Positions 1 through 64,000 of a stretch of 64,000 nucleotides of DNA are shown here, in pieces. Both the position numbers and the translations under genes were made by a program. The notes below the pieces were generated by a model, which was not told the DNA's origin, did no database searches, and saw only the letters and a list, made by a program, of their open reading frames with translations. Source of the DNA: Marispirochaeta sp. (GTDB lineage Bacteria; Spirochaetota; Spirochaetia; JC444; Marispirochaetaceae); assembly GCA_963676835.2 (NCBI GenBank), contig CAXXFF010000004.1, forward strand, positions 288,001 to 352,000, written 5' to 3'. The number at the start of each line of letters is the position of its first letter. Position 1 is the first letter of the stretch.

Positions 1-438
1 GACGAAACCAGACTGGAACTGGCACGCAAATTCGGCGCCACCGAAACCTTCGATCCCCGCAAAGTAAATATCCCGGAAGAGATTATGAAACGAACCGCCG
101 GACTGGGAGCCCATATCTCCTTCGATGCGGTTGGAATGGAAGCAACCGTTCTTCCCTGTATCTACAGCCTGCGCAAAGGAGGCCACTTTACCGCAATCGG
201 TAATATTACTCCCACCATCACCAGCCCCCACCAGTATATCGTTTCCCACCAGATTACCGTAAAGGGTTCCAACGCCTCTGCCGGTGAGTTTGGAGCAGCC
301 CTGGAACTGATTCAGATGGGCATGGTAGATGTGGACACCGTAATGTCCGCAGTCGCACCCCTGGAAGAGGGAGAAGCCTGGTTCAAACGGCTGATTGACA
401 AGGAACCGGGGCTGTACAAGGTCATCCTGAAACCGTAA
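1..438 (+). CDS. Zn-dependent alcohol/sugar dehydrogenase, C-terminal part (5' truncated by window edge)
   Basis: Frame open from base 1 (DETRLELARKFGATETFDP...FDAVG...KVILKP), typical MDR C-terminus. Confidence 0.85.
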   Translation, partial: DETRLELARKFGATETFDPRKVNIPEEIMKRTAGLGAHISFDAVGMEATVLPCIYSLRKGGHFTAIGNITPTITSPHQYIVSHQITVKGSNASAGEFGAALELIQMGMVDVDTVMSAVAPLEEGEAWFKRLIDKEPGLYKVILKP

Positions 439-465
439 TAATTATTGCAGGAGGAAACTGAAATT

Positions 466-1251
466 ATGTCTACTGCAATGTTTGATTTAACCGGGCGCTT
501 TGCTGTTGTAACCGGTGCAAGCCGGGGGCTTGGTCTGGCTCTTGCCAAAGCTCTGGCATCTGCCGGGGCTGACCTGGCGGTAACCAGCCGAACTGAAGCA
601 TCCCTGGAAGGAACCTGCAAGGAAATTGAGGCCATGGGCCGAAAATGCCTGCCGGTGGCTCTGGATGTACAGGATATTAACAGCATAGAAGCTGCTACGG
701 ATAAGATTCTTGCCGAGTACGGAAGAATTGATATTCTGGTAAACAACGCCGGCTGCAATGTACGCAAAGCAGCTATCGATATGACCGTTGAAGACTGGGA
801 CATGGTACTGAACACCAACCTGAGGGGCGCATACTTCATGTGCACCTCGGTGGTACGCAAATCCATGCTCAAGAACAAATACGGCCGGATTATCAATATC
901 GGATCCGGAACCAGTGTGTTCGGCTCCGGCGGAATCGGCCCCTACTGTGCCAGCCGCGGCGGAATCCGCCAGCTGACCCAGAGCATGGCCGATGAATGGG
1001 GCGTGGACGGAATCAACGTAAACACCCTGGGACCGGGCTGGTTCAAAACGGAGCAGACAAAGGTGCTCTACGAAAACCAGGCCTGGGTAGATTACATTGT
1101 TGACCGTATCCCCCAGAAACGGGTGGGAAAGCCGGAAGATCTGGCCGGTATGGCCATCTTCCTTGCCTCGGATGCATCCGAGTATGTAACCGGTCAGCTA
1201 TTAATGGTAGACGGCGGACTCACCACCGGTGCCATGAAGGCGAAGGTTTAG
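466..1251 (+). CDS. SDR oxidoreductase, gluconate 5-dehydrogenase/KduD-like
   Basis: TGASRGLG, NNAG, YCASR motifs; RBS AGGAGG upstream. Confidence 0.85.
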   Translation: MSTAMFDLTGRFAVVTGASRGLGLALAKALASAGADLAVTSRTEASLEGTCKEIEAMGRKCLPVALDVQDINSIEAATDKILAEYGRIDILVNNAGCNVRKAAIDMTVEDWDMVLNTNLRGAYFMCTSVVRKSMLKNKYGRIINIGSGTSVFGSGGIGPYCASRGGIRQLTQSMADEWGVDGINVNTLGPGWFKTEQTKVLYENQAWVDYIVDRIPQKRVGKPEDLAGMAIFLASDASEYVTGQLLMVDGGLTTGAMKAKV

Positions 1252-1272
1252 ATACTTTTTCTGATTAAATCA

Positions 1273-2202
1273 TCACACCGGGTCCCTGGGGTCCCGGTTT
1301 TTTTTATGTTCGCTGCAGAACCGGGCCAGCGACTCCAGACGGGCCATGCCCTGTATGGATTTATGCTGCAATGGAACATCCACGATCTGTGATAACGGAA
1401 ACTCCCTGCAAATCCTGTCCCAGCGGGAATCATCCCTGCTGCTTTTATTAACAATAACCCTGCCTATTGGAATAGAGAGCTCAGCAAGCTGATCCCGAAT
1501 ACTCAGGGATTCCGAAAAACTGAGTTCATCCTCATTCATGACGAGATGTATCCGGGTATGACTGCTGTCCTTTAAATATTCCTGAACCTGGCGGTAACGC
1601 TTTTTCATGGTCTGCAGCTGCCTGAAAACCGGGTCATCAGCAAGTTCACGAAGCTCTTCCTTCCGGATTCGCGCCACAGCCTGTTTCTTCTGAATGATCT
1701 CCATGCGCATCTGTTCAAGCTGTTCAATCCAGAGAAGATTAACCTCTCCCAGCGCCAGAGTTTTAAGCGTCAGTGCAGTGGGAGGAGTATCCACCACTAT
1801 CTTTTCAAATCCTTTATGGCTGTCTGTAGCTTTGAACAGGTCTTCCAGGGCAAGCCAGGCGGAGTACTCCTCCATTCCGGGAGCAAACTTGAGGATATCA
1901 AAATATTTATCAATATTAAGGGCCTGCTGATAATGGTAAATACCGGAAAAGCTGCGGCGTACATGCTTCAGATAGTCACGGGTGCCCTTTTTCAGATCTG
2001 TTTCCCGGGCAGTAAGGTAGGGAGTAACTTTTTTTCCCTTATTACCCAATTCACAGTTGAAGATATCATGCAGATTGTGGGCAGGATCCATGGAAACCAG
2101 AAGGGTCTTCTGTTTCAGTGAGGCGAAAAATACTCCCTGAAGAGAGGAACAGGTAGACTTCCCCACTCCGCCTTTCCCGATAAACAGTTCAACCCGGCAC
2201 AT
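1273..2202 (-). CDS. ArsA/Get3-family ATPase (single domain)
   Basis: GKGGVGKST, DPAHNL, PGMEE, DTPPT motifs. Confidence 0.9.
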   Translation of the reverse strand: MCRVELFIGKGGVGKSTCSSLQGVFFASLKQKTLLVSMDPAHNLHDIFNCELGNKGKKVTPYLTARETDLKKGTRDYLKHVRRSFSGIYHYQQALNIDKYFDILKFAPGMEEYSAWLALEDLFKATDSHKGFEKIVVDTPPTALTLKTLALGEVNLLWIEQLEQMRMEIIQKKQAVARIRKEELRELADDPVFRQLQTMKKRYRQVQEYLKDSSHTRIHLVMNEDELSFSESLSIRDQLAELSIPIGRVIVNKSSRDDSRWDRICREFPLSQIVDVPLQHKSIQGMARLESLARFCSEHKKNRDPRDPV

Positions 2203-2486
2203 CAGGGTTCCCCCATAACACTGGCCAGCTCGCTCAGGCCGTTTCCGGTCTGTGACGCTCTGACAAGCAGCCGTTCCAGATCATCACCCATCACAGGGAG
2301 CAGTTCCAGAACCAAGGGGACCGGCGGAGCAGGAAGACCGGTAAAGCTGCCGAACAGCATCAGTGCCATGGAATGTTCCATCTCCGCCGCTTCATAGGCC
2401 AGCTGATTTGTCGCCTTATGCTGCATGGCCATACCGAATCCCCGGAAGAATCCTGCAATGGCAGACAGCAGTTCAGTTAACTTCAT
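2202..2486 (-). CDS. Small hypothetical protein coupled to the ArsA-family gene
   Basis: Overlaps neighbouring start/stop codons in the cstA-arsA run. Confidence 0.7.
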   Translation of the reverse strand: MKLTELLSAIAGFFRGFGMAMQHKATNQLAYEAAEMEHSMALMLFGSFTGLPAPPVPLVLELLPVMGDDLERLLVRASQTGNGLSELASVMGEP

Positions 2487-2916
2487 CGGAGACTCCGTAG
2501 ATCTTCAGATCGTAGACGAGGCTCCGCTGGAAAGGCAGAACCGAATAAATACCGTAAAGTGCCGCAAGAACCGACAAATAGAGGTGATAACGAAAAACAG
2601 GGATCAGCAGAGACCATGCGGCAAATATACTTCCCAGGCAGACTGAACCAAGGGATAAGAGCTTGAATAGCCGGAATTCTCTGAATGACAGTCCCCGCTG
2701 CTGCTCTTTTTTCCTGCAAAAAATGAGCCGAATAATAATCGGCAGGGCAACAGAAAAAATAACCGTACCCATAAGTCCTGCAAAAGAGTTGAACCTGCCT
2801 GCATGCAGAGAAAAAACGTTCCGGCTTCCTGCAAAGTGAGAACCTGCCATAACGGCAAGAAGCAGAACAACAGTAATCCAGGCAGCCCGTTTGAGATTTT
2901 TTATGTTTTCAACCAT
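2473..2916 (-). CDS. Hypothetical membrane protein
   Basis: About 4 hydrophobic segments; operon position. Confidence 0.65.
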   Translation of the reverse strand: MVENIKNLKRAAWITVVLLLAVMAGSHFAGSRNVFSLHAGRFNSFAGLMGTVIFSVALPIIIRLIFCRKKEQQRGLSFREFRLFKLLSLGSVCLGSIFAAWSLLIPVFRYHLYLSVLAALYGIYSVLPFQRSLVYDLKIYGVSDEVN

Positions 2917-2982
2917 GGCAGGCCATCCTTGTTTAACTTGTTAGATATGCCTGCCCCCGCAGAGACAGGCATGGTATAAGGC

Positions 2983-4725
2983 TTACGCCAGGGCGTGCCC
3001 CTCGGCTCCACTGGACTTGAACAGAGCATTGAAGCTCTCAACCGAAACAAAGAGTACTATGGCAATAATCACAAAGTTTATTATTCCCAGAAGAACATTT
3101 CCGCCGGTTATATAGCTCATTTCATTGCTGACAAGAGCCCAGAGGGTCATTATCAGCATGAAACAGGCAGGAAGCAGGGTGTAAAAATAACCTTTACTGC
3201 CTCTGTTCTTCAGATAAACCGAAGCAGTAAACAGCGCCAGAGCAGCCAGGGTCTGATTATTTGCACCAAAAAGCGGCCAGAGGGTCAGCGCGCCTTTTCC
3301 GTCCACACCGGATGAGAAAGCTAACAGTCCTGCAGTAATCAGGGCAAGGATTGTAGCACCGTACTTGTTGGTAAAGAAATTCTTCCTGTCCGCTGCACCT
3401 ACCCTGTTGGCTCCCAGGAGTTCCTGAATAACATAGCGCTGCAGACGGGTTGTGGTATCCAGAGAAGTACCGGCAAAGGAGGCAACAAAAACTCCCATGA
3501 TTATCAGGCCCAGATATTTTGGAATACCCAGGAAGCTGATCATGTTTGCCGACCCTTCCACAAAGGCGCCTACCTTGGCGCCTAAACCGGCAGCGGCACC
3601 CCAGGAGGCGTAATGTTCAGTCCACTTGGCAACACCGGTTACAGCGGCTGTCTCACCCCGAGCCGCAAGACCGATACCTGCAGCAGTAGCTACAATAACC
3701 AGTACCGAAAGTGCCCCTTCCATCAGCATGGATCCATACCCTACAAACTGAGCATCTTCTTCACGGGATACCTGCTTTGCTGTAGTTCCGGAAGATACCA
3801 CCGCATGAAAGCCGGATATTGCACCACAGGCGATGGTTATAAAGAGGAAAGGCCACATAGAAGGTGAATCCTTGGGCGTCAGCTGTACCGCTGGAGCAAC
3901 CACTTTAAGACCGCTGAATGCAGAGATCACCACTCCCACAACCAGCAGCCCCATGGCGATAAACAGCTGCCAGGCATTTATATAATCCCGGGGCTGCAGC
4001 AGGGTTGTAACCGGCAGAGTCGAGGCGATAAAAGCATAGACAAAAAGAATGATGGTCCAGGTTCCGGTGGCAGGCATGGCGCCAATATTCGGCATATCGA
4101 GGGGAACAAAATGGCCAAGAACTACCGTAACATACATGGCAGTAACAGCAATTACAGTGGTCCTCACCACATGGGTATTCTTTTTGTAGATTGCATATCC
4201 AAGGGCGATGGCTATGGGAATTTCCATCCATACCGGAAATACCGATTCGGGATACATATGAAAAATTACGGCTATTATCATTCCCAGTATTGCCAGGAAC
4301 AGCCACAGCTCGATAAAAACAATCAGAAAGAAGGCTGCCCGGATACGCTTACTGATATACTTCGCAGCAATCTCCGAAATAGACTTTCCCTGATTGCGCA
4401 GAGACATTACCAGGGCTGAGAAATCGTGTACCGCACCCATAACAATGGAGCCGACCACAACCCAGATAAGAGCAGGGAGCCATCCCCAGATTACCCCGAT
4501 AGCGGGCCCCACAATCGGACCTGTACCGGCAATAGACGTAAAGTGATGTCCGAAAATGATGCCCTTTTTTGTAGGCACATAATCGACGCCGTCCTGGAAC
4601 TCCTCTGCAGGAGTAGTATTGGCATTGGAAAGCTTGAAAACTTTCTTGCCGATGAACTCTCCGTACAGACGGTAGGCGACAATGTAGCCAACGAAAGCGA
4701 CTATCATTATCATTACTGCAGTCAT
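2983..4725 (-). CDS. cstA: Carbon starvation protein A family transporter
   Basis: GHHFTSIAGTGPIVGP, IACGAISGFH, LWPLFGANNQ; RBS AGGAGG before ATG 4725. Confidence 0.93.
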   Translation of the reverse strand: MTAVMIMIVAFVGYIVAYRLYGEFIGKKVFKLSNANTTPAEEFQDGVDYVPTKKGIIFGHHFTSIAGTGPIVGPAIGVIWGWLPALIWVVVGSIVMGAVHDFSALVMSLRNQGKSISEIAAKYISKRIRAAFFLIVFIELWLFLAILGMIIAVIFHMYPESVFPVWMEIPIAIALGYAIYKKNTHVVRTTVIAVTAMYVTVVLGHFVPLDMPNIGAMPATGTWTIILFVYAFIASTLPVTTLLQPRDYINAWQLFIAMGLLVVGVVISAFSGLKVVAPAVQLTPKDSPSMWPFLFITIACGAISGFHAVVSSGTTAKQVSREEDAQFVGYGSMLMEGALSVLVIVATAAGIGLAARGETAAVTGVAKWTEHYASWGAAAGLGAKVGAFVEGSANMISFLGIPKYLGLIIMGVFVASFAGTSLDTTTRLQRYVIQELLGANRVGAADRKNFFTNKYGATILALITAGLLAFSSGVDGKGALTLWPLFGANNQTLAALALFTASVYLKNRGSKGYFYTLLPACFMLIMTLWALVSNEMSYITGGNVLLGIINFVIIAIVLFVSVESFNALFKSSGAEGHALA

Positions 4726-5059
4726 AATCGTCCTCCTGAAATTGATTTTTACTATCACTTACGTGATGTTGATAGGTGCCTTAATAACAGCTTTTCCCCC
4801 CAAATAAATCGGCGAGATAATCTCCATGGTCATCTTTGGCTATGGGGAAAGTATGATATTTTTAGGGCAGCCTTTATATAATTAAACACCCGATAGGCGA
4901 ACTTGTCCAACAAATTCTGGTCCGACCAATAATTCAGGAGGGAGATGCTCCGAAAAGAGCCAATCAGGTCATTATATGACCCGATTATGGTACCTGATCG
5001 GGTCAAAAAGAAGGAATTTCGATTTCAATGCAGGAGAACAATCAGCAAATCATGATTTT

Positions 5060-5458
5060 TCAGGTGATCTGTAAATAGAAATGCAGGAACTCTGCTGGAG
5101 ATACAATCATGTCTGATGCAGGAAAGTGTTTGGAATTTCCAGTAACAAGTTTTTCAGCTGATCCCGATATTGCGACTTCATAGAAGGCACGGTCATCCTC
5201 GTCCGGAAAAGTTTCGGCCAAAGGAGCTGCTGTTACAAACAGCGATTCATGCTGAATAAAATCAAGCAGGGATTGTATCCACTCCTTTTTAAAACCGAAC
5301 TTCGGTCGTTGCAGTACTTCTGTGTATTCAAGCAATATGCGGTTGTCCACAGCAAGTTTTACACTTCCATTTAAAACCAGGCTGAGAATCGCAGCAGGAG
5401 AACCTGAAGGATTGAGCAGTCCCGAAACAAGGACATTGGTATCCAGGTCAATCGTCAT
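5060..5458 (-). CDS. PIN-domain toxin
   Basis: DTNVLVS...D-DD...LVTGNSKHF. Confidence 0.88.
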   Translation of the reverse strand: MTIDLDTNVLVSGLLNPSGSPAAILSLVLNGSVKLAVDNRILLEYTEVLQRPKFGFKKEWIQSLLDFIQHESLFVTAAPLAETFPDEDDRAFYEVAISGSAEKLVTGNSKHFPASDMIVSPAEFLHFYLQIT

Positions 5459-5745
5459 CAGGACTTTTTACCTGCCCGATACTCTGCTATCTCCGCAGCG
5501 ATATCTCCATCACTCATATTACCCGCGCCGCTCTTAATAGAGTGCATCTGCATCTGCCGTACTGCATTAACTGCGCGGGCTTGCCGGACCGCAGAGAGGG
5601 TTTCTTCCAAATTGGTATCATCTAGGGGTGTCATAAGGGCGATGGGTTTACCGTTATTGGTAATTATCATCTCCTGCTCTTCCGGAAGGTCTTTCCAGAT
5701 TTTTGCCGGGGTGGTGCGTAAATCGCGGACAGTAATGAATCTCAT
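5458..5745 (-). CDS. Phd/YefM-family antitoxin
   Basis: ITVRDLR...IITNNGKPIA; coupled to PIN gene. Confidence 0.88.
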   Translation of the reverse strand: MRFITVRDLRTTPAKIWKDLPEEQEMIITNNGKPIALMTPLDDTNLEETLSAVRQARAVNAVRQMQMHSIKSGAGNMSDGDIAAEIAEYRAGKKS

Positions 5746-5882
5746 AGCGATACCTCACCTATAAAGTAACGCAATGTCACCTGATTGTCTACAAAAGAGG
5801 CAAATTCTATCAACTGAGAATAGCTCATACCTGCAAAAAGCCTTTTCAGGCATGGGTATACGGTTAACGATGGTTAAATGTA

Positions 5883-7487
5883 TTACTTCAGATACTTTTC
5901 CAGAACCGCTGAAATAGCTCCCGGACCGGCGAGCATTTCGGTAAAGATCCCCTCAATCTTATCCGCCAGACCATGCTCAACCAGATCAATCCCGAAAATC
6001 TTCGCATCCGAAAGAATCGCTGAAAGCTGAGATCCGAAAGGTCCGGTATCGCCCAGGCTGATTCCGGCAAGCTTTGCCTGCAATGACGGCCCCAGGGGGT
6101 CCGGACTTATTTCAAATGGCTTTCCTTCATCGTCAATGCCTACCAGATAGCGCAGCCAGCCTGCGATAAAAAGCGGCACTGCAGTAAGCCCTGCAAGGGC
6201 TTCCGGTCCTTTCTTTGCATAGGCTTTTAAGGTGACTCCGAAACGGACGGGAACCTTCTGGGATGTATCCCAGGCTATCCGCTGGGGCATGTCCGGCACA
6301 TACGGGTTGGGCAGCCGTTCTTCAAGTACCTCGCGGATAAAATCCTCCGGCTCAATTATCCCCGGATGTTCAGCCACCGGCAGCCCCTCGCCGTAACCAA
6401 GCTTCTCGATAAAGCGCACCAGCAGGGGATTCTTCATCTCTTCATAGATTCTGTCATACCCTAAAAGGCAGCCGAACACCGCAAGGGTGGTATGCAGGGG
6501 ATTCAGGCAGGTGCAGACCTTCATGGTTTCAACCTTGTCCACGGTCTCCCGTTTGGTAAACAGCACCCCTGCTTTTTCCAGAGGCGGCCTGCCGTTGGGA
6601 AAGCTATCCTCAATTACCAGATACTCCGAGGCTTCTAGATTCACGAAAGTGGTTGCCTTTGAGCCCTTGGCGGTCTCGATTATATCTCCGCTCTCATAGC
6701 CGTCTTTTAAAAGGATTTCCCGCACCTGCTCCGAGGGCTTGGGTACAATCTTGTCGATCATGGACCAGGGAAAGGAGACCTGCTCCGGATCCTGAATATA
6801 CTCAAGAAAACCCTTGTCAACGCTGCCGCTTTCCACCCATTGGCCGGCAATTTCTGTTACCGCCTTCTGCAGCTGCAGTCCGTTATGGGAGAAATTATCC
6901 ATACTCACCATGGCAATAGGGGCTGCCCCTGCGGTATAACGGCGATACAGCAGAAAAGATAGCAGCACCATTAAATGTGAGGGCTGTTCGGGAGGCGCAT
7001 CAAGAGCGGATTTCACCGCCGGAGCATATTCGCCGTCCGGGCCAAGCAGGGAGTAGGCCTTTTCAGTGGCGGCGAGACTCGCCATCTGCAGGGAGGAGTT
7101 TTCAAAGAACCGGACCAGCTGATCCAGTTCGGAGTTGGTTTTTATAAAGGCTGCCACACTGGCGAGCACCTGTTTGTCTACACTGCCGTCGGCATGGAGC
7201 ATGACAGAAAGAACAAGATTATCGTGGGGACGGAAGGCCCTGTCTACAACCTCTTCGTCCCAGCTGGAACAGATAATCATTCCCCGGTCGGTATGGCCTT
7301 CATTCAGAAGATCCTGCTGCAGGCGGGCAAGGTAGCCCCGGGAGATATTTCCCGAACCGAAATGCACCCAGACCGGCGACACCAGGGTTTTCTTATTGGC
7401 GGCAGCAATATCATGCTGAGGCAGAAGATACCCGCCGGCAGCCCACTGTTCTTTGTCTGTGTTTATTCCTGTAAGGGTAAGTTTCAT
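5883..7487 (-). CDS. uxuB: Mannitol dehydrogenase family, probable fructuronate reductase
   Basis: VHFGSGNI, SMDN, FPWSMIDKIVP, KVCTCLNPLHT; adjacent to uxuA. Confidence 0.8.
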   Translation of the reverse strand: MKLTLTGINTDKEQWAAGGYLLPQHDIAAANKKTLVSPVWVHFGSGNISRGYLARLQQDLLNEGHTDRGMIICSSWDEEVVDRAFRPHDNLVLSVMLHADGSVDKQVLASVAAFIKTNSELDQLVRFFENSSLQMASLAATEKAYSLLGPDGEYAPAVKSALDAPPEQPSHLMVLLSFLLYRRYTAGAAPIAMVSMDNFSHNGLQLQKAVTEIAGQWVESGSVDKGFLEYIQDPEQVSFPWSMIDKIVPKPSEQVREILLKDGYESGDIIETAKGSKATTFVNLEASEYLVIEDSFPNGRPPLEKAGVLFTKRETVDKVETMKVCTCLNPLHTTLAVFGCLLGYDRIYEEMKNPLLVRFIEKLGYGEGLPVAEHPGIIEPEDFIREVLEERLPNPYVPDMPQRIAWDTSQKVPVRFGVTLKAYAKKGPEALAGLTAVPLFIAGWLRYLVGIDDEGKPFEISPDPLGPSLQAKLAGISLGDTGPFGSQLSAILSDAKIFGIDLVEHGLADKIEGIFTEMLAGPGAISAVLEKYLK

Positions 7488-7522
7488 CTGCCTGCTCCTT
7501 GTCTGCTATTAGGTATTTAAAA

Positions 7523-8602
7523 TCAATCCTGACGGGACTTCTCCAGGGATTCCCAGATGCCGAGCATATAGGCTACTCCCATAGCCCGGTCATAAAGACC
7601 GTAGCCGGGCCGGGCCGTCTCTCCCCAGATCATTCTTCCATGGTCGGGGCGGATAATTCCAGCAAAGTGAATATCATGAAAAGCCTTGAGAATCTCATAC
7701 ATATCCAGGGAGCCCTCTGAAGAGAGATGGGCGGCTTCGTCAAAATCCCGCTTTCCCCTCTCATCCCGGTAGTGCACATTACGGATATGACCGAAATGAA
7801 TGCGGCTGCCGAAGCGTCGGATCATGGCGGGCAGATCATTTTCCCGGTTGGCTCCGAGAGAGCCGGTACAGAAGGTCAGCCCACTCCAGGGGCTGTCGGA
7901 CATGGAGAGCAGCCGGGCAATCTTCTCTTCGGAGGTAACAATACGCTGAAGCCCGAAGACCGGCCAGGGAGGATCATCCGGATGAAGGGCCATCTTTACA
8001 CCGTACTTTTCACATGCAGGAATAATCGCATCAAGAAAGTACTTGAGGTTTTCAAAAAGACGGTCTTCGGTAAAACCTTTGTAGGCAGCAAAAAGCTCTT
8101 CAAGCAGTGCAAGCCGCTCAGGCTCCCAGCCAGGCAGTGAAAAACCTTCCGCCTTCTTCTCCATAAGGGCCAGCATGCCCATGGGATCTGCTGTTTCAAC
8201 CAGATCAGCTTCGTAAGAGAGTACCGTGGAGTCATCCTCCAGAGCCTTTGCCAGATCGGACCTGGTCCAGTCAAATACGGGCATAAAGTTATAGCAGATC
8301 AGCCGGATTCCCTCAGAGGAGAGATGCTCCATGGTTTTTATGTAATTCTCTATGGCCCTGTCCCGGCCGGAACGGCCGAGTTTGATATCCTCGTGGATAT
8401 TTACGCTTTCAATACCTTCAACGGTAAGCGCCGCAGCCTCTACCTGCTGCTTCACCGCACGGATATCTTCTACAGGCCAGACCTCCCCAACCGGGATATC
8501 CGGAAGGGAGGTTACCACCCCGCGTACTCCGGGAATCTGGCGAATATGTTTCAGTGGTACACTGTCGTGGTTTGCTCCGAACCATCGGAGGGTCATCTTC
8601 AT
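7523..8602 (-). CDS. uxuA: Mannonate dehydratase
   Basis: MKMTLRWFG, CYNFMPVFDWTR, HPDDPP, RPDHGR. Confidence 0.96.
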   Translation of the reverse strand: MKMTLRWFGANHDSVPLKHIRQIPGVRGVVTSLPDIPVGEVWPVEDIRAVKQQVEAAALTVEGIESVNIHEDIKLGRSGRDRAIENYIKTMEHLSSEGIRLICYNFMPVFDWTRSDLAKALEDDSTVLSYEADLVETADPMGMLALMEKKAEGFSLPGWEPERLALLEELFAAYKGFTEDRLFENLKYFLDAIIPACEKYGVKMALHPDDPPWPVFGLQRIVTSEEKIARLLSMSDSPWSGLTFCTGSLGANRENDLPAMIRRFGSRIHFGHIRNVHYRDERGKRDFDEAAHLSSEGSLDMYEILKAFHDIHFAGIIRPDHGRMIWGETARPGYGLYDRAMGVAYMLGIWESLEKSRQD

Positions 8603-8703
8603 AAACCGGCCTCACTTAACACGTACTCTTTTCGCCCGGCAAAAAGATACGGGCGGCAGATAAACTGTGAATTAAAGAGTAGTTCATAAAGATGACCACT
8701 GCT

Positions 8704-9723
8704 TTAAAACTCCAGCAGAACCTTGCAGGTTTTCTCAGCATTCTCGGAAACAAACTTGAAGGCTTCCAGGGTCTTCTCAAAGGGATAGACTGCGGTAATC
8801 ATGGGCTGGGGATCGATCTTGCCTTCCGCAAGCCAGCTGATGGCTTCGGGCATACGTCCGTTATTCAGGCGGGTTCCGATAACTTCCAGCTCCCGGCGCA
8901 TAATTTCGATGGGAGGAATGGATGCGGGATTAGAAGAGAATCCCAGCAGCACCAGCCGTGCAGCCTGGGAGGCATACTTGCTTATACACAGCTCCAGCAC
9001 TTTTGTGTTACCCGTAGCCTCGAACAGAAGGGAAGCACCCTCACCGTCGGTAAAATCCTTTATCTCCTTCTCTGCATCCATGGTTTTTGCGTTAATAACC
9101 AGGTCGGCTCCGAGATTTTTGGCAATCTCCAGACGGGAATCAACAATATCCAGAATTGCCACCTTTACATTGTAAAGCTTGGCCGCCTGCAGCACCATAA
9201 GACCGATGGGTCCGGCACCGCAGATAAGAATAGTATCGCCGTCTTCAATCCTGCCCCGCATAAGGGACTGGGAAGCGATGCTGTATGGCTCAATAAGGGC
9301 TGCGTGCTCCCAGGAGAGGGTCTCCGGCAGTACGTAAACATTCTTTGCACTTATACGTAAATATTCCTGAAATCCTCCGGCGGTATGAACACCAAGAACC
9401 TTTACGTTTTTGCAGACATTGGGACGGCCCTTGCGGCAGGCATAGCACTCTCCGCAGGAGAGTACATTATTAATCGCCACCCGGTCGCCCTTCTTAAAGC
9501 CTTCAACACCGCTGCCTACCTCGTGGATTTCACCGGCAAGCTCGTGGCCCATAATGTTGGGGTAGATTGCGAACCCGGAACTGCCGTCGAATATGTGCAG
9601 GTCGGATCCGCAGATCCCTGCGGTCTTTATCTTTACAACTACTTCACCGGCTTCGGCATCTCCACAGTAAGGGATATCAACAATATTAATTACCCCGGGT
9701 TTCTCTATCTGTATTGCTTTCAT
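8704..9723 (-). CDS. Zn-binding sugar-acid dehydrogenase (YjjN/LgoD-like)
   Basis: GICGSDLH, GHE, CGECYACRKGRPNVC, GAGPIG. Confidence 0.85.
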   Translation of the reverse strand: MKAIQIEKPGVINIVDIPYCGDAEAGEVVVKIKTAGICGSDLHIFDGSSGFAIYPNIMGHELAGEIHEVGSGVEGFKKGDRVAINNVLSCGECYACRKGRPNVCKNVKVLGVHTAGGFQEYLRISAKNVYVLPETLSWEHAALIEPYSIASQSLMRGRIEDGDTILICGAGPIGLMVLQAAKLYNVKVAILDIVDSRLEIAKNLGADLVINAKTMDAEKEIKDFTDGEGASLLFEATGNTKVLELCISKYASQAARLVLLGFSSNPASIPPIEIMRRELEVIGTRLNNGRMPEAISWLAEGKIDPQPMITAVYPFEKTLEAFKFVSENAEKTCKVLLEF

Positions 9724-9766
9724 TTTTCCTCCTCAAGCAGCAGGCTTTATAAGCGAAAAGCCTGAA

Positions 9767-9778
9767 GAAAGCGCTTTC
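9767..9778. promoter_or_regulatory. LacI-family-like operator upstream of the hexuronate operon
   Basis: Perfect palindrome GAAAGCGCTTTC about 45 bp before the 9723 start. Confidence 0.6.
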
Positions 9779-9848
9779 ATAAGCTGTATCAAGCACAATA
9801 TCATGGATATATAAGCAGAGCAAGAAAAACTCTCCTTCGTCCATTTTC

Positions 9849-11093
9849 CTAAGCCTTCAGCATCCGTACATCCATGCTGGACGGCGACTGATAAACCGCC
9901 AGCTCAAAGAACGAAATCGAAGCCAGAAGGTGATCAAAGATATCCGCCTGAAGGCTCTCGTAATTGGCCCATACCTGGTCATTGCTGAATACGTAGATCT
10001 CCAGGGGAAGGCCCTTGTCGGTGGGCTGTAGCTGACGCACCAGGAAGGTCATGTCATTATGGATTTTGGGATGCTCCCGCAGGTAGGCACTTATATAGGC
10101 GCGGAAGATTCCCACGTTGGTCATTCTGCGGCCGTTGATCATCTCCGAGGTGTTGGCCTTTCTGCTGCGGTTCTCCTCATCAATCTCTTTCAGCTTGCTG
10201 TCGATGTAGTCGCCCAATACATCTATACGGCGGAAGCGTTCTGTCATTTCCTGTGTGCAGAACTTGATGCTGTTCATATCCAGATTGATACTGCGCTTGA
10301 TACGCCTGCCGCCGGATTCGCTCATTCCCCGCCAGTTGCGGAAAGAGTTGGAAACCAGACTGTAAATAGGCACAGAGACAATGGTCTTGTCGAAGTTCTG
10401 CACCGTCACTGTCTGCAGGGTAAGATCAAGGACATCCCCGTCGGCTCCATAGGCAGGCACGGTTATCCAGTCCCCGATGCGAATCATATCGTTGCCGGTG
10501 AGCTGAATGGAAGCAACAAGGCCCATAATGGCGTCCTTGAAGACCAGAAGAATTATGGCACTCATGGCACCTATTCCGGAGAGAATACCAAGGGGCGACC
10601 GGTCAGCAAGGGTGGTGATAATAAGAACAATTCCGACAATCACCACAAATATTTTCAGTACCTGAAGATAGCCTTTTATGGGCCTGCTTTTGGAAATTTC
10701 ATAGGTTTTGTAGATAACATTGACTGCACTCAGCAGGGAGTTGATAACCAGAATACAGACCCCGGTAATATATGCCAGCACAAAGCGCTGCAGGATGATA
10801 CTTATTGAGGGAAGGGAACTGAAAATCGGCGGAATAAAAAGATAGATCAGCAGCGCCGGGATAATGCGGGTTGCCCGGGAAAGAACCCCCTGCTCCACAA
10901 TAATATCATCCCAGCGGGTGGATGTTCTGCGTACAATCCGCGAAACAACCTTTTTCAGAATCAGCCTGATTACCGCATTTATCAGAACACTGGCCAGCAG
11001 GAGAAGTAGAGATAACGAGAGGACGCTCAGAACTGAAGCATGGATCCCGGAGAAACCGAGATCCATAAAGAGCCTGGAAACTGCCTCGTTCAT
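9849..11093 (-). CDS. Mechanosensitive channel, MscS family (YbdG-like)
   Basis: IRIGDWI, YGADGDV, NWRGMSESGGRRIKRS, MTFLVRQLQP. Confidence 0.92.
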   Translation of the reverse strand: MNEAVSRLFMDLGFSGIHASVLSVLSLSLLLLLASVLINAVIRLILKKVVSRIVRRTSTRWDDIIVEQGVLSRATRIIPALLIYLFIPPIFSSLPSISIILQRFVLAYITGVCILVINSLLSAVNVIYKTYEISKSRPIKGYLQVLKIFVVIVGIVLIITTLADRSPLGILSGIGAMSAIILLVFKDAIMGLVASIQLTGNDMIRIGDWITVPAYGADGDVLDLTLQTVTVQNFDKTIVSVPIYSLVSNSFRNWRGMSESGGRRIKRSINLDMNSIKFCTQEMTERFRRIDVLGDYIDSKLKEIDEENRSRKANTSEMINGRRMTNVGIFRAYISAYLREHPKIHNDMTFLVRQLQPTDKGLPLEIYVFSNDQVWANYESLQADIFDHLLASISFFELAVYQSPSSMDVRMLKA

Positions 11094-12097
11094 GCCAGTC
11101 CCGGAAGATGCCGGGAAAGGACATCGTCCATCAGTTTGAGATCTTCTTCAGACAGGCGAACATCACCGGCCTTGGCATTTTCTGTTACCTGATCAACATT
11201 CCGCGCTCCCGCAAGTACATGGGTACATCCTGGCTGATGAAAGGTCCAGGCGATGGCAAGCTGGGCCAGATTCACCTTATGAGCTTCCGCCACCGGACTG
11301 AATTCATCCAGCATAGACAGAATCTTTTTCCTGTTTTCAATGCTGAAGCGGGGATTATCAAGCCGCTGATCCCCGGGGTTGAACTCCCGATCCGGCCCCA
11401 CCTTGCCGGTAAGCAGGCCCTGTCCGATGGGACTGTAAGCGAGAAATGCAAGGCCCTCCTTTTCGGCAAAACCGCGCTGTTCCGCAGCATGGGGCATATC
11501 CAGCATGGAGAATTTCTCCTGATCCGATGCAAGGGGCCCGACAGCCCCATAAGCCTTCATCTCTTCCGGACTTGCATTGCAGACACCGATTGCCCGGATC
11601 TTTCCCTGGTCCTTCATTTTCAGAAGCATAGCCATGGTGTCTTCGATTGGTGTGTTGAGCCGTTCCTGCCAGTGGGTCTGCATAAGGTCGATACAGTCGG
11701 TCTGCAGACGCTTCAGGCTTATTTCAATCTCGTTACGGACCGATTCAGGATCCAGGAAAATGTGAATATCCACCGGTTTCGGTCCAGCGGGAGTATCCAT
11801 CTGATGGGAGAAAAAGTAGCGCCCCACCTTCTCGTCCCAGCGCATACCGCACTTACTGGCAAGCACAACCTTGTCCCGGCGGTCGGCAATTGCTCTGCCC
11901 ACAACCTCCTCGGAGTGGCCGAAGCCGTAAATAGGAGCTGTATCTATAAAATCGATTCCTGCCTCAATTGCTGCATGTATAGCCCGAACGGCTTCGTTGT
12001 CGTCGGAACCGCCCCACTTCCAGCCGCCTATAGCCCAGGCGCCGAAGGCAACAACCGATGCATCTATCCCGGATTTTCCTAAAGGTCTTCTCAGCAT
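11090..12097 (-). CDS. Aldo/keto reductase
   Basis: FGAWAIGG, DTAPIYG, AYSPIGQGLLTGK. Confidence 0.93.
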   Translation of the reverse strand: MLRRPLGKSGIDASVVAFGAWAIGGWKWGGSDDNEAVRAIHAAIEAGIDFIDTAPIYGFGHSEEVVGRAIADRRDKVVLASKCGMRWDEKVGRYFFSHQMDTPAGPKPVDIHIFLDPESVRNEIEISLKRLQTDCIDLMQTHWQERLNTPIEDTMAMLLKMKDQGKIRAIGVCNASPEEMKAYGAVGPLASDQEKFSMLDMPHAAEQRGFAEKEGLAFLAYSPIGQGLLTGKVGPDREFNPGDQRLDNPRFSIENRKKILSMLDEFSPVAEAHKVNLAQLAIAWTFHQPGCTHVLAGARNVDQVTENAKAGDVRLSEEDLKLMDDVLSRHLPGLA

Positions 12098-12206
12098 GAC
12101 AAATCTCCTTTTGCATATTTCCTGTACCTCTAACCATACCAGAGGCTTAAGGTGAGGGCAAATAAAATTGTCTGGATTGAAGAGTCGAAACCACCTCCCC
12201 GGAATA

Positions 12207-13016
12207 TCACCGGAAAAGTGTTTTCATCCTCCAGTGAAGCCGAAGGTCAAAGAGACCCAAGAAAGAAGAGCCTCCAGGTTCCTTCTTTCTGCTCTTTTCA
12301 AGGATCCTGTTCAAAACCTGCCAGCGGTGAATATTCTCCAACGGAACTGGTTCCCGGCCGAAGTAGCCCTTCAGGTAGCTGTCCGCCAGCTTGTACCGGA
12401 ACAGAAAACTTGTCAGAATCCGGGGAAAGATACGGGTGTTGATTGCAGACAGGGATGCTGCAATATCTGCAAGAGGATCTCCGGCAAAAGCCTGTTTCCA
12501 GTCAATAAGAATCAGGCCGTTCTGTCCCTGCAGGATGTGACCGGGATGAAAAGCCCCATGGCACAGCCTGTCATTACGGCTTTTCATAACAAAAAGGAGC
12601 ATATTCTTTTTTATCTTTTCCGGGATGCCCCTGCATTCCTCTATTACAGGCTTATATATACGGTGGGCATCCGGCAGCCCTTCCGAGGGACGAATGTGCA
12701 GATTGCGATGCATCATTCCCAGACTCAAGCCTACTTCCCCGGCATTAATCAGCCGGATATCTTCGCATAGCGATCTTCCCCGGATAAAATCCATGGAAAT
12801 ACTGATTCTCCCCTGATGCTGGCCCGGCGGCTGCATGGCAACAGACTTGTCGTAGACCCGGTTGATAAAAACAGAACGTTCATACTCTTCGGTAGCCGCC
12901 ACAAGACTGTATCCGGGGAGAAACAGCTTTACCGCTTCGGTATCAGAAACCTTAAAAATATCTGCTGTTCTTCCCCGGGCAAGGAGCTCCCACTCTCCGG
13001 GAGATTTTATTTTCAT
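12207..13016 (-). CDS. APH-family phosphotransferase-like protein
   Basis: GRTADIF, LCHGAFHPGHI, LIDW; usual HGD Asp replaced by Ala. Confidence 0.7.
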   Translation of the reverse strand: MKIKSPGEWELLARGRTADIFKVSDTEAVKLFLPGYSLVAATEEYERSVFINRVYDKSVAMQPPGQHQGRISISMDFIRGRSLCEDIRLINAGEVGLSLGMMHRNLHIRPSEGLPDAHRIYKPVIEECRGIPEKIKKNMLLFVMKSRNDRLCHGAFHPGHILQGQNGLILIDWKQAFAGDPLADIAASLSAINTRIFPRILTSFLFRYKLADSYLKGYFGREPVPLENIHRWQVLNRILEKSRKKEPGGSSFLGLFDLRLHWRMKTLFR

Positions 13017-13140
13017 GGGCCAATGGTATCATGGAGGGTAATTTCTAAAAAGCCGATAATTTCCTTAAGCCTCAGGTTGCCATATACGGGCATAAGATAT
13101 AGTGTATACAAAACCTGTTGCTGCAGAAAACGGAGACATC

Positions 13141-14136
13141 ATGCTCGCTGCCTTTATACGTCTTATCGGCCTTGTCCTTACGGGGTACCTGATTTTCAGA
13201 TCTGAAAAAATCCGCAAGAAATTCCTGCCTGTTGCCTCCATGCTCACCCTGAATTTTCTTTTTCCGTCCTATTACATTACCCGCTATGGAATGACCTGGG
13301 ATGCCGCCTTCAGCAAAGGCGCCTATTGGATGCCCATCTTTTTTGTTATGTGCACCCTTACCCTGTTTGTTCAGTACATGATCATCCGGGGTCTTTTGAA
13401 ATACACTAAGATCTTTTCCTCCCTGGCGGATGACCATAAAACCGAGTTTATGCTGCTCTTTGCGGTTCACAATCTGGGATACGTACCCCTGCCTATTTTT
13501 GAGGCCATTGCCCCGCCGGAAATGCTGATTTACCTGTTTACCTACATAATGGCCTACCAGCTGATCTTCTGGAGCCTGGCGGTGAACGTAATTAAACACA
13601 AACCGGGCGAGCCCTTTCAGATGAACTTCCGCTTCAGCGTTCCTTTCTATGGAATACTTATGGGTATTCTTCTGGCTTCAACGGGCCTTTACGACTACAT
13701 CCCCCGGATAATTGCCGCTCCTGTGGAAAAATATTCCCGCTTTGCCATGGATGCCATCATGATTATACTCGGCGGGATCCTTGCTGGAGTCCCCAGGGGC
13801 AACCTCAAAGACCATAAAGAGTTTCTCCCCTTTCTACTCTACCGTCAGGTTCTCTACCCCCTGACGGTTCTGATTGTGTTTGTTGTACTCAGACTGGTTT
13901 TCAAGGGGCCTGCCCTGTTTCCGGGAGCCGGCATTGATATCAGCAACACCTGGCGCTGGCTGCAGCTTTTTCTGGTAATTGAGGCCGCAGTGCCCCCTGC
14001 CACCAACATTATGGTTGCCATCCAGAACTATGGACGGCCGGAACAGCTGGCCTACTCCGGCAACGGAATCATCATCTCCTACCTGGGAGCCGCAGTGAGT
14101 CTGCCGGTATTCGTTATTCTTGCTTACTATGTTTAA
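13141..14136 (+). CDS. AEC (auxin efflux carrier) family transporter
   Basis: NLGYVPLPI, AVPPATN, multiple TM helices. Confidence 0.8.
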   Translation: MLAAFIRLIGLVLTGYLIFRSEKIRKKFLPVASMLTLNFLFPSYYITRYGMTWDAAFSKGAYWMPIFFVMCTLTLFVQYMIIRGLLKYTKIFSSLADDHKTEFMLLFAVHNLGYVPLPIFEAIAPPEMLIYLFTYIMAYQLIFWSLAVNVIKHKPGEPFQMNFRFSVPFYGILMGILLASTGLYDYIPRIIAAPVEKYSRFAMDAIMIILGGILAGVPRGNLKDHKEFLPFLLYRQVLYPLTVLIVFVVLRLVFKGPALFPGAGIDISNTWRWLQLFLVIEAAVPPATNIMVAIQNYGRPEQLAYSGNGIIISYLGAAVSLPVFVILAYYV

Positions 14137-14144
14137 AGCTCTCT

Positions 14145-17100
14145 TTATGGCTTCTGCAAATATCGATTAAGACAGCCGAACAGGGACTTCTCGTTTACCG
14201 GTTTTGCAATAAAGTCATTCATCCCGGCATCATAGCAGCGTTGTATGTCTTCAGGGAAAGTATGGGCGGTTAGAGCAATTATAGTAACCGGTGAAGTCCC
14301 ATGCTGCTCCTCATACTCCCGGATAGCCCGGGCTGCCTCTATCCCGCTCATTTTCGGCATACTCAGATCCATGAGTATCAGACCGTATGATTTCCGGGTA
14401 GCCGCTTCAAATGCTTCCTGACCATTTACCGCAGTATCTATATCAAAGCCTTTTGACACCAGGAGGCTGCGTAGATAGAGCCGGTTTATAGCCTCATCCT
14501 CACACAGGAGTACCGTGTAGGAAAGATTTTCAAGCCGGGGCGGCTCTTCTGCTTCCAGTGGCTCTGCAGCTGGCTGTTCGGGAGCCGGGGCAAGGGGAAT
14601 AAGCAGAGTAAAGCGGGTCCCTTCTTCGGGTTTACTGGCAACCTTAATGCTCCCATGCATACTCTCCACCAGCTGCTTTACAATTGCCAGACCAAGGCCG
14701 ACACCGCGGGTTTTTTTGGTGTACCCCGAGTCCAGCTGCAGAAAACTGTCAAAAATTCTCTCCGCATCCTGCTCAGGAATCCCCACACCGGTATCTATAA
14801 CCTCAATACAGTACATATCAGTGATGTCATCTTTCAGAATGAGCTCAATACCGCCCTGTTCGGTATATTTGACCGCATTGCTGAGAAGATTGGCAACAAT
14901 CTGGATGAGCCGTCCCTCGTCTCCCAGTACCTTATCCGGCAGACTTTTCAGCTCTGAACGATAGCGGTAGGTCAGTCCTTTTTCTTCCGCAAGACTCAAA
15001 AATACTCGATTCAGGTAATCCATAACCGAGGTGAGCTGAAACGGTTCACTTACCAGCTGCAGAGATCCAGCTTGAAGACTCTCAAAATCCAGAAGATCAT
15101 TCACCAGGCGGTTAAGGCTGTTAACCGCAGTTTTTGACTGTTCAATATAGGATCGCTGCTCACCGCTCAGCCGGGTTCCTCCCAGCATGGAGAGCATACC
15201 GAAAATCCCGGTAAGGGGAGTGCGGATTTCATGGCTCATATTGGCCATAAACAGCCCTTTGGCCCGGTTAGCCTCCTCCGCTGCCAGCCTGGCCTCCTCA
15301 ATCTCCCGGGTGCGTTCAATAACCTTCCGGTCCAGCTCTTCGGCCCGCTGTTCCTGCTCGACCAGCTTTGCTTCTGCCAGCAGAGCCTTACGGCTGTTAA
15401 AATAAACGAACATAAGCACAAGCAGCACAAGAAGAACCTGATACACAATTTTCGCAGGAAGAGACCAGTACCATGGGGGAAGAACCCGCACAGAAAGGGA
15501 GATCCCCTCACGGTTCCAGTTGCCCTGACTTCCCGCTCCTGTAACCCGCAGGGTATACAGACCCGGGTCAAGGTTTGTGTAGCGCAGGGGTTCACGCTGA
15601 TCAAGATTAATCCACTGGTCATCGAAACCCTCAAGACGGTAGGCGTAGACATTATGCTCGGGAGCAGAATAATCCAGAGCGGAAAACTCCACAGAGAAAA
15701 ACCGGTCTGTATGGGAAAGCCGCAGCTCCTGTCTTTTTCCTGATTTGATGACCGTAAATGGAGCTGGATCAATTTTTCGCCCCATGACCTCCAGCCCAAC
15801 AATAACCACAGGAGGCACATATCCGGAGCCGCCCTCTTTGGGGTTGGTTACAACGGTAACACCATTTATACCACCCACAAAAACTTCGCCTTCCCGCCCT
15901 TTGGCAAACCCGTTGGTAAGCTCATCGGTGTAGAGCCCGTTGGTGCTTTTAATGGAGCGAATACTTCCCGAATCCGGCTCAAAGACCGATATCCCCCGGT
16001 TGGTACTCAGCCAGAGCTCTCCCGGGCGGTATTCGAGGATTCCGGTAATAAAATTACTTACCAGACCATCCCGGCGGCTGATATAACTGAAATCCCCTGT
16101 CCCGGAATGATAGAGATTCAGCCCGCCGGTTGTCCCGGCCCAGATTCTGCCTTTTGAATCCTCAAAAAGTGCCCGGATATTTGCGTCACTGAGTGTGCGG
16201 GTATCCATATGCTGATGCAGATGGGAAGTAATTCTTCCCCCTTCAGGATCATAGGAGTTAAGACCCCGGTTGGTGCCCAGCCATATGCTGCCGGCAGAAT
16301 CCTCAATAATGACCCGGACAAGATTATCTGAAATACGGTAGACCGCATCCTCATCCGAGGAGAATGAGAGAACCTGTCCGGTCTTTCTGTTTACGGCAAC
16401 AGCGCCGGCACTGTTTGTGCCGAACCACAGCTGACCCCGGGAATCTTCAAGGATGGAAAAGATTGTTCCCTCGGGAATCGGAAAATCAGGATCCCCGGGA
16501 TAGATACGCTGAAAGTCGTCGGTCTCCTTCCGGTAGCGGTTGAGTCCGTCGTTGGTGCCGATCCACAGCTCTCCCCCATGGTCGCGGTAGATCGTATTTA
16601 CAATATCGTTACTGAGACTTGTTTCATCTTCCTGTGAGTAACGGTAATGTTCCATGACGCCAGAATCCGGATGCCAGAGGTGGAGTCCCCCGGAGTAGAC
16701 ACCGATCCAGACAGATCCGTCTTCATTCTGGAGAACCGCTTCAACTTTGCCGGGAGGCAGTGACTCCGGGTCGGCAGGATCGTTGACCAGAAACTCATAG
16801 CGGTTTTTCCACTCCACATACTTGCTTATGCCGCCGCCGTTGGTTCCTATCCAGAGAATCCCCGAGGCATCCTCAAAAATGGAGTAAACCACATCATGCT
16901 TCAGCCCGTCACCGGTAAGGGGAGTCGATTCGGTTATGTGTTCAGTTTTTCCCGTATCCGGATCGAGAACGATAAGCCCGCCGCCCCAGGTTCCTGCCCA
17001 GAGACGCCCCCTGGAATCAACAAAAACCTGATACACATCCTTATAGGGGAGCTCAAATGTTTTTACCCCGCCGCTGCGGGTATCAAAACGGCTCACACCT

Positions 17101-17849
17101 CCTCCCCAGAATCCAAGATAGAGAGCCCCTGAATCCCGGGGATCCTGGACAATGCTCATCACATAGGGAGACGGAAGGGATTCGGCATAAACGGTAAAGC
17201 TATCATCCTCAGAGGGATTATACCGGCAGAGCCCTGCATAGGTGCCGGCCCATAATACTCCCTGATCATCCACAAACAGAGTTCGGATAACACTGTTTGG
17301 AAGGGTTCCCTCCACATCTTCTTCCGCAAAATAGCGGCGGAATGTACCGGCCTCTTCATCCAGACAGTTGAGCCCGTCCAGGGTGCCCGCCCAGAGCCGC
17401 CCTTCTGCATCCCGCACAATGGAAACAACCACATTGTGGCTCAGGGAGGAGGGATCGTCATCATCTCTGGCATAGACGGTAAACTCTCCGGTATCCGGAT
17501 CAAGACGGTTGAGCCCGCCATAGGTCCCGAGCCAGATAATACCGTCATCCTCGATATACATAGTCTGAATAAGGTTATGGGAGAGAGTATTGCGGTTGAA
17601 GGGATCGTGTTCATACAGGGTAAAATCATAGCCGTCGTACCGGTTTAATCCTGCCTGGGTGGCAAACCAGAGAAAGCCGTTATTATCCTGCCCGATTTTA
17701 GAGACCGATGAACTGGCAAGACCATCGCTGGTTGTGAGAGAGTCAAAACGGAGATTTTCGGGAAGAGGCACTGCAGAAAGGACTGAACCAAGAAAAACAA
17801 GTAGAAGCAGCCGAAGAGCCGCCGGTCTTAAACCAAAGAGTACATCCAC
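14145..17849 (-). CDS. Hybrid sensor histidine kinase: beta-propeller/Y_Y_Y sensor, HisKA-HATPase, receiver
   Basis: Repeated D..G.LW.GT..GL, YAYRLEGFD, MSHEIRTPL, GVGLGL, LMDLSMP. Confidence 0.93.
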   Translation of the reverse strand: MDVLFGLRPAALRLLLLVFLGSVLSAVPLPENLRFDSLTTSDGLASSSVSKIGQDNNGFLWFATQAGLNRYDGYDFTLYEHDPFNRNTLSHNLIQTMYIEDDGIIWLGTYGGLNRLDPDTGEFTVYARDDDDPSSLSHNVVVSIVRDAEGRLWAGTLDGLNCLDEEAGTFRRYFAEEDVEGTLPNSVIRTLFVDDQGVLWAGTYAGLCRYNPSEDDSFTVYAESLPSPYVMSIVQDPRDSGALYLGFWGGGVSRFDTRSGGVKTFELPYKDVYQVFVDSRGRLWAGTWGGGLIVLDPDTGKTEHITESTPLTGDGLKHDVVYSIFEDASGILWIGTNGGGISKYVEWKNRYEFLVNDPADPESLPPGKVEAVLQNEDGSVWIGVYSGGLHLWHPDSGVMEHYRYSQEDETSLSNDIVNTIYRDHGGELWIGTNDGLNRYRKETDDFQRIYPGDPDFPIPEGTIFSILEDSRGQLWFGTNSAGAVAVNRKTGQVLSFSSDEDAVYRISDNLVRVIIEDSAGSIWLGTNRGLNSYDPEGGRITSHLHQHMDTRTLSDANIRALFEDSKGRIWAGTTGGLNLYHSGTGDFSYISRRDGLVSNFITGILEYRPGELWLSTNRGISVFEPDSGSIRSIKSTNGLYTDELTNGFAKGREGEVFVGGINGVTVVTNPKEGGSGYVPPVVIVGLEVMGRKIDPAPFTVIKSGKRQELRLSHTDRFFSVEFSALDYSAPEHNVYAYRLEGFDDQWINLDQREPLRYTNLDPGLYTLRVTGAGSQGNWNREGISLSVRVLPPWYWSLPAKIVYQVLLVLLVLMFVYFNSRKALLAEAKLVEQEQRAEELDRKVIERTREIEEARLAAEEANRAKGLFMANMSHEIRTPLTGIFGMLSMLGGTRLSGEQRSYIEQSKTAVNSLNRLVNDLLDFESLQAGSLQLVSEPFQLTSVMDYLNRVFLSLAEEKGLTYRYRSELKSLPDKVLGDEGRLIQIVANLLSNAVKYTEQGGIELILKDDITDMYCIEVIDTGVGIPEQDAERIFDSFLQLDSGYTKKTRGVGLGLAIVKQLVESMHGSIKVASKPEEGTRFTLLIPLAPAPEQPAAEPLEAEEPPRLENLSYTVLLCEDEAINRLYLRSLLVSKGFDIDTAVNGQEAFEAATRKSYGLILMDLSMPKMSGIEAARAIREYEEQHGTSPVTIIALTAHTFPEDIQRCYDAGMNDFIAKPVNEKSLFGCLNRYLQKP

Positions 17850-17891
17850 ATAAACAAGTATAAAATAAGCGCAGGAAAGAGCAAGCTTTTT

Positions 17892-19553
17892 CTAGTAGGC
17901 GGCAAAACCGAATATCAGCAGGCCGCTGAAGAAAAACACCAGCACCGTATGCAGATTGGGCATCATTTTGCGCACCGTTGCTGCATAAGCCTTCCCCGCT
18001 CCTGTTTTAAGTCCCAGAAATATGAGTATCCCCGCAGGAATCAGGTACAGAACCGTTGAAAGCTTATTCAGACTCCAGAGAGAGGGAGCGGAAGAGACCT
18101 TTCCCGGCTCAATCAGGAAGGCAATAATCCGGCTGACGGTGCTGCCGAAAACTCCTGCAGCAATACAGAGAACAGCAAGGAAAAACAGGGTAATGCCTTC
18201 CAGAACAGCTTTAGAAGCGGACTCTGTTTCCCTCAGATCCACTGACATCGAAGGTGAAGGCAGATAAATCCTGCTCAGCTTGATAAAGCTTGCCACCGTC
18301 ATAAAACCGGTAAGCCATATAAGGTAATAGGCGGGGGATCCTTTCATGGCATAGCTGATAAAGGCCTTGCTGGCATATCCGTTGAAGGGTGGCATTCCGG
18401 CAATGGAGGCTGCCGCGACAAAGAAGGTGATCGCCGCCAGGGGTATCTCCCTTCCCAGAGGGCGAATGACATACAGGTTTCTGCTTTTTCCACGCTCAAC
18501 CGCCATACCTACGGTGAGAAACAGCAGGCTTTTAAACAGGGCATGATTTACCGCATGAAACACCGAGGCACTGAAGCCGGCAGCAGTACCGGTACCGAAT
18601 ACCGCCAGGATATAGCCCATCTGCGAGACGGAGTGAAATGCAAGCAGCCGTTTGGCATCGGACTGAGCCAGGGCATAGAGCACCGCCGCAAGGGCCGTAA
18701 GGGCACCAATCCAGAGCAGCAGGGAATAGAGGTAGTCGCCGTTAAAGGCAACGAGAATACGCACCATGGCAAAGAATGATATTTTTATCAGCACCCCGGA
18801 AAGGAGAGCAGAAACCGGATGGGGAGCAAAGGCATGGGCTTCCGGCAGCCAGGTATGAAAGGGAATGAAGGCGGTACGGACTCCGATACCGACACAGAGG
18901 GAGGCCAGAGCAAAGTGGACAGCTTTTCCGGAAACTCCTGCTCCGGGACTTTCAAGAGCTTTATGAATCAAATCAAGAGAAAGAACCCCAAGTTCACGGT
19001 AAATAAGAAATACCCCGAAAAGAAAAAAGAGAATGCCCACAGAACTGAGAATCAGATACTTGAATCCCGCCACCAGGGATGCAGGGCTCTGCTCATAGAC
19101 AATAAGCATATAGGCGGCTATGGCTACAATCTCGAAACAGACAAACATGGTAAAGAGATCCCCCGTTAATGCCACCCCTATAAGACCCGCAGCCATGAGG
19201 GACAGGAAAAGGTAGTAGGCGGAGGAAAACTTTTTAGACCCGAAAGAAAACAGTCCGGAAAAAAAAGAGAGCAGGGAAACCAGGATAATGGAGATCCAGG
19301 CAAAGCCGTCAAGCACGAGGCTTATTCCCCATGGTTCAGGCCAGCCGCCCAGGGAGTAGACTATTCTGCCGCCTTCATACACCTCCGGTAAAAAGGGGGC
19401 AGCTATAAGTCCCGGGAGAAGAATTGAAACAATAGAAACAAAGGAGAGGGCTCTTCCGGCGGAGGGGAAGATTTTCCCGAACAGTGCAAGGGCACCGCCG
19501 GTCATGGGGAGAGCTATCATCAGAGGAATCAGAGGAGTCAGTGTTTCACTCAT
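17892..19553 (-). CDS. mrpD: Na+/H+ antiporter subunit D / MbhH-like
   Basis: TGDLFTMFVCFE, PFHTWLPEAH, KRLLAFHSVSQMG. Confidence 0.85.
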   Translation of the reverse strand: MSETLTPLIPLMIALPMTGGALALFGKIFPSAGRALSFVSIVSILLPGLIAAPFLPEVYEGGRIVYSLGGWPEPWGISLVLDGFAWISIILVSLLSFFSGLFSFGSKKFSSAYYLFLSLMAAGLIGVALTGDLFTMFVCFEIVAIAAYMLIVYEQSPASLVAGFKYLILSSVGILFFLFGVFLIYRELGVLSLDLIHKALESPGAGVSGKAVHFALASLCVGIGVRTAFIPFHTWLPEAHAFAPHPVSALLSGVLIKISFFAMVRILVAFNGDYLYSLLLWIGALTALAAVLYALAQSDAKRLLAFHSVSQMGYILAVFGTGTAAGFSASVFHAVNHALFKSLLFLTVGMAVERGKSRNLYVIRPLGREIPLAAITFFVAAASIAGMPPFNGYASKAFISYAMKGSPAYYLIWLTGFMTVASFIKLSRIYLPSPSMSVDLRETESASKAVLEGITLFFLAVLCIAAGVFGSTVSRIIAFLIEPGKVSSAPSLWSLNKLSTVLYLIPAGILIFLGLKTGAGKAYAATVRKMMPNLHTVLVFFFSGLLIFGFAAY

Positions 19554-19893
19554 CAATCTTCCAGGCCTGTAGTTCAATTTCCCTTATATCCAGGGTATTA
19601 AAGCGCTGAAAAAGGGCATCGCACAGGGCCAGGGCCAGGGCGACAATACAGACTCCCACAACAATGGCAGTCAGCATGAGCGCCTGGGGCAAGGGGTCAA
19701 CCATGGCGCTGTGCTCCGCACCGCTTCCCTCAATGGGGGCAATAGTACCGGAGAAAGACCCGTAGTAGAGAAACAGAAGAATAATACCGCTGTTGGCGAT
19801 GCTCAGTGCCATTACCTTCTTAACAATGTTCGGTTTTCGTAAAACTCCCCAGAGTCCCACAAGAAAAACCGCCCCGGTCAGATACCAGATCAC
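19546..19893 (-). CDS. mrpC: Antiporter subunit C
   Basis: DPLPQALMLTAIVVG. Confidence 0.9.
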   Translation of the reverse strand: MIWYLTGAVFLVGLWGVLRKPNIVKKVMALSIANSGIILLFLYYGSFSGTIAPIEGSGAEHSAMVDPLPQALMLTAIVVGVCIVALALALCDALFQRFNTLDIREIELQAWKIDE

Positions 19894-20318
19894 TCTTCCT
19901 CCCGATTATCCTGAAACAGACGTATGCAGATAAGGCTGATACCGGCTCCTACCTTCAGCCCGATGATCACGTTAAAAATCAGAATCAATGAGATTCTGGG
20001 GCCCTCAGAAGCTTCAACGGCCCCGCCAAGCAGCCCGAGAAAGCCGGTACCGTAGAGGGCGCCGGCAAAGCCGATAAGAAGGAGCAACAAAAATCCCACA
20101 GCCTCGATTAGAGAAAGGGCCCGATACGGATACAGTCTCTCCACGGCATCGATCCCCCGGCTTACGCTCATGAGAATCACCGCCGAGGCAATGACCACCC
20201 CGCCCTGGAACCCGCCGCCGGGAGAAAGATGCCCGTATGCGAGAAGATAAAAACCGAAAAGCAGCATAAAGGGGGTCAGCTTCCGGGAAACGAGATCAAG
20301 AATATCACTCTTCTCCAT
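19890..20318 (-). CDS. mrpB: MnhB-domain antiporter subunit
   Basis: GHLSPGGGFQGG. Confidence 0.88.
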   Translation of the reverse strand: MEKSDILDLVSRKLTPFMLLFGFYLLAYGHLSPGGGFQGGVVIASAVILMSVSRGIDAVERLYPYRALSLIEAVGFLLLLLIGFAGALYGTGFLGLLGGAVEASEGPRISLILIFNVIIGLKVGAGISLICIRLFQDNREEE

Positions 20319-20595
20319 GATTCCCCCCGGTAAGATAGAGCACTCCGGAAACAGCAAGGAGAAGCACAATAGTTTCCCCCAGGGTATCGAAAGCCCGGAA
20401 ACCGAGATAGATGGAGGTAACCAGATTCAGGGCTCCGGTCTCCGCCTCTCCGTTGGCCACAATGTAATCCCGGATGGTACTGGCCTCCGGATGAGGACCG
20501 GAAAGGGCTGTAAAAAGAAAAAGCCCCACCAGAAGGACCAGGGCAATCTCAAGCCCTCCCCGAACCAATTTAAAAAGCCGCCGCCCCTGTTTCAT
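20305..20595 (-). CDS. MbhE-like subunit
   Basis: NLVTSIYLGFRAFDTLGE. Confidence 0.85.
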   Translation of the reverse strand: MKQGRRLFKLVRGGLEIALVLLVGLFLFTALSGPHPEASTIRDYIVANGEAETGALNLVTSIYLGFRAFDTLGETIVLLLAVSGVLYLTGGNHGEE

Positions 20596-20825
20596 GTATC
20601 ATCCCTCCGGCCGGTGCGGTGGACAATCCAGATCATAACCAGGGTTCCAACCCCGGTTCCCACAGCGGCTTCCGTCAGGGCTACATCGGGAGCGTGGTAG
20701 AGAAAAAAGACCAGGCAGCTGAGCAGACTGAATACCCCGAGCATAAGCACAGCCGCAAGCATATCCTTCAACTGAAGGGCGATAACTCCGCTTATGAGCA
20801 TGAGAATCAGCAGGATTTCAACCAT
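20592..20825 (-). CDS. MbhD/DUF4040-like subunit
   Basis: APDVALTEAAVG. Confidence 0.85.
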   Translation of the reverse strand: MVEILLILMLISGVIALQLKDMLAAVLMLGVFSLLSCLVFFLYHAPDVALTEAAVGTGVGTLVMIWIVHRTGRRDDT

Positions 20826-21147
20826 CCGACCCTCCCAGTTCCCGCCGTTTCCGGTATCCCCGCTTCCAGGGGATAATACCGTTCTGCCAGGCGAAGCGGG
20901 CAATAATATGGGCGGAAATAGGGTTTGTCACAAAGAAAAATATGGTAATGACCAAAAGCCGGCCGGTCATGGGACCCCATCCGGCAATAAGAAAACAGCC
21001 GATGAGGATGGAAAACACCGAGGTTGTACTGCAGGTGGAAGATGCCTGCAGCCGGGTGTATACATCAGGAAACACCAGAACTCCGATGTTTCCCATAATA
21101 TTAAAGATTACTCCCAGACCGAAAAAAATTGCCGCCGCAATAGTCAC
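20818..21147 (-). CDS. mrpG: Antiporter subunit G
   Basis: FPDVYTRLQAS, TNPISAHIIAR. Confidence 0.9.
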   Translation of the reverse strand: MTIAAAIFFGLGVIFNIMGNIGVLVFPDVYTRLQASSTCSTTSVFSILIGCFLIAGWGPMTGRLLVITIFFFVTNPISAHIIARFAWQNGIIPWKRGYRKRRELGGSDG

Positions 21148-21419
21148 AGGTCCCCTCCCCGGTTTTTCTGCCCGCCGAAGTAACGGGTAAGGGCAAGAAT
21201 TCCGACGAAGCCGAATATATCGTAAACCAGGGCCACATCAAGATAGATTACATGATTACCTGCCACGGAATAGATAACCAGCACCGCAAGGGTCTGGGAG
21301 GCAACCAGATTGAGCCCTGTCATACGGTCAGCCACGGTGGGGCCGATTACCACGCGGATCATACTGATAACGGAGGAGGCAATAAGAAAATAGATCAGAT
21401 AAGTCAGCATCAGAGCCAT
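21144..21419 (-). CDS. mrpF: Antiporter subunit F
   Basis: GPTVADR, YLDVALVY. Confidence 0.9.
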   Translation of the reverse strand: MALMLTYLIYFLIASSVISMIRVVIGPTVADRMTGLNLVASQTLAVLVIYSVAGNHVIYLDVALVYDIFGFVGILALTRYFGGQKNRGGDL

Positions 21420-21922
21420 ACCCTTCGCAGCAGCTTCTCAAAGGTGCCTTTTATAAGATCCCCGGCATAGCGGGAATGGCTGGTCCGGGCATCAAGCCAG
21501 TGAACGATCAGGTGATCATCATCCAGATCCAGGGTAATGGTTCCGGGAGTCAGGGTTATGGAGCTGGTCAGGGCAACCCGGGCAATATCCGTCTTAAGGT
21601 GGGTGCGAAAATGGACAATTCCGGGGTTTATGCGTCCCCGCAGAATATTGAGAAGAACCTTGAAACTGGCCACATACATATTGAAGATGAGTACCAGCAG
21701 AAAGACGACAAACATATGCGGCCGGGGAAGGTGGGCCCGGCGGCCGGCTTCGGACTCTTCAATAAACTGCCGGTAGGTAAGCAGGGAAACCAGCAGACTT
21801 GCAACACCGCCGGCAACAAGCGAACCGGAATCCAGGGACCAGGTAAAGAGCAGCCAGCCTCCGAAAAGAGAGAAAAAGGTAATGAAAAAGCGGACCAGGG
21901 CCCAGCGGGTTTCAAGCCTCAT
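21410..21922 (-). CDS. mrpE: Antiporter subunit E
   Basis: INPGIV, SITLTPGTIT, LIVHWL. Confidence 0.9.
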   Translation of the reverse strand: MRLETRWALVRFFITFFSLFGGWLLFTWSLDSGSLVAGGVASLLVSLLTYRQFIEESEAGRRAHLPRPHMFVVFLLVLIFNMYVASFKVLLNILRGRINPGIVHFRTHLKTDIARVALTSSITLTPGTITLDLDDDHLIVHWLDARTSHSRYAGDLIKGTFEKLLRRVWL

Positions 21923-22380
21923 TTACTCTCCCTGCTGATAAAAGCCGCCATTACCTCCTCTGCTGAGGATGCCGCCAGAAGAGCATTGCAGAAGGTACGG
22001 TCGTGGAGGTACCGGGCGAGCCGGCTGAGAACCTTCAGGTGTCCCGCTTCATCCCCTTCCGGACCAATGAGCAGGAAAAAGAGGGCCACCGGCTGATTAT
22101 CCACGGCATCGAATTTTGCCCCCTCAAGCCTTCTTCCGAAAACAATGCGGGTGTCGGCAACCTGGGAAGTGAAACAGTGGGGAATGGCAATGCCCGAACC
22201 GATGCCGGTGGTATTGATCTTTTCCCGCTTCTTCAAATCCCGCACAATTTCATCGGGCTTTGCAAGCTCGGTACTGCGGGCGAGGATATCAACCAGTTCC
22301 CGTAAAATATCCGGTTTGCGTCTGGACTTCAGAGACAACTCTATACCTTCAATGGTAAGAAGTTCGTGCAGCAGTGCCAT
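21919..22380 (-). CDS. PTS EIIA (Fru/Ntr-type) domain protein
   Basis: RE...TTGIGSGIAIPH, FDAVDNQPV, HLKVLSRLAR. Confidence 0.9.
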   Translation of the reverse strand: MALLHELLTIEGIELSLKSRRKPDILRELVDILARSTELAKPDEIVRDLKKREKINTTGIGSGIAIPHCFTSQVADTRIVFGRRLEGAKFDAVDNQPVALFFLLIGPEGDEAGHLKVLSRLARYLHDRTFCNALLAASSAEEVMAAFISRESK

Positions 22381-22718
22381 CAATCCTCCTCCACCAGTCC
22401 CGCAGCCCAGTCCACAGGCAGGGTAAACAGAATTCCTGTTCCGGGATTGTCCAGACCGCCGCAAATCTCATTCAGCAGACTGTGAAGCCTTGGAACCAGG
22501 GACTCATTCTGAACAACGGAAAAAATGGTTTTGTTATAGGGTTTATTCCCTTTCATGAACTCTTTGAATCCTGCAAAAAGGGGTACCTCATAGGTTAGAA
22601 ACCGGCCCATTCCCTCGGAGTCAAGGATGGTTCCTCCGGAAATTCCTACTTCCGCATATGCTTCCAGTACCTGTTCAAGGAGTTCTTCACGATTCAGTAC
22701 AAACACTACAAGCTTCAT
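22380..22718 (-). CDS. PII-like protein
   Basis: GGTILDSEGMG, GTGILFTLPV. Confidence 0.8.
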   Translation of the reverse strand: MKLVVFVLNREELLEQVLEAYAEVGISGGTILDSEGMGRFLTYEVPLFAGFKEFMKGNKPYNKTIFSVVQNESLVPRLHSLLNEICGGLDNPGTGILFTLPVDWAAGLVEED

Positions 22719-22826
22719 ATCTGCTTTCCCGCGGCCGCCGGCTAAGGGCGGTTTACTGATATGTTTTAAGGTACCCGGTGACTGGAGGGGAGTCAATGGA
22801 ATATTCTGGCCAGAATCAGTTGAGAA

Positions 22827-23282
22827 TCAATTAAGATAGGTACTGAAGCTGTCAAAGATATGATAGCGCCTAAGGTCCGGAAGATTACCGATTACTATCC
22901 GGTTTTCATATTCCACCCAGGCGTGGGCTTCAAAGGGTTCATCCCCCCCCATGGCAACTCCAACTTTAAGCTCAACAGAATAGCCCTGACGGCGGCATAG
23001 AGTATATGCAGTAAAGGCCCGGGGCAGACAGTTGTAGGTTCCGGGAAGCAGCCTCCCCCATATTTCAACCCAGCGGCAGGTATCAACAACACCTGCGTCG
23101 AATCCACCGGCTGGAGACTTCTCCGCCTGCTGCTTTAAACGGCTTACGGCCTGCTGAAAAGGGTATCGGCGGAGAACCAGCCTTGTGCTGAAAAGCATCA
23201 TCCCCGCCTGGAGAAACGCAGCCTTCCCCCTGGAGGGAAGCGCGTAAAAGCGGCGGATTTTATTAAGCAAGCGTATCCACAA
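22827..23282 (-). CDS. Lasso peptide B2-type leader peptidase (start approximate)
   Basis: Transglutaminase-like NCLPRA...GV...AHAWVE; coupled to B1. Confidence 0.9.
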   Translation of the reverse strand: MWIRLLNKIRRFYALPSRGKAAFLQAGMMLFSTRLVLRRYPFQQAVSRLKQQAEKSPAGGFDAGVVDTCRWVEIWGRLLPGTYNCLPRAFTAYTLCRRQGYSVELKVGVAMGGDEPFEAHAWVEYENRIVIGNLPDLRRYHIFDSFSTYLN

Positions 23283-23538
23283 GACCTTCTTCTCCAAGTT
23301 TCTCCGCAAGGGCGAGAATATCCTCCCTGCACTGATCTTCTGCAACATCGAATTCCTGCTGAACCAGGGAACACAGACCTGCAAGGGATTCAGCCTTAAC
23401 AATATTCTTCCAGATAAAAGCTCCTACTTCATTGAGACTGAAATAGAAACCACGTTCAACATGCATGAGCACCATTTCACCGTTTACTTCGGTATGAATA
23501 ACCCCTTCCCGCTGCTGTATCCGTGTATTTAAATCCAT
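23263..23538 (-). CDS. PqqD-family RiPP recognition element (lasso B1)
   Basis: GEMVLM...YFSLNEVGAFIW...EFDV...C..D...L.EEGL. Confidence 0.93.
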   Translation of the reverse strand: MDLNTRIQQREGVIHTEVNGEMVLMHVERGFYFSLNEVGAFIWKNIVKAESLAGLCSLVQQEFDVAEDQCREDILALAEKLGEEGLVDTLA

Positions 23539-23656
23539 AGATCGGCTTCCTTCTTCTTTTTATGATACCCTTGTATTCTAATGAAAAACACAAAAACGTA
23601 AAGCATTGCCCCGGGAGGGCTTCAAGCAATACTGAAGCCATAGTAGTATAAGGGGC

Positions 23657-24868
23657 ATGAAAAAAACAGCAGAAGAAGAAATACTGATCGCACTGACTGC
23701 GGATAGAACCGACAGGGCAGTGTCAATTATAAAAGCCGAAGATCCGGATTACCGGAAACTGCTTCAATTAGCGGCGAAGCACAAACTTCACGGTATTACC
23801 GCCCAGAAACTGCTGGATATTTCCCGGCAGACTGGAATTGAACTGTCCGAAGCCGATATTACCGGAACCCTCCAGGCGGCGGTGGCCATGAATATGCAGC
23901 TGAAAGCCGGGTTTCTTGGTGTAAAGGAGATGCTGAAAAAAGAGCAGGTTGATTTCCTGCTGATAAAAGGCTTTGCCCTGGATCCGTCCCCTTTGAGGGC
24001 AATGAATGATATCGACATCCTTATCCGGGAGGATAAAATTCGTCAGGTTTTTGAGGCAATGACCGCCGGGGGCTACACCTACATGGGCAGTAATGTCATG
24101 ACAAAAGAGGAATTTGCCGACCCCTTTTCCACCCTCCACTGGAACAACCAGTTTCAGTTCAGATCGCCCCGGGTACCGGCGGATATTGAAATTCACACAG
24201 AACTGTTTGAACGGGACAGAATACGGCTGGAACGGCTTGACCGGTTTCTGGACAAGGCTGAGTTTTTCTGGGAAAACCGCAGATACCGGAAAGACCTCGA
24301 CTGTTACATACCGTCTCCGGAAGCAAATCTTGCCCTGCTGACCATCCACTGCACCACAAAACGTTCACCCGCCCACAACACCTATATTCTTCGCCATGCT
24401 TACGACCTGCACGCCCTGCTTGGGGAAAATCGTGACATGGAGAATATAGTGAATATGGAAAGATTTCTCTACCTCTGCAGTGAGTGGAAAATCGGCTACT
24501 ACGCCTATACTGCCTTCCGGCTTACAGCTCTGGCCCTTGATCTGCCGGATATCCTTGAAAAAGCTGAACTGTTGAAACCGCTCTTAACCAGGCGGGAGCT
24601 GATCCTCTCCAACCTGCACCTCAACTGCTACCGGGGCCTGGGAGATGCATCTTTTTTACGGCGGAAACTGTTTGCCCTGTTTATGCCCTTTGCCATAGGG
24701 GGCAGCGTAAAAAAAGGGGTAAGCTGGTACAGGAAAATACTCTTTCCCCCGGCATGGTACCAGGAGGAGCGGTACGGCATAAAAAGAAGTTCTCCCTTCT
24801 TCTTTCTCAGTTATATCTACGGACCCTTTGTTTTTCTGTGGCGGCGACTTACAGGGCTGAGTGAATAA
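23657..24868 (+). CDS. Nucleotidyltransferase-family protein (lasso-cluster type)
   Basis: LLIKG...RAMNDIDILI...IEIH. Confidence 0.85.
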   Translation: MKKTAEEEILIALTADRTDRAVSIIKAEDPDYRKLLQLAAKHKLHGITAQKLLDISRQTGIELSEADITGTLQAAVAMNMQLKAGFLGVKEMLKKEQVDFLLIKGFALDPSPLRAMNDIDILIREDKIRQVFEAMTAGGYTYMGSNVMTKEEFADPFSTLHWNNQFQFRSPRVPADIEIHTELFERDRIRLERLDRFLDKAEFFWENRRYRKDLDCYIPSPEANLALLTIHCTTKRSPAHNTYILRHAYDLHALLGENRDMENIVNMERFLYLCSEWKIGYYAYTAFRLTALALDLPDILEKAELLKPLLTRRELILSNLHLNCYRGLGDASFLRRKLFALFMPFAIGGSVKKGVSWYRKILFPPAWYQEERYGIKRSSPFFFLSYIYGPFVFLWRRLTGLSE

Positions 24869-24907
24869 GAAAAATGTACAGGGAAAAAAGCACAAGTAAA
24901 GAGAGGA

Positions 24908-26734
24908 TCAGGACTCTTTTATCTGACGCAGCTGGGTATGATAGAGCCCTGCATAATAGCCGGCTGCCTGAACAAGCTCATCGTGGGAGCCCTCCTCTAT
25001 TACCCGGCCGCCCCGCATAACATAGATTCGGTCCGCCCGGCGTGCAGCGGCAATCTTGTGGCTTACCAGAAGCAGACTGCCTCCTCCCACAATACCCCTT
25101 ATATTGTCGATAAAATCTGATTCCGAGGGTGGATCAAGCTCCGCGGTGGGCTCATCGAGGATAGTAAAGGGTGCTCCCCGGAAAACGGTACGGGCCAGAG
25201 CTACTTTTTTCCACTGACCTCCGCTCAGTTCCGCACCGTCTTCGAGCCAGCGGCCGAGGACAGTCCCGTATCCGTCGGGTAAAGCCTTTAGAAACTCATG
25301 GGCGCCGACTTTTTCCGCCGCCTCATGCAGGGCAGAATTATTGTCATTGGTTATATCACCGTAGCGGATATTCTCAGCGGCGGTATAGTAGTAGTGGGTA
25401 AAATCCTGAAAGAGCACACCCAGATTTTTACGATACTCCTCAGGCTCCAGGCTGCGCAGATCGGTGCCGTTCAGGCAGACCCTGCCCTCATCGGGTTCAT
25501 AAAACCTGCAGAGCAGGTTGATAAGGGTACTTTTACCTGCACCGTTGTCTCCCACAATGGCAACAAACTCGCCGGGGGCTATTTTGAGTGAAACCCTGTC
25601 GAGAACCTTGTTTGCGGTTCCGGGGTAATGAAAACTGACGGATTCAACCGAGAGACCCCGGCTGTCATCAATAAGCGGTCCATCGCCGCCGGCTTTACCC
25701 TCACCTGTCGCCTCTTTTACCTTTTCAACCTCCACCGGCAGATTCAGAAACTCAAAAACCGCCGACAGGTATAAATTGGTCTCATACAGACGGGCCACGC
25801 CCCGAAGCAGATCGGACATGGCCTGCTGGCCCCGCTGGATAGCCTGAAAGAAAAGTACAAGATTTCCCAGAGAGGTTCCGCTGGTAATGCTTGTGTAGGC
25901 AAAATATCCTAAAAGCCCAATGGTAATGAGCGACTGGAATGCAACGGCAAAGAATTCACCCGCCGCCCGGCGGCCGGTAAGAGACAGAAGCTCTCTGCGG
26001 AGCCTGATTCTCCAGGAAGAGGCCTTCTCCTGAAAATGGTCCTGCAGACCGTTGATACGGTTTTCCCGTACATTGGTTTTATCTGTAAGCAGCCAGTTAA
26101 GATAAAAAACATGCCGTTCCGAGGAGGTCTGCTCCATTCGCCAGGCATAGATCCTGGCAGACGAGGAGAGAAGCACCAGAGCCACCGGCAGTGCAGAAAC
26201 TGCCAGAAGCAGAATGGTAAACCAGGGAAGAGTGTAAATAAGCAGCCCCGCAATACCGGCAATGGAGACAGCGGAGCTTATGAGGCCGGTTACAATATCT
26301 ACAATCTGGGCAGGACGGTAGGGCGCTTCCGCCTGAGCCCGGTGAAGCTTGTCGTGAAACTCGGGCACCTCATAATAGGCAAGATCGAGCTCCACCGACT
26401 TCTGTTGAACCACACCCTGCATATAGTCGCTTAATACCTGCCCCTGCACCTGACGGAGAAAATTGCCCCCGGTGCGGAACAGGGCGGACAAAAGGAGCGC
26501 TGCCCCGGTAAGCATAATTACCGGCAGAATCTCCGCAAAGCCGCCGCCGGCCGCCAGGGTATCCACCATGAGTTTTACCGCATAGAGGGGAACAAGGGGG
26601 ACAATCCCCTGAAATGTCATAACAGTAACTGTAAGCAGGCTTAAGCCGGGGCTGCTTTTCCAGAGCAGCCCGATACCACGGGAAAATACGCCGGCCCCTT
26701 TCCTGAGGCGCAGTATGCGGCCGGAAAGGTTCAC
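24908..26734 (-). CDS. ABC exporter, fused permease/ATPase
   Basis: GDNGAGKST, LSGGQW, LDEPT; N-terminal TM domain. Confidence 0.93.
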   Translation of the reverse strand: MNLSGRILRLRKGAGVFSRGIGLLWKSSPGLSLLTVTVMTFQGIVPLVPLYAVKLMVDTLAAGGGFAEILPVIMLTGAALLLSALFRTGGNFLRQVQGQVLSDYMQGVVQQKSVELDLAYYEVPEFHDKLHRAQAEAPYRPAQIVDIVTGLISSAVSIAGIAGLLIYTLPWFTILLLAVSALPVALVLLSSSARIYAWRMEQTSSERHVFYLNWLLTDKTNVRENRINGLQDHFQEKASSWRIRLRRELLSLTGRRAAGEFFAVAFQSLITIGLLGYFAYTSITSGTSLGNLVLFFQAIQRGQQAMSDLLRGVARLYETNLYLSAVFEFLNLPVEVEKVKEATGEGKAGGDGPLIDDSRGLSVESVSFHYPGTANKVLDRVSLKIAPGEFVAIVGDNGAGKSTLINLLCRFYEPDEGRVCLNGTDLRSLEPEEYRKNLGVLFQDFTHYYYTAAENIRYGDITNDNNSALHEAAEKVGAHEFLKALPDGYGTVLGRWLEDGAELSGGQWKKVALARTVFRGAPFTILDEPTAELDPPSESDFIDNIRGIVGGGSLLLVSHKIAAARRADRIYVMRGGRVIEEGSHDELVQAAGYYAGLYHTQLRQIKES

Positions 26735-27735
26735 CGTACCACCTGAGAGCGGCCCGGGGCGGCATTAAGAAACGCTATAACATCAGGCAATCGTTCATAG
26801 CCTTCGGGAATGTTCAAAATCTGAACAGGAACCTGAGCCGCCACGGCACCTATCATGCCCAGACGTTTCTGTCCCCGGTCTACCGCATCCAGAAGCTCCG
26901 CTGCAAAGGCATGTCGAACCAGGGACATAACCCCTTCTGCTGCTCCTACAGGAGTTACAGAAGGTTGATCAGAGCCGTTTCGGCTGAGAAAATAGATTGC
27001 AGTAAGAGGTAGGTTATGAGAATAGAATGATCCTAACTGCTCACTGTGCTGCGGAACCTTCAGCCCCCGTTGGCCCGCCAGGCTTATAGAACCTACAGGA
27101 ATTTTAAGCTTTTCGAAGCCCGGGTGTATTTTTCCGTAATTATCCGGATTTCCCCCTAAAATTTTCAGCTGATGAGAAAAGAGCTTCATCTGGGGAAATC
27201 CCGGAAAAGCTGTAACTCCATCAGGTCCCACGGACAAAGCCAGAATATCATCAGTTACCAGGGGATACCCCCCTGCGACACAGGCGGTAGCCAGGGTGGT
27301 TTTACCGGTGCCGGAATCTGCAATAAAAGCGACGCAGCCGTCTCCTGCCTTGACGGCCGATGCATGCAGCATAAGAATACCCTGCCGCTCCAGCCAGAAG
27401 GACATAACATTGCCCACAAAGAAGATCTCAATAAGATATTCAATATCCGGCAGCAGAGGATGGGCGGTAATCTCATTACCCCGCATTTCAAATCCGCAGA
27501 CCCCGGTTATGTAGAGGGTCTCGCAGGTTTCGGAAAGAAAAAGCTCCACCCGGCCCCCCTCATAGTTTTCCACCGGGGCACGGACCCCTTCCGGAGTGTA
27601 CTCCGGGTTTACGGGCAGCACGGAAAAAGAGAGATCTACTTCGCCCCGGGGCTCCTCCGGAGGCAGGAGATTGAAAGTAAAGGGAAAGGATGAAGCGAGA
27701 TGCGCTCCGTAAAGCATGTAACGGGATTCATTCAT
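26731..27735 (-). CDS. HPr-kinase-like peptide kinase (lasso kinase type)
   Basis: LHASAV, SGTGKTT, LVTDD. Confidence 0.85.
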   Translation of the reverse strand: MNESRYMLYGAHLASSFPFTFNLLPPEEPRGEVDLSFSVLPVNPEYTPEGVRAPVENYEGGRVELFLSETCETLYITGVCGFEMRGNEITAHPLLPDIEYLIEIFFVGNVMSFWLERQGILMLHASAVKAGDGCVAFIADSGTGKTTLATACVAGGYPLVTDDILALSVGPDGVTAFPGFPQMKLFSHQLKILGGNPDNYGKIHPGFEKLKIPVGSISLAGQRGLKVPQHSEQLGSFYSHNLPLTAIYFLSRNGSDQPSVTPVGAAEGVMSLVRHAFAAELLDAVDRGQKRLGMIGAVAAQVPVQILNIPEGYERLPDVIAFLNAAPGRSQVVR

Positions 27736-28933
27736 GTACAAGAAGCCCCTGTTCCTTCAAAGATGCGGCAAAATGCTCCAGATCCTTTCGAATCTCTTCC
27801 GGATCGGCATCGTAGAGGCCCGCGAGCTCTTCCGCGGCCTTTACGGTACTCTCTGCCCGAAGCAGTATATCCCACATATCCGCCGCTGTGTCTTCCAGAA
27901 GGAAACAATCTCTTCCCTGCTCTTCTCCGTTTTCGGTAAAGTCAGCCACAACAATGCGGTTTTCACCGATCCTGGCGGCCACAACTTCAGGGGCGGCAGT
28001 CCAGCCGGAAGGGCTGTCCTCATGCAGCTGAACAGTCCCCCGGTCTTCTCCTTCAAAACGGTTTCTAAAACAGCGCTGCGGAGGATAGAGGCGAAAGGCA
28101 AGTTCAATTTCGTCGGTAACGGAATTAATAAAGACACTTTCCGGTTCGCTCCAGGAGAAAACTATTGTTTTTGGATGACCTGTCCAGAGAACCTTTTCAC
28201 CTGATTTACTCTCCCATCCCGATTTCCACTGGGCATAGGTTTCTCCGTACATCTCCGGAGCCTGGTCCTGGTACTCCATGGCCGCCGTAATGGGAAAAGA
28301 CTGATGAACTCCACCTTTACCGTTACAAAGAGATTCCGGTGCAGCCAGAACCGCAACATGAACCTCCCGGTGGGGCTCCTGCTTCTGTATGGATTCGACT
28401 GTCTGGCGGATTCTGAAGCCCGAGAAAACCGCATCGTCCACAAGCAGAATTGGACGCTTTACCGCTTCCCCTCCCCTGCTCCCGGTTTCGGTCAATTTCC
28501 CCAGGGCATAGAGCAGCAGGCCGCAGACGATATATCCACCCCGGGGAACAGGTCTAATCTCAAACTGAGCCAGCCTCTCACGGCCGTATGTCCGGATAAG
28601 TTTCTCCGCAAGATCTTCCGCAAAATTTTCCGCCTCAGGGTAGCTGATATAGAGTGAATCTTTCAAAGTCTGGGGAATCTGGGTCGCCAGGCGGGCAATC
28701 AGTTCAACCCGCTCAGGAGATAAATCACCAAAAAGATAGATTCCTTCCTGCTCTTTTTTTTCTACATCATGGTGCAAACGAAGCACCATATATGCATCAC
28801 TCAGCCGGGAGTCCCGGTTCAGAGTATCTCCAAGTATCCGGAGAGCAGCGGCAGCATCTGAAGCGCCGGTCAGTTTTAAAAGGGATGAAGAATCTGTAGT
28901 TGTCGAGAATAGTTTAACTGCTTTAAATGACAT
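27728..28933 (-). CDS. PRTase-like domain fused to C-terminal PqqD/RRE domain
   Basis: VPRGG and ILLVDDAVFSG (PRPP-loop-like); C-terminal FLLEDTAADMW...LYDADPEEIRKDL..F...LKEQGLL. Confidence 0.7.
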   Translation of the reverse strand: MSFKAVKLFSTTTDSSSLLKLTGASDAAAALRILGDTLNRDSRLSDAYMVLRLHHDVEKKEQEGIYLFGDLSPERVELIARLATQIPQTLKDSLYISYPEAENFAEDLAEKLIRTYGRERLAQFEIRPVPRGGYIVCGLLLYALGKLTETGSRGGEAVKRPILLVDDAVFSGFRIRQTVESIQKQEPHREVHVAVLAAPESLCNGKGGVHQSFPITAAMEYQDQAPEMYGETYAQWKSGWESKSGEKVLWTGHPKTIVFSWSEPESVFINSVTDEIELAFRLYPPQRCFRNRFEGEDRGTVQLHEDSPSGWTAAPEVVAARIGENRIVVADFTENGEEQGRDCFLLEDTAADMWDILLRAESTVKAAEELAGLYDADPEEIRKDLEHFAASLKEQGLLVHE

Positions 28934-28966
28934 AAAAAACCGGGCACCATGTTACCACGGGCCCGG
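28934..28966 (-). terminator. Intrinsic terminator-like hairpin after the precursor genes
   Basis: Minus strand CCGGGCCCGTG-GTAA-CATGGTGCCCGG followed by TTTTTT. Confidence 0.7.
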
Positions 28967-29012
28967 GACCTCTATTCGTTAAGATTAATAGAAAAATAGT
29001 ATATCAGAGATA

Positions 29013-29198
29013 CTAAATAATACTGCTGGTTGTTTTAATTGGCGATCCGCCTTCTGAAACCGTACCGGCGCCGCTTCCTTCACTGCTGCTTCCCTTTCCA
29101 CTGCCGAAAAGCGCCTCGATAATGCCTGACTGCGTAAGATCGGCTACACTACCCCACTCTTTAATCTGCGGTTTCTGGTATTGCTTTTTTGCCTGCAT
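29013..29198 (-). CDS. RiPP precursor A1 (61 aa, lasso-type leader)
   Basis: MQAKKQYQKPQIKEWGSVADLTQ|SGIIEALFGSGKGSSSEGSGAGTVSEGGSPIKTTSSII; RBS AGGGAG. Confidence 0.88.
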   Translation of the reverse strand: MQAKKQYQKPQIKEWGSVADLTQSGIIEALFGSGKGSSSEGSGAGTVSEGGSPIKTTSSII

Positions 29199-29231
29199 AT
29201 TATTCTCCCTGAGATATATTCTCAATAAATA

Positions 29232-29260
29232 AGTGTATACCCCAATTTTACAGCGGTCAA
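29232..29260 (-). promoter_or_regulatory. Sigma70-like promoter of precursor A1
   Basis: TTGACC-N17-TACACT. Confidence 0.6.
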
Positions 29261-29345
29261 TGTTAAGATGAGAAAATAACCGGTATTTTTCAACTAAAGA
29301 AGGAGTTCCGTCTGTCTACCTGGTAAACAGACGGATAGCAGTAAA

Positions 29346-29489
29346 TTAATACTCGCCCCGGGGACCGACGATCTCGATCACATTCAATGACCCGTTACCG
29401 CCGACTCTTTCTGTCAGCTTGGTAACTGTTCCCCACTGCTTTACTTCAGGCTTGGTGTAGGTTCGTTTTTCCTGTTTTTCGTTCTGCAT
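29346..29489 (-). CDS. RiPP precursor A2 (47 aa, absent from ORF track)
   Basis: Hand translation MQNEKQEKRTYTKPEVKQWGTVTKLTE|RVGGNGSLNVIEIVGPRGEY*; RBS AGGAG; leader matches A1. Confidence 0.88.
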   Translation of the reverse strand: MQNEKQEKRTYTKPEVKQWGTVTKLTERVGGNGSLNVIEIVGPRGEY

Positions 29490-29521
29490 CTTTTTCTCCT
29501 TGAAAAGTTTTTAATGGGTAA

Positions 29522-29550
29522 AGTCTGCACGGTGTCAGCATAATTGTCAA
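29522..29550 (-). promoter_or_regulatory. Sigma70-like promoter of precursor A2
   Basis: TTGACA-N17-CAGACT. Confidence 0.5.
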
Positions 29551-29698
29551 GGTTTTCTTTGGCGTCCTGTGATGGATTCCCGGGGTTTGAATATTTCTGG
29601 TTCCGTACCCAATGTTACGGTTTCTTTTTCCCCACTATATTACTATTATTCTCAGAATAGACAAAAATCCAGAGAGAAAGCATACAGGACGGAGAAGC

Positions 29699-30952
29699 AT
29701 GAGTTTTATCAGCCTTGACGATACCATATTCACTATTACCGAAAAATATCCCGAAACGGTGGATATTTTTGTCAGCCGGGGGTTTCCCGGCATGTCCGAC
29801 TACAACCAGCGGGCCGGCTACGGCAGGCTGCTGAGCCTCAGAAATGCCCTGAAAACCAAGGGACTGAATGAGGAGCTTTTTACCGGGCTTCTCAACGAAG
29901 CAGTGGAGAACCAGAGGGGAGCTGCGGATATAACCCTGGCCAAAATTAAACACACAAGCAGTTCTAAAGCGGTAAAGATTGCGGGGCTTCTCCCCTGCCC
30001 GGTGCGTATTCCCCTTATGGAGGAGTTCAGCCGCTTCAGCCCTGAATACGAAAAAGCCTCGGGCTTGAGTCTGAGTGCAGAGCTGAAAGCCGCCAGCAGC
30101 GGAACGGAATGGGTAAAGGAGCACCTGGATGGGGAAACATCGGAAGAGACTCTGCCGGATATCTTCATCTCCGCCGGCTTCGACCTCTTTTTTGACCGTA
30201 AAAGAATCGGCAGATTGCGGGAGCAGGGAGCCTTCAAAGACCTGCTTAAGTGGGATAAAGAAAACAGCAGCTTTGAAGGCCTGGATATCCGGGACCCCGA
30301 CGGAGTCTACTCAATTCTGGCCCTGGTGCCTGCGGTGTTTCTTGTTAACACCGGCGAACTCGGGAACAGGCCAATTCCAAAAACCTGGAAGGAGCTTCTG
30401 ACAGAAGATTTTTACGACTCCGTATCCCTGCCTGTGGGAGACTTCGATCTCTTCAATGCCATGCTTCTCTCCCTACGACAGAAGTACGGCGATGATGCCA
30501 TCCGCATGCTGGGCAGGGTTATGCAGCAGGCAATGCATCCTTCCCAGATGGTAAAGAGTGACAAAAAACAGGGAAAACGACCGGCGGTAACCATTATGCC
30601 CTACTTTTTCACCAAAACAGTCCGGGACGGGGGAGCCATGCAGGCTGTATGGCCCGAGGACGGTGCGGTAATAAGCCCTATTTTTATGCTTGCCAAGGCA
30701 GCCCGTCAGGAGGAACTGCAGCCTGCGGCGGACTTCTTCGGCTCCAGTAATATCGGGGAAATACTTGCCCGGCAGGGGCTGTTTCCCTCCCTGCATCCGG
30801 ATGTAGACAATATCCTTCCCGAGAAGAGTCCCGTTATGTGGCTGGGCTGGGATTACATAAAAAACCATGACCTCAGTGAGGAGATTACAAAAGCAGAAGC
30901 TCTCTTTAACAGCTTTACAAAAGTATCAGAAAAAGAGGAGTCGGTACGATGA
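29699..30952 (+). CDS. DUF1858-like N-terminus plus solute-binding-protein-like domain
   Basis: ITEKYPETVDIFV N-terminus; GLLPCPVR, WPEDGA; no signal peptide. Confidence 0.75.
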   Translation: MSFISLDDTIFTITEKYPETVDIFVSRGFPGMSDYNQRAGYGRLLSLRNALKTKGLNEELFTGLLNEAVENQRGAADITLAKIKHTSSSKAVKIAGLLPCPVRIPLMEEFSRFSPEYEKASGLSLSAELKAASSGTEWVKEHLDGETSEETLPDIFISAGFDLFFDRKRIGRLREQGAFKDLLKWDKENSSFEGLDIRDPDGVYSILALVPAVFLVNTGELGNRPIPKTWKELLTEDFYDSVSLPVGDFDLFNAMLLSLRQKYGDDAIRMLGRVMQQAMHPSQMVKSDKKQGKRPAVTIMPYFFTKTVRDGGAMQAVWPEDGAVISPIFMLAKAARQEELQPAADFFGSSNIGEILARQGLFPSLHPDVDNILPEKSPVMWLGWDYIKNHDLSEEITKAEALFNSFTKVSEKEESVR

Positions 30953-31650
30953 ATCTGGTAACAGTTTCCGGCCCGCCCTCTTCCGGAAAAACCGCGGTTA
31001 TTCTGAAAACAGCCGAGGCCCTGAGGCAGCAGGGAGTTCAGGTAGGGGTAGCCAAGTTTGACTGCCTCAGTACCGAAGACGATCAGCTCTATATAAAGGC
31101 GGGTATACCGGTACAGAAAGGACTCTCAGGGGCCCTCTGCCCGGACCACTACTTTGTCAGCAATATAGAGGAGGTTACCCAATGGGGGATAAAAGAGGGG
31201 CTGGATCTGCTCATCAGTGAGTCCGCCGGACTCTGCAACCGCTGTTCCCCTTATATAAAAGAGATCGGTGCGGTCTGCGTAATAGACAACCTGAGCGGAA
31301 TCAACACCCCGAAGAAGATCGGTCCCATGCTGAAAAGCGCGGATATTGTGGTCATAACCAAGGGAGACATTGTCTCCCAGGCGGAGCGGGAGGTCTTTGC
31401 CAGCAGGGTAGGCACGGTTAATCCCAGGGCCATGGTTATCCACGTTAACGGCCTTACCGGCCAGGGCGCCTTCGAACTGAGCACCCTTGTCTACGACAAG
31501 GAGAGCCGGGTAGAAACGGTAAAAGGCAGAGAGCTCCGCTTTCCCATGCCCTCAGCCCTCTGCTCCTACTGTCTGGGAGAAACCCGCATAGGCGAAGAGT
31601 TTCAGATGGGGAATGTCCGCAAGATTAAACTGGAGAAGAAGGATGACTGA
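30949..31650 (+). CDS. CobW/HypB/UreG-family GTPase
   Basis: GPPSSGKT, LCPDH, ESAGLCNRC, TKGD. Confidence 0.88.
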   Translation: MNLVTVSGPPSSGKTAVILKTAEALRQQGVQVGVAKFDCLSTEDDQLYIKAGIPVQKGLSGALCPDHYFVSNIEEVTQWGIKEGLDLLISESAGLCNRCSPYIKEIGAVCVIDNLSGINTPKKIGPMLKSADIVVITKGDIVSQAEREVFASRVGTVNPRAMVIHVNGLTGQGAFELSTLVYDKESRVETVKGRELRFPMPSALCSYCLGETRIGEEFQMGNVRKIKLEKKDD

Positions 31651-32674
31651 GATAGGCAGCCTTATAGAGAATACTCCTTTAAGCAACCTGGTGGAGAAGT
31701 ACCCATTTCTAACGGACTATCTTGAATCTCTGGGTATTCCAGTCGTAACAGATACCTCTCTTCCCCTGGTAAAACACCTGAACAGCCTGGGGGATGAATT
31801 TCTTGAAGACAAAGCCATTGATGTTGAAGAGACTCTCAACGGCACAGTCAGTTATATCGAACAGATGCTTGAGTTTCTCGGAATGAGCAATCACCGGCTG
31901 GCAGAGGAGATAACAATTCTGCCGGGCAAAAATAAATCCGGAGAACCTGAAGGCTTTGAAAGCCTGACTATCCGCCGGGGAGAGATAATCTCCATAGTAG
32001 GCCCCACGGGCTCGGGCAAGAGCAGACTGCTGGCTGACATAGAGTGGATGGCCCAGGGAGATACTCCCACGGGAAGACGAATTCTGGTGGACAGCAAAGA
32101 ACCGGATAAAAAGTGGCGCTTCTCAACATCGGATAAGTTGGTGGCCCAGCTCTCTCAGAATATGAACTTTGTGATGGATCTGACGGTGGAGGAGTTTCTT
32201 ACCCTCCATGCGGAGAGCCGGCTGGTTCAGAATACGGAGTCGGTGGTACAGACAATCTTCGAGAAAGCCAATGAACTGGCGGGTGAAGCTTTTACCCTGA
32301 ATACGGCTATTACCGCCCTGTCCGGCGGACAGTCCCGGGCATTGATGATTGCAGATACTGCCATACTCAGTAAATCGCCCATAGTGCTGATTGACGAGAT
32401 TGAGAACGCCGGAATCGACCGCAAGAAAGCCCTGGCGCTGCTGATATCGGAAGAGAAGATTGTTCTCATGGCAACCCACGACCCGCTGCTGGCCCTGATG
32501 GCGGACAGAAGAATAGTGATTCAACACGGCGGGATTCACCGCATTCTGGAAACCGGTGAGGATGAGCGGGGTGTGCTGTCTGAAATTGAAGCACTGGATA
32601 AAAAAGTTCAGAACCTGCGGGCAATGCTCAGAGCAGGAGAAAGTCTTAACCATACAGCCCTGAATGAGCTGTAA
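31643..32674 (+). CDS. ABC-type ATPase
   Basis: GPTGSGKS, LSGGQ, LIDEIEN. Confidence 0.88.
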   Translation: MTEIGSLIENTPLSNLVEKYPFLTDYLESLGIPVVTDTSLPLVKHLNSLGDEFLEDKAIDVEETLNGTVSYIEQMLEFLGMSNHRLAEEITILPGKNKSGEPEGFESLTIRRGEIISIVGPTGSGKSRLLADIEWMAQGDTPTGRRILVDSKEPDKKWRFSTSDKLVAQLSQNMNFVMDLTVEEFLTLHAESRLVQNTESVVQTIFEKANELAGEAFTLNTAITALSGGQSRALMIADTAILSKSPIVLIDEIENAGIDRKKALALLISEEKIVLMATHDPLLALMADRRIVIQHGGIHRILETGEDERGVLSEIEALDKKVQNLRAMLRAGESLNHTALNEL

Positions 32675-32689
32675 CACAAGGAGAATAGT

Positions 32690-32932
32690 ATGCACGATGG
32701 ATGTTCCGGCAGTTTTGAGTCCGGCAAGGCAGTAATAGATAAGGTACGAATGATGGGATTTTCCGACCAGCTTATGCCGATACCCCTGGAAATAGTCTGT
32801 ACCACCTGCAGCAAGCCGTTTATGATGGAGACATTTGAAGCGGTATGCCCGGAATGCGGGGCAGTGCACGGGGTTACTCCCTGTCATGCCTTTGACGCTT
32901 CCGGAGTAATGAATGCCGGAGTAGGTTATTGA
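32690..32932 (+). CDS. Small Cys/His-rich probable metal-binding protein
   Basis: HDGC, CTTC, CPEC, HGVTPCH; RBS AAGGAG. Confidence 0.78.
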   Translation: MHDGCSGSFESGKAVIDKVRMMGFSDQLMPIPLEIVCTTCSKPFMMETFEAVCPECGAVHGVTPCHAFDASGVMNAGVGY

Positions 32933-32936
32933 ACAT

Positions 32937-33923
32937 ATGCGGATTCTTTTTAACTCCTACCTGGCTCTGGAGTTTCCGGAGCAAGTAGAACAGTTACGGC
33001 GGCTCTTTCCTGAACACGAAATGGTGATTGCAGAAAGCGAGGCGGAAGTTTTTGAAAAGCTGCCGGATACGGACGTACTTATAGCTCATAAGGTTACGGA
33101 AGAACAGATAGCTGAAGCTGATAAGCTTCAGTGGGTTTTTATTCCCTACACCGGGGTAAATCTTATTCCCTTTACCTCTCTTCGGGACAAAGGTGTACAG
33201 GTAAGCAACAACCATGGAAACTCAATGGCGGTGGCCGAACGGGCGGTGGCCCTGGCCTTTGCAGCCTGCGGCAGGGTCCCGGAGTTTGATCAGGATCTCC
33301 GCAAAGGGAACTGGCACCGTACCGATGATCCCCGGCACCCTTTTGATTTCTGGACATCCCTGCTTAATAAAAAGATTTCAATTCTGGGCACCGGTGAAAT
33401 TGCCCGGTATATAGCAGCCTTTCTTGCTCCATTTACCCGGAACATCCTGGGCTTCCGGCGCAGGGAAGGCCAGCCTCTGCCTGAAGGCTTTTCCGCAGTA
33501 ACAAATGACCTGGCCGAGGCCATGGCTTATGGGGAAATCTGCTTTGTAACCCTGCCCCAGACAGAGTCAACCATAGGTCTTATACAGAAGCCGGAACTGG
33601 AACTGCTTAAGGGCGGTTTTCTCATCAATATCAGCCGGGGAAAGATTGTAGATGAAGAGGCGCTTTTCAATGCTCTTTCAAAGGGCCTTTTAAAAGGAGC
33701 CGGCATCGACGCCTGGTACCGCTACCCCAAGCCCTTTACCGCAGACACCCTGCCGGGAAATCTGCCTTTTCATACCCTGAAAAACGTGGTCCTCTCTCCC
33801 CATGCGGCAAGCCACACGGATGATGCCAAGTTACTCCAGTTTTCGGAAACCATGAGAAATCTTGAGCTCCTGCTTCGGACAGGAAAGCCTGAAAATATTG
33901 TCGACCCGGCATCGGGCTACTGA
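32937..33923 (+). CDS. D-isomer 2-hydroxyacid dehydrogenase
   Basis: LGTGEIA, INISRG, SPHAA. Confidence 0.9.
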   Translation: MRILFNSYLALEFPEQVEQLRRLFPEHEMVIAESEAEVFEKLPDTDVLIAHKVTEEQIAEADKLQWVFIPYTGVNLIPFTSLRDKGVQVSNNHGNSMAVAERAVALAFAACGRVPEFDQDLRKGNWHRTDDPRHPFDFWTSLLNKKISILGTGEIARYIAAFLAPFTRNILGFRRREGQPLPEGFSAVTNDLAEAMAYGEICFVTLPQTESTIGLIQKPELELLKGGFLINISRGKIVDEEALFNALSKGLLKGAGIDAWYRYPKPFTADTLPGNLPFHTLKNVVLSPHAASHTDDAKLLQFSETMRNLELLLRTGKPENIVDPASGY

Positions 33924-35506
33924 GAATCGGTTTTTGCCAGAGCCACAGACTTACCGCCTTTTTTAGCCCTTTTTTTTGCAGCATACATGGCCGTATCTGC
34001 GGCTGCCATAAGCTTGTCCGGGGTGTCGCCGTTTACAGGGAACAGGGCCACACCGATGGAGACACCCGGGACAGGGGCGTTTTCACCGATAATAACCGGT
34101 TCCCCCACGTATTGAGTAATCTTTTCCGCTACCCGTAGAGCATCCTCCGGGTCTTCAATATTACTGCAGAGAACAACAAACTCATCGCCCCCCATGCGGG
34201 CGGCAATGTCGGAAGAACGGATGGCAGAGACAACCCGCTGGCTGCTGGTAACCAGTACCTTGTCTCCTGCATCATGCCCAAGGGTGTCGTTTATATCCTT
34301 AAAGTTGTTCAGATCGAGAAACAGCAGGGCAAAACGGCCCTTACTGCGGCGGGCTATTTCGAGGATCTTTTCAAGATAGGAAAGAAAGTATGCCCGGTTG
34401 GGAAGCTTGGTGAGAGTATCCTGGGATGCCATCTGCTGTAGCTGATACTCGATCTGCTTCCGGGCACTTATATCCTGGGCAACAAAGACGGTACCCACCG
34501 CATTCCGGGGGCTGTCATATAGATCTGAAGCCCTGACAATAACCGTATGAGGATGATCCTGAGCGTCCTTCCAGGAAACCTCAAGCCCCGATTGAGTCCG
34601 TAAAACCGGAGCATCGATGTCGAGACTGCAGAGCCAGGGAACCGCCTCCAAGCGCTGATTAATCAGGCTGGGATAAGGCAGATCGTTAATGGTATGGGCA
34701 AATCTATTGGCAAGCCGGACAAACCTGCTCTGGTCAACCACAACCACGGCGCCCCTCATGGTTTCAAGCACCGGAACCGCAACATTTTCCGCTGCAATAT
34801 CCACCAGTCGAAACCGCATAATCGCATAGCCCATGAGGGTAACATAGACCGTCATGGGGAGATATCCGAAGGCATAGACATCAACACCAATGGTAGGCAG
34901 GAAATCCACAGCACCGAACAAGCCTATACCCAGGGCGGACGAGGAGATAACCATTCTCTGCCGCTGCATGGGATCTTCCGATCCACGGTACTCCAGAATA
35001 AAGTTCAGAAGTACCGCCGACATTACCAGAGCAAAGTAGAGCAGAAAAAGCTGTCCCATGCTGCCAAAAACCGGAAACCAGCCCCAGAACATCTGCTTTA
35101 CTCCGGTAATATGAAAATGTCCGGATAGAAGAGATACGGCAAAAACGGTGGAAACAACAAACAGGATTTTCCTCCACCTGAGCAGGACCGGAGTCTCCCC
35201 GAGAAGAACCCCGGTGGTGGCAAGGACGGAATGGGGCAGATAGACCGTCCCGATGTTTGCAATGACAAACCAGGCATAGGCGCCTTCCGGACTGCGGTTC
35301 ATATAACCGAGAGCTGCCCCTGTAAGGTAGAGAGAAAGACAGAGGGAAAACATAAGGTACTTGAATATGCTTGAGTTTGCATTTTTTTGTGCATAGATAT
35401 AGAAAGCAAGCCCCGCTGTATACAGGCCGGCAGCAAGAACCGGAATGGCCCAGGGATTGGGATAGAGATCCGCAAAATTTGATAAATAATAGAGAATAAC
35501 CTTCAC
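33917..35506 (-). CDS. Diguanylate cyclase with N-terminal 7TM sensor and PAS-like region
   Basis: DTLTKLPNR, RMGGDEF. Confidence 0.9.
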   Translation of the reverse strand: MKVILYYLSNFADLYPNPWAIPVLAAGLYTAGLAFYIYAQKNANSSIFKYLMFSLCLSLYLTGAALGYMNRSPEGAYAWFVIANIGTVYLPHSVLATTGVLLGETPVLLRWRKILFVVSTVFAVSLLSGHFHITGVKQMFWGWFPVFGSMGQLFLLYFALVMSAVLLNFILEYRGSEDPMQRQRMVISSSALGIGLFGAVDFLPTIGVDVYAFGYLPMTVYVTLMGYAIMRFRLVDIAAENVAVPVLETMRGAVVVVDQSRFVRLANRFAHTINDLPYPSLINQRLEAVPWLCSLDIDAPVLRTQSGLEVSWKDAQDHPHTVIVRASDLYDSPRNAVGTVFVAQDISARKQIEYQLQQMASQDTLTKLPNRAYFLSYLEKILEIARRSKGRFALLFLDLNNFKDINDTLGHDAGDKVLVTSSQRVVSAIRSSDIAARMGGDEFVVLCSNIEDPEDALRVAEKITQYVGEPVIIGENAPVPGVSIGVALFPVNGDTPDKLMAAADTAMYAAKKRAKKGGKSVALAKTDSQ

Positions 35507-35666
35507 CAGTCTTTCCTGTCGGTACTGCTCCCTGTCCCCTAAGTATTAACCCTGAAAAAGAGAAAGTCAAAGATGCTTGCTATTTGCTATTTTTGCAGCA
35601 AAGATACTAATCTTTATAGCAGTGGTCAGGATGGCAGATAGGGCCGGAATGCAAAGAGGAGAAAAA

Positions 35667-36179
35667 ATGGAAAATCAGGAACATAACTATGACAGGGATT
35701 ACCGGATTGCAAAGCTGATTGCCATGGCCCATTTCGGCAGCTCAGCCGTGCTTATTGCTGTTGCAGAGCTGCTGCGGAGAGGAGCTTTTGCCGCCCCACT
35801 CTCTCCTCTATTTGAAGGATCAACCTTAAGCTTAATACGCATTATTTTTTATGCTCTTGCGGCGGCAATTATTCTTGCAGCGGTACTGTTAAAACTGGCC
35901 ATACGCAATCCCGAAGACAGCCTCTTCAGCCGGCCGCTGAAATTTCTGATCCGCCAGGCCCGGTCCCACCGGAACACATCCGCGGTGGCCATGCTGATTC
36001 CGCCTTCGGCCATGGGTGAGGCATGTGTTGTCCTGGGTTTTGTACTGTTTATCCTGTCCGGAGGCCTGCGGCCGGACCTCTATATTTTTGGAAGCTCAGG
36101 GCTTGCTGCAATGATACTTCTGTTTCCCACGGAAGAAGAGAAACGGAACCTTGTACGCCTCGATCGGGAGCAGGAATAG
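35667..36179 (+). CDS. Hypothetical membrane protein
   Basis: RBS AGAGGAG, 4 hydrophobic segments. Confidence 0.65.
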   Translation: MENQEHNYDRDYRIAKLIAMAHFGSSAVLIAVAELLRRGAFAAPLSPLFEGSTLSLIRIIFYALAAAIILAAVLLKLAIRNPEDSLFSRPLKFLIRQARSHRNTSAVAMLIPPSAMGEACVVLGFVLFILSGGLRPDLYIFGSSGLAAMILLFPTEEEKRNLVRLDREQE

Positions 36180-36184
36180 AACAA

Positions 36185-36333
36185 GGGCACTTCTAAAAAC
36201 GTGGTATTTTTACCATAGCCTAGGAGGATAGATTTTATAGCGCCCACAAACTCTTGTGGTAACAAGAGTTGAGGACCGCGGGAAATCTTGACGACGCAGG
36301 ATATGGAGAAAAGAGTAGTTTTTAGAGGTGCCC
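36185..36333. mobile_element. 149-bp MITE
   Basis: 16-bp terminal IRs GGGCACTTCTAAAAAC / GTTTTTAGAGGTGCCC (1 mismatch) flanked by ACAA direct repeats. Confidence 0.85.
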
Positions 36334-36369
36334 ACAAACCAGAATAAGGTTAGTATATCGAGGCGTTAG

Positions 36370-37215
36370 TCAGCCTATTCCCATAAGTGCCACGCCGGCT
36401 GCGGCGGCAAGCAGCCCTGCCCAGCGCAGGGGATGAACCGCTTCTTTGTTTATCAGCCGAGCCAGCAGAACCGTCGGTGCAGGATAGACCGAGGTGACTG
36501 CGGTAACCAGTATAATCATACCGCTCTGCACGGCCAGCATAAATGCTATGTTTGCAGCCATATCCAGCACACCTGCAATAAGGGTCGGGACCATACCGGG
36601 TCCTCTCCCGACAAGAAGCTTCTTTCCCCTGACAGCACTGAAGGTACCTACTAACAGCAGGGAAGCAACTCGAGCCCCTGCCAGCGGCCAGAGTCCCGCT
36701 TCAGAACTTGTTCTGGAGATGATTATAAAAAACAAGCCGAAGCCAAGCCCCGCATACAGTCCGTAGAGAAATGCCTGCAGTCTCTGTTTTGGCGTTGTTT
36801 TCGCATCTGCATGCTCATAGCCCAGCAGGACCACCGCGGGCAGGATACAGGCTACCCCGGCCCAGCCGGTGCCGCCGATACTGTCACCGATAAGCAGACC
36901 GAAGCCAAGGGGGAGTACTGCTCCTGCCAGGGCCGCCACGGGGGAAACAATGGAAACCACGCTGTTGGCAAGCCCGGCATAGAGAAAAAGGATTCCCCCT
37001 GCTCCGGCAAGCCCGGCACCGGCACCCCAGAAAAGATCTTCAATACGGGGAACTCCGGTAAAAAGCAGCGGCCCCGCAAGCAGCACCAGTACAAGACCGC
37101 AGATCTGGGAAGAAAAGAGTACTGCACCTACCGGCTTGGTTCTGGAAGCGTATCCCCCGGAGAAATCACTGACACCGAAAAAGAATGCCGACGAAAGGGC
37201 AAGAAAGAAAACCAC
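36370..37215 (-). CDS. DMT/EamA transporter
   Basis: About 10 TM helices, GVSDFSGG, SVYPAPTVLLA. Confidence 0.88.
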   Translation of the reverse strand: MVFFLALSSAFFFGVSDFSGGYASRTKPVGAVLFSSQICGLVLVLLAGPLLFTGVPRIEDLFWGAGAGLAGAGGILFLYAGLANSVVSIVSPVAALAGAVLPLGFGLLIGDSIGGTGWAGVACILPAVVLLGYEHADAKTTPKQRLQAFLYGLYAGLGFGLFFIIISRTSSEAGLWPLAGARVASLLLVGTFSAVRGKKLLVGRGPGMVPTLIAGVLDMAANIAFMLAVQSGMIILVTAVTSVYPAPTVLLARLINKEAVHPLRWAGLLAAAAGVALMGIG

Positions 37216-37259
37216 CTGCTTATACCATCACCTTGTGCTTTGATCTTAACACGTCAATC

Positions 37260-40200
37260 TTATACAGCCGCTTTGGGCCGTGGAATAACTGAAAGTATGG
37301 CAGGTATGACAAAAAGGGTGAACAGGGTAGAGATGAAGAGCCCCCCCGAGACCGCAATTCCCAGGGGCTGTACGATATTTGAGCCCTCCCCCATACCGAT
37401 GGCCAGGGGCAGCATACCTAAAATGGTAGTCAGCATGGTTATCAGAATCGGCGGAAAGCGCAGACGGGCAGCTTTGAGTACCGCCTCCAGGGGGGAGTCC
37501 ATGGTATCCGCCATACGCAGGTAGAAATCAATCATGATAATCGCATTATTCACCACAATACCTGCAAGCAGGATATTTCCCAGAAGAGAGTTCAGGCTGA
37601 GGGTGGAATGGAAAAAATAGAGGCTCAGGACCACCCCGATAAAGCCCAGAGGAACGGTGACCAGAATTACCAGGGGCAGTCTGAGGGAATTGAACTGCAT
37701 TGCCAGCACCAGAAAAATAAGGGCTACAGATGCGGCAAGAGCAATAAAGAGAGAGCTGATAGCCTCATCGAGCTCCTCCTGGGGATTGTCGAACACCATG
37801 GAATAGCCCGGGGGTATCTCTATTTTCTCCGCAGCGAGGTCCCTGATCTGCTGCTCATAAACCAGGCGCTCCGCCGCGGGAGTACCGCTGGGCATGCGGG
37901 CATATACCCGGAAGATATGTTCGCCGTTTTCGCTGGCAATACCTGCAACACCGGTACCCCGGGAAAAATCGAAAAAGTGCTTTAAAGGGACGATCCCCTG
38001 ATCGGTATAGATGAGAAAATCTTCAAGCTCTTCGATGGAATCAAGCTGTTCATCGGGGAACTGCGCGGAAACACTGATGGAATCCTGATCATCCTCAAAC
38101 TCCAGAGATGCGGTCCCCCTGAGGATTCTGCCCAGAAGGGTTGTCAGCTGGGATGCGGACAGTCCACTGAAACCCTGAATAACCTCCGTCCGGGCAGTAA
38201 TGGCCAGGTGATTGCTTAAGCCCGTAGGCGGATCGGTAAAAACCCGGCCGTAAAGATCGGAATCGTTAACCAGGTCGCGGATCCGCTCTAAAAGCTGCAC
38301 AATCACCTTTTCGTCGGCCCCATGAACACTTATCTGCAGATCGTTGGTTCTGGGCAGCGGCAGCTGCGCGGGATCCCACATATCAACATTGAAATAGAAG
38401 CTGTTGTCGCTTACCAGGGCTTTCTCAAGCCGGCCGAGAACATCCTCGGCGAAACCTGCATCGGCAAGATCAACAAACATAATATTGAAGCGCCCGGAAA
38501 CAAGGGCAAAGGTCTCCTTCACCGCATCTCCTCCCGCCTCATGGATACGCCTGTCCAGGCCGGGAACAACGTCTTCAACTAACTCAACCCGGTCGGTAAT
38601 TTCCGTGGAGCGGAAAAACACGACAATCCTGCTGCTCACCGGAGGTGACAGAATCTCCCGGGGAATACGGGGCAGCAGGGTAATTACCACCAGCACCAGA
38701 CAGGAGAAGGAGAATAACACAACCAGTACAGCCCGGAGCCTGGTGCGGATAAGTACCCGGAGAGCGGAGCTGTAGGAACGGATAAGGCCGTTCATAAAGG
38801 CCAGGCTAAGGCGGGTCAGCCCCCTTGGTTTAACCGATTCATTGCCGGTCTTCAAAGGGTGAACCCTATAGGCAACCAGAGGAATAAGGGTCAGGGATAT
38901 GAGCAGGGCGAAAACCAGGGCAAAGATAACCGTGCTGGCCTGATCACCCAGAATCGCATTGGTCAGGGGAGCGGTAAAGGAGATAGGCAGAAATACCAGA
39001 ATGGTTGTAAGGGTGGATGCGAAAACCGGGGCGGCCACTTCTGCAACGGAGGTGACTATCACAGACCGCAGACCGGTCCGGTCCGGGATAAGCCCTGCCT
39101 CCCCGTAATGGCGGTGGATATTCTCGAGCACAACGATAGAGGGATCAATGACCATCCCCACCGCAAGGGCAATTCCTCCCAGAGATATAAGGTTGAGACT
39201 TACATCGAAGAGATACATAAGAATAAACGAAAGGATCAGGGTGGCGGGAATGGAAATCCCGATAAGGATGGTGTTTCTCAGCTCCCCCAGGGTAAACAGC
39301 ACTATCATCATGGCAAGGAAGGCCCCAAGCAGCGCGGCGGTTATAACATTGCGGATGGAACGGTTTATATAGTGGGCAGGGTCTACATAGAGCTGAAAAC
39401 GGGTATCCTCCGGAAGCACCCCGGAAACAACTGATTCATCGAGAATGGCAAGAATATCCCGGGACATCTGCCGTATGTTGCCGCCGTCCAGGGGCGTACC
39501 ATTAATACGCACCGCAGGCTCTCCGCCGATAACCAGGGCCTGACCCGGCAGGGTATAGCGTATTTCAATATCCGCAATATCCGCCAGACGGATAACCGCA
39601 TTTCCCCGCTCGGTAATAATCAGGTCCTTGAGATCGTAGATTCCCGAGGTATCAGTGATAAACCTGACAGCGAAATCCTGGCCCGAATCCTCAATATTTC
39701 CCAGCGGTTTCGGAAGGTAACCGGTCCTGAAGGCGGTATCAACATCGGAGATTGTCAGCCCGTAGGCGAGCAGAGCCTCCTGCCGCAGCCTGACATCCAC
39801 CTCGCGGTCTTCAATATTTACAATTTCAACACTTTCGGCATCTTCAACCTGAGAAAGCCGGGTTTCCAGGGACCCTTTCAGCAGGGAATACAAGGCCCTG
39901 GGAGCAACACTGGGAGAACTTATGCCCAGGAGCAGAAATCCGGCGTTTTCCCCGGTAAAGAAGCGCACCGTATAGTTATCCCGGATCTCCTCGGGCAGCT
40001 GACTTCTGAGGGTTATCATGGCGGATTCAACATCGGCCTTGGCGGTGTCGCTGTCAACATCCCAGTCGAAGGTAAGCCGGAAATCACTGGCATCACTGCG
40101 GTATTCCACCTCCTGTGAGGCGATTCCCTGAATACTTAAAAGCTGGGATTCAACCTCGTCTCCGTACTGGCGGGAGAAATCTACGGCGGAATAGCCGGTA

Positions 40201-40361
40201 TGCTGAATGCGCACGTTAACTCTGGGACGCTGGGTCTGAGGGTAGAGCTGCACCGGCAGCCGTATAACCAGATAGATGCCCAGGGCGCAGAGAAGCAGAA
40301 ATGCGAAGGTAAATACCTTCTGACGCTTGAAGATCTGATTAATGGCGTTCTGATTAAGCAT
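37260..40361 (-). CDS. RND efflux permease
   Basis: 1033 aa; LNLISLGG, GIVVNNAI, PLGIAVSGGL. Confidence 0.92.
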   Translation of the reverse strand: MLNQNAINQIFKRQKVFTFAFLLLCALGIYLVIRLPVQLYPQTQRPRVNVRIQHTGYSAVDFSRQYGDEVESQLLSIQGIASQEVEYRSDASDFRLTFDWDVDSDTAKADVESAMITLRSQLPEEIRDNYTVRFFTGENAGFLLLGISSPSVAPRALYSLLKGSLETRLSQVEDAESVEIVNIEDREVDVRLRQEALLAYGLTISDVDTAFRTGYLPKPLGNIEDSGQDFAVRFITDTSGIYDLKDLIITERGNAVIRLADIADIEIRYTLPGQALVIGGEPAVRINGTPLDGGNIRQMSRDILAILDESVVSGVLPEDTRFQLYVDPAHYINRSIRNVITAALLGAFLAMMIVLFTLGELRNTILIGISIPATLILSFILMYLFDVSLNLISLGGIALAVGMVIDPSIVVLENIHRHYGEAGLIPDRTGLRSVIVTSVAEVAAPVFASTLTTILVFLPISFTAPLTNAILGDQASTVIFALVFALLISLTLIPLVAYRVHPLKTGNESVKPRGLTRLSLAFMNGLIRSYSSALRVLIRTRLRAVLVVLFSFSCLVLVVITLLPRIPREILSPPVSSRIVVFFRSTEITDRVELVEDVVPGLDRRIHEAGGDAVKETFALVSGRFNIMFVDLADAGFAEDVLGRLEKALVSDNSFYFNVDMWDPAQLPLPRTNDLQISVHGADEKVIVQLLERIRDLVNDSDLYGRVFTDPPTGLSNHLAITARTEVIQGFSGLSASQLTTLLGRILRGTASLEFEDDQDSISVSAQFPDEQLDSIEELEDFLIYTDQGIVPLKHFFDFSRGTGVAGIASENGEHIFRVYARMPSGTPAAERLVYEQQIRDLAAEKIEIPPGYSMVFDNPQEELDEAISSLFIALAASVALIFLVLAMQFNSLRLPLVILVTVPLGFIGVVLSLYFFHSTLSLNSLLGNILLAGIVVNNAIIMIDFYLRMADTMDSPLEAVLKAARLRFPPILITMLTTILGMLPLAIGMGEGSNIVQPLGIAVSGGLFISTLFTLFVIPAILSVIPRPKAAV

Positions 40362-41260
40362 CAGGGGCGCCTTTTGGGCTGATCACCGGGAGCCGGCAGG
40401 GGGGCATCGGCCCGTTCCCGGCCTGTTGGTTTGAGCAGGTACTCCTCGCCTTCGCTTAAGCCGGAGGCAATCAGAATATCACTACCCATGGATCCCCCCG
40501 GAACCACCTCCCTGCGGACATAGACCTGTTTCTGCCGGTCCGCAAGCCAGAGAAAGTTCCGGCCGTATCTGCGGTCCAGGGCATCGGCAGGGACAAAGAA
40601 GCCGGTAAGGGTATCTGCGGGCAGATCCACCAGCACAAAGGTTCCGGGATGAAGATCCGGAGAAGGGGGAAAATCAAAACGAAGACTGTACAAACCGGTA
40701 CTGTAATCCGGTTCGGGGCTGCGGTTTGTCAGGGTACCGGAAAAGAGCAGTCCCGCAGCAGTTCCGGCCTGGACCTTCTGGCCCAGGGCTACTTTATAGG
40801 CATCCTTGTCGCTTATCTGGGCTTCGAGAATATAGCCGGAGCGGCCGATGACGGTTACCAGGGACTCCCCGTCGGAAACCTCCTGCTCCGGTTCTGCCTG
40901 AACCGCGGATATTGTACCGGCTATGCGGGACCGTACCGCCGCGAGACGGAAGGACTGTCCGGCTTCACTGCGGTCGACTGAGAACAGCAGATCACCTTCG
41001 GCCACCCCGTCGCCGGGGGAAACAAACACCTCCCGGACAACTCCGGCGGCAGGTGAGCTGTGCTCAATGCTGGCAGCAGGCCGGAGCCTGCCGCCCACCT
41101 GAATCATCCGGCTGCGGGTTGTTTTTTCCGCAGGAGCAAACAGTGCGGGAACTCCTCCGGGACGTCCCGGCCCGCCCTCCTGGGCGGAAACAGCGTAAAG
41201 GCAGATAAACAAGGCAGCTGCCGCAAAAACGGCACTACGCAGATTTTTCAGGTTTTTCAT
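40361..41260 (-). CDS. RND periplasmic adaptor (MFP)
   Basis: Signal peptide, lipoyl-like G.V....V.PGD.V..GD; coupled to RND gene. Confidence 0.85.
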   Translation of the reverse strand: MKNLKNLRSAVFAAAALFICLYAVSAQEGGPGRPGGVPALFAPAEKTTRSRMIQVGGRLRPAASIEHSSPAAGVVREVFVSPGDGVAEGDLLFSVDRSEAGQSFRLAAVRSRIAGTISAVQAEPEQEVSDGESLVTVIGRSGYILEAQISDKDAYKVALGQKVQAGTAAGLLFSGTLTNRSPEPDYSTGLYSLRFDFPPSPDLHPGTFVLVDLPADTLTGFFVPADALDRRYGRNFLWLADRQKQVYVRREVVPGGSMGSDILIASGLSEGEEYLLKPTGRERADAPLPAPGDQPKRRP

Positions 41261-41279
41261 TGTTCTACATCCAGTTTTA

Positions 41280-42473
41280 TCAGGAGAGTGCGTACTCCTT
41301 CATCAGACCCAGTCCACGGTTAATAAGATCTACATCAATTCCGGAATAGGCAAGACGAATATAGCGGCGGGTTTCTCCCGGAAGTTCCCGTCCGAAATGC
41401 AGACGGGTGCAGAAACTGACACCGGTTTTGTGCAGCACATCCTTGCGGAAAGCCTCATAATTATCAAAGCCCTTTGCAGCCATAAGCTCGGTAACTTCGG
41501 GATAAAGATAGAACGTAGCCTCCGGGCGATAGCAGCTTACCCCGGGGATGGTATTGAGAAGATCAACCGCAGCATCCCTCCGGCCTTTGAGCACCTGGAT
41601 AATCTCCTCTGAACCGGACTGGTCACCTTTCAGAGCTTCAATGGCTGCAATCTGAACAAAATGGTTGGAACAGGACTCATCGTTAAGGTTCAGCTTGGCA
41701 ATCACATCTATAATATCAGCGGGACCTATGGCAGCGCCGAGACGCCAGCCGGTCATGGCAAACTTCTTGGAGAAGGTATAGAGCATAACACAGCGCTCTT
41801 CCATGCCGGGAAGCGAAACAAGGGAGCGCGATTTGCCGGAATAGCGCATATCAAAATAGGCTTCATCACAGAGAACAAGAAGATCGTGACGGATTACAAA
41901 GTCGGCAATTGCCTTGAGCTCTTCTTCCGAGGCTTCGGCACCGGTGGGGTTCTGAAGATCGTTGAAGATAAGCAGTCTGGTTTTGGGAGTAACCGCTTTC
42001 TCAAGGGCTTCCATATCCAGGGCAAAATTGTCCTTTCCAGGCAGGAAACCGTAAGGGACCGCCTTGCCGCCATGAAATTCAATCTGGGATTCATAGATTG
42101 GGTACCCCGGATTCGGGTAGAGCACTTCATCGCCTGGGTTCATAAGGGCGAGAATAAATTTTCCTATTACCGGTTTGCCCCCGGGCTGAACAGCCACACT
42201 GCCGGCAGTATAGGATGTGCCGTGGCTGGCATTAATATCTGCAGCAAGGATTTCCCGCAGTTCCGCGATTCCTGCATTGGGCGCATACCCGGTCTTTCCA
42301 TCCATCATGGCTTTAGAGGCTGCTTCAATTATATTTTCCGGAGTCCGTATATTGATATCTCCAAGGTGGAAAGGGTAAACAGTATTGCCGCCGGCACCAA
42401 AGGCTCTTGCCTCAGCTGAAACCTCAAAGGCTGTTTCTGTCCCGAGGCGCTGTATTCGTTGCGCTGCTTTCAA
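41280..42473 (-). CDS. PLP-dependent aminotransferase class I/II
   Basis: QNPTG, DEAY, TFSKKFAMTGWRLG. Confidence 0.93.
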   Translation of the reverse strand: MKAAQRIQRLGTETAFEVSAEARAFGAGGNTVYPFHLGDINIRTPENIIEAASKAMMDGKTGYAPNAGIAELREILAADINASHGTSYTAGSVAVQPGGKPVIGKFILALMNPGDEVLYPNPGYPIYESQIEFHGGKAVPYGFLPGKDNFALDMEALEKAVTPKTRLLIFNDLQNPTGAEASEEELKAIADFVIRHDLLVLCDEAYFDMRYSGKSRSLVSLPGMEERCVMLYTFSKKFAMTGWRLGAAIGPADIIDVIAKLNLNDESCSNHFVQIAAIEALKGDQSGSEEIIQVLKGRRDAAVDLLNTIPGVSCYRPEATFYLYPEVTELMAAKGFDNYEAFRKDVLHKTGVSFCTRLHFGRELPGETRRYIRLAYSGIDVDLINRGLGLMKEYALS

Positions 42474-42675
42474 AGTGGTGTCTCCTTAAAATAAATGAAA
42501 AGTGGCTTCATTATGCACGGTTAAAAGAGTGTTAGCAATCCAAATATTCTGCATACAAATATGAACTATTTAGTAGCGATTATTGACAGCATAACCGGCA
42601 CATCGTATTATTCGAAGTGCGGGACCATTTCTTTACAGGAATATCTCAAAATAAACTTACACAGGAGAGTAACTA

Positions 42676-43197
42676 ATGAGTAAGACACAGGAAAACCTGG
42701 CATCTGCATTTGCCGGAGAATCCCAGGCACGGAACAAATATACCTTTTATGCTCAGGTAGCACGCAAAGAAGGTTATCACTATATCGCAAAGATTTTCGA
42801 AGAAACCGCTGACAACGAAATGCGTCATGCCAAAGACGAATTCAAGATGATGGGCGGACTGGGCGATACAGCAAGCAACCTGAAGGATGCAATGGACGGT
42901 GAAAACTACGAAACCACCGACATGTACCCTAACATGGCTAAAGATGCAGAAGCTGAAGGCAACAAGGAAGCTGCAACACTCTTTTCCCAGATTGCCAAAG
43001 TAGAAGCACACCACCGCGACCGCTACGGAAGACTCCTTGATATGGTTAAAAACGACACCGTTTACAAGAGAGATTCTGCGATTGCATGGAAGTGCGGAGT
43101 TTGCGGATACATCTACGAAGGTACCGAGCCTCCAGCAAAGTGCCCCTGCTGCAAGCACCCCAAAGAGTACTACGAGCCTGCAAATCTGGACCTATAG
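42676..43197 (+). CDS. rbr: Rubrerythrin
   Basis: [14 protein letters not shown] pairs, WKCGVCGY...CPCC. Confidence 0.95.
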
Positions 43198-43217
43198 GCC
43201 GAATTCAGGTTAATATG

Positions 43218-43248
43218 AACCCGGTACATTAAGTGCCGGGTTTTTTTT
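43218..43248 (+). terminator. Intrinsic terminator after rubrerythrin
   Basis: AACCCGGTAC-ATTAA-GTGCCGGGTT plus T-run. Confidence 0.85.
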
Positions 43249-43332
43249 GTCCTTTTTTATAGGGAAATTTTAATAGGGAAAAGGCCAGAAAAGTATTTAT
43301 TTTTAAGTAACGCAAAATAGAGGAATTATAGT

Positions 43333-43743
43333 ATGAAAAAAATTCTACTGTTCCTGCTGGTAGCCCTGCTGCTTGCATCCTGCGCTTCTGCGCCGGAAAC
43401 CGAACCTGCTCCATCATTTGACATCAGCGGATTTAAACAGAAGGCGGACGACGCCAAAGCCCAGGCAGACAGCCTTAAAGCCGTAAAAGGCGCCCCCGAA
43501 AGCTACGCTGAAGCCCAGGCCCTGTATACCGAAGCGGAAAATGCCGCAGCCGCTGAAGACTGGGAAACTGCACAGAAGAAATACACCGAGGCGGAAGCAG
43601 CCTTTACCAAAGCCTTTAAAGAGGCGGAACAGAACAAGAAAGATGCCCAGAAAGCCCTGGAAGAAGCACTGCAGGCCATTTCGGCGGTTGAAAAGAACGC
43701 CGATGATGCCCGTAAAGAAGCCGGGATAGAAGGAGAAGAGTAA
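43333..43743 (+). CDS. Alpha-helical lipoprotein (DUF4398-like)
   Basis: Lipobox LAS-C; Ala/Glu/Lys-rich. Confidence 0.75.
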   Translation: MKKILLFLLVALLLASCASAPETEPAPSFDISGFKQKADDAKAQADSLKAVKGAPESYAEAQALYTEAENAAAAEDWETAQKKYTEAEAAFTKAFKEAEQNKKDAQKALEEALQAISAVEKNADDARKEAGIEGEE

Positions 43744-44453
43744 TGAAAAAGCTGATCTTTTCTCTCTTCATGCTGCTTACAGCATCCCTGCTCTTTTCCC
43801 AGAGCCTGAAGGATAACCCCGATTACCGCGAGTCTGTCCGCTATAAGGGCCTTGCAGAAGCAGCTATTGAGGAAGGCGAATACAAGCAGGCAAAAGAGTA
43901 CGCGGAGCTTTCCGCTGAATATGCCCGCAAGTCTGATGAATACGTAGCCTTCATGCTGGCGAAGTACCGGGCAAACTCCCTGCTGCAGAGAGCAGCATCC
44001 CTGCAGGGTCAGGTGGAACGTTCGGGCCGGATACAAGAAGACCCCGCGGTTTTTGCCGAGGCGAAGGCTCTTATAACTGCAGCGGGAGAATTTTACAGCA
44101 ATGATGACTTTACCCTGAGCGCCGACAATAGCCGTACAGCCATTGCTATGCTGGAGGAGACCTTCGGCGGCCCCAGGGCTCAGACAGGTTCTGTCAGCGG
44201 ACTTCCCGCCTCCTACCTGGTACGCAAAATCCCCGGAAATGAAGACTGCTTCTGGCGTATTGCAGGATACGACTTTGTTTACGACAATGCTGCCGGCTGG
44301 AAACCCATATATGAGGCAAACAGGAGTAAACTTCCTGAACCGGGAAACCCGGACCTTATCCTTCCGGGCATGGTGCTGGACATTCCCTCCCGTCCGGGAG
44401 AGACCCGCAGCGGAGTATGGGTAGACGGAGAAATCCGCGCAAGCTATCCATAA
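43743..44453 (+). CDS. Secreted protein with C-terminal LysM domain (treponemal TmpB-like)
   Basis: Y.V.....DCFWRIAG...IYEANR...NPDLILPGMVL.IP. Confidence 0.8.
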   Translation: MKKLIFSLFMLLTASLLFSQSLKDNPDYRESVRYKGLAEAAIEEGEYKQAKEYAELSAEYARKSDEYVAFMLAKYRANSLLQRAASLQGQVERSGRIQEDPAVFAEAKALITAAGEFYSNDDFTLSADNSRTAIAMLEETFGGPRAQTGSVSGLPASYLVRKIPGNEDCFWRIAGYDFVYDNAAGWKPIYEANRSKLPEPGNPDLILPGMVLDIPSRPGETRSGVWVDGEIRASYP

Positions 44454-44456
44454 TCA

Positions 44457-45221
44457 GTGTTCCGCAGCGGCAGTTATCTTTTCGGCATAAAGGAGAAGGA
44501 ACCCGGGTATCGCTACTCTACCAATGAGTATGATATAAGCCAGGTTATTCTGGTTACCCGGGGAACCCTCCTTTTCGAATGCAGTCAGGGAAGGGAAGAG
44601 ATTGGAGCTCACAGTTTCTGTTTTCTTCCTCCCGGCTCCTCCTTTACATTAAGCTGCAGAAACGAAGGCTACAAAGGTATTGCATTTGAGATGTGGGAAC
44701 CGGAAGCCCCGGCATTGCCGCCGGCGGCCGGAGTATATCAGGCCGATCAGCGGATGCAGCTCCTTGCCGGCTGGGCGGAGGAGGAATACCGCAAATCCCC
44801 GACAATAGATACATCCCTGCTCATGGATATATGCCGGCTTATCTATACAAGCGGAAGATCGATCCATGTGTCCGCCACCGCATCCGCACCTTCCCGGGTG
44901 GAGGAATACCATACAGCCAGGGCGGCACAGCTGCTGAAGGCCCACGCATCGAGCGGCAAATCCGTTACCGGGATTCTTGAACCGCTGCCCATAAGCTACC
45001 GTCATCTTTCCCGTTATTTCAAAAAAGAGACAGGTGTGACGCCTAAGCAGTACCGCCACAACTGCCGCATGGAACTGGCAAAAGAATACCTTGAACATAC
45101 GAACATGCCCCCTTCCGCCATCGCCGCGGAGCTCGGATTTTCATCTTCCCAGCATTTCAGCAGTTCCTTTCTCTCTTTTACCGGTCTTTCTCCGGTAAAA
45201 TACCGAAAATCAATTCAATAA
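44457..45221 (+). CDS. AraC-family regulator
   Basis: HLSRYFKKETG.TP, IAAELGFSSSQHFS. Confidence 0.9.
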   Translation: MFRSGSYLFGIKEKEPGYRYSTNEYDISQVILVTRGTLLFECSQGREEIGAHSFCFLPPGSSFTLSCRNEGYKGIAFEMWEPEAPALPPAAGVYQADQRMQLLAGWAEEEYRKSPTIDTSLLMDICRLIYTSGRSIHVSATASAPSRVEEYHTARAAQLLKAHASSGKSVTGILEPLPISYRHLSRYFKKETGVTPKQYRHNCRMELAKEYLEHTNMPPSAIAAELGFSSSQHFSSSFLSFTGLSPVKYRKSIQ

Positions 45222-45348
45222 AAACCAGTCTGTACTTGTATAAAAACCGGACATGAATTATCCCTTAAAGTCTCTTTTCCCAGACCTCTCTGGTATAATG
45301 ACCTTTGTACAGCAGACTTAATACCATGGTTTCAGGAGCAGAGAGAAT

Positions 45349-46083
45349 ATGATAACAATCGATCTGACAGGAATGCGCGGCATTGTTACCGGCGCATCCC
45401 GGGGAATAGGTGCAGCCATTGCAGCCGCCCTGGTAGAGGCAGGCGCGGAGGTTCACAGCCTGTCCCGCTCACTGCCGGAGGAAAAAACAGATAACATTAA
45501 TTATCACCTCTGCGATATCACCGACCGGGAAAAAACTTCCGGGCTTATTCAGGAAATAGGCAGTGCCGGAGGCATCGATTTTCTAATTAATAATGCAGGG
45601 CTTACTTTAAGAAAACGGGCGGAGGATCTGGAAGATTCCGAATGGGAGAGTATAAGCGCCCTTAATATCGACGCCCTCTTCTTTCTCTGCCGGGACTGCT
45701 ACCCTTTCCTGACAAAGTCTCCCTTTACCGGCAGGATTCTCTCCATCTCCTCCATGGCCGCCTATAAGGGTTTCTCCGAGGTTGCCCCCTACTGCATTAC
45801 CAAAACCGCTGTGACAGGCCTTACCCGGTCCCTTGCTTCAGAGTGGGCACAGGATAATATCCTGGTAAACTCCATAGCCCCGGGCTGGTTCCCCACGGAA
45901 CTTACCCGCCAGGTAATGGACAACGACCGCAAGGCAAAGATTCTCTCCCGCATTCCCATGGGCCGTTTCGGCGACCCCGCCGAGCTTGCACCCATGGCGG
46001 CTTTTCTGCTGAGCCCTCTCGCAAAATATATAACCGGACAGGATATCGCCGTTGACGGCGGAGCCCTGGCGTTCGGCTACTGA
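45349..46083 (+). CDS. SDR oxidoreductase
   Basis: TGASRGIG, NNAG, YCITK. Confidence 0.9.
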   Translation: MITIDLTGMRGIVTGASRGIGAAIAAALVEAGAEVHSLSRSLPEEKTDNINYHLCDITDREKTSGLIQEIGSAGGIDFLINNAGLTLRKRAEDLEDSEWESISALNIDALFFLCRDCYPFLTKSPFTGRILSISSMAAYKGFSEVAPYCITKTAVTGLTRSLASEWAQDNILVNSIAPGWFPTELTRQVMDNDRKAKILSRIPMGRFGDPAELAPMAAFLLSPLAKYITGQDIAVDGGALAFGY

Positions 46084-46108
46084 TACAGTAATAACCAAGG
46101 AGTAAACC

Positions 46109-47194
46109 ATGAAAAACAGCTTTAAGGATATTCGCCTTTATAAGGCAGTTTCAACCATAAGCAAACCAATTGCAGATTCCACCCACACCATCAGCACCAT
46201 CGCCTTCAATGTAGTAGAGGTGGAGCTTGAAAGCGGTGTTACCGGACAGGGATATCTGTTAGCTTTCCACTACTCTCCCAACGCCATTGCCGGTGCGTTG
46301 AAAGACATACGCACCCATATTCTCGAAACAGGTTATGAGGTTCAGGAAACTGTACGGCTGACAGAGGACTATACTATTGAAACCGAGTACTTCGGCAGTA
46401 ACGGTCTGCAGAAATGGGCCCTGGCGGCAGTTAACGTAGCCATGTGGGATGCCTGGGCCAAAACTCTGAACACCCCTATCTGGAAGCTGCTGGGTACGGG
46501 GATGAAGAAAATCCCCGTTTACGGTTCCGGCGGCTGGCTCTCCTACTCCGATGAGGAACTCCTGGATGAGGTTCTGGGTTATAAAAAACGGGGCTTTCCT
46601 GCGGTAAAAATAAAGGTGGGTTCAAAACAGGGTGTTGCCCACGACTTGCACCGCCTTAAGAAATGCCGGGAAGCCCTGGGACTGGATGTACGCATTATGA
46701 TGGATGCCAACCAGGGGATGGATGTGCCTTCCGCTATTGAACTTTCGGAAAAGGCAATGGACATTGGTATTCAATGGTTTGAAGAACCCCTGAAGAATAC
46801 CGACTATGCAGGTTACCAGCTGCTTCGGGGGAAATCGGGCATTGCCATTGCCATGGGAGAACGGGAGTACGATACCCAGACGTTAAAGGCCCTTATTGAG
46901 AGGAATGCCCTCGATTTGTGGCAGCCGGATATTATCCGCATCGGCGGAGTTGAAGGCTGGAGGGATTCGGCTGCACTGGCGGTGCAGTACAATATTCCTG
47001 TGCTGCCCCACTACTATAAGGACTACGATGTTCCTCTGCTGTGTACTGTACCTAAGGCCTTCGGGGCTGAGTCTTTCGACTGGATTGACGGGATTATTGA
47101 CAATACCATGCGGATTGAAGATGGCTGGGCGTATCCCCGGGAAGGTGCGGGATGGGGGTTCAGCTTTAAGAAGGAGTTTCTGGAGGAGATTTAA
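46109..47194 (+). CDS. Mandelate racemase/enolase-superfamily acid-sugar dehydratase
   Basis: KIK, MDANQ, WFEEP, GERE, QPD. Confidence 0.9.
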   Translation: MKNSFKDIRLYKAVSTISKPIADSTHTISTIAFNVVEVELESGVTGQGYLLAFHYSPNAIAGALKDIRTHILETGYEVQETVRLTEDYTIETEYFGSNGLQKWALAAVNVAMWDAWAKTLNTPIWKLLGTGMKKIPVYGSGGWLSYSDEELLDEVLGYKKRGFPAVKIKVGSKQGVAHDLHRLKKCREALGLDVRIMMDANQGMDVPSAIELSEKAMDIGIQWFEEPLKNTDYAGYQLLRGKSGIAIAMGEREYDTQTLKALIERNALDLWQPDIIRIGGVEGWRDSAALAVQYNIPVLPHYYKDYDVPLLCTVPKAFGAESFDWIDGIIDNTMRIEDGWAYPREGAGWGFSFKKEFLEEI

Positions 47195-47741
47195 GGTCGC
47201 AAAACGACCGGGGTCTGTTACATGAGATGATATTCACAATTAACTGTTCATTCTTATACAGACCCCAACAAGTTTACCAGGCATCATTTAAACAAGTCCC
47301 ATCCGCCCAGGCCTTGCATCTTTCCACATAGAAAAACCGATATCAGCATTCTATCTTAAATTTTTTAATGGCAAAGCTATTGTTGCAGAGTTATACTGCA
47401 GAAGTATAACTGTAACTTTCCGACTGTTAATACTACATACTAAGGTAAATTATTATGCATAGCGAAGGTTTTTATTTCGTTTTTACCATTCCCAATAACT
47501 TATATATAAAAGTGGTTAAGTGATTATGTTATATACAAAATTTTTCGAAATATGAAGTATTTTCAATCGAGTTTTCTACTGGTGAAAAAAATTGAAGTTT
47601 ATCCTCATTGAAGATATAATTGGATTGAAGTGTGGTTTTCAGACGAATGAAGAACTTCAGGAGATGCAGAACAAACATAGGCTGTTTATAAATTAACCAT
47701 ATATATGATTAATTGGATAATTTCGGGTAAATGGGAATAAT

Positions 47742-48323
47742 ATGAAAAATAAATTACAAGTGTTCGGAATTATAGTGTTGTCTTCTATTATTTCACTGGG
47801 TTGTGTTACACAACAGACATCCGATGAACCTATGTATCCCGTAGAAGAATATAAAATAGAGGACGATTCTGAATGGCAATCGTTAAAAGAAGATGAAAAA
47901 GTCTCGCCGAATGACACAGACGGATTTCCCGAAAATATCTTTGAAGTGGCGTTCGGGAAACTGCTTAATAGTAAGGAAACAACGTTATATTTCTATAAGT
48001 TTAGAAACACTGATGTCGACTTGCGTCAGAACCAGGAAGATGCCGCCCGACATATGTTAAATCTCAAAGAAATTGGCTTTTCTGAAACTATTGATCCCAA
48101 GGCAGCTGATTATATTTTAGAGGCCTCTTTTAAAAGAACTGTTTCAGAAATAAGATCAGGCACCCATAGTATTACAGATAGAGAAATAACTATCAACTAC
48201 AGATTGATCGAAACAGGTGATAGTGTAGTCGTAGCTGAAAACAGATTTTTTCTACGCTATTATATGCTATCAGTAGACTACGAAATTGTAGATGAGATTA
48301 TTGTTCAGAAGATATGGCAGTAG
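47742..48323 (+). CDS. Hypothetical lipoprotein (cassette 1)
   Basis: Lipobox-like SLG-C. Confidence 0.7.
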   Translation: MKNKLQVFGIIVLSSIISLGCVTQQTSDEPMYPVEEYKIEDDSEWQSLKEDEKVSPNDTDGFPENIFEVAFGKLLNSKETTLYFYKFRNTDVDLRQNQEDAARHMLNLKEIGFSETIDPKAADYILEASFKRTVSEIRSGTHSITDREITINYRLIETGDSVVVAENRFFLRYYMLSVDYEIVDEIIVQKIWQ

Positions 48324-48376
48324 TTGAGTAGAATTAAAACGATCAAAACCAAATACATACTTGTTAGATAAATTGT

Positions 48377-48547
48377 ATATAACAAGCAATTGGAGCAGAC
48401 ATGGCTACTGTCATGGTTTGTGCAGTAACGGAAACCAGGTGAATGTAAGTTTCAGGTGATTCCGAGCTGAATCCGTAGTAAAATGGGATAGAGTTACAGC
48501 ACAAACCACGCCAGCTTAACGCCACGCAGCTCAATTGGATGTTATAT
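48377..48547 (+). repeat. attC site 1 (171 bp)
   Basis: ATATAAC-N5-ATTGGAGC...GCTCAAT-N5-GTTATAT. Confidence 0.9.
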
Positions 48548-48606
48548 TTACTTTCAGAAAATTTAGTAGTAAAATATCGGTTGTAAGGTAATAAGGGTTA
48601 GCCGAT

Positions 48607-49536
48607 ATGGATGAAAAGCTTCTATCGAGCATAGAAGGCAAGAAACGAGAACTTGATAAACATAGGCCGCTGAATGCTTCAATCTCGCGGAAATTGCATG
48701 AACAACTCGTATTAGAATGGACATACAACTCAAACGCAATTGAAGGTAATACTCTCAGCCTGCAGGAAACAGAAGTCGTCCTGAATCAAGGCATCACAAT
48801 AGGTGGAAAATCGGTTAATGAACACCTTGAGGCGATTAACCATAAAGAAGGCATTGAATTCCTCAATACAGTTATTCAGAAGAAAGAAGATCTTAGTGAC
48901 AGCATAATCCGTGAATGTCATAGGCTTATTCTCAAAGGAATTGATGATTTAGAAGCTGGTGCGTATAGAAGAACCAATGTAAGAATAGTAGGAGCGCGAT
49001 TGATACCACCTCAGGCAATAAAAGTAAAGCCTAAAATGGAAGAACTCATCGCCTGGTATTATGAAAACCGATATTCAATGCCAATTGCAGTACTTGCAGC
49101 TCAGTTTCATTATAAATTTGTATGCATACATCCCTTTATTGATGGTAATGGAAGGGTAGCACGTCTTCTTATGAACCTTATTCTAATGGCAAATGGTTAT
49201 CCACCAGCAGTAATCTTGAAAGTGGACAGGAAAAAGTATTATCGGGTACTAAATGAAGCGAATACAGGAAATGAGGAATCGTTAGAAGATTTCATAGGAA
49301 AATCCATTGAACGAACTCTTATCATATATCTGAACAGTATTCAGCCGAATACTGATGAAAAACAAGGCTTCATCAATCTTAAAGAAGCGTCACAGTATTG
49401 TGATTACTCCCAGGAATACCTATCTCTTCTCGCGCGAAAAGGTAAACTCTCGGCAATTAAGCTAAATAAGGAATGGGTTACAACCCGTGAAGCGCTTGAA
49501 GAATATGTAAATAGCCAGAATAAGGTGAATAATTGA
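48607..49536 (+). CDS. Fic-family protein with C-terminal HTH-like region (cassette 2)
   Basis: HPFIDGNGRVAR; N-terminal SNAIEGN inhibitory motif. Confidence 0.93.
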   Translation: MDEKLLSSIEGKKRELDKHRPLNASISRKLHEQLVLEWTYNSNAIEGNTLSLQETEVVLNQGITIGGKSVNEHLEAINHKEGIEFLNTVIQKKEDLSDSIIRECHRLILKGIDDLEAGAYRRTNVRIVGARLIPPQAIKVKPKMEELIAWYYENRYSMPIAVLAAQFHYKFVCIHPFIDGNGRVARLLMNLILMANGYPPAVILKVDRKKYYRVLNEANTGNEESLEDFIGKSIERTLIIYLNSIQPNTDEKQGFINLKEASQYCDYSQEYLSLLARKGKLSAIKLNKEWVTTREALEEYVNSQNKVNN

Positions 49537-49541
49537 AAAAA

Positions 49542-49714
49542 ATATAACCAGCAATTGGAGCAGACATGGCTACTGTCATGGTTTGTGCTAATAAAGATAA
49601 GTCTTGAAATGCTCTTTCCAGGTGATTCCGAGCTGAAATCGTAGTAGAATGTATGAGTAGTTGCGGCACAAACCACGCCAGCTTAACGCCACGCAGCTCA
49701 ATTGGATGTTAAAT
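49542..49714 (+). repeat. attC site 2 (173 bp)
   Basis: ATATAAC...GCTCAATTGGAT-GTTAAAT. Confidence 0.9.
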
Positions 49715-50040
49715 CGCCATTGAGAAAATGTATCAGGCCCTGCGCTGAAAACGCATGGAAATGTGGGTCACATGACAGGATAATCGAAATGGTTGGATCT
49801 ACTTGGATTAACAATTTATCGGGGAAGAATAGGGCCCTCCGATTGTTTATGGGCAAGATCCGGGTAAAGGTATAGAGATTTCAGGTGATATCCAGGTAAT
49901 GCACCCGATGAATAAACAAAATGAAAGTTCTGCAAGGGCCATCTTTTTGAATGGTCGTGCGCTTCGAAATCTAAAAGTCATCCAACCTATGGCTTCGTTT
50001 TCCAAGTGCGTTATGTAAGGCATCACAATGTCGGTTTAAC
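49708..50040. other. Gene-less cassette body, copy 1 (cassette 3)
   Basis: Bounded by GTTAAAT and GTTTAAC; no convincing ORF; near-identical to 51154-51486. Confidence 0.8.
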
Positions 50041-50208
50041 CAGCAATTGGAGCAGTCATGCCTATTGTCATGCTTTATGCAATGGAAGGTTGAAAGTGAA
50101 GGGCAAAGAATCCATGTGATTCCGAGCGAAAGTAATTGTATAATACTGGTTATAAAACAGCATAAAGCACGCCAACTTGACGGCATGCAGCTCAATTGGA
50201 TGTTATAT
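50034..50208 (+). repeat. attC site 3 (175 bp)
   Basis: GTTTAAC-CAGCA-ATTGGAGC...GCTCAAT-TGGAT-GTTATAT. Confidence 0.9.
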
Positions 50209-50459
50209 AGGAATCGGGGGTACAGATCAGATTCTGGGTGCCAATTGCACCATTACGCAGTATAAAAAATTACTGTAGGTAAAGGGTTCAGTTGAATTAC
50301 AGAGAAGAAGATTATCGAAACTTAAAAAAGGATTAGATTAACGTTATTGATTATAGTTTTCACTCCTAAACAAACTGAAGAAATGATTTATAAAACTATA
50401 CTATATTTTCAGAATGTTAGTTTCAAACCAGAAATAGAAAATCTAAGGAGAGGTAAAAA

Positions 50460-50972
50460 ATGGAAATCAACATAAATATTGTTGTCGTTCTCGTCGTAAT
50501 ATTTGTAATTGCCTTTGCAGGAAAAATTAAAAAGAATTCAAATAAGGAAGAAGAAAATAACGGAGACAATTCTGAGAAAGCTATTGAAGATGAATTTATC
50601 GATTATAATGATAAATTTACGCAGGCTAATAGAAGCGAACCTGTTATGCCGTTAGTCAGGACCTTTTCTATTGAAGATAAAATGATGCTACGGTCAATGC
50701 TGGATGCTGAGAAAATACCAACATATGTAAAGGGTGAACATGTCAATAACATGCTTCCTGGTATTGGTGTGCAAGGTTATTCAGATAGCATTATCTACGT
50801 ATATAGTAACGACTATGAGGATGCAGAAAGTATTGTCCATGATTATGTTCAAAATTTAATTGATTCGATTGAACCGGAAAGGGAATCAGGATTTGTTGAT
50901 ATTGTAGCTGTAGTAAATACAGCACCAACAAAATATAATCAATACATTCCAGAAATTATAAAAAAGAAATAA
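50460..50972 (+). CDS. Membrane-anchored DUF2007-like protein (cassette 4)
   Basis: N-terminal TM; LRSMLDAEKIP...IYVYSNDYEDA; RBS AGGAGAGG. Confidence 0.7.
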   Translation: MEININIVVVLVVIFVIAFAGKIKKNSNKEEENNGDNSEKAIEDEFIDYNDKFTQANRSEPVMPLVRTFSIEDKMMLRSMLDAEKIPTYVKGEHVNNMLPGIGVQGYSDSIIYVYSNDYEDAESIVHDYVQNLIDSIEPERESGFVDIVAVVNTAPTKYNQYIPEIIKKK

Positions 50973-50989
50973 ATTAAACGCGAGATTCT

Positions 50990-51160
50990 ATATAACCAGC
51001 AATTGGAGCAGTCATGGCTACTGTCATGGTTTGTGCAGTAACGGAAACCAAATGAATGATTATTTCAGGTGATTCCGAGCTGATATTGTAGTAGAATGGA
51101 ACTGAGTTGCAGCACAAACCACGCCAGCTTAACGCCATGCAGCTCAATTGGATGTTAAAT
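50990..51160 (+). repeat. attC site 4 (171 bp)
   Basis: ATATAAC...GTTAAAT; close copy of attC1/2. Confidence 0.9.
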
Positions 51161-51486
51161 CGCCATTGAGAAAATGTATCAGGCCCTGCGCTGAAAACGC
51201 ATGGAAATGTGTGTCACATGACAGGAAAATCGAAATGGTTGGATCTACTTGGATTAACGATTTACCGGGAAAGAATAGGGCCATCCGATTGTCTATGGGC
51301 AAGATCTGGGTAAAGTTATAGAGATTTCAGGCGAGTTCCTGGTAATGCACCCGATGAATAAATAAAATGATAGTTCTGCAAGGGCCATCCTTTTGAATGG
51401 TCGTGCGCTCCGAACTCAGAAAGTCATGTAACCAGTGGCATCGTTTTCTAAGTGCTGGATGTAAGGCATCACAATGTCGGTTTAAC
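51154..51486. other. Gene-less cassette body, copy 2 (cassette 5)
   Basis: Gap-free homolog of 49708-50040. Confidence 0.8.
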
Positions 51487-51660
51487 CAGCAATTGGAGCA
51501 GACAAAACCTATTGTCATGGTTTTTGCTAACGGTTTTATCCTGGTGAATTGGAATAAGTCGCTTTCCAGAGTAAAAACTGTTGTATAATGCTGTAATCAG
51601 GCAGCAAAAACGCATGCCAATGCCTTCGGCACGGCTTTGCAGCTCAATTGGATGTTCTAC
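51480..51660 (+). repeat. attC site 5 (181 bp)
   Basis: GTTTAAC...GCTCAATTGGAT-GTTCTAC. Confidence 0.88.
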
Positions 51661-51948
51661 TGACTGGCGGTATGTTCATTTATCTTCCATGTAAAAATCA
51701 GTACCTGAAAATGCAAAATTAATAATATTTCCTCCGGAAGGGAGAGTAAATATTGGGCTTAAAACCCCAGTGGGAGAATAGGTATTGGGAATGAATGGTG
51801 GTATATTGAAAACAATCGAATTTTCATGAAAATATTTTAAAATAGATGTGAAGTTTACTTATGGTATGAGCCATATTTAAGGTTGAGTAATATTCTATAG
51901 GATAAATCAAAATATTGTTGTAATTTTATCAATAAAGGATAAAAACGA

Positions 51949-52857
51949 ATGAGAACGTACATGATTTTTTTAATAACTCTTGCTATTCCTCTTAGTCTTT
52001 TTTCAATCGATTTTATAGGGAAAACATATGAGGATCACATTTGGATGGGATTCGATGGAGAAAGAAATACAAGTGGAAGTCAAAGAATATCATTTGGTGA
52101 TGATGAGGTCCTATACGAAATCGATGATAATAGTCATAAGGTAAAATCTGTCGTTTATGACGAATATAAATATAAGTATAAAGTTATAGATAATTGTGGT
52201 TTGACATTTATTGTTCTTGATAGCAATACGAAATGGCTGGCTATATATAATGAAGATATCCTAGCCCTCTATGATGATAATGATTACCCCTTTTTTGTTG
52301 GCTTTAATACAGAAAAAAATTATAGCATTTATGGAATTGGTATTTTCCCAAGGAATAGTGGGGATTATACTGCTTCTTCTTTTTTAGTTGAAGAAATAAA
52401 CGGTAAATTAATTAAGTATTCTCCTGATGATATTACAAATCTTTCCAATCCTACTCCTTGGGTAGAAGGAGTCGATGGAAATGGAATAGGAGAGAAATTA
52501 TACTATCGTCTAAAAGATGAAAGTTACATGAAATTAGTACAAGTATCAGGGGAGTTAGATTATTATTCAAAGTGGACATTTTTTATATCTAATGGGTATG
52601 TTTCATACAGTAGACCAGATTTATATAAAGGAAATAATAGAATTAAAGAAATAAGATTTACTCAACCTGAAACAAATGAAACGTATATCACTAACATTCT
52701 TGATACACCAAATATTCAAAAAATAAGTTTTCCTGATGATGCAAAAATGGATGGAAATATAATTATTATGGAGATCACGGATATATACGAAGGTTCAAAA
52801 TATCAAGATACATGCGTAAGTTTTATAATACAATATGAAGAGAAAGAAAGAATTTAG
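51949..52857 (+). CDS. Secreted protein with C-terminal NADase-type glycan-binding-like domain (cassette 6)
   Basis: Signal peptide; PWVEGVDGNGIGE, NGYVS..RPDLY..NNRIK, IYEGSKYQDTC. Confidence 0.7.
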   Translation: MRTYMIFLITLAIPLSLFSIDFIGKTYEDHIWMGFDGERNTSGSQRISFGDDEVLYEIDDNSHKVKSVVYDEYKYKYKVIDNCGLTFIVLDSNTKWLAIYNEDILALYDDNDYPFFVGFNTEKNYSIYGIGIFPRNSGDYTASSFLVEEINGKLIKYSPDDITNLSNPTPWVEGVDGNGIGEKLYYRLKDESYMKLVQVSGELDYYSKWTFFISNGYVSYSRPDLYKGNNRIKEIRFTQPETNETYITNILDTPNIQKISFPDDAKMDGNIIIMEITDIYEGSKYQDTCVSFIIQYEEKERI

Positions 52858-53031
52858 AATCTATTTCAAAAATACTGAGAATTTGCTTTCTGAAGGGAGA
52901 ATAGTTCTGAACACTTAGATAAACATCTGATGGTGGTATACATTTGGGGGTCCTTTCTATTTTACTAAGTGATTAATAATACTTCAAAGAGACCCGAAGA
53001 AATTAGCGGAGATGTTTATGTAATTATGGCA

Positions 53032-53140
53032 GTAGAACAAGCTTTTGAAACTGTCAAATCTTTTTGTCATGTAAAATGCGATACGCATTTTTCACGCCAA
53101 ACCCTTCGGGACAGATTTGCAGCTTAAAAGGGCGTTATAT
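53032..53140 (+). repeat. attC site 6 (109 bp, different sequence family)
   Basis: GTAGAAC (exact complement of GTTCTAC at 51654)...GCTTAAA-AGGGC-GTTATAT. Confidence 0.85.
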
Positions 53141-53381
53141 AGTCCCAAATTTATAATACAAAAATAGTCATAAAATGTTGCATGCTGGTTATTTATTGAG
53201 CAGTTCATAAAATATTCGCAATCCAGAGAATGGAGTTGTGGAAGCAAAATTGGTGCTGCAAAACGCCTTTAAAGAAGTGAAAAAACTCCGAATGTTGCTT
53301 GTAAGTTAGAATACCGCTAAAAGCACCTATAATAAAGATATTCGATGTTCATCAGTCGTGGCTAAGCTCGAATGAAAAAAG

Positions 53382-53410
53382 TTGACGTTGTATATACATC
53401 TGTGTATTAT
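53382..53410 (+). promoter_or_regulatory. Cassette-internal sigma70 promoter of TA pair
   Basis: TTGACG-N17-TATTAT, 5 nt before ATG; palindrome TGTATATACA in spacer. Confidence 0.75.
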
Positions 53411-53415
53411 TACCT

Positions 53416-53682
53416 ATGAATTCAATCATCTGGGACAAAGAAAAGAATGAAAAACTCATTCTTGAGAGAAATGTTTCTTTTAATGACATAAGTCAGATGA
53501 TAATGGATGGAAACTATCTGGATATTATTGAGAATCCAGTACGTGAAGGACAGCTGTATTTTGTGATGAAAATCGATGATTATACGTGGATTGTCCCGTT
53601 CATCGTAAATAAAGACGAAAACATTGTTCTAAAAACTGCCTTTCCAAGTCGCAAATACCATAATAAATACACGGGGGACTGA
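53416..53682 (+). CDS. BrnT-like toxin (cassette 7)
   Basis: WDKEKNEKL..ER.VSF, IVPF, LKTAFPSRK. Confidence 0.82.
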   Translation: MNSIIWDKEKNEKLILERNVSFNDISQMIMDGNYLDIIENPVREGQLYFVMKIDDYTWIVPFIVNKDENIVLKTAFPSRKYHNKYTGD

Positions 53683-53683
53683 T

Positions 53684-53995
53684 ATGAATCCAAAATATAA
53701 ACTTACAGACGAAGAAAAACAGATTGAGAATAAAATTGAATCCTATCAATCTGTTACAGGCGAAAAGAGAAAAAGGATTGAGAAAATAATATCTTCCGCA
53801 AAAAAGAAAAATGCCATAAGCCTGCGTATTGCTAATTATGATCTCGAAAAACTAAAAGAGAAGGCTGAAGAGGAAGGTTTACCCTATCAGACTTTAATTA
53901 CCACAGTACTACATAAGTACATTACGAATCAGTTATATGAAAAAGATGAAATTTTAAAATCAATACGATTGTTGAAAGAGGAACAAGCTATTTAA
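53684..53995 (+). CDS. CopG/RHH-type antitoxin (cassette 7)
   Basis: ISLRI...DL..LK.KA.EEGLPYQTLI; stop codon lies in the attC inverse core. Confidence 0.85.
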   Translation: MNPKYKLTDEEKQIENKIESYQSVTGEKRKRIEKIISSAKKKNAISLRIANYDLEKLKEKAEEEGLPYQTLITTVLHKYITNQLYEKDEILKSIRLLKEEQAI

Positions 53996-54090
53996 CCAGC
54001 AATTGGAGCAGTCAAACCTACTGTCACGATTCTTGCATGCGCAAGAATACGCGCCAGCTCAACGGTTTGTAGCTCAATTGGATGTTATGA
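53990..54090 (+). repeat. attC site 7 (101 bp)
   Basis: ATTTAAC-CAGCA-ATTGGAGC...GCTCAAT-TGGAT-GTTATGA. Confidence 0.88.
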
Positions 54091-54194
54091 TGTAAAGAGT
54101 ACATTCCACCCACATCGTTTATAAAACTCTTGGCACATCCTTTATGTACACCATAAACCCGAGCCCATAGATTATCCGCCGACCCTTGCTGCAC

Positions 54195-54686
54195 TTACTG
54201 CCTGAGTTTGTCCAGCCTGCCGCTCAGGGCCTGCGCAATTTCCCCGGCCGCTGTGAGCTGATCATTGCTGAGGGCATCGATGAATATTTCCTGGACGTCG
54301 GAAAGATGCGGCCGAACAGCCTGTTTGAAGGTCTTTGACCCGATTGCCGTAATCTGCACCTCGGCACCCCGCCCGTCCACAGGACATTCCTGCCGATTAA
54401 CGAGTCCTCTCTTTTCCATTCGGCGCAGGTGATGAGACAGCCTGCTGCGGTCCCAGTTTATGAGAGACGCCAGTTCTGAAGATCTGATCCTGTTTCCCTC
54501 CGCCTCGCTGAGAGCAAGAAGCACACTGTAATCCGGGGCTGAAAGCCCCGACTGAGTTTGCAGCCGGTTGAAGAGTTCAGTCCTGAGGGCTTCGGTTGTT
54601 TCCAGGAAACAGCGCCAGATTGCCAGATCCTCTTCAGAGGGCAGTGAAAGGCGTTTATTCCTTATTTTTTCACTCATTTTCTCCAC
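54195..54686 (-). CDS. MarR-family regulator
   Basis: DYSVLLALSE, RSRLSHHL.RMEKRGLV.R...DGRG. Confidence 0.92.
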   Translation of the reverse strand: MEKMSEKIRNKRLSLPSEEDLAIWRCFLETTEALRTELFNRLQTQSGLSAPDYSVLLALSEAEGNRIRSSELASLINWDRSRLSHHLRRMEKRGLVNRQECPVDGRGAEVQITAIGSKTFKQAVRPHLSDVQEIFIDALSNDQLTAAGEIAQALSGRLDKLRQ

Positions 54687-54692
54687 CTATTG

Positions 54693-54732
54693 TTGACGCG
54701 TCAATTATATTTTCATATTTTTGAGATGTCAA
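54693..54732. promoter_or_regulatory. Two probable MarR operators in divergent promoter
   Basis: Perfect palindrome TTGACGCGTCAA (54693-54704) and near copy TTGAGATGTCAA (54721-54732). Confidence 0.65.
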
Positions 54733-54746
54733 TCAGGAGTTTGGAT

Positions 54747-55796
54747 TTGAGAAAGAAGATAGACGCAGACAACATTGAATTTGGAATTGATACCTTTGGA
54801 GACCTCCCGGAGAATAACAACGGAAAGCTGGTCTCACATGCCGGGGCAATCCGCCAGGTAGTTGACGAAGCGGTGCTTGCGGACGAAGTGGGTATTGACG
54901 TTGTTGCCATCGGCGAACATCACCGCCCGGATTATTCAATATCCTCTCCGGAAACAGTTCTTGCGGGAATCGCAACTAAAACTTCCAGGATACGTTTGGC
55001 ATCAGGGGTTACAGTACTCAGCTCGGACGATCCGGTCCGGGTATTCCAGCGCTTTGCCACGGTGGATGCATTGTCCAACGGCCGGGCAGAGGTGATTCTG
55101 GGACGGGGTTCATTTACCGAATCATTTCCCTTATTCGGATACGACCTGTCAGATTATGAAATTCTTTTCGAGGAAAAAATAGAGCTATTCGCAGAACTGC
55201 TGAAAGAAAAACCTGTAACCTGGAAAGGCACAACCAGAGCCGCACTGGAGAAGGCAGATGTATTCCCCAAGACAGAATCAGGCCGCTTGAACACCTGGGT
55301 CGGCGTCGGTGGTTCGCCTCAGTCAGTTATACGAACTGCAAAATACGGTTTTCCTTTGATGCTTGCCATCATCGGCGGGCCCGCAGATCGGTTTGCGCCA
55401 TACGTAGACCTGTATTACCGGGCAGTCGAAGAGTTCGGCAAACCCGCACAGATGGTGGGAATGCACTCTCCGGGATTTGTTGCTGACACGGATGAAGAGG
55501 CAAAGGAAATTGTCTACCCGAGGTACAAGGAAAACCGGGACAGAATAGGGTCAACCAGGGGATGGCCGCCTGTTACCCGGGCGAGCTTCGAATCTGAAGT
55601 TGCACAGGGTTCGCTCTATGTGGGTGCTCCTGAAACAGTTGCAAAGAAAATGGCTGCTTCTATTAAAACCCTGGGTGTGGATCGATTTGATCTCATCTAC
55701 ACTACCGGTTCCCAGCCCGGACCTGCCCGGATGCATAATATCGAACTCTATGGTACCAGGGTGATTCCCATGGTTCGGGATTTACTTGCGGAGTAA
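54747..55796 (+). CDS. LLM-class flavin-dependent oxidoreductase
   Basis: GEHHRPD, VTVLSSDDPVRV, GRGSFTESFPLFG; TTG start after AGGAG. Confidence 0.92.
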   Translation: MRKKIDADNIEFGIDTFGDLPENNNGKLVSHAGAIRQVVDEAVLADEVGIDVVAIGEHHRPDYSISSPETVLAGIATKTSRIRLASGVTVLSSDDPVRVFQRFATVDALSNGRAEVILGRGSFTESFPLFGYDLSDYEILFEEKIELFAELLKEKPVTWKGTTRAALEKADVFPKTESGRLNTWVGVGGSPQSVIRTAKYGFPLMLAIIGGPADRFAPYVDLYYRAVEEFGKPAQMVGMHSPGFVADTDEEAKEIVYPRYKENRDRIGSTRGWPPVTRASFESEVAQGSLYVGAPETVAKKMAASIKTLGVDRFDLIYTTGSQPGPARMHNIELYGTRVIPMVRDLLAE

Positions 55797-55803
55797 AAAA
55801 GAT

Positions 55804-56442
55804 ATGAATCAGTCAGGAATTGAAACTATCGGTATACTCGGAGCGGGAAAGGTGGGTACCGTACTGGCCAGGCTGGCAGTAGCCGCCGGGTACCGCACCC
55901 TCATCTCCGGTTCCGGAGATCCCGCAGGTATCGCACTGATAACAGAAGTGCTGGCTCCCGGCGCACAACCTGGACATCCGGATGACGTAGCACGGGAGTC
56001 CGATGCGGTTATCCTTGCCCTCCCCCTTGGCAAATATCAGCAAATCAACAAAGAGGCATTAGCCGGAAAGCTGGTTATTGATGCCATGAATTACTGGTGG
56101 GAAACCGACGGTCCCCGGCCAGACCTGACGGAAACCGGCAAGACATCCACAGAGATAATTCAGGATTACCTCTCAGAATCCTATGTGGTGAAGGCGTTTA
56201 ACCATATGGGCTATCATGACCTGGAATCTGAAGCGAGACAGTCCGGAGAAGTAGAGCGCAAGGCGATAGCTGTTTCCGGCAACCAAAAGGAATATACGGA
56301 GGCTGCGGCTGAAATTGTGGACAGGCTTGGTTTTGATCCGCTGTTTATCGGAAATCTCGATATGAGCAGGAGCCTTGAACCCGGCGGCCCCGCCTTCGGT
56401 GCAAACTTGCAGGCGAAAGAGCTTGAAAGCGTACTAGGATAA
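55804..56442 (+). CDS. NADPH-dependent F420-reductase-family oxidoreductase
   Basis: GILGAGKVG, IDAMNYW, VVKAFNH. Confidence 0.88.
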   Translation: MNQSGIETIGILGAGKVGTVLARLAVAAGYRTLISGSGDPAGIALITEVLAPGAQPGHPDDVARESDAVILALPLGKYQQINKEALAGKLVIDAMNYWWETDGPRPDLTETGKTSTEIIQDYLSESYVVKAFNHMGYHDLESEARQSGEVERKAIAVSGNQKEYTEAAAEIVDRLGFDPLFIGNLDMSRSLEPGGPAFGANLQAKELESVLG

Positions 56443-56680
56443 ACCGGATACTCTTTGGAGGCATATGTTGAGTTGACTCAGCAGGAAAATCCAGCATCTC
56501 AAACACATTCATATTTTCTTTGAAGTAGTCCGAGTAGTGCGTATAAAAGAAAACTCTTCTTTTGGACAGTTCATAATGGACTTTCTTCAATGAGAAGGCC
56601 AGGCGTGTAGCATATTGCATCAATTTCGCCTGACTATGCCTATCGAGAATACGCACACTTTTATCAATGCTGAAACCTTT
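56441..56680 (-). pseudogene. IS91-family-like (rolling-circle) transposase fragment
   Basis: GFSIDKSVRI...QY.TR...SLKKVHY...LDF.AE.TQH.PPK resembles the IS91-type C-terminal region; no proper start or end. Confidence 0.65.
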
Positions 56681-56718
56681 GATGAAGATGACAACTACAG
56701 CTCAGCAAATTCCATTCA

Positions 56719-57342
56719 TTATGAAGTAAAACGCTTTAAAGCGCAGTCAAACAGGTATTGACTGATACTGTGATCAACTCCGTCTTCTGTATCCAAACTC
56801 ACTATAGCACCCAGGCCTTTCAGCTTTTCATAGGCATCAATGGCATGTTGAACCGGTATAACGGAATCCGCTTTTCCATGAAATAAATGAATAGCCGTTT
56901 GCTTGGGGGCTTCATTGGGCAGCTGGGCATAGCGACCGGAGAACCCCAGTACTTTTGCGGCGATCCCATCATGTGCTTTAACCGCTTCAAGGGACATAAT
57001 GGTTCCTTGAGAAAAGCCAAGCAGCACGGTTTGCTTCTCCGAAAAACCAAATTGTTTTTGCAGCGTTTTAATCATATCTATAAATTGGGGTAAGGCAGAA
57101 GCGATGCGTTCGGATCGATTTTCCTCAGTCACATTTGTTATAGAAAACCATTGTTTACCGCCGAAACCGCCATCAAAGTCATCGTATCCATCTACAACCA
57201 CGCAATGAGCCGCAGGATAAGCTTGATTCAGTGCTTTTCCGATTGGCGCCATATTCTCTTTATAGCTGCCTACACCATGAGCAATAATAACCAGGTATTC
57301 CGCTTTGTCTTGCGGCAGATACTCGATGTAATTTACCGACAT
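56719..57342 (-). CDS. Phospholipase/carboxylesterase (YpfH-like)
   Basis: HGVG, GFSQG, FSGRY, HGKAD, H catalytic triad. Confidence 0.88.
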   Translation of the reverse strand: MSVNYIEYLPQDKAEYLVIIAHGVGSYKENMAPIGKALNQAYPAAHCVVVDGYDDFDGGFGGKQWFSITNVTEENRSERIASALPQFIDMIKTLQKQFGFSEKQTVLLGFSQGTIMSLEAVKAHDGIAAKVLGFSGRYAQLPNEAPKQTAIHLFHGKADSVIPVQHAIDAYEKLKGLGAIVSLDTEDGVDHSISQYLFDCALKRFTS

Positions 57343-57765
57343 TTATTCCCCCTCGGAAATGCGCTGTATGCAATATTTAATGCAAATAAGATACTTCCAA
57401 ATGCTAATGGAAGATAGGAAAAGTCATATTATCTGTGAAAGAAATTAAAGACGAAAATGGCTGTTTACGAAAAAGTGGTATAGAATATGATCTTCACCCA
57501 CAATCCGGATTAGAACATTGAGATTTTTCTGTCTATGAAACCCGGAATTTATTACTGATGCAGGTGTTTTTCCTTGATCTATTGGAAATCCGGTTTTTAA
57601 TCTAAATCAAGGCAGTTATGCAAATGGAATTAATTTCCACGTTGAAACAAGATTATTATTAGCAGGGATGATATCTCAAACAGTTCAAACTGCTGATAGA
57701 GTATATCCTGGATTGGGAAGTTAATAAAACAAAACAAATTTTGAAGTTGTTACAGAAGTTTGATA

Positions 57766-57863
57766 AAATAACAAACGCCCGAAACAGTCAGTTCTATCAT
57801 CATGCCTTTTGCTAAGCAAAAATCACACCCATACACAGGCTGCAGCTGAAGCGGGCATTACTT
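57766..57863 (+). repeat. Degenerate attC-like site
   Basis: AAATAAC...GAAACAGTCA...TGCAGCTGAAGCGGGC-ATT; resembles attC6 with GTT changed to ATT. Confidence 0.55.
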
Positions 57864-57885
57864 AACAACAGGTACAAGGATAGAT

Positions 57886-58521
57886 ATGGAATATAAAATA
57901 CGCTTAGAAAAACCGGACGACTATTCGAAGGTCGAAGAAATGACTCGTGAAGCTTTCTGGAATTTATACACTCCAGGTTGTGATGAACATTACTTATGTC
58001 ATATTATGCGGAGCCATAATGATTTTATTAAAGAATTAGATTATGTTGCTGAGATTGATGGAAACATTATTGGATCCATAATGTATTCTAATTCTGTTCT
58101 AATTGGTGAGAATAAAGAAGAAATTGGGATAGTCTCATTTGGCCCATTATGTGTTCACCCTGATTATCAACGGCAAGGTGTAGGGACTGCACTAATAAAT
58201 AAAACAAAAGAGATAGTCATACAAAAAAATATCCCAGCTATTGTTATATATGGTGATCCTCATAATTATTGTAAACATGGGTTTAAAAACGGAATTGATT
58301 ATTCAGTCAGCGACATGACTGGAAAGCAACCATTGGGCTTGCTGGTTTTAGAACTTGAATCAGATTTTTTTGGAAGCCAAAAATGGAAAATAAAGCAAAG
58401 TGATGTTTTTTCCTTCGACCACGCCAAGGTCATAGAGTTTGATAAAAGGTTCAAGAAGAAAGAAAAACAGACACAATATAGTCAAGAAATATTCAGCATG
58501 CAGATAAGGGCTTTTTTATAA
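57886..58521 (+). CDS. GNAT N-acetyltransferase (YhbS-like)
   Basis: REAFWN, FGPLCVHPDYQRQGVG, YGDPHNY. Confidence 0.9.
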   Translation: MEYKIRLEKPDDYSKVEEMTREAFWNLYTPGCDEHYLCHIMRSHNDFIKELDYVAEIDGNIIGSIMYSNSVLIGENKEEIGIVSFGPLCVHPDYQRQGVGTALINKTKEIVIQKNIPAIVIYGDPHNYCKHGFKNGIDYSVSDMTGKQPLGLLVLELESDFFGSQKWKIKQSDVFSFDHAKVIEFDKRFKKKEKQTQYSQEIFSMQIRAFL

Positions 58522-58630
58522 ACAAATATCTGCCCATAACAGTTTGAGCAGATATTACTTAGCAAAGAAACGAACTATTAGCGGTTTTCCAGAATTGACC
58601 GCTGCATAATTCAAATGTTAAGATTAAGAC

Positions 58631-59041
58631 ATGAAAGTTACCACCCCGATAAGTGATTTTTTAAAAGTTTCCAGAAACAACAACGGAAATCTGGCATTGC
58701 CTGCCATAGACGAAACACGAAACCATATAGGCACTGCTCATGCGGGAGCGCAATTTGTCTTAGCCGAAATGGCAAGCGGAGCCTGTTTAAAGGAATCCTT
58801 TCCGGAGTATGCAGATAGGGTTATAGCGGTAGTCCGACGTGCTGAAGTTAAATATTCAAAACCCGGTGAGACTGAATTGGAAGCCACTGCCTCTATTACA
58901 GGTGATCCTTCAGATATCTTAAAGCACCTCACCTCTTCCGGCCGAGGATTAGCAGTAGTGGATGTACAATTATTTGACAATAAAGGTCAGATAACATTTA
59001 GAGGAAAGTTCACCTGGTTTTTGGAGTTAAGAAAAAGCTGA
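58631..59041 (+). CDS. Hotdog-fold thioesterase-like protein
   Basis: NHIGTAHAGAQFVLAE. Confidence 0.8.
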   Translation: MKVTTPISDFLKVSRNNNGNLALPAIDETRNHIGTAHAGAQFVLAEMASGACLKESFPEYADRVIAVVRRAEVKYSKPGETELEATASITGDPSDILKHLTSSGRGLAVVDVQLFDNKGQITFRGKFTWFLELRKS

Positions 59042-59055
59042 TATGAAAGATAGCC

Positions 59056-59505
59056 ATGGCCATTGATTTCCAATCAGTGCTTCACTGGGCAAAGTTAAAC
59101 GCTCCTTTATCTTTCTCACATATTCATGGAGAACTTCACTGGATAAAAGTGCGCGAAAACGGGATTAAGCTGGCAGAAGATACACCTGGTGCAGATGCAG
59201 TACTTATTGAGCTGTTTGGTTTTCTGCATGATTCTCAGCGGGAAAATGAGAATAAAGACCCCGATCATGGGAAACGTGCTGCAAGACATATTATAAAAAT
59301 TAGAAACAATCTTTTGAAAGATCTTACAGACGAACAGTTTGAAAAACTGCAGTATGCTATAAGCAATCACAACAGCCCAATGATAGAAAAGGATCCAACT
59401 GTTGGGTGCTGTTGGGATGCAGATAGATTAGACATTTCCCGTGTTGGAATCCCGGTGCAAAAAAGCTTTTTATCAACTGAAGCAGGTAAGAGGCGGGTTC
59501 GCTGA
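59056..59505 (+). CDS. HD-domain protein
   Basis: HGELHW, LHD, DPDHG, CWDADRLD. Confidence 0.85.
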   Translation: MAIDFQSVLHWAKLNAPLSFSHIHGELHWIKVRENGIKLAEDTPGADAVLIELFGFLHDSQRENENKDPDHGKRAARHIIKIRNNLLKDLTDEQFEKLQYAISNHNSPMIEKDPTVGCCWDADRLDISRVGIPVQKSFLSTEAGKRRVR

Positions 59506-59569
59506 TACATACTGTGCAATGCTGGAAAAATAAGTAATCGATTGTATCTGTTATCCTGGATAGTCAGCA

Positions 59570-60004
59570 ATGAAGGTAAAAATGGAAGAATATTGGAATC
59601 CGATGGTTCCTGAATTATCCGTAACAGATTTTGCTAAATCTCTCGAGTTTTATCGCAAGACACTCGGGTTCAAACTCAGGGATCGAAGATCAAATCCTGA
59701 ATTCTCATATTTAGAAATTGAAAAAGTCCAGATAATGATTGAACAAATTCACAAGACAGCCTGGATCACTGATCCACTTGAATATCCACTCGGGAGAGGG
59801 GTGAACTTCCAGATTGAACTGTCAGAAATAGCCCCTGTGTTTAACCGTCTAAAAGAAGCTGGCATTAAGCTGTACCGTAATCTTGAAGAAAACTGGTATA
59901 ATGCAGGCAATAACCTAACTGGACAATTAGAATTTATTGTACAAGATCCGGATGGTTATTTGCTGAGGTTTACCCAGTATTTAGGTGAAAAAACAGTTTC
60001 GTAA
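59570..60004 (+). CDS. VOC/glyoxalase-bleomycin resistance family protein
   Basis: PELSVTD, PLGRGVNFQI, VQDPDGYLLRF. Confidence 0.88.
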   Translation: MKVKMEEYWNPMVPELSVTDFAKSLEFYRKTLGFKLRDRRSNPEFSYLEIEKVQIMIEQIHKTAWITDPLEYPLGRGVNFQIELSEIAPVFNRLKEAGIKLYRNLEENWYNAGNNLTGQLEFIVQDPDGYLLRFTQYLGEKTVS

Positions 60005-60100
60005 ACACCATGCGATCATATATAGGCCATAATCCCTTACATACCAACATAGAACCGGGACAGATAAGCATGCAACGGCATCCATTGTTGAGGGGACTTT

Positions 60101-60910
60101 ATGGAATATAAAATTATTTCAGCATGGAACGGCACGGAAGGAGACTTCCTGCAATTAAAGAAAGGCGACATAGTTCAATTAGGCAATAAATCCGAAACAA
60201 CCAAATGGAAGAACTGGCAGGAATGCAGCCTCGATAATATAACAGCATGGGTTCCCATTCAAATAATAAATGCCATATCTGAAGTTAAAGGTGAGATTAG
60301 AGAAGATTATTCTGCATTTGAGTTACAAACCGATGTTGGAGATACCTTCAAATGTATCAAAGAAATGAACGGCTGGTTATTTGGATATATTATTTCCCGG
60401 GAATCAACTAAAGGCTGGATACCTGAAGAGACAGCTCAATTGACAGAGACTGCGGTTACGCCAGTCAACAATACTGATATTAAAGATTTGGTCCATTTTA
60501 TAGAAAAGTATAAAATCGAGAACAACAGAAAAATCACACAGGAATTATTGGAAAAATCAGAATCTGCAATCAGGGAAGTAATTACAGCTGAACATTCTTA
60601 CGCCTATAAATATTTAAATAGCGAGGGGAGATTCTCGGGGTATATGATATTTCATATCTTAAATTTCCCCATGATTAATGGAAGAGAAGCCTATATATCT
60701 GAACTGTTCATTGATAAAGAGCACCGGGGAAAAGGTATTGGTAAAGATTTTCTGAAAACTGCTGAATGTATTGCACGCAGGAAACAATGTACCAGGATAA
60801 TGCTGAATAATCCAAAAGAAAACGAAAGTTATAACCGCGGGTTTTATGCAAAGAATGGATATACAGAAAGGACCAATTTTGCTAATTTTGTAAAGGATTT
60901 GAGCAAGTGA
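60101..60910 (+). CDS. Tandem SH3-like domain fused to GNAT acetyltransferase
   Basis: N-term L.LKKGD...W...WVP, DYSAFEL...GW...GWIP; C-term ISELFI..HRGKGIG. Confidence 0.7.
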   Translation: MEYKIISAWNGTEGDFLQLKKGDIVQLGNKSETTKWKNWQECSLDNITAWVPIQIINAISEVKGEIREDYSAFELQTDVGDTFKCIKEMNGWLFGYIISRESTKGWIPEETAQLTETAVTPVNNTDIKDLVHFIEKYKIENNRKITQELLEKSESAIREVITAEHSYAYKYLNSEGRFSGYMIFHILNFPMINGREAYISELFIDKEHRGKGIGKDFLKTAECIARRKQCTRIMLNNPKENESYNRGFYAKNGYTERTNFANFVKDLSK

Positions 60911-60941
60911 GTACTGTGTATATACAGAGGAGAATGAAATA

Positions 60942-61238
60942 ATGGAAAAGAAATTCATCGTAGTAGCAGAGTTCTATCTCAAACCGGGTGCAATGGATAA
61001 ATTCCTGGAACTGGCACTGGAAGATTCAGCAAAATCCGTGGCCAATGAAGAGGGATGTCTTGGTTTTGATGTTCTGGTTCCTCAAAACAAGAAAGATACG
61101 GTTATATTGTTTGAGACCTATACAAGTAAGGATGCCTTCGAGGTTCATAAAACCATGCCTCATTTCAAACCCTTTGTTGATGGAATTCCTCCGCTGCTTT
61201 CAAAAGAGCGGACAATTCAGTTTCTTTCGGATTATTAA
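60942..61238 (+). CDS. ABM-family putative quinol monooxygenase
   Basis: NEEGCLGFDV, FETY, AFEVHKTMPHF. Confidence 0.88.
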   Translation: MEKKFIVVAEFYLKPGAMDKFLELALEDSAKSVANEEGCLGFDVLVPQNKKDTVILFETYTSKDAFEVHKTMPHFKPFVDGIPPLLSKERTIQFLSDY

Positions 61239-61512
61239 GAATCCTGTTCTAAATCAAACCCGCAGCCAGATATAATACACCTTCCCGTCAAAGGAATAAT
61301 AAAACCTTTGAAGGGAAGGCTGTGCCTGGAATAGAAACAAAGAAGTAAGGTGGAATATGGAAATTTTCTGTACGTATTTCATCTTTTCCGGTAAAATCTC
61401 AACATAACAACCGCATACTGCTGTTAATGTATTTGTCACGGTTTTCGCCTCAGGCTCTCCTGCAGCTGATACGGATGTTACGTAGAATTTATTTTTCTTA
61501 AACGGGGATATT

Positions 61513-64000
61513 GTGAAACGAATTGGTTATTTGATTTTTGCCTTAACTGTTTTTATTGCTTCCTGTACAACAAACGACAGCAGATTATCCGGCCAGAGAA
61601 TCAATTCCAGGGATGAGATCCCTTCCCGCATTATTTTCAATACCATCGATATACAAGAGAGGTCTGTCGGCGGAAAACGTCAAACCTGGTTCATTCTGGG
61701 ATCTGACACATACTACGGTGTGAAGATGTATATCCCGGAACAGGATCTGAACAGTAACAACCCTTTAAATTTCAATGCCGGCCGGAAAGAAGTCTACTTG
61801 GACATGGATGGTGTTATTAAAGAATGGGTGACTTTGCGGGGCAACTACAGGACTGATCAGAACAACATGTTTTCCGGCGGAGGCCTTTATGAAACAGCAG
61901 ACGGTCGCTTCGGTAAAGAATGCGGTTTCGCGGTTAATCTGATTAAGGCAGGATTGAGAAGTGCCCCCGGGGATAAACAGGAGCCTGCTGAAAAAGAGCG
62001 GCTCTTTGAAAGAATTTTTGAAGTGGATGCACAGCCCCTGCCGGTACTGTATAAAATGGACAGCCAGCCGAACTTTATGGGCTACGGTTCCGACGGCGAC
62101 CTGCTGATAACAACCTTTGATCAGTATATTGCCGTATCCCGGGACCGGGGAGAAACCTGGACCCATACCCTGCTGCCGAACTCGAAACTGCCGGACGGCT
62201 CATTCCGCTTTAACCAGTACGCCCGGATGGTCACGAATAAAATTACCATTGACGGTAAGCAAATCCTCATTACCGGCGCTATCGATGCCTACAGTTCGGA
62301 TAGGGGAAAAACATGGATTTTTCACAGAAGAGATGAAAATTCAGTCTTCGGAAAGATCCCTTTCGGTACTGAAGGAGAATTCCGTGCTGATGTTTTGTTT
62401 GAAGGAAAAATCCTGTTTGACGGTAGAGAGCATGCAGCAGTCTGGGATCCATCAGGGACTACATCCCCTACCCTCATCACACCCCCGTTTACAGGAAGAT
62501 ACCAGTATTTCTCCGGAGACTATATTTCCTTTTTTGCAGACGATTATACGTCTGCGGCTTTCTATAATATCGAAAATGGAGAGTGGCAGATTATCCGGCA
62601 GGGAAGCCATGGTCTAAAAGGCGATATCCGGATAGCCGTAAGAAATAATGACACCCTTATTGTCGGAGGGGCCGCGGGATTATTTCTGTCCCGGGACAGG
62701 GGCGAAACATTCAGACCCATCGATAACGGCATCGATTTCCCCGCAGGATGGCATCCCTGGGTGGTAAGCCGTCTGGAAGGAGATAGGATTGTCCTTAAAC
62801 TGCAAAGGTCACGGCCGCCTCTGCAATATATATGGCATGTTTCCGATATAGAAGAATTCAGGGAGAGACTTGGGTATGTCAGTATCAGCAATGACGGCGG
62901 AGAAACATGGGAGCACAAAACATACAATGTTGATAATGACCTTGATTTTTTCAAACAAATGAAAAGCTCCGATCCAGACGGAAGAACCCAGCTGATTGCC
63001 TACATGCCGGCGGAATTCGAGATACAGGACCAACACGATAAAACAATCCTGTACCGGCCAGCTCCCCTGGACAGGGATTATCCCTGGGAAAGGAGCCTGG
63101 ACGGGGGAAAATCCTGGCAGCGTTACGATGAAGAGTGGACCGGCCTGGATATAGAGTCGGACAACCGGCGCCATCTCGAAATATCCACAGACTACGGGAA
63201 AAGCTGGCATGAAGCTCCTTTCCATTTTACGAACGGCAGCAGATCGCAGACCGGACTCGAGCCGGGGGATATACCGGTTATGGAAGATCTGATATTTGCG
63301 GCAAAGTATTCGGACGGCAATTTTCAGAAAGACGGGGAAGCCGGGAAATACCTGGATCTTCTGAACCGGCTGTTCGATAAATTCAACCGGCGCTTTATAC
63401 CCGATCATAACATTGATATCCGCGGCGACCGTATAATCCTGAGAGTAAATGATGAACTCTATTTAAGTGAGAATTTCGGCCGAAGCTTTTCAAGGTTGGA
63501 GAATCTGCCATTTTCTAGCTTACAGGTTGAGAATCCGCAGTTTTTCAGAGACACTATCATAATTAATAAAAATTACAGATCCTACTATGCAGCGAATGCC
63601 ACCGGTACAGGCTGGAAATATATCGAAGAAAATAACGATAGTAAAAATGAAGCTGGACTGGACTTCACTCCCCACTCCAGCCGGTTTGCATCAAGTGAAG
63701 ATTATTTCTACGCCATATTTTCACAGAGAAGTTCCAATGGATTCCTCTTCTATCCATACAGAAGGAACAAGGTTGCCTTTGGGGAGGATAATTCCTGGGA
63801 AGCAATTGCCGAACCGGTTCGGGTTTTTATGGATCGTCCCACGTTTACCGCAGCCGGGGATAATATGGCAATCCTGGAGTATAATTCCACCATGCAGAAA
63901 ATTCAGAACAATACGCTTCTGCTGCATCTGAGTCATGACGGGGGGAAAACCTGGAAAGACTATAATACTTATGCCATGATCGAAGAGAGCAGGGTCCTTG
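61513..64000 (+). CDS. Large lipoprotein with BNR/Asp-box repeats (3' truncated; not in ORF track)
   Basis: GTG start, MKRIGYLIFALTVFIAS-C; frame appears open to window end; repeated S.D.G.TW motifs. Confidence 0.85.
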   Translation, partial: MKRIGYLIFALTVFIASCTTNDSRLSGQRINSRDEIPSRIIFNTIDIQERSVGGKRQTWFILGSDTYYGVKMYIPEQDLNSNNPLNFNAGRKEVYLDMDGVIKEWVTLRGNYRTDQNNMFSGGGLYETADGRFGKECGFAVNLIKAGLRSAPGDKQEPAEKERLFERIFEVDAQPLPVLYKMDSQPNFMGYGSDGDLLITTFDQYIAVSRDRGETWTHTLLPNSKLPDGSFRFNQYARMVTNKITIDGKQILITGAIDAYSSDRGKTWIFHRRDENSVFGKIPFGTEGEFRADVLFEGKILFDGREHAAVWDPSGTTSPTLITPPFTGRYQYFSGDYISFFADDYTSAAFYNIENGEWQIIRQGSHGLKGDIRIAVRNNDTLIVGGAAGLFLSRDRGETFRPIDNGIDFPAGWHPWVVSRLEGDRIVLKLQRSRPPLQYIWHVSDIEEFRERLGYVSISNDGGETWEHKTYNVDNDLDFFKQMKSSDPDGRTQLIAYMPAEFEIQDQHDKTILYRPAPLDRDYPWERSLDGGKSWQRYDEEWTGLDIESDNRRHLEISTDYGKSWHEAPFHFTNGSRSQTGLEPGDIPVMEDLIFAAKYSDGNFQKDGEAGKYLDLLNRLFDKFNRRFIPDHNIDIRGDRIILRVNDELYLSENFGRSFSRLENLPFSSLQVENPQFFRDTIIINKNYRSYYAANATGTGWKYIEENNDSKNEAGLDFTPHSSRFASSEDYFYAIFSQRSSNGFLFYPYRRNKVAFGEDNSWEAIAEPVRVFMDRPTFTAAGDNMAILEYNSTMQKIQNNTLLLHLSHDGGKTWKDYNTYAMIEESRVL

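Follow-up and report, generated by a model that had tools for sequence, protein, structure and literature searches.

A cyclase-less, lasso-derived peptide island in a marine spirochaete, with an HprK-like kinase and a phosphoribosyltransferase–RRE fusion

The window analyzed here is a 64,000-nucleotide (64 kb) stretch of DNA from the marine spirochaete Marispirochaeta sp. It contains a 6.8-kb island, with the cluster at window positions 22827–29550, that comprises genes for a B2 protease, a B1 RRE, an NTP_transf_5 protein, an ABC exporter, an HprK-like kinase, a phosphoribosyltransferase (PRTase)–RRE fusion and two precursors. Each gene named in a first-pass annotation lies where that annotation had put it. 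The left flank is formed by Mrp/Mnh antiporter subunits and, beyond them, PTS-EIIA-like and P-II-like genes, and the right flank by SBP/DUF1858, cobW-type GTPase and ABC ATPase genes, in line with the Mrp and GTPase/ABC operons proposed earlier as boundaries. The island is common to two sister species, represented by the genome of the window (G000) and by G004 (L008), where it lies between the same flanking genes. These two flanking genes are only ~160 bp apart in G002, G005, and G006, and the island is absent from four of the six genomes of the genus. The PRTase–RRE gene is present in two of these six and in none of 400 other Spirochaetota sampled.

The B2 leader peptidase (positions 22827–23402, minus strand) is a transglutaminase-like cysteine protease, matching PF13471 over residues 69–180 (E = 2.2e-22) and the lasso B2 model NF033537 (lasso_biosyn_B2) with 81.3 bits (cut-off 33). 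Its translation shows a Cys within CLPRAF and a His within HAWVE; it is 69% identical to its L008 orthologue and is the sole PF13471 match in the whole of G000. Its true start is uncertain, since the listed reading frame overlaps B1 by 140 nt. B1 (23263–23538, minus strand) is a stand-alone, PqqD-like RRE (PF05402, E = 8.9e-20) that scores 66.8 bits with NF033536, under the cut-off of 80. Among solved structures it is closest to a lasso PqqD-family chaperone (9x90_B, E = 1.7e-8), TbiB1 (2.8e-6), and TfuB1 (6.4e-5). Divergent from B1, on the opposite strand, lies the gene for a nucleotidyltransferase-family protein (23657–24868, plus strand; PF14907, NTP_transf_5, E = 4.5e-21). Its L008 orthologue is 70% identical and has the same orientation, and a sequence search for solved structures found no relative.

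The exporter (24908–26734, minus strand) is a fused permease–ATPase of the MsbA type (PF00005, ABC_tran, E = 3.8e-32), 83% identical to that of L008. Its top NCBIfam matches are all MsbA-type and all under their cut-offs, the best with 240 bits against 602. The exporter start overlaps by 4 nt the stop of the next gene (26731–27741, minus strand), which encodes a predicted HprK-like P-loop peptide kinase. This assignment combines weak single-sequence matches with a family profile: alone, the protein matches TIGR04352 (HprK_rel_A) weakly, with E = 3.1e-6 and 26.5 bits against a cut-off of 200, and also PEPCK P-loop entries, while a profile of 50 family sequences matches HPr kinase/phosphorylase structures with E = 1.7e-5. 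The likeness to characterized peptide kinases is centered on the P-loop, where Lys147 is invariant in all 50 sequences.

The kinase gene overlaps by 14 nt the gene for the PRTase–RRE fusion (27728–28933, minus strand). Among the 54 related loci with at least 1.2 kb of sequence downstream of the PRTase–RRE gene, a kinase homologue starts less than 1 kb downstream in 46. The fusion consists of an N-terminal domain, a type I PRTase fold at approximately residues 90–290, and a lasso-B1-like RRE at approximately 309–401. The RRE is recognized as PqqD (E = 5.6e-9), whereas Pribosyltran, with 20.7 bits, falls short of its 26.3-bit cut-off. Despite this score, the AlphaFold2 model (pLDDT 93.7) confirms the predicted PRTase fold. 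Foldseek ranks purine PRTases at the top, and VIA-align superposes the model on 5vog (Z = 11.2), a ppGpp-bound PRTase-like protein of unknown function, on the HGXPRT 4z1o (Z = 10.5), and on TfuB1 (6jx3_B; Z = 10.1, rmsd 2.0 over 85 residues). A search with the family profile also finds TbiB1, with E = 4.6e-16. Arg131, Gly132, Gly133, Asp166, Asp167, and Trp261 are invariant in 116 sequences of the family, and the LVDD..SG motif aligns with the PRPP motif of OPRTase. We found no paper on this family. The fold and the invariant PRPP-site motifs are in place; nucleotidylation or phosphoribosylation of the products, raised as a possibility in the first-pass annotation, is a prediction. PRTase folds may also act as nucleotide-binding or regulatory domains.

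Both precursors fit the classical lasso leader motif YxxPx[LIV]x3Gx5Tx. Precursor 1 (29013–29198, minus strand; 61 aa) matches NF033521 (lasso_leader_L3) with 22.5 bits (cut-off 19) and has a GGGAGA Shine–Dalgarno sequence ahead of its ATG. Its leader ends in ...YQKPQIKEWGSVADLTQ and is followed by a 38-residue core, SGIIEALFG...SSII; the L008 orthologue is 68% identical and keeps both the N- and C-terminus of the core. Precursor 2 (29346–29489, minus strand; 47 aa) has an AGGAG Shine–Dalgarno sequence 6 nt ahead of its ATG, a leader ending in ...YTKPEVKQWGTVTKLTE, and a 20-residue core, RVGGNGSLNVIEIVGPRGEY. Precursor 2 is the less certain of the two, since family profile searches returned no match and L008 has no counterpart. 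A lasso ring needs an Asp or Glu at core position 7–9. None is found there in either core of the window or in the L008 core; Glu occurs in the cores only at position 5, or at 12 and later. The cores of the island end in Ile or Tyr.

A stable hairpin is observed 3′ of each precursor gene. The first, with a U6 run, separates precursor 1 from the enzyme genes (28934–28975, minus strand; MFE −23.7 kcal/mol, z = −4.67) and is likely an attenuating terminator. L008 has a similarly shaped hairpin with a different stem sequence, and the hairpin–U6–AUG junction is kept in both species. The second, after precursor 2, has a 13-bp stem (29307–29335, minus strand; −19.4 kcal/mol, z = −4.99). For each of the two, none of 200 shuffled sequences folds equally well.

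The first-pass annotation had noted that the 64 kb contain no asparagine-synthetase-like cyclase. This is borne out by a PF00733 search of the whole of G000 (97% complete), which placed all five matches outside the window. Pfam scans found no other macrocyclase family in the cluster (six enzymes and two precursors), in 11 reading frames flanking it, or in the 51 reading frames of at least 90 aa outside 19.8–32.7 kb of the window. Only two of the five matches are strong. With the AsnB model TIGR01536 these two genes reach 498 and 441 bits, above its cut-off of 267, while the lasso cyclase model NF033535 gives them 230 and 208 bits, short of its cut-off of 525. Both retain full GATase domains; one has an EPS-type and the other an NRPS/PKS context, on another contig and ~210 kb away. 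They score as AsnB-type and are the only two Asn-synthase genes of G000. In G004, a single 4.5-Mb contig, no PF00733 match exceeds 22.3 bits. The cyclase is truly missing, both from the window's whole genome and from the one-contig sister genome.

The relatives of the PRTase–RRE and kinase genes present a different picture. Their genomic context data, which do not cover the seven closest relatives outside the genus, comprise 88 loci: a cyclase adjoins in 59 of the 62 that could be judged, 26 are too short, and three (L008, L014, and L059) are without one. Of the 56 distinct cores beside PRTase–RRE relatives, 53 have an Asp or Glu at positions 7–9. These loci, from metagenomes and MAGs, define an uncharacterized lasso subfamily with a cyclase, a precursor, a PRTase–RRE, and an HprK-like kinase, on which we found no paper. 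The island shares with it the lasso leader motif, the PRTase–RRE (25–34% identity), the adjacent kinase (26–35%), and, in precursor 1, a Gly-Ser pair at core positions 13–14, as in many family cores. In contrast, most subfamily cores with Asp or Glu start in a TGxTxPGxD-type sequence, whereas the acidic residue at 7–9 and the cyclase are both missing from the window and its sister. The window and L008 branch inside the family tree. Together with the selection on the island genes described below, this makes the island a branch of a lasso subfamily that has no cyclase and is maintained by selection.

We consider it probable that the island is a functional descendant of a kinase- and PRTase-tailored lasso cluster, making linear, decorated peptides that are exported. 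We infer a route whose chemical steps, their order, the residues modified, and the role of the product are all predictions. The two small genes would yield precursors with a classical lasso leader, bound by the stand-alone B1 and by the C-terminal RRE of the PRTase fusion. With the leader still attached, the HprK-like kinase would phosphorylate Ser/Thr of the Gly/Ser-rich core, and the PRTase domain, probably with PRPP, and the NTP_transf_5 enzyme may add further phosphate-linked groups. B1 would then deliver the peptide to B2, and this cysteine protease would cleave it after the leader Thr-x. The product would remain linear, because there is neither a macrolactam synthetase nor an acceptor Asp/Glu at core positions 7–9, and would leave through the ABC transporter. 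As these cores are unable to close a lasso ring, we favor peptides that are linear, freed of their leader, phosphorylated, and exported, and the earlier proposal of a lasso-leader cluster with non-lasso products stands in this part.

It is possible, though unlikely, that the product is something other than a linear phosphopeptide: the PRTase–RRE and/or NTP_transf_5 may install a different modification (e.g., a ribosyl-phosphate bridge or a cross-link), or the PRTase-like domain may be a nucleotide-sensing regulator of the kinase, and the peptide a cell-envelope or signaling component instead of a natural product for export. The conserved unit of PRTase–RRE and kinase, with overlapping genes in the window, and the ppGpp-binding protein as best structural match are compatible with this, as is an NTP transferase reported to show no activity in a study of linear polyphosphorylated peptides (LPPs; PMC13381572). 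However, the invariant RGG of the PPi loop and acidic DD pair fit catalysis better than mere sensing, and an exporter with a leader protease suits a secreted RiPP.

The first-pass annotation had linked cyclases in all homologous clusters to a decayed lasso locus. The distant relatives largely follow that pattern, the island is missing from most genomes of the genus, and the sister genome lacks precursor 2. Nevertheless, a decaying remnant, now non-functional DNA being lost after the cyclase, is very improbable. All six enzyme genes and precursor 1, the seven genes compared with L008, are intact in two species, with no internal stops, dS of 1.2–2.0, and dN/dS of 0.08–0.22 (exporter 0.08, B1 0.10, kinase and NTP_transf_5 0.11 each, B2 0.16, PRTase–RRE 0.17), values that are rough because dS is near saturation. 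Catalytic and binding motifs, core termini, Shine–Dalgarno sites, and the attenuator hairpin are kept as well. Judged from these sequence comparisons, the cyclase-less form is under purifying selection in two species, which argues against decay.

Ring closure by an AsnB-like G000 gene or an unrecognized enzyme encoded elsewhere is highly improbable: the two Asn-synthase paralogues do lie in secondary-metabolite-like contexts, and in-trans tailoring of lasso peptides, by a PAD enzyme, is described in the available part of PMC8498205, but both paralogues score as glutamine-hydrolysing AsnB, the one-contig sister genome keeps the island with no Asn-synthase homologue, and no core Glu is at position 7–9.

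The linear products predicted for the island have a published counterpart, so that to call it a candidate new peptide class, as the first-pass annotation did, goes too far. According to the accessible portion of Popov et al. 2026 (PMC13381572), the LPP clusters of Bacillota (lppA/K/B/S/D/N) comprise a kinase, an RRE, an NTP transferase, and an exporter but no cyclase, and yield linear peptides with one polyphosphorylated Ser. The island is a distinct variant of the LPP idea, not its first example. In both, the leader carries a YxxP motif for RRE binding and the distribution is island-like and patchy; leader-cleaved linear phosphopeptides are shown as products for LPPs and predicted here. In contrast to LPP clusters, which use SpI, the island has B1/B2 with a lasso B2 leader protease. 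It also has the extra PRTase–RRE (the text accessible to us contains "phosphoribosyl" zero times), and its PRTase–RRE/kinase pair comes from a different lasso subfamily. The leader consensus is YxxPxVLxHQxIxFETxxS in LPPs and the classical lasso YxxPxLx3Gx5Tx in the island, and the host is a spirochaete, whereas LPPs are called Bacillota-restricted there.

The clusters for phosphorylated and phosphoglycosylated lasso peptides (paeninodin, pseudomycoidin), as described in the part of PMC8498205 at hand, resemble the island in their split B1/B2, HprK-like kinase, nucleotidyltransferase beside B2, and ABC exporter. In lasso systems, the leader is brought to B2 by B1, kinases of this type modify the precursor while it is linear, and the nucleotidyltransferase attaches hexoses to the phosphate group. 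Unlike the island, with its PRTase–RRE and cores ending in Ile or Tyr, these clusters include cyclase C, and their cores are ring-competent and end in Ser, the site of the kinase.

The island contains every gene named in the first-pass annotation, as established from the ORF list and from Pfam and NCBIfam scans. First in transcription order is precursor 2 (29489–29346, minus strand), recognized by its leader motif. Also on the minus strand are precursor 1 (29198–29013), which has the leader motif and passes the lasso-leader model NF033521 (22.5 bits vs a cut-off of 19), and the genes for the PRTase-RRE (28933–27728), a phosphoribosyltransferase-like domain fused to a RiPP recognition element, a divergent HprK-like kinase (27741–26731) and an ABC exporter (26734–24908). 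An NTP_transf_5 gene (23657–24868) occupies the plus strand between the exporter and B1. The stand-alone RRE B1 (23538–23263, minus strand) is of the PqqD type (PF05402, E-value 8.9e-20) and has lasso B1 proteins as its closest solved relatives, while the leader peptidase B2 (23402–22827, minus strand) matches PF13471 (E-value 2.2e-22) and NF033537 (81.3 bits vs a cut-off of 33). B1 and B2 together provide the RRE and the transglutaminase-like cysteine protease of the leader peptidase B of lasso clusters. The kinase gives weak matches as a single sequence; a profile of its 50-member family finds HPr kinase/phosphorylase structures (E-value 1.7e-5), and the P-loop lysine is invariant in all 50 members. 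Scores of the kinase and the exporter lie below curated cut-offs, their assignment being backed by profile and context.

Each of the two precursor genes is preceded by a Shine-Dalgarno site and followed by a stable hairpin (−23.7 kcal/mol after precursor 1 and −19.4 after precursor 2), and none of 200 shuffled sequences folds as well. After precursor 1, the hairpin is followed by U6 and then by the start codon of the PRTase-RRE gene, which overlaps the kinase gene by 14 nt. RiPP operons usually maintain an excess of precursor mRNA by means of such a hairpin between precursor and enzyme genes. To the left, the island is flanked by Mrp/Mnh antiporter subunits and then EIIA-like and P-II-like genes, and to the right by an SBP/DUF1858 gene, a cobW-type GTPase and an ABC ATPase. 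The P-II-like gene (22380–22796, minus strand) and the PTS EIIA-like gene (21919–22464, minus strand), located between the Mrp operon and the island, overlap by 85 nt as listed, so one of their starts is probably mis-set.

The genome collection holds one close relative of the PRTase-RRE, at locus L008 of a Marispirochaeta sp. MAG that consists of a single 4.5-Mb contig (sister-species genome G004). By tblastn, L008 encodes all six enzymes and one precursor; gene order, orientation and flanking genes agree with those of the window, and no cyclase is seen over 10 kb to the left or to the right, so that the cyclase-free architecture is borne out in a second genome. The hairpin–U6–start arrangement is repeated there with different stem letters. 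The seven island genes are 59–83% identical between the window and L008, with dS of 1.2–2.0 and dN/dS of 0.08–0.22, vs dN/dS of 0.03–0.10 for the flanking genes; dS is near saturation, and these ratios are therefore rough. Intact reading frames at such divergence argue for purifying selection on the island genes. The flanking gene pair is ~160 bp apart in G002, G005, and G006, which represent three further species of the genus, and this defines the cluster as a discrete 6.8-kb island. It is present in two of the six genomes of the genus, and the PRTase-RRE was found in none of 400 other Spirochaetota sampled.

Both window precursors match the lasso leader motif YxxPx[LIV]x3Gx5Tx, with Thr at −2; the leaders are YQKPQIKEWGSVADLTQ and YTKPEVKQWGTVTKLTE, and the cores are SGIIEALFGSGKGS...SSII and RVGGNGSLNVIEIVGPRGEY. 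Glu residues are found at positions 5 and 17 of core 1 and at position 12 of core 2. The Asp or Glu at core positions 7–9 that acts as the lasso ring acceptor is absent from both of these cores and from the L008 core. The latter shares the N-terminus SGIIEALFGS and the C-terminus GSP[VI]K...SII, and its Gly/Ser-rich middle varies. The window cores end in ...SSII and ...RGEY, hence without the C-terminal Ser that is the kinase site in phosphorylated lasso peptides of the paeninodin/pseudomycoidin type (PMC8498205). A protein search with precursor 1 returned only itself, a result that is uninformative on rarity because small precursor genes are seldom annotated.

The absence of a lasso cyclase, noted at first for the window, extends to the genome that holds it (4.43 Mb, 97% complete, 4 contigs), where PF00733 has five matches, none of them in the window. 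Three are weak PP-loop matches of at most 23 bits, one being an NAD synthase. The two strong ones are proteins of 666 and 658 residues with full GATase domains, and with 498 and 441 bits both score above the cut-off of 267 for the AsnB equivalog TIGR01536. As candidate lasso cyclases they were rejected, since they fail NF033535 (230 and 208 bits vs a cut-off of 525). Pfam detected no macrocyclase family, be it ATP-grasp, YcaO, radical-SAM, or another, in the cluster, its flanks or the rest of the window, and a PF00733 search across the whole sister genome gave no match above 22.3 bits. The island has the leader and B1/B2 of a lasso cluster, and both cyclase C and a ring-competent core are missing.

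The two AsnB-type amidotransferase genes stand in secondary-metabolite-like contexts (G000:C4 ~551000–571000, locus L007, and G000:C2:1–16000, locus L006, G000 being the genome of the window). One is flanked by an NRPS (C-A-T) and a PKS, the latter a 1867-residue hybrid AMP-ligase/PKS with a thioesterase domain, and is located ~210 kb from the island. The other is found close to EPS genes, in the company of a sugar transferase, an AMP ligase and a PPTase.

An AlphaFold2 model of the PRTase-RRE from a 116-row alignment has a pLDDT of 93.7; an earlier fold from a shallow alignment (pLDDT 50.9) was discarded. In the model, residues ~90–290 adopt a type I PRTase fold, with Z-scores of 11.2 to 5vog, 10.5 to HGXPRT (4z1o) and 8–10 to many purine, orotate, and uracil PRTases, and with concordant Foldseek results. 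Residues 309–401 overlay TfuB1 (Z-score 10.1, rmsd 2.0, 85/85 residues) and TbiB1 (Z-score 9.8), and the family profile matches TbiB1 with an E-value of 4.6e-16. Arg131-Gly132-Gly133 and Asp166-Asp167 are invariant in the 116 sequences, and the PRPP motif of OPRTase aligns with the LVDD..SG segment. The window protein scores 20.7 bits with the Pfam PRTase model, under the cut-off of 26.3. Among the 116 aligned members, PqqD is found in 115, Pribosyltran (PF00156) in 32 at an E-value of at most 0.01 (best 7.1e-9), and PRTase-CE in 26. These results show a predicted leader-binding domain joined to a PRTase domain whose PRPP site looks intact. Complex prediction for the PRTase-RRE and the kinase gave scores of 0.00 and 0.24, the mark being 0.32, a result that speaks neither for nor against an interaction.

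A profile search of 1.84 billion representatives retrieved 641 relatives of the PRTase-RRE at E-values up to 1e-3, 353 of them up to 1e-30. We collected 88 loci, eight from genomes and the best 80 of 106 from metagenomes, the metagenome scan having used an 11-row alignment. In this set, with its best 80 of 106 metagenomic loci, tblastn locates an Asn-synthase-like cyclase in 59 of the 88, mostly within 2.5 kb; 26 are truncated within 3 kb upstream, too short to be scored for a cyclase, which leaves 62 judgeable loci, 59 with a cyclase and three without (L008, L014, and L059). The cyclase-free architecture proposed in the first-pass annotation is therefore shared with the sister island and does not extend to the homologous clusters at large. 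L014 was rejected as a family member, as its PRTase-like gene has no RRE match and is probably outside the family. L059 has 6.8 kb upstream without a cyclase, and its contig extends for 1 kb beyond the kinase. A 535-residue ORF without a Pfam match (L059:4844–6451) lies there directly upstream of the PRTase-RRE/kinase pair, where relatives have the cyclase and the precursor.

Pfam confirms the order cyclase, small ORF, PRTase-RRE, kinase in L009, L011, L012, L013, and L015, the PRTase-RRE of L012 being identified by tblastn. The kinase starts at most 1 kb downstream of the PRTase-RRE in 46 of the 54 loci with enough downstream DNA (again counting the best 80 of 106 from metagenomes). Upstream precursors with the leader motif, in 60 loci of the collection with its best 80 of 106 metagenomic members, give 56 distinct cores, of which 53 have Asp or Glu at positions 7–9 (typically TGxTxPGxDxKxGS...) and four a C-terminal Ser. 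This large lasso subfamily, in which genes for cyclase, precursor, PRTase-RRE, and HprK-like kinase follow one another, is seen in L009, L011, L012, L015, and many of L028–L107; examples with TGxTxPGxDxKxGS-type cores are L015:4055–9406 and L011:7574–12270. No paper in the open-access literature searched describes it. The window has the PRTase-RRE gene followed by the HprK-like kinase gene and, like L008, no adjacent cyclase.

A quick maximum-likelihood tree built from 87 PRTase-RRE proteins, with no root inferred, pairs the window protein with that of L008 (SH-aLRT 100) within a nine-row clade (also 100). The other seven proteins of this clade, the nearest relatives outside the genus (P0003/P0153, P0005, P0008, P0009, P0012, P0013, and P0014), are found in none of the 88 loci. 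The sister clade of the nine-row clade (SH-aLRT 95) comprises six loci with a cyclase and P0010, and the remainder of the tree is occupied by cyclase-bearing loci. These sequence comparisons are most simply read as loss of both the cyclase and the ring acceptor from an ancestor that had a cyclase, either within the spirochaete lineage or at a somewhat earlier point.

Two cyclase-bearing loci, L011 (21 kb) and L015 (17.5 kb), have no B2 protease near the cluster, and the PF13471 matches in their genomes are all distant or on different contigs. These clusters may rely on a leader peptidase encoded in trans, or the RRE of the PRTase-RRE may be the sole RRE of the cluster (L011 has no separate B1). 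Furthermore, precursors beside PRTase-RRE genes at L050:158 (a 1.7-kb contig) and L061:1040 have Gly/Asn/Ser-rich cores without Asp or Glu at positions 7–9; L061 also has a ring-competent precursor and a cyclase. Both may represent additional non-lasso substrates for this set of enzymes.

For the function of the PRTase-RRE, we tentatively consider a leader-guided peptide phosphoribosyltransferase that, with its partner kinase, would install ribose-5-phosphate on (phospho)Ser/Thr of the core and would mark out a large lasso subfamily, as yet uncharacterised; in the island, the same chemistry would then have been released from the ring, giving an independent lineage of linear phospho(ribosyl)peptides outside Bacillota. 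Taken as a whole, this proposal is possible but on balance doubtful. To our knowledge, ribose-5-phosphate on (phospho)Ser/Thr is undescribed among RiPP modifications. The open-access literature searched contains no published account of a lasso-peptide phosphoribosyltransferase with an RRE, and open-access papers pairing lasso peptides with phosphoribosyl are, by their titles and abstract openings, not on such an enzyme. The main alternative is that the PRTase domain has a regulatory nucleotide-binding role. In the phosphoribosyltransferase proposal, the kinase would generate phospho-Ser/Thr and the PRTase would then add ribose-5-phosphate to the peptide. The second step would parallel the transfer of a hexose to the phosphate by the pseudomycoidin nucleotidyltransferase (PMC8498205).

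Clusters without a cyclase are known from Bacillota, where they encode linear polyphosphorylated peptides (LPPs; Popov et al. 2026, PMC13381572). In that paper, the LPP leader consensus is YxxPxVLxHQxIxFETxxS, expression yields 1–4 phosphates on Ser3 of a leader-cleaved 45-residue core, no activity was seen for the NTP transferase, and LPPs are regarded as linear analogues of phosphorylated lasso peptides restricted to Bacillota. The island has in common with these clusters a stand-alone RRE, a kinase of the HprK-like type, an NTP transferase, an MsbA-like exporter, and the lack of a cyclase. In contrast, the LPP leader peptidase is a signal peptidase I of archaeal type (LppS), whereas the island uses B1/B2, and none of its six cluster proteins matches a signal-peptidase family in Pfam or NCBIfam. 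The island leaders share only the YxxP part of the LPP consensus and are classical lasso leaders. The PRTase-RRE and the spirochaete host also distinguish the island, and neither "phosphoribosyl" nor "Spirochaet" occurs in the text of PMC13381572. By the guide feature of that paper, the island is not an LPP cluster, since it has no SpI peptidase; B1/B2, the classical lasso leader, and the PRTase-RRE point the same way.

The initial reading of the island as a source of non-lasso, phosphorylated peptides thus stands in substance. Its novelty does not, because the same source already puts in print the idea of a cyclase-less, lasso-like pathway to linear phosphopeptides; phrases for a missing lasso cyclase retrieved nothing from the open-access literature searched. 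We regard the island as an independent counterpart of LPPs that depends on B2, carries a PRTase, is found outside Bacillota and derives from a lasso subfamily not yet described. It would be a second, independent lasso pathway to shed its cyclase for linear tailored peptides, here using the lasso protease itself vs a recruited signal peptidase, and it lies outside Bacillota, the limit stated for LPPs in PMC13381572. With six enzymes and two natural substrates, it is compact and experimentally tractable. Of greatest interest is what the PRTase-RRE/kinase pair does chemically; this enzyme family has hundreds of metagenomic members, the open-access literature searched contains no account of it, and its chemistry may be new.

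Elsewhere in the window, a PIN-domain/Phd-YefM antitoxin pair (5060–5745, minus strand) constitutes a type II toxin–antitoxin module. The GC content falls to 0.32–0.44 at ~47000–54000 and 56000–62000, vs ~0.51 elsewhere. These low-GC stretches encode a Fic/DOC protein (48607–49536), a protein with an NADase-translocation F5/8 type C domain (51949–52857), a CopG-type antitoxin (53684–53995), several ORFs without a family match and, further on, GNAT acetyltransferases, and they look like foreign DNA.

Follow-up and report, generated by a model that had tools for sequence, protein, structure and literature searches.

A gene within a 64,000-nucleotide stretch of Marispirochaeta DNA (the window) encodes a protein that we predict to join a type I PRTase fold to an RRE of the lasso B1 type. 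We tentatively propose a tailoring role for this fusion protein, guided by the leader, in a phosphorylated, lasso-derived RiPP pathway, where it may transfer ribose phosphate while working with the kinase encoded beside it. The fusion represents a widespread, unstudied family, usually found next to a peptide kinase, and it may add a decoration that is new to such peptides.

Domain architecture and predicted fold of the fusion protein

The fusion gene encodes 401 amino acids on the minus strand (Table 1); the plus-strand reading of the same interval is riddled with stops. The sequence-only reading had described it as the first gene after the precursors, and had seen in it a PRTase-like motif (VPRGG at residues 129–133, ILLVDDAVFSG at residues 162–172) and a C-terminal PqqD-like domain, in addition to a separate stand-alone B1. 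Each of these observations held: precursor genes A1 and A2 lie directly upstream, a stand-alone B1 with its own PqqD match is present, and the motifs, a Pfam PqqD match and the structure prediction, which recovered a PRTase-fold core and a lasso-B1-type RRE, agree on the two domains.

Table 1. Features of the fusion gene and its surrounding cluster, with positions numbered within the window
Feature	Position	Strand	Basis
B2 leader peptidase (transglutaminase-like)	22827–23402	-	NF033537 lasso_biosyn_B2, E 7.9e-23, 81.3 bits, above cut-off of 33; Transglut_core3, E 2.2e-22
Stand-alone B1 (RRE)	23263–23538	-	PqqD, E 8.9e-20; lasso_PqqD_Bac, E 1.4e-18, 66.8 bits, below cut-off of 80
NTP_transf_5 nucleotidyltransferase-like protein	23657–24868	+	PF14907, E 4.5e-21
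MsbA-like ABC exporter	24908–26734	-	ABC_tran, E 3.8e-32; MsbA_lipidA, E 4e-71, below model cut-off
HprK-like peptide kinase	26731–27735	-	Weak matches to HprK_rel_A (TIGR04352, E 3.1e-6) and PEPCK_ATP
Fusion protein: N-terminal alpha/beta domain, predicted PRTase-fold core and lasso-B1-type RRE	27728–28933	-	Pfam, AlphaFold2 model, Foldseek, VIA-align
Predicted C-terminal RRE, residues 309–401, lasso B1/PqqD type	27731–28009	-	Pfam, profile, fold comparison
Predicted PRTase-fold core, residues 91–300	28034–28663	-	VIA-align, Foldseek, profile against PDB
'Hood' motif FSWSEPE	28139–28159	-	Within PRTase-fold core
PRPP-type motif ILLVDDAVFSGFR	28412–28450	-	Within PRTase-fold core
PPi-loop PRGG	28535–28546	-	Within PRTase-fold core
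N-terminal alpha/beta domain, residues 1–90	28664–28933	-	Model secondary structure
GC-rich hairpin (28940–28966) and U6 run (28934–28939) abutting the fusion ATG	28934–28966	-	Folding
Precursor A2, 61 aa	29013–29198	-	NF033521 match; ortholog in L005
Precursor A1, 47 aa	29346–29489	-	Sequence reading and motif scan

We observed a match to the Pfam family Pribosyltran at residues 162–199 (E 2.8e-4), with a score of 20.7 bits against a cut-off of 26.3, so the PRTase assignment is sub-threshold on sequence alone. Similarly, a single-sequence search of the PDB with residues 91–300 reached only E 0.3, to OPRT and over the PRPP motif, and the case for the fold rests on profile and fold searches. 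The family profile matched PDB entry 1vdm (E 2.2e-4). An AlphaFold2 model built from a 150-sequence alignment (pLDDT 93.7, pTM 0.91) replaced an earlier model from a 4-sequence alignment, which was discarded (pLDDT 50.9). Comparison of the accepted model with 48,161 chains using VIA-align gave 29 chains with Z≥8, nearly all of them PRTases or PRPP synthetases; these matches cover residues ~88–299 with Z of 8–10.4. The best match of the core was 5vog (Z 10.4, rmsd 4.3, 141 aligned residues), a PRTase-fold protein whose structure was determined as a ppGpp complex; the matches also included PyrR and PurR. Foldseek returned 60 matches with E≤0.001, with PRTases throughout among the matches listed. 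We conclude that the centre of the protein, as modelled, is a type I PRTase fold that retains the PPi loop, an acidic pair of the kind that binds Mg and ribose, and the [ST]-G-x-R loop for phosphate. The N-terminal domain is poorly conserved and is shorter or absent in some relatives; those at loci L012, L008 and L011 begin at positions 69–92 of the family profile.

Pribosyltran was detected at E≤0.01 in 29 of 100 family members, with a best value of 7.1e-9, and was absent at that level from the other 71; one member, P0006, scored above the cut-off (35.6 bits). In an alignment of 150 representatives that share 22–59% identity with the fusion protein, R131, G132 and G133 of the PPi loop are present in all 149 sequences with a residue there, and the D166/D167 pair is present in 150/150. 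The phosphate loop is conserved at [ST]171 (150/150), G172 (149/150) and R174 (144/150). A further conserved block, F259/W261/E263/P264, occupies the position of the acceptor-binding hood of PRTases (W261 in 150/150, E263 in 143/150 and P264 in 147/150). Retention of RGG, DD and [ST]-G-x-R across such divergent representatives indicates that the ligand site is strongly constrained. Pseudo-enzymes normally lose ligand-site residues of this kind.

The fusion-protein motifs align with those of the Apt, PyrE and HGPRT-like proteins of the same genome, with PRGG opposite SLRGG, EARG and MLRGA in the genome's own PRTases. What the protein shares with type I PRTases (XGPRT, HGPRT, Apt and OPRT; PF00156) is the core fold, the RGG of the PPi loop, the DD-bearing hydrophobic strand and the [ST]-G phosphate loop, whereas three features depart from them. 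First, judged by motif spacing and the model, the flexible catalytic loop that would separate the PPi-loop helix from the PRPP strand is absent: the loop Arg and the DD pair are separated by 35 residues, as compared with 60 in Apt and 64 in the HGPRT-like protein of the same genome, and the model has a short, less confident loop and helix at residues 145–160 (block pLDDT 80 and 69). Second, the highly conserved Arg takes the place of the final Thr in the T-G-x-T phosphate loop. Third, the family has Leu, Ile or Phe in place of the Asp with which 6-oxopurine PRTases activate the base.

Evidence for the C-terminal domain is above threshold. Pfam PqqD (PF05402) matched residues 342–398 (E 5.6e-9, 36.6 bits, cut-off 23.4) and was found in 99 of 100 family members. 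Against residues 309–401 of the model, VIA-align gave TfuB1 (6jx3_B; Z 10.1, rmsd 2.0, 85 aligned residues) and TbiB1 (5v1u_A; Z 9.8, rmsd 1.8, 84 aligned residues), and the family profile matched the same two proteins in the PDB (5v1u, E 8.1e-17; 6jx3, E 2.6e-11), indicating that this domain is, in its predicted structure, a winged-helix RRE of the lasso B1 type, with three strands and three helices. The relative at L011 has no Pfam PqqD match; an RRE-less variant was ruled out in this case, since the family profile aligns through position 387. The stand-alone B1 shares 27% identity with the fused RRE over 55 aa. A canonical B1 is retained here, as it is at L005, L010, L012 and L019, suggesting that the fused RRE is additional to it and serves this step specifically.

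Gene neighbourhood and family distribution

Both precursors carry lasso-type leaders with YxxPx[LVI] and Thr(-2), namely YTKPEV...LTE in A1 and YQKPQI...LTQ in A2. The A1 leader contains YTKPEVKQWGTVTKLT-E and is followed by the predicted core RVGGNGSLNVIEIVGPRGEY; its match in NCBIfam is weak (lasso_cyano, E 0.053). The A2 leader contains YQKPQIKEWGSVADLT-Q and is followed by the core SGIIEALFGSGKGSSSEGSGAGTVSEGGSPIKTTSSII, and A2 is recognised as lasso_leader_L3 (NF033521, E 7.7e-5; 22.5 bits, cut-off 19). Neither core has the Asp or Glu at positions 7–9 that is used for ring closure: the first acidic residue of A1 is E12, and A2 has E5 and then E18. His was considered as a purine-like acceptor, given THPG or PPGH in some cores of the family, and was ruled out as a general one, there being no His in A1, A2 or the L005 core.

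Hairpins follow A1 (29307–29335) and precede the fusion ATG. The 88-nt stretch containing the latter folds with −27.5 kcal/mol (z −3.72 against 200 shuffles, one of which was equally good). By eye, the syntenic Marispirochaeta locus L005 has the same hairpin and T-run ahead of the ATG, with changed stem bases. This element is probably a read-through attenuator that sets the ratio of precursor to enzyme.

Downstream, the start of the kinase gene overlaps the stop of the fusion gene, suggesting translational coupling, and the kinase stop and the exporter start share a 4-nt overlap. The kinase has 324 homologs at E≤0.001, and its catalytic residues are intact: all 70 sequences compared retain H124, G144, K145, D162 and D163, in agreement with the His-Lys-Asp-Asp motif that has been described in lasso kinases (PMC9266682, PMC10368454). 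Predictions of a fusion-kinase complex from two alignments, run without controls, both scored 0.00, which speaks neither for nor against binding. The cluster includes the B1 and B2 leader-peptidase pair of lasso BGCs. No signal peptidase was found among the cluster ORFs scanned, a set that excludes a 193-aa ORF at 23768–24349 opposite the NTP_transf_5 gene.

We found no match to Asn_synthase (PF00733, the lasso cyclase type) in the 64-kb window. The two full-length Asn_synthase genes of the genome score as ordinary AsnB, reaching 498 and 441 bits with TIGR01536 (cut-off 267) as compared with 230 and 208 bits with the lasso cyclase model NF033535 (cut-off 525); a third match, at the start of contig 2, is weak and partial (23.3 bits). 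L005 likewise lacks both a cyclase and a ring-forming acidic residue. With no cyclase, the product of the window's cluster is probably linear.

A word-index search had found just 4 homologs, which would imply a rare protein; an exhaustive profile search instead revealed a large family, with 353 cluster representatives at E≤1e-30. The loci fetched span at least six phyla. A full-length match occurs in one of 401 genomes of the window's own phylum, which is this genome, and in two of 401 in the phylum of genome G401. Among the names seen, public annotation covers the PqqD part only ('PqqD family peptide modification chaperone') or reads 'hypothetical protein'. Longer fused forms (712–2030 aa), PRT-RRE-kinase fusions included, were not found in a search that was weak for such forms.

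Among copies with enough downstream DNA, the HprK-like kinase directly follows the fusion gene in 15 of 19. The four others are L011, L014a, L014b and L046, and at least L014a and L046 have no kinase nearby within the sequence examined. Cognate lasso-type leaders adjoin the fusion gene in 10/19 loci, and a motif scan found none beside it in the other nine. At fusion loci the last residue of the precursors is G, W, T, N, A, V, R, Y or I, rather than the C-terminal Ser that paeninodin-type kinases use. An internal G-S-[VI]-x-P-P-G motif recurs in several of these precursors. A lasso-cyclase-type Asn_synthase is encoded at 12 related loci, mostly directly upstream with the precursor in between, and the cores at these loci carry D or E at position 7–9. 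Three full-length cyclases from related loci, scanned against NCBIfam, all had the lasso cyclase NF033535 as their best match. This indicates that the fusion family is older than the loss of the cyclase and that it acts as a tailoring enzyme at those loci.

Possible functions of the fusion protein

Fusion to an RRE is the mark of an enzyme whose substrates are leader-bound precursors, so the protein points to a tailoring step undescribed for lasso-type peptides. Leader-guided ribose-phosphate transfer is the explanation that we favour, with less than even confidence. The fused RRE would dock the leaders of A1 and A2, with their YxxP...T(-2) pattern, and the PRTase-fold domain, bound to PRPP or to a ribose-phosphate ligand closely similar to it, would pass a phosphoribosyl group to the core peptide. 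A Ser phosphate installed by the kinase would be the likeliest acceptor, giving Ser-O-P-ribose-5-P (+212 Da atop +80 Da), analogous to the hexose that PsmN places on phospho-Ser in pseudomycoidin. Leader removal by B1 and B2 would come next, followed by export of the product through the ABC transporter. The fold and domains, the conserved ligand site, the kinase neighbourhood, the B1-like RRE and the cognate leaders are consistent with this explanation. However, the sub-threshold Pribosyltran match, the 71 of 100 relatives with none at E≤0.01, the missing flexible loop, the Arg in place of the phosphate-loop Thr, the four of 19 copies without an adjacent kinase and the failure of a weak search to find a PRT-RRE-kinase fusion count against it.

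A more specific version of this proposal, which we consider rather doubtful, is that the family is the first PRTase-fold enzyme in RiPP biosynthesis: a leader-guided, PRPP-using enzyme that would place ribose-5-phosphate on phospho-Ser, or directly on a side chain, of lasso or lasso-derived linear peptides, with the spirochaete clusters forming a cyclase-less linear class around a PRTase-kinase pair. If this is true, the product would bear a phosphodiester-linked phosphoribosyl decoration that is not known on any ribosomal peptide; any catalysis by the PRTase-fold domain would bring PRPP chemistry into the RiPP repertoire. The sequence-only reading had called such chemistry unfamiliar from characterised RiPPs, and our literature search agreed, in that it found no paper, in the literature covered, linking a PRTase to lasso peptides or RiPPs; PMC13381572 and PMC13352647 contain no instance of the term 'phosphoribosyl'.

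The main rival to ribose-phosphate transfer, in our view somewhat unlikely, is that the protein is an adaptor or pseudo-enzyme. The fused RRE would present the leader-bound precursor to the neighbouring kinase, and the PRTase fold would be a scaffold or a small-molecule sensor (of PRPP, PPi, nucleotide or ppGpp), adjusting phosphorylation without transferring anything to the peptide. The discrete RRE BsfB1 greatly enhances the activity of BsfK in vivo and in vitro (PMC10368454), and since an RRE alone can stimulate a lasso kinase, an adaptor role would suffice to explain the pairing of fusion and kinase. The overlap and frequent adjacency of the two genes, the missing catalytic loop, and a best fold match that binds ppGpp, with PyrR and PurR among the others, all fit an adaptor. 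By contrast, the invariant DD and RGG and the highly conserved hood motif are harder to reconcile with it, the stand-alone B1 of the same cluster could already serve the kinase, and L014a and L046 have no nearby kinase to serve in the sequence examined. Were it an adaptor, the protein would reveal how kinases with targets other than a C-terminal Ser are directed to internal sites.

It is improbable that the PRTase fold edits the (poly)phosphate chain made by the kinase, whether in a reverse, pyrophosphorolysis-type reaction with a nucleotide in which Ser-O-diphosphate replaces PPi, or by trimming or limiting polyphosphorylation. Lasso kinases and those for linear polyphosphorylated peptides (LPP) are described as placing up to four phosphates on one Ser (PMC9266682, PMC13381572). 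The invariance of the PPi-binding loop would suit such editing, but the sequence offers nothing to tell it from the forward reaction. We know of no precedent for it among PRTases. Least probable of all, and very unlikely, is the suggestion of the sequence-only reading that the fusion may be a class-defining enzyme, here taken as that of a new RiPP class: the lack of a lasso cyclase in the window, among the full-length Asn_synthase genes of its genome and at L005 and the cores of A1 and A2 are in its favour, but the lasso cyclases and Asp/Glu-bearing cores at 12 related loci, together with the kinase that follows in 15/19 copies, indicate instead that the fusion is a component of a tailoring module.

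Comparison with known systems

The window's cluster resembles the phosphorylated and phosphoglycosylated lasso clusters of paeninodin, pseudomycoidin and Bsf in its lasso-type leader, B1, B2, HprK-like kinase with H-K-D-D, NTP_transf_5 protein and ABC exporter (PMC8498205, PMC9266682, PMC10368454). It differs from them in having no cyclase and no precursor with a terminal Ser, and no PRTase-fold protein is mentioned in the same three papers. The NTP_transf_5 protein has an annotation of the same kind as PsmN, BsfN and LppN, of which PsmN adds the hexose in pseudomycoidin (PMC8498205, PMC9266682).

The window's cluster and L005 also resemble LPP clusters. These clusters, as described by Popov et al. 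2026 (PMC13381572), are similar to the window's in having no cyclase but an RRE, a kinase resembling HprK, an NTP transferase and an exporter resembling MsbA, with a product expected to be linear and phosphorylated. LPP clusters were reported in Bacillota and process a YxxPxVLxHQxIxFETxxS leader with a signal peptidase I of the SipW type, whereas the window's cluster uses B1/B2 with a lasso-type leader, has a spirochaete host and includes the additional PRTase-RRE fusion. The window's cluster extends the recent idea of cyclase-less, linear phosphorylated peptides beyond Bacillota and the SipW-type peptidase.

The fusion protein itself combines parts of two known systems. Its C-terminal 93 residues share a predicted winged-helix fold and a profile match with the lasso B1 proteins TbiB1 and TfuB1, and the leaders beside the fusion gene have YxxP and Thr(-2). 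Another lasso B1 protein, BsfB1, likewise works for a kinase (PMC10368454). Unlike these discrete proteins, the fused RRE is attached to a 300-residue PRTase-fold module and occurs alongside a separate, canonical B1. Unlike type I PRTases, the PRTase-fold module is joined to a peptide-binding domain, and its proposed acceptor is a peptide rather than a nucleobase.

Domain architecture and family of the fusion protein

The fusion gene encodes a 401-aa protein on the minus strand; the plus-strand reading of the same interval contains many stops. The VPRGG and ILLVDDAVFSG motifs reported in the sequence-only reading are present, at residues 129-133 and 162-172. Pfam places an above-threshold PqqD match at residues 342-398 (E 5.6e-9) and a Pribosyltran match confined to residues 162-199 (E 2.8e-4; 20.7 bits vs a cut-off of 26.3), such that the PRTase half is sub-threshold on sequence alone. 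The sole NCBIfam signal was a weak lasso PqqD match.

AlphaFold2, run with 150 family representatives, gave a confident model (pLDDT 93.7, pTM 0.91) in which residues 1-90 form a small alpha/beta domain. Comparison of the model with 48,161 chains using VIA-align returned 29 chains with Z of at least 8. Type I PRTases and PRPP synthetases matched residues ~88-299, including 5vog (Z 10.4, rmsd 4.3, 141 aligned), PyrR (Z 9.7), HGPRTs (Z 9.1-9.6), OPRTs and UPRTs. Residues 309-401 matched TfuB1 (Z 10.1, rmsd 2.0, 85 aligned) and TbiB1 (Z 9.8, rmsd 1.8, 84 aligned). PRTases also headed the 60 Foldseek matches at E<=0.001, and the family profile matched both TbiB1 (E 8.1e-17) and the purine PRTase 1vdm (E 2.2e-4). 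Structure prediction, proposed earlier as a check, thus found both a PRTase fold and a lasso-B1-type RRE.

A word-index search recovered 4 proteins; an exhaustive profile search recovered 641 cluster representatives at E<=0.001, 353 of them at E<=1e-30. Members are mostly 370-420 aa long and align end to end. Among 100 members, Pfam matched PqqD in 99, Pribosyltran in 29 (best E 7.1e-9) and PRTase-CE in 18, and the ESM Atlas automatically labels members either "PqqD family peptide modification chaperone" or simply "hypothetical protein". One 526-aa member, P0006, has two PqqD stretches and a Pribosyltran match above the Pfam threshold (35.6 bits). We conclude that the fusion of a PRTase fold to an RRE, and the existence of a family with this architecture, are established. 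The family is sparse within each phylum: full-length matches occur in 1 of 401 genomes of the window's phylum, namely the window's own, and in 2 of 401 genomes of the phylum of another genome, G401.

Conservation of the PRTase site

We counted conservation in 150 representatives with 22-59% identity to the window's fusion protein. R131, G132 and G133 are kept in 149/149, D166 and D167 in 150/150, [ST]171 in 150/150, G172 in 149/150, R174 in 144/150, D223 in 141/149, W261 in 150/150, E263 in 143/150 and P264 in 147/150. We also aligned the PRTase-fold core with Apt, PyrE, Upp and two HGPRT-like proteins of the same genome. In the PPi loop, PRGG aligns with SLRGG, EARG and MLRGA, and in the PRPP motif, ILLVDDAVFSG aligns with ILLVDDLIATG, ILLVDDIYDTG and VVMVDDLITTG. 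Given that every PRPP-contacting element is strictly conserved, the domain is probably catalytic, with a ribose-phosphate as its likely ligand.

The fusion protein differs from working PRTases at two places. It lacks the segment that forms their flexible catalytic loop, with 35 residues between the loop Arg and the DD vs 60 and 64 in the genome's Apt and HGPRT-like proteins, and the last Thr of their phosphate loop is replaced by Arg. In 6-oxopurine PRTases, an Asp activates the base; the matching position in the family is occupied by Leu, Ile or Phe, which would fit an acceptor other than a purine.

Gene neighbourhoods in the window and related loci

Features of the cluster in the window
Feature	Position	Strand	Remark
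Precursor A1	29489-29346	-	followed by hairpin
Hairpin after A1	29307-29335	-	
Precursor A2	29198-29013	-	
GC hairpin + U6	28966-28934	-	abuts fusion ATG; kept in L005
Fusion gene	27728-28933	-	next after hairpin + U6
HprK-like kinase		-	after fusion gene; start overlaps fusion stop
MsbA-like ABC exporter		-	after kinase; overlaps kinase stop
NTP_transf_5 protein		+	opposite strand
B1 and B2			beyond NTP_transf_5 gene

A stable hairpin follows each precursor gene. The 88-nt stretch containing the second, whose U6 run touches the fusion start codon, folds at -27.5 kcal/mol (z -3.72), and this element probably serves as an attenuator, fixing how much precursor is made relative to enzyme.

No Asn_synthase gene is present in the 64-kb window; elsewhere in the genome, NCBIfam identifies the two full-length matches as ordinary AsnB, and a third match, at the start of contig 2, is weak and partial (23.3 bits). 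The A1 and A2 cores have no acidic residue at positions 7-9. Despite having no lasso cyclase, the cluster (22827-29489) retains the B1 and B2 genes as well as those for the kinase, NTP_transf_5 and the exporter. Synteny extends, flanks included, to positions 9721-15984 of L005, a Marispirochaeta locus that likewise lacks a cyclase and a ring-forming acidic residue (58% identity for the fusion protein, about 71% for the kinase). The window's cluster probably yields a linear peptide that is phosphorylated and carries further decoration. The cluster is followed directly by an Mrp-type Na+/H+ antiporter operon, with EIIA(Ntr)-like (PTS) and P-II-like genes (17892-21922, 21919-22796), and these neighbours are also present in L005. 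Elsewhere in the window, which has no tRNA genes, GC content falls to 0.32-0.44 at 47500-54000 and 56000-62000, vs about 0.52 in the remainder. The first stretch, probably acquired DNA, encodes a Fic/DOC protein (48607-49536) and an NADase translocation domain protein (51949-52857), and contains a peptide-coding stretch repeated at 49724 and 51170.

We collected 8 genome loci, 9 metagenome loci and one further locus (L046), annotated with Pfam, NCBIfam and local phmmer and hmmsearch. Among the 19 gene copies with at least ~1 kb of downstream sequence (L015, whose sequence ends at the gene, was left out), a kinase lies directly downstream in 15 (window, L005-L010, L012, L013, L016-L021). In L011 the kinase is one gene upstream, across a sulfotransferase; in L014a and L014b the next downstream genes are trpF and a cyclase; and in L046 the expected place is taken, on a by-eye reading, by a 399-aa transposase-like ORF (28-1227). 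Pairing of the fusion gene with a catalytically intact predicted peptide kinase inside lasso-type clusters is near-constant. Canonical B1 accompanies the fusion gene in the window, L005, L010, L012 and L019.

Twelve loci contain a lasso-cyclase-type Asn_synthase gene, mostly directly upstream with the precursor between; three full-length cyclase genes run against NCBIfam scored best with NF033535. No cyclase was found in the sequence available for the window, L005 or L011. Where cyclase and fusion gene occur together, the lasso cores (precursors of L006, L007, L009, L013, L014, L017 and L018) carry x-G-x-T-x-P-G-x-D followed by G-S-[VI]-x-P-P-G, and none has a C-terminal Ser; the internal Ser/Thr of these cores are candidate modification sites. 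In metagenome loci L014 (5408-12500) and L017 (5366-10111), the lasso cluster lies between truA and trpF, near asd and fimV. L014 has precursor, fusion gene and cyclase in two tandem copies, with no kinase in the available sequence.

Proposed role and relation to known lasso kinases

The RRE would probably bind the YxxP...T(-2) leader, and the PRTase-fold domain might then move a phosphoribosyl group onto a kinase-made phospho-Ser or another nucleophile of the core. We favour such a transfer tentatively. A non-catalytic adaptor or sensor is somewhat less probable; it stays alive because the flexible catalytic loop is absent and because the discrete RRE BsfB1 strongly stimulates Ser3 phosphorylation by the lasso kinase BsfK (PMC10368454). 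The earlier proposal of a class-defining enzyme does not hold across the family, and has a grain of truth for the window's cyclase-less spirochaete cluster.

No paper tying a PRTase or PRPP to lasso peptides or RiPPs was found in the searchable literature, and "phosphoribosyl" has 0 occurrences in PMC13381572 and PMC13352647. RiPP ADP-ribosylation was reported in 2026 (PMC12912966), paeninodin-type kinases target the precursor's C-terminal Ser, to whose phosphate PsmN adds hexoses (PMC8498205, PMC9266682), and LppK polyphosphorylates Ser3 (PMC13381572). The window kinase has 324 homologs; H124, G144, K145, D162 and D163 are invariant in a set of 70 of these, and match the His-Lys-Asp-Asp motif that mutagenesis found essential in lasso kinases (PMC9266682, PMC10368454). 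The window and L005 clusters look like a B1/B2-processed analogue of the "linear polyphosphorylated peptides" of Bacillota.
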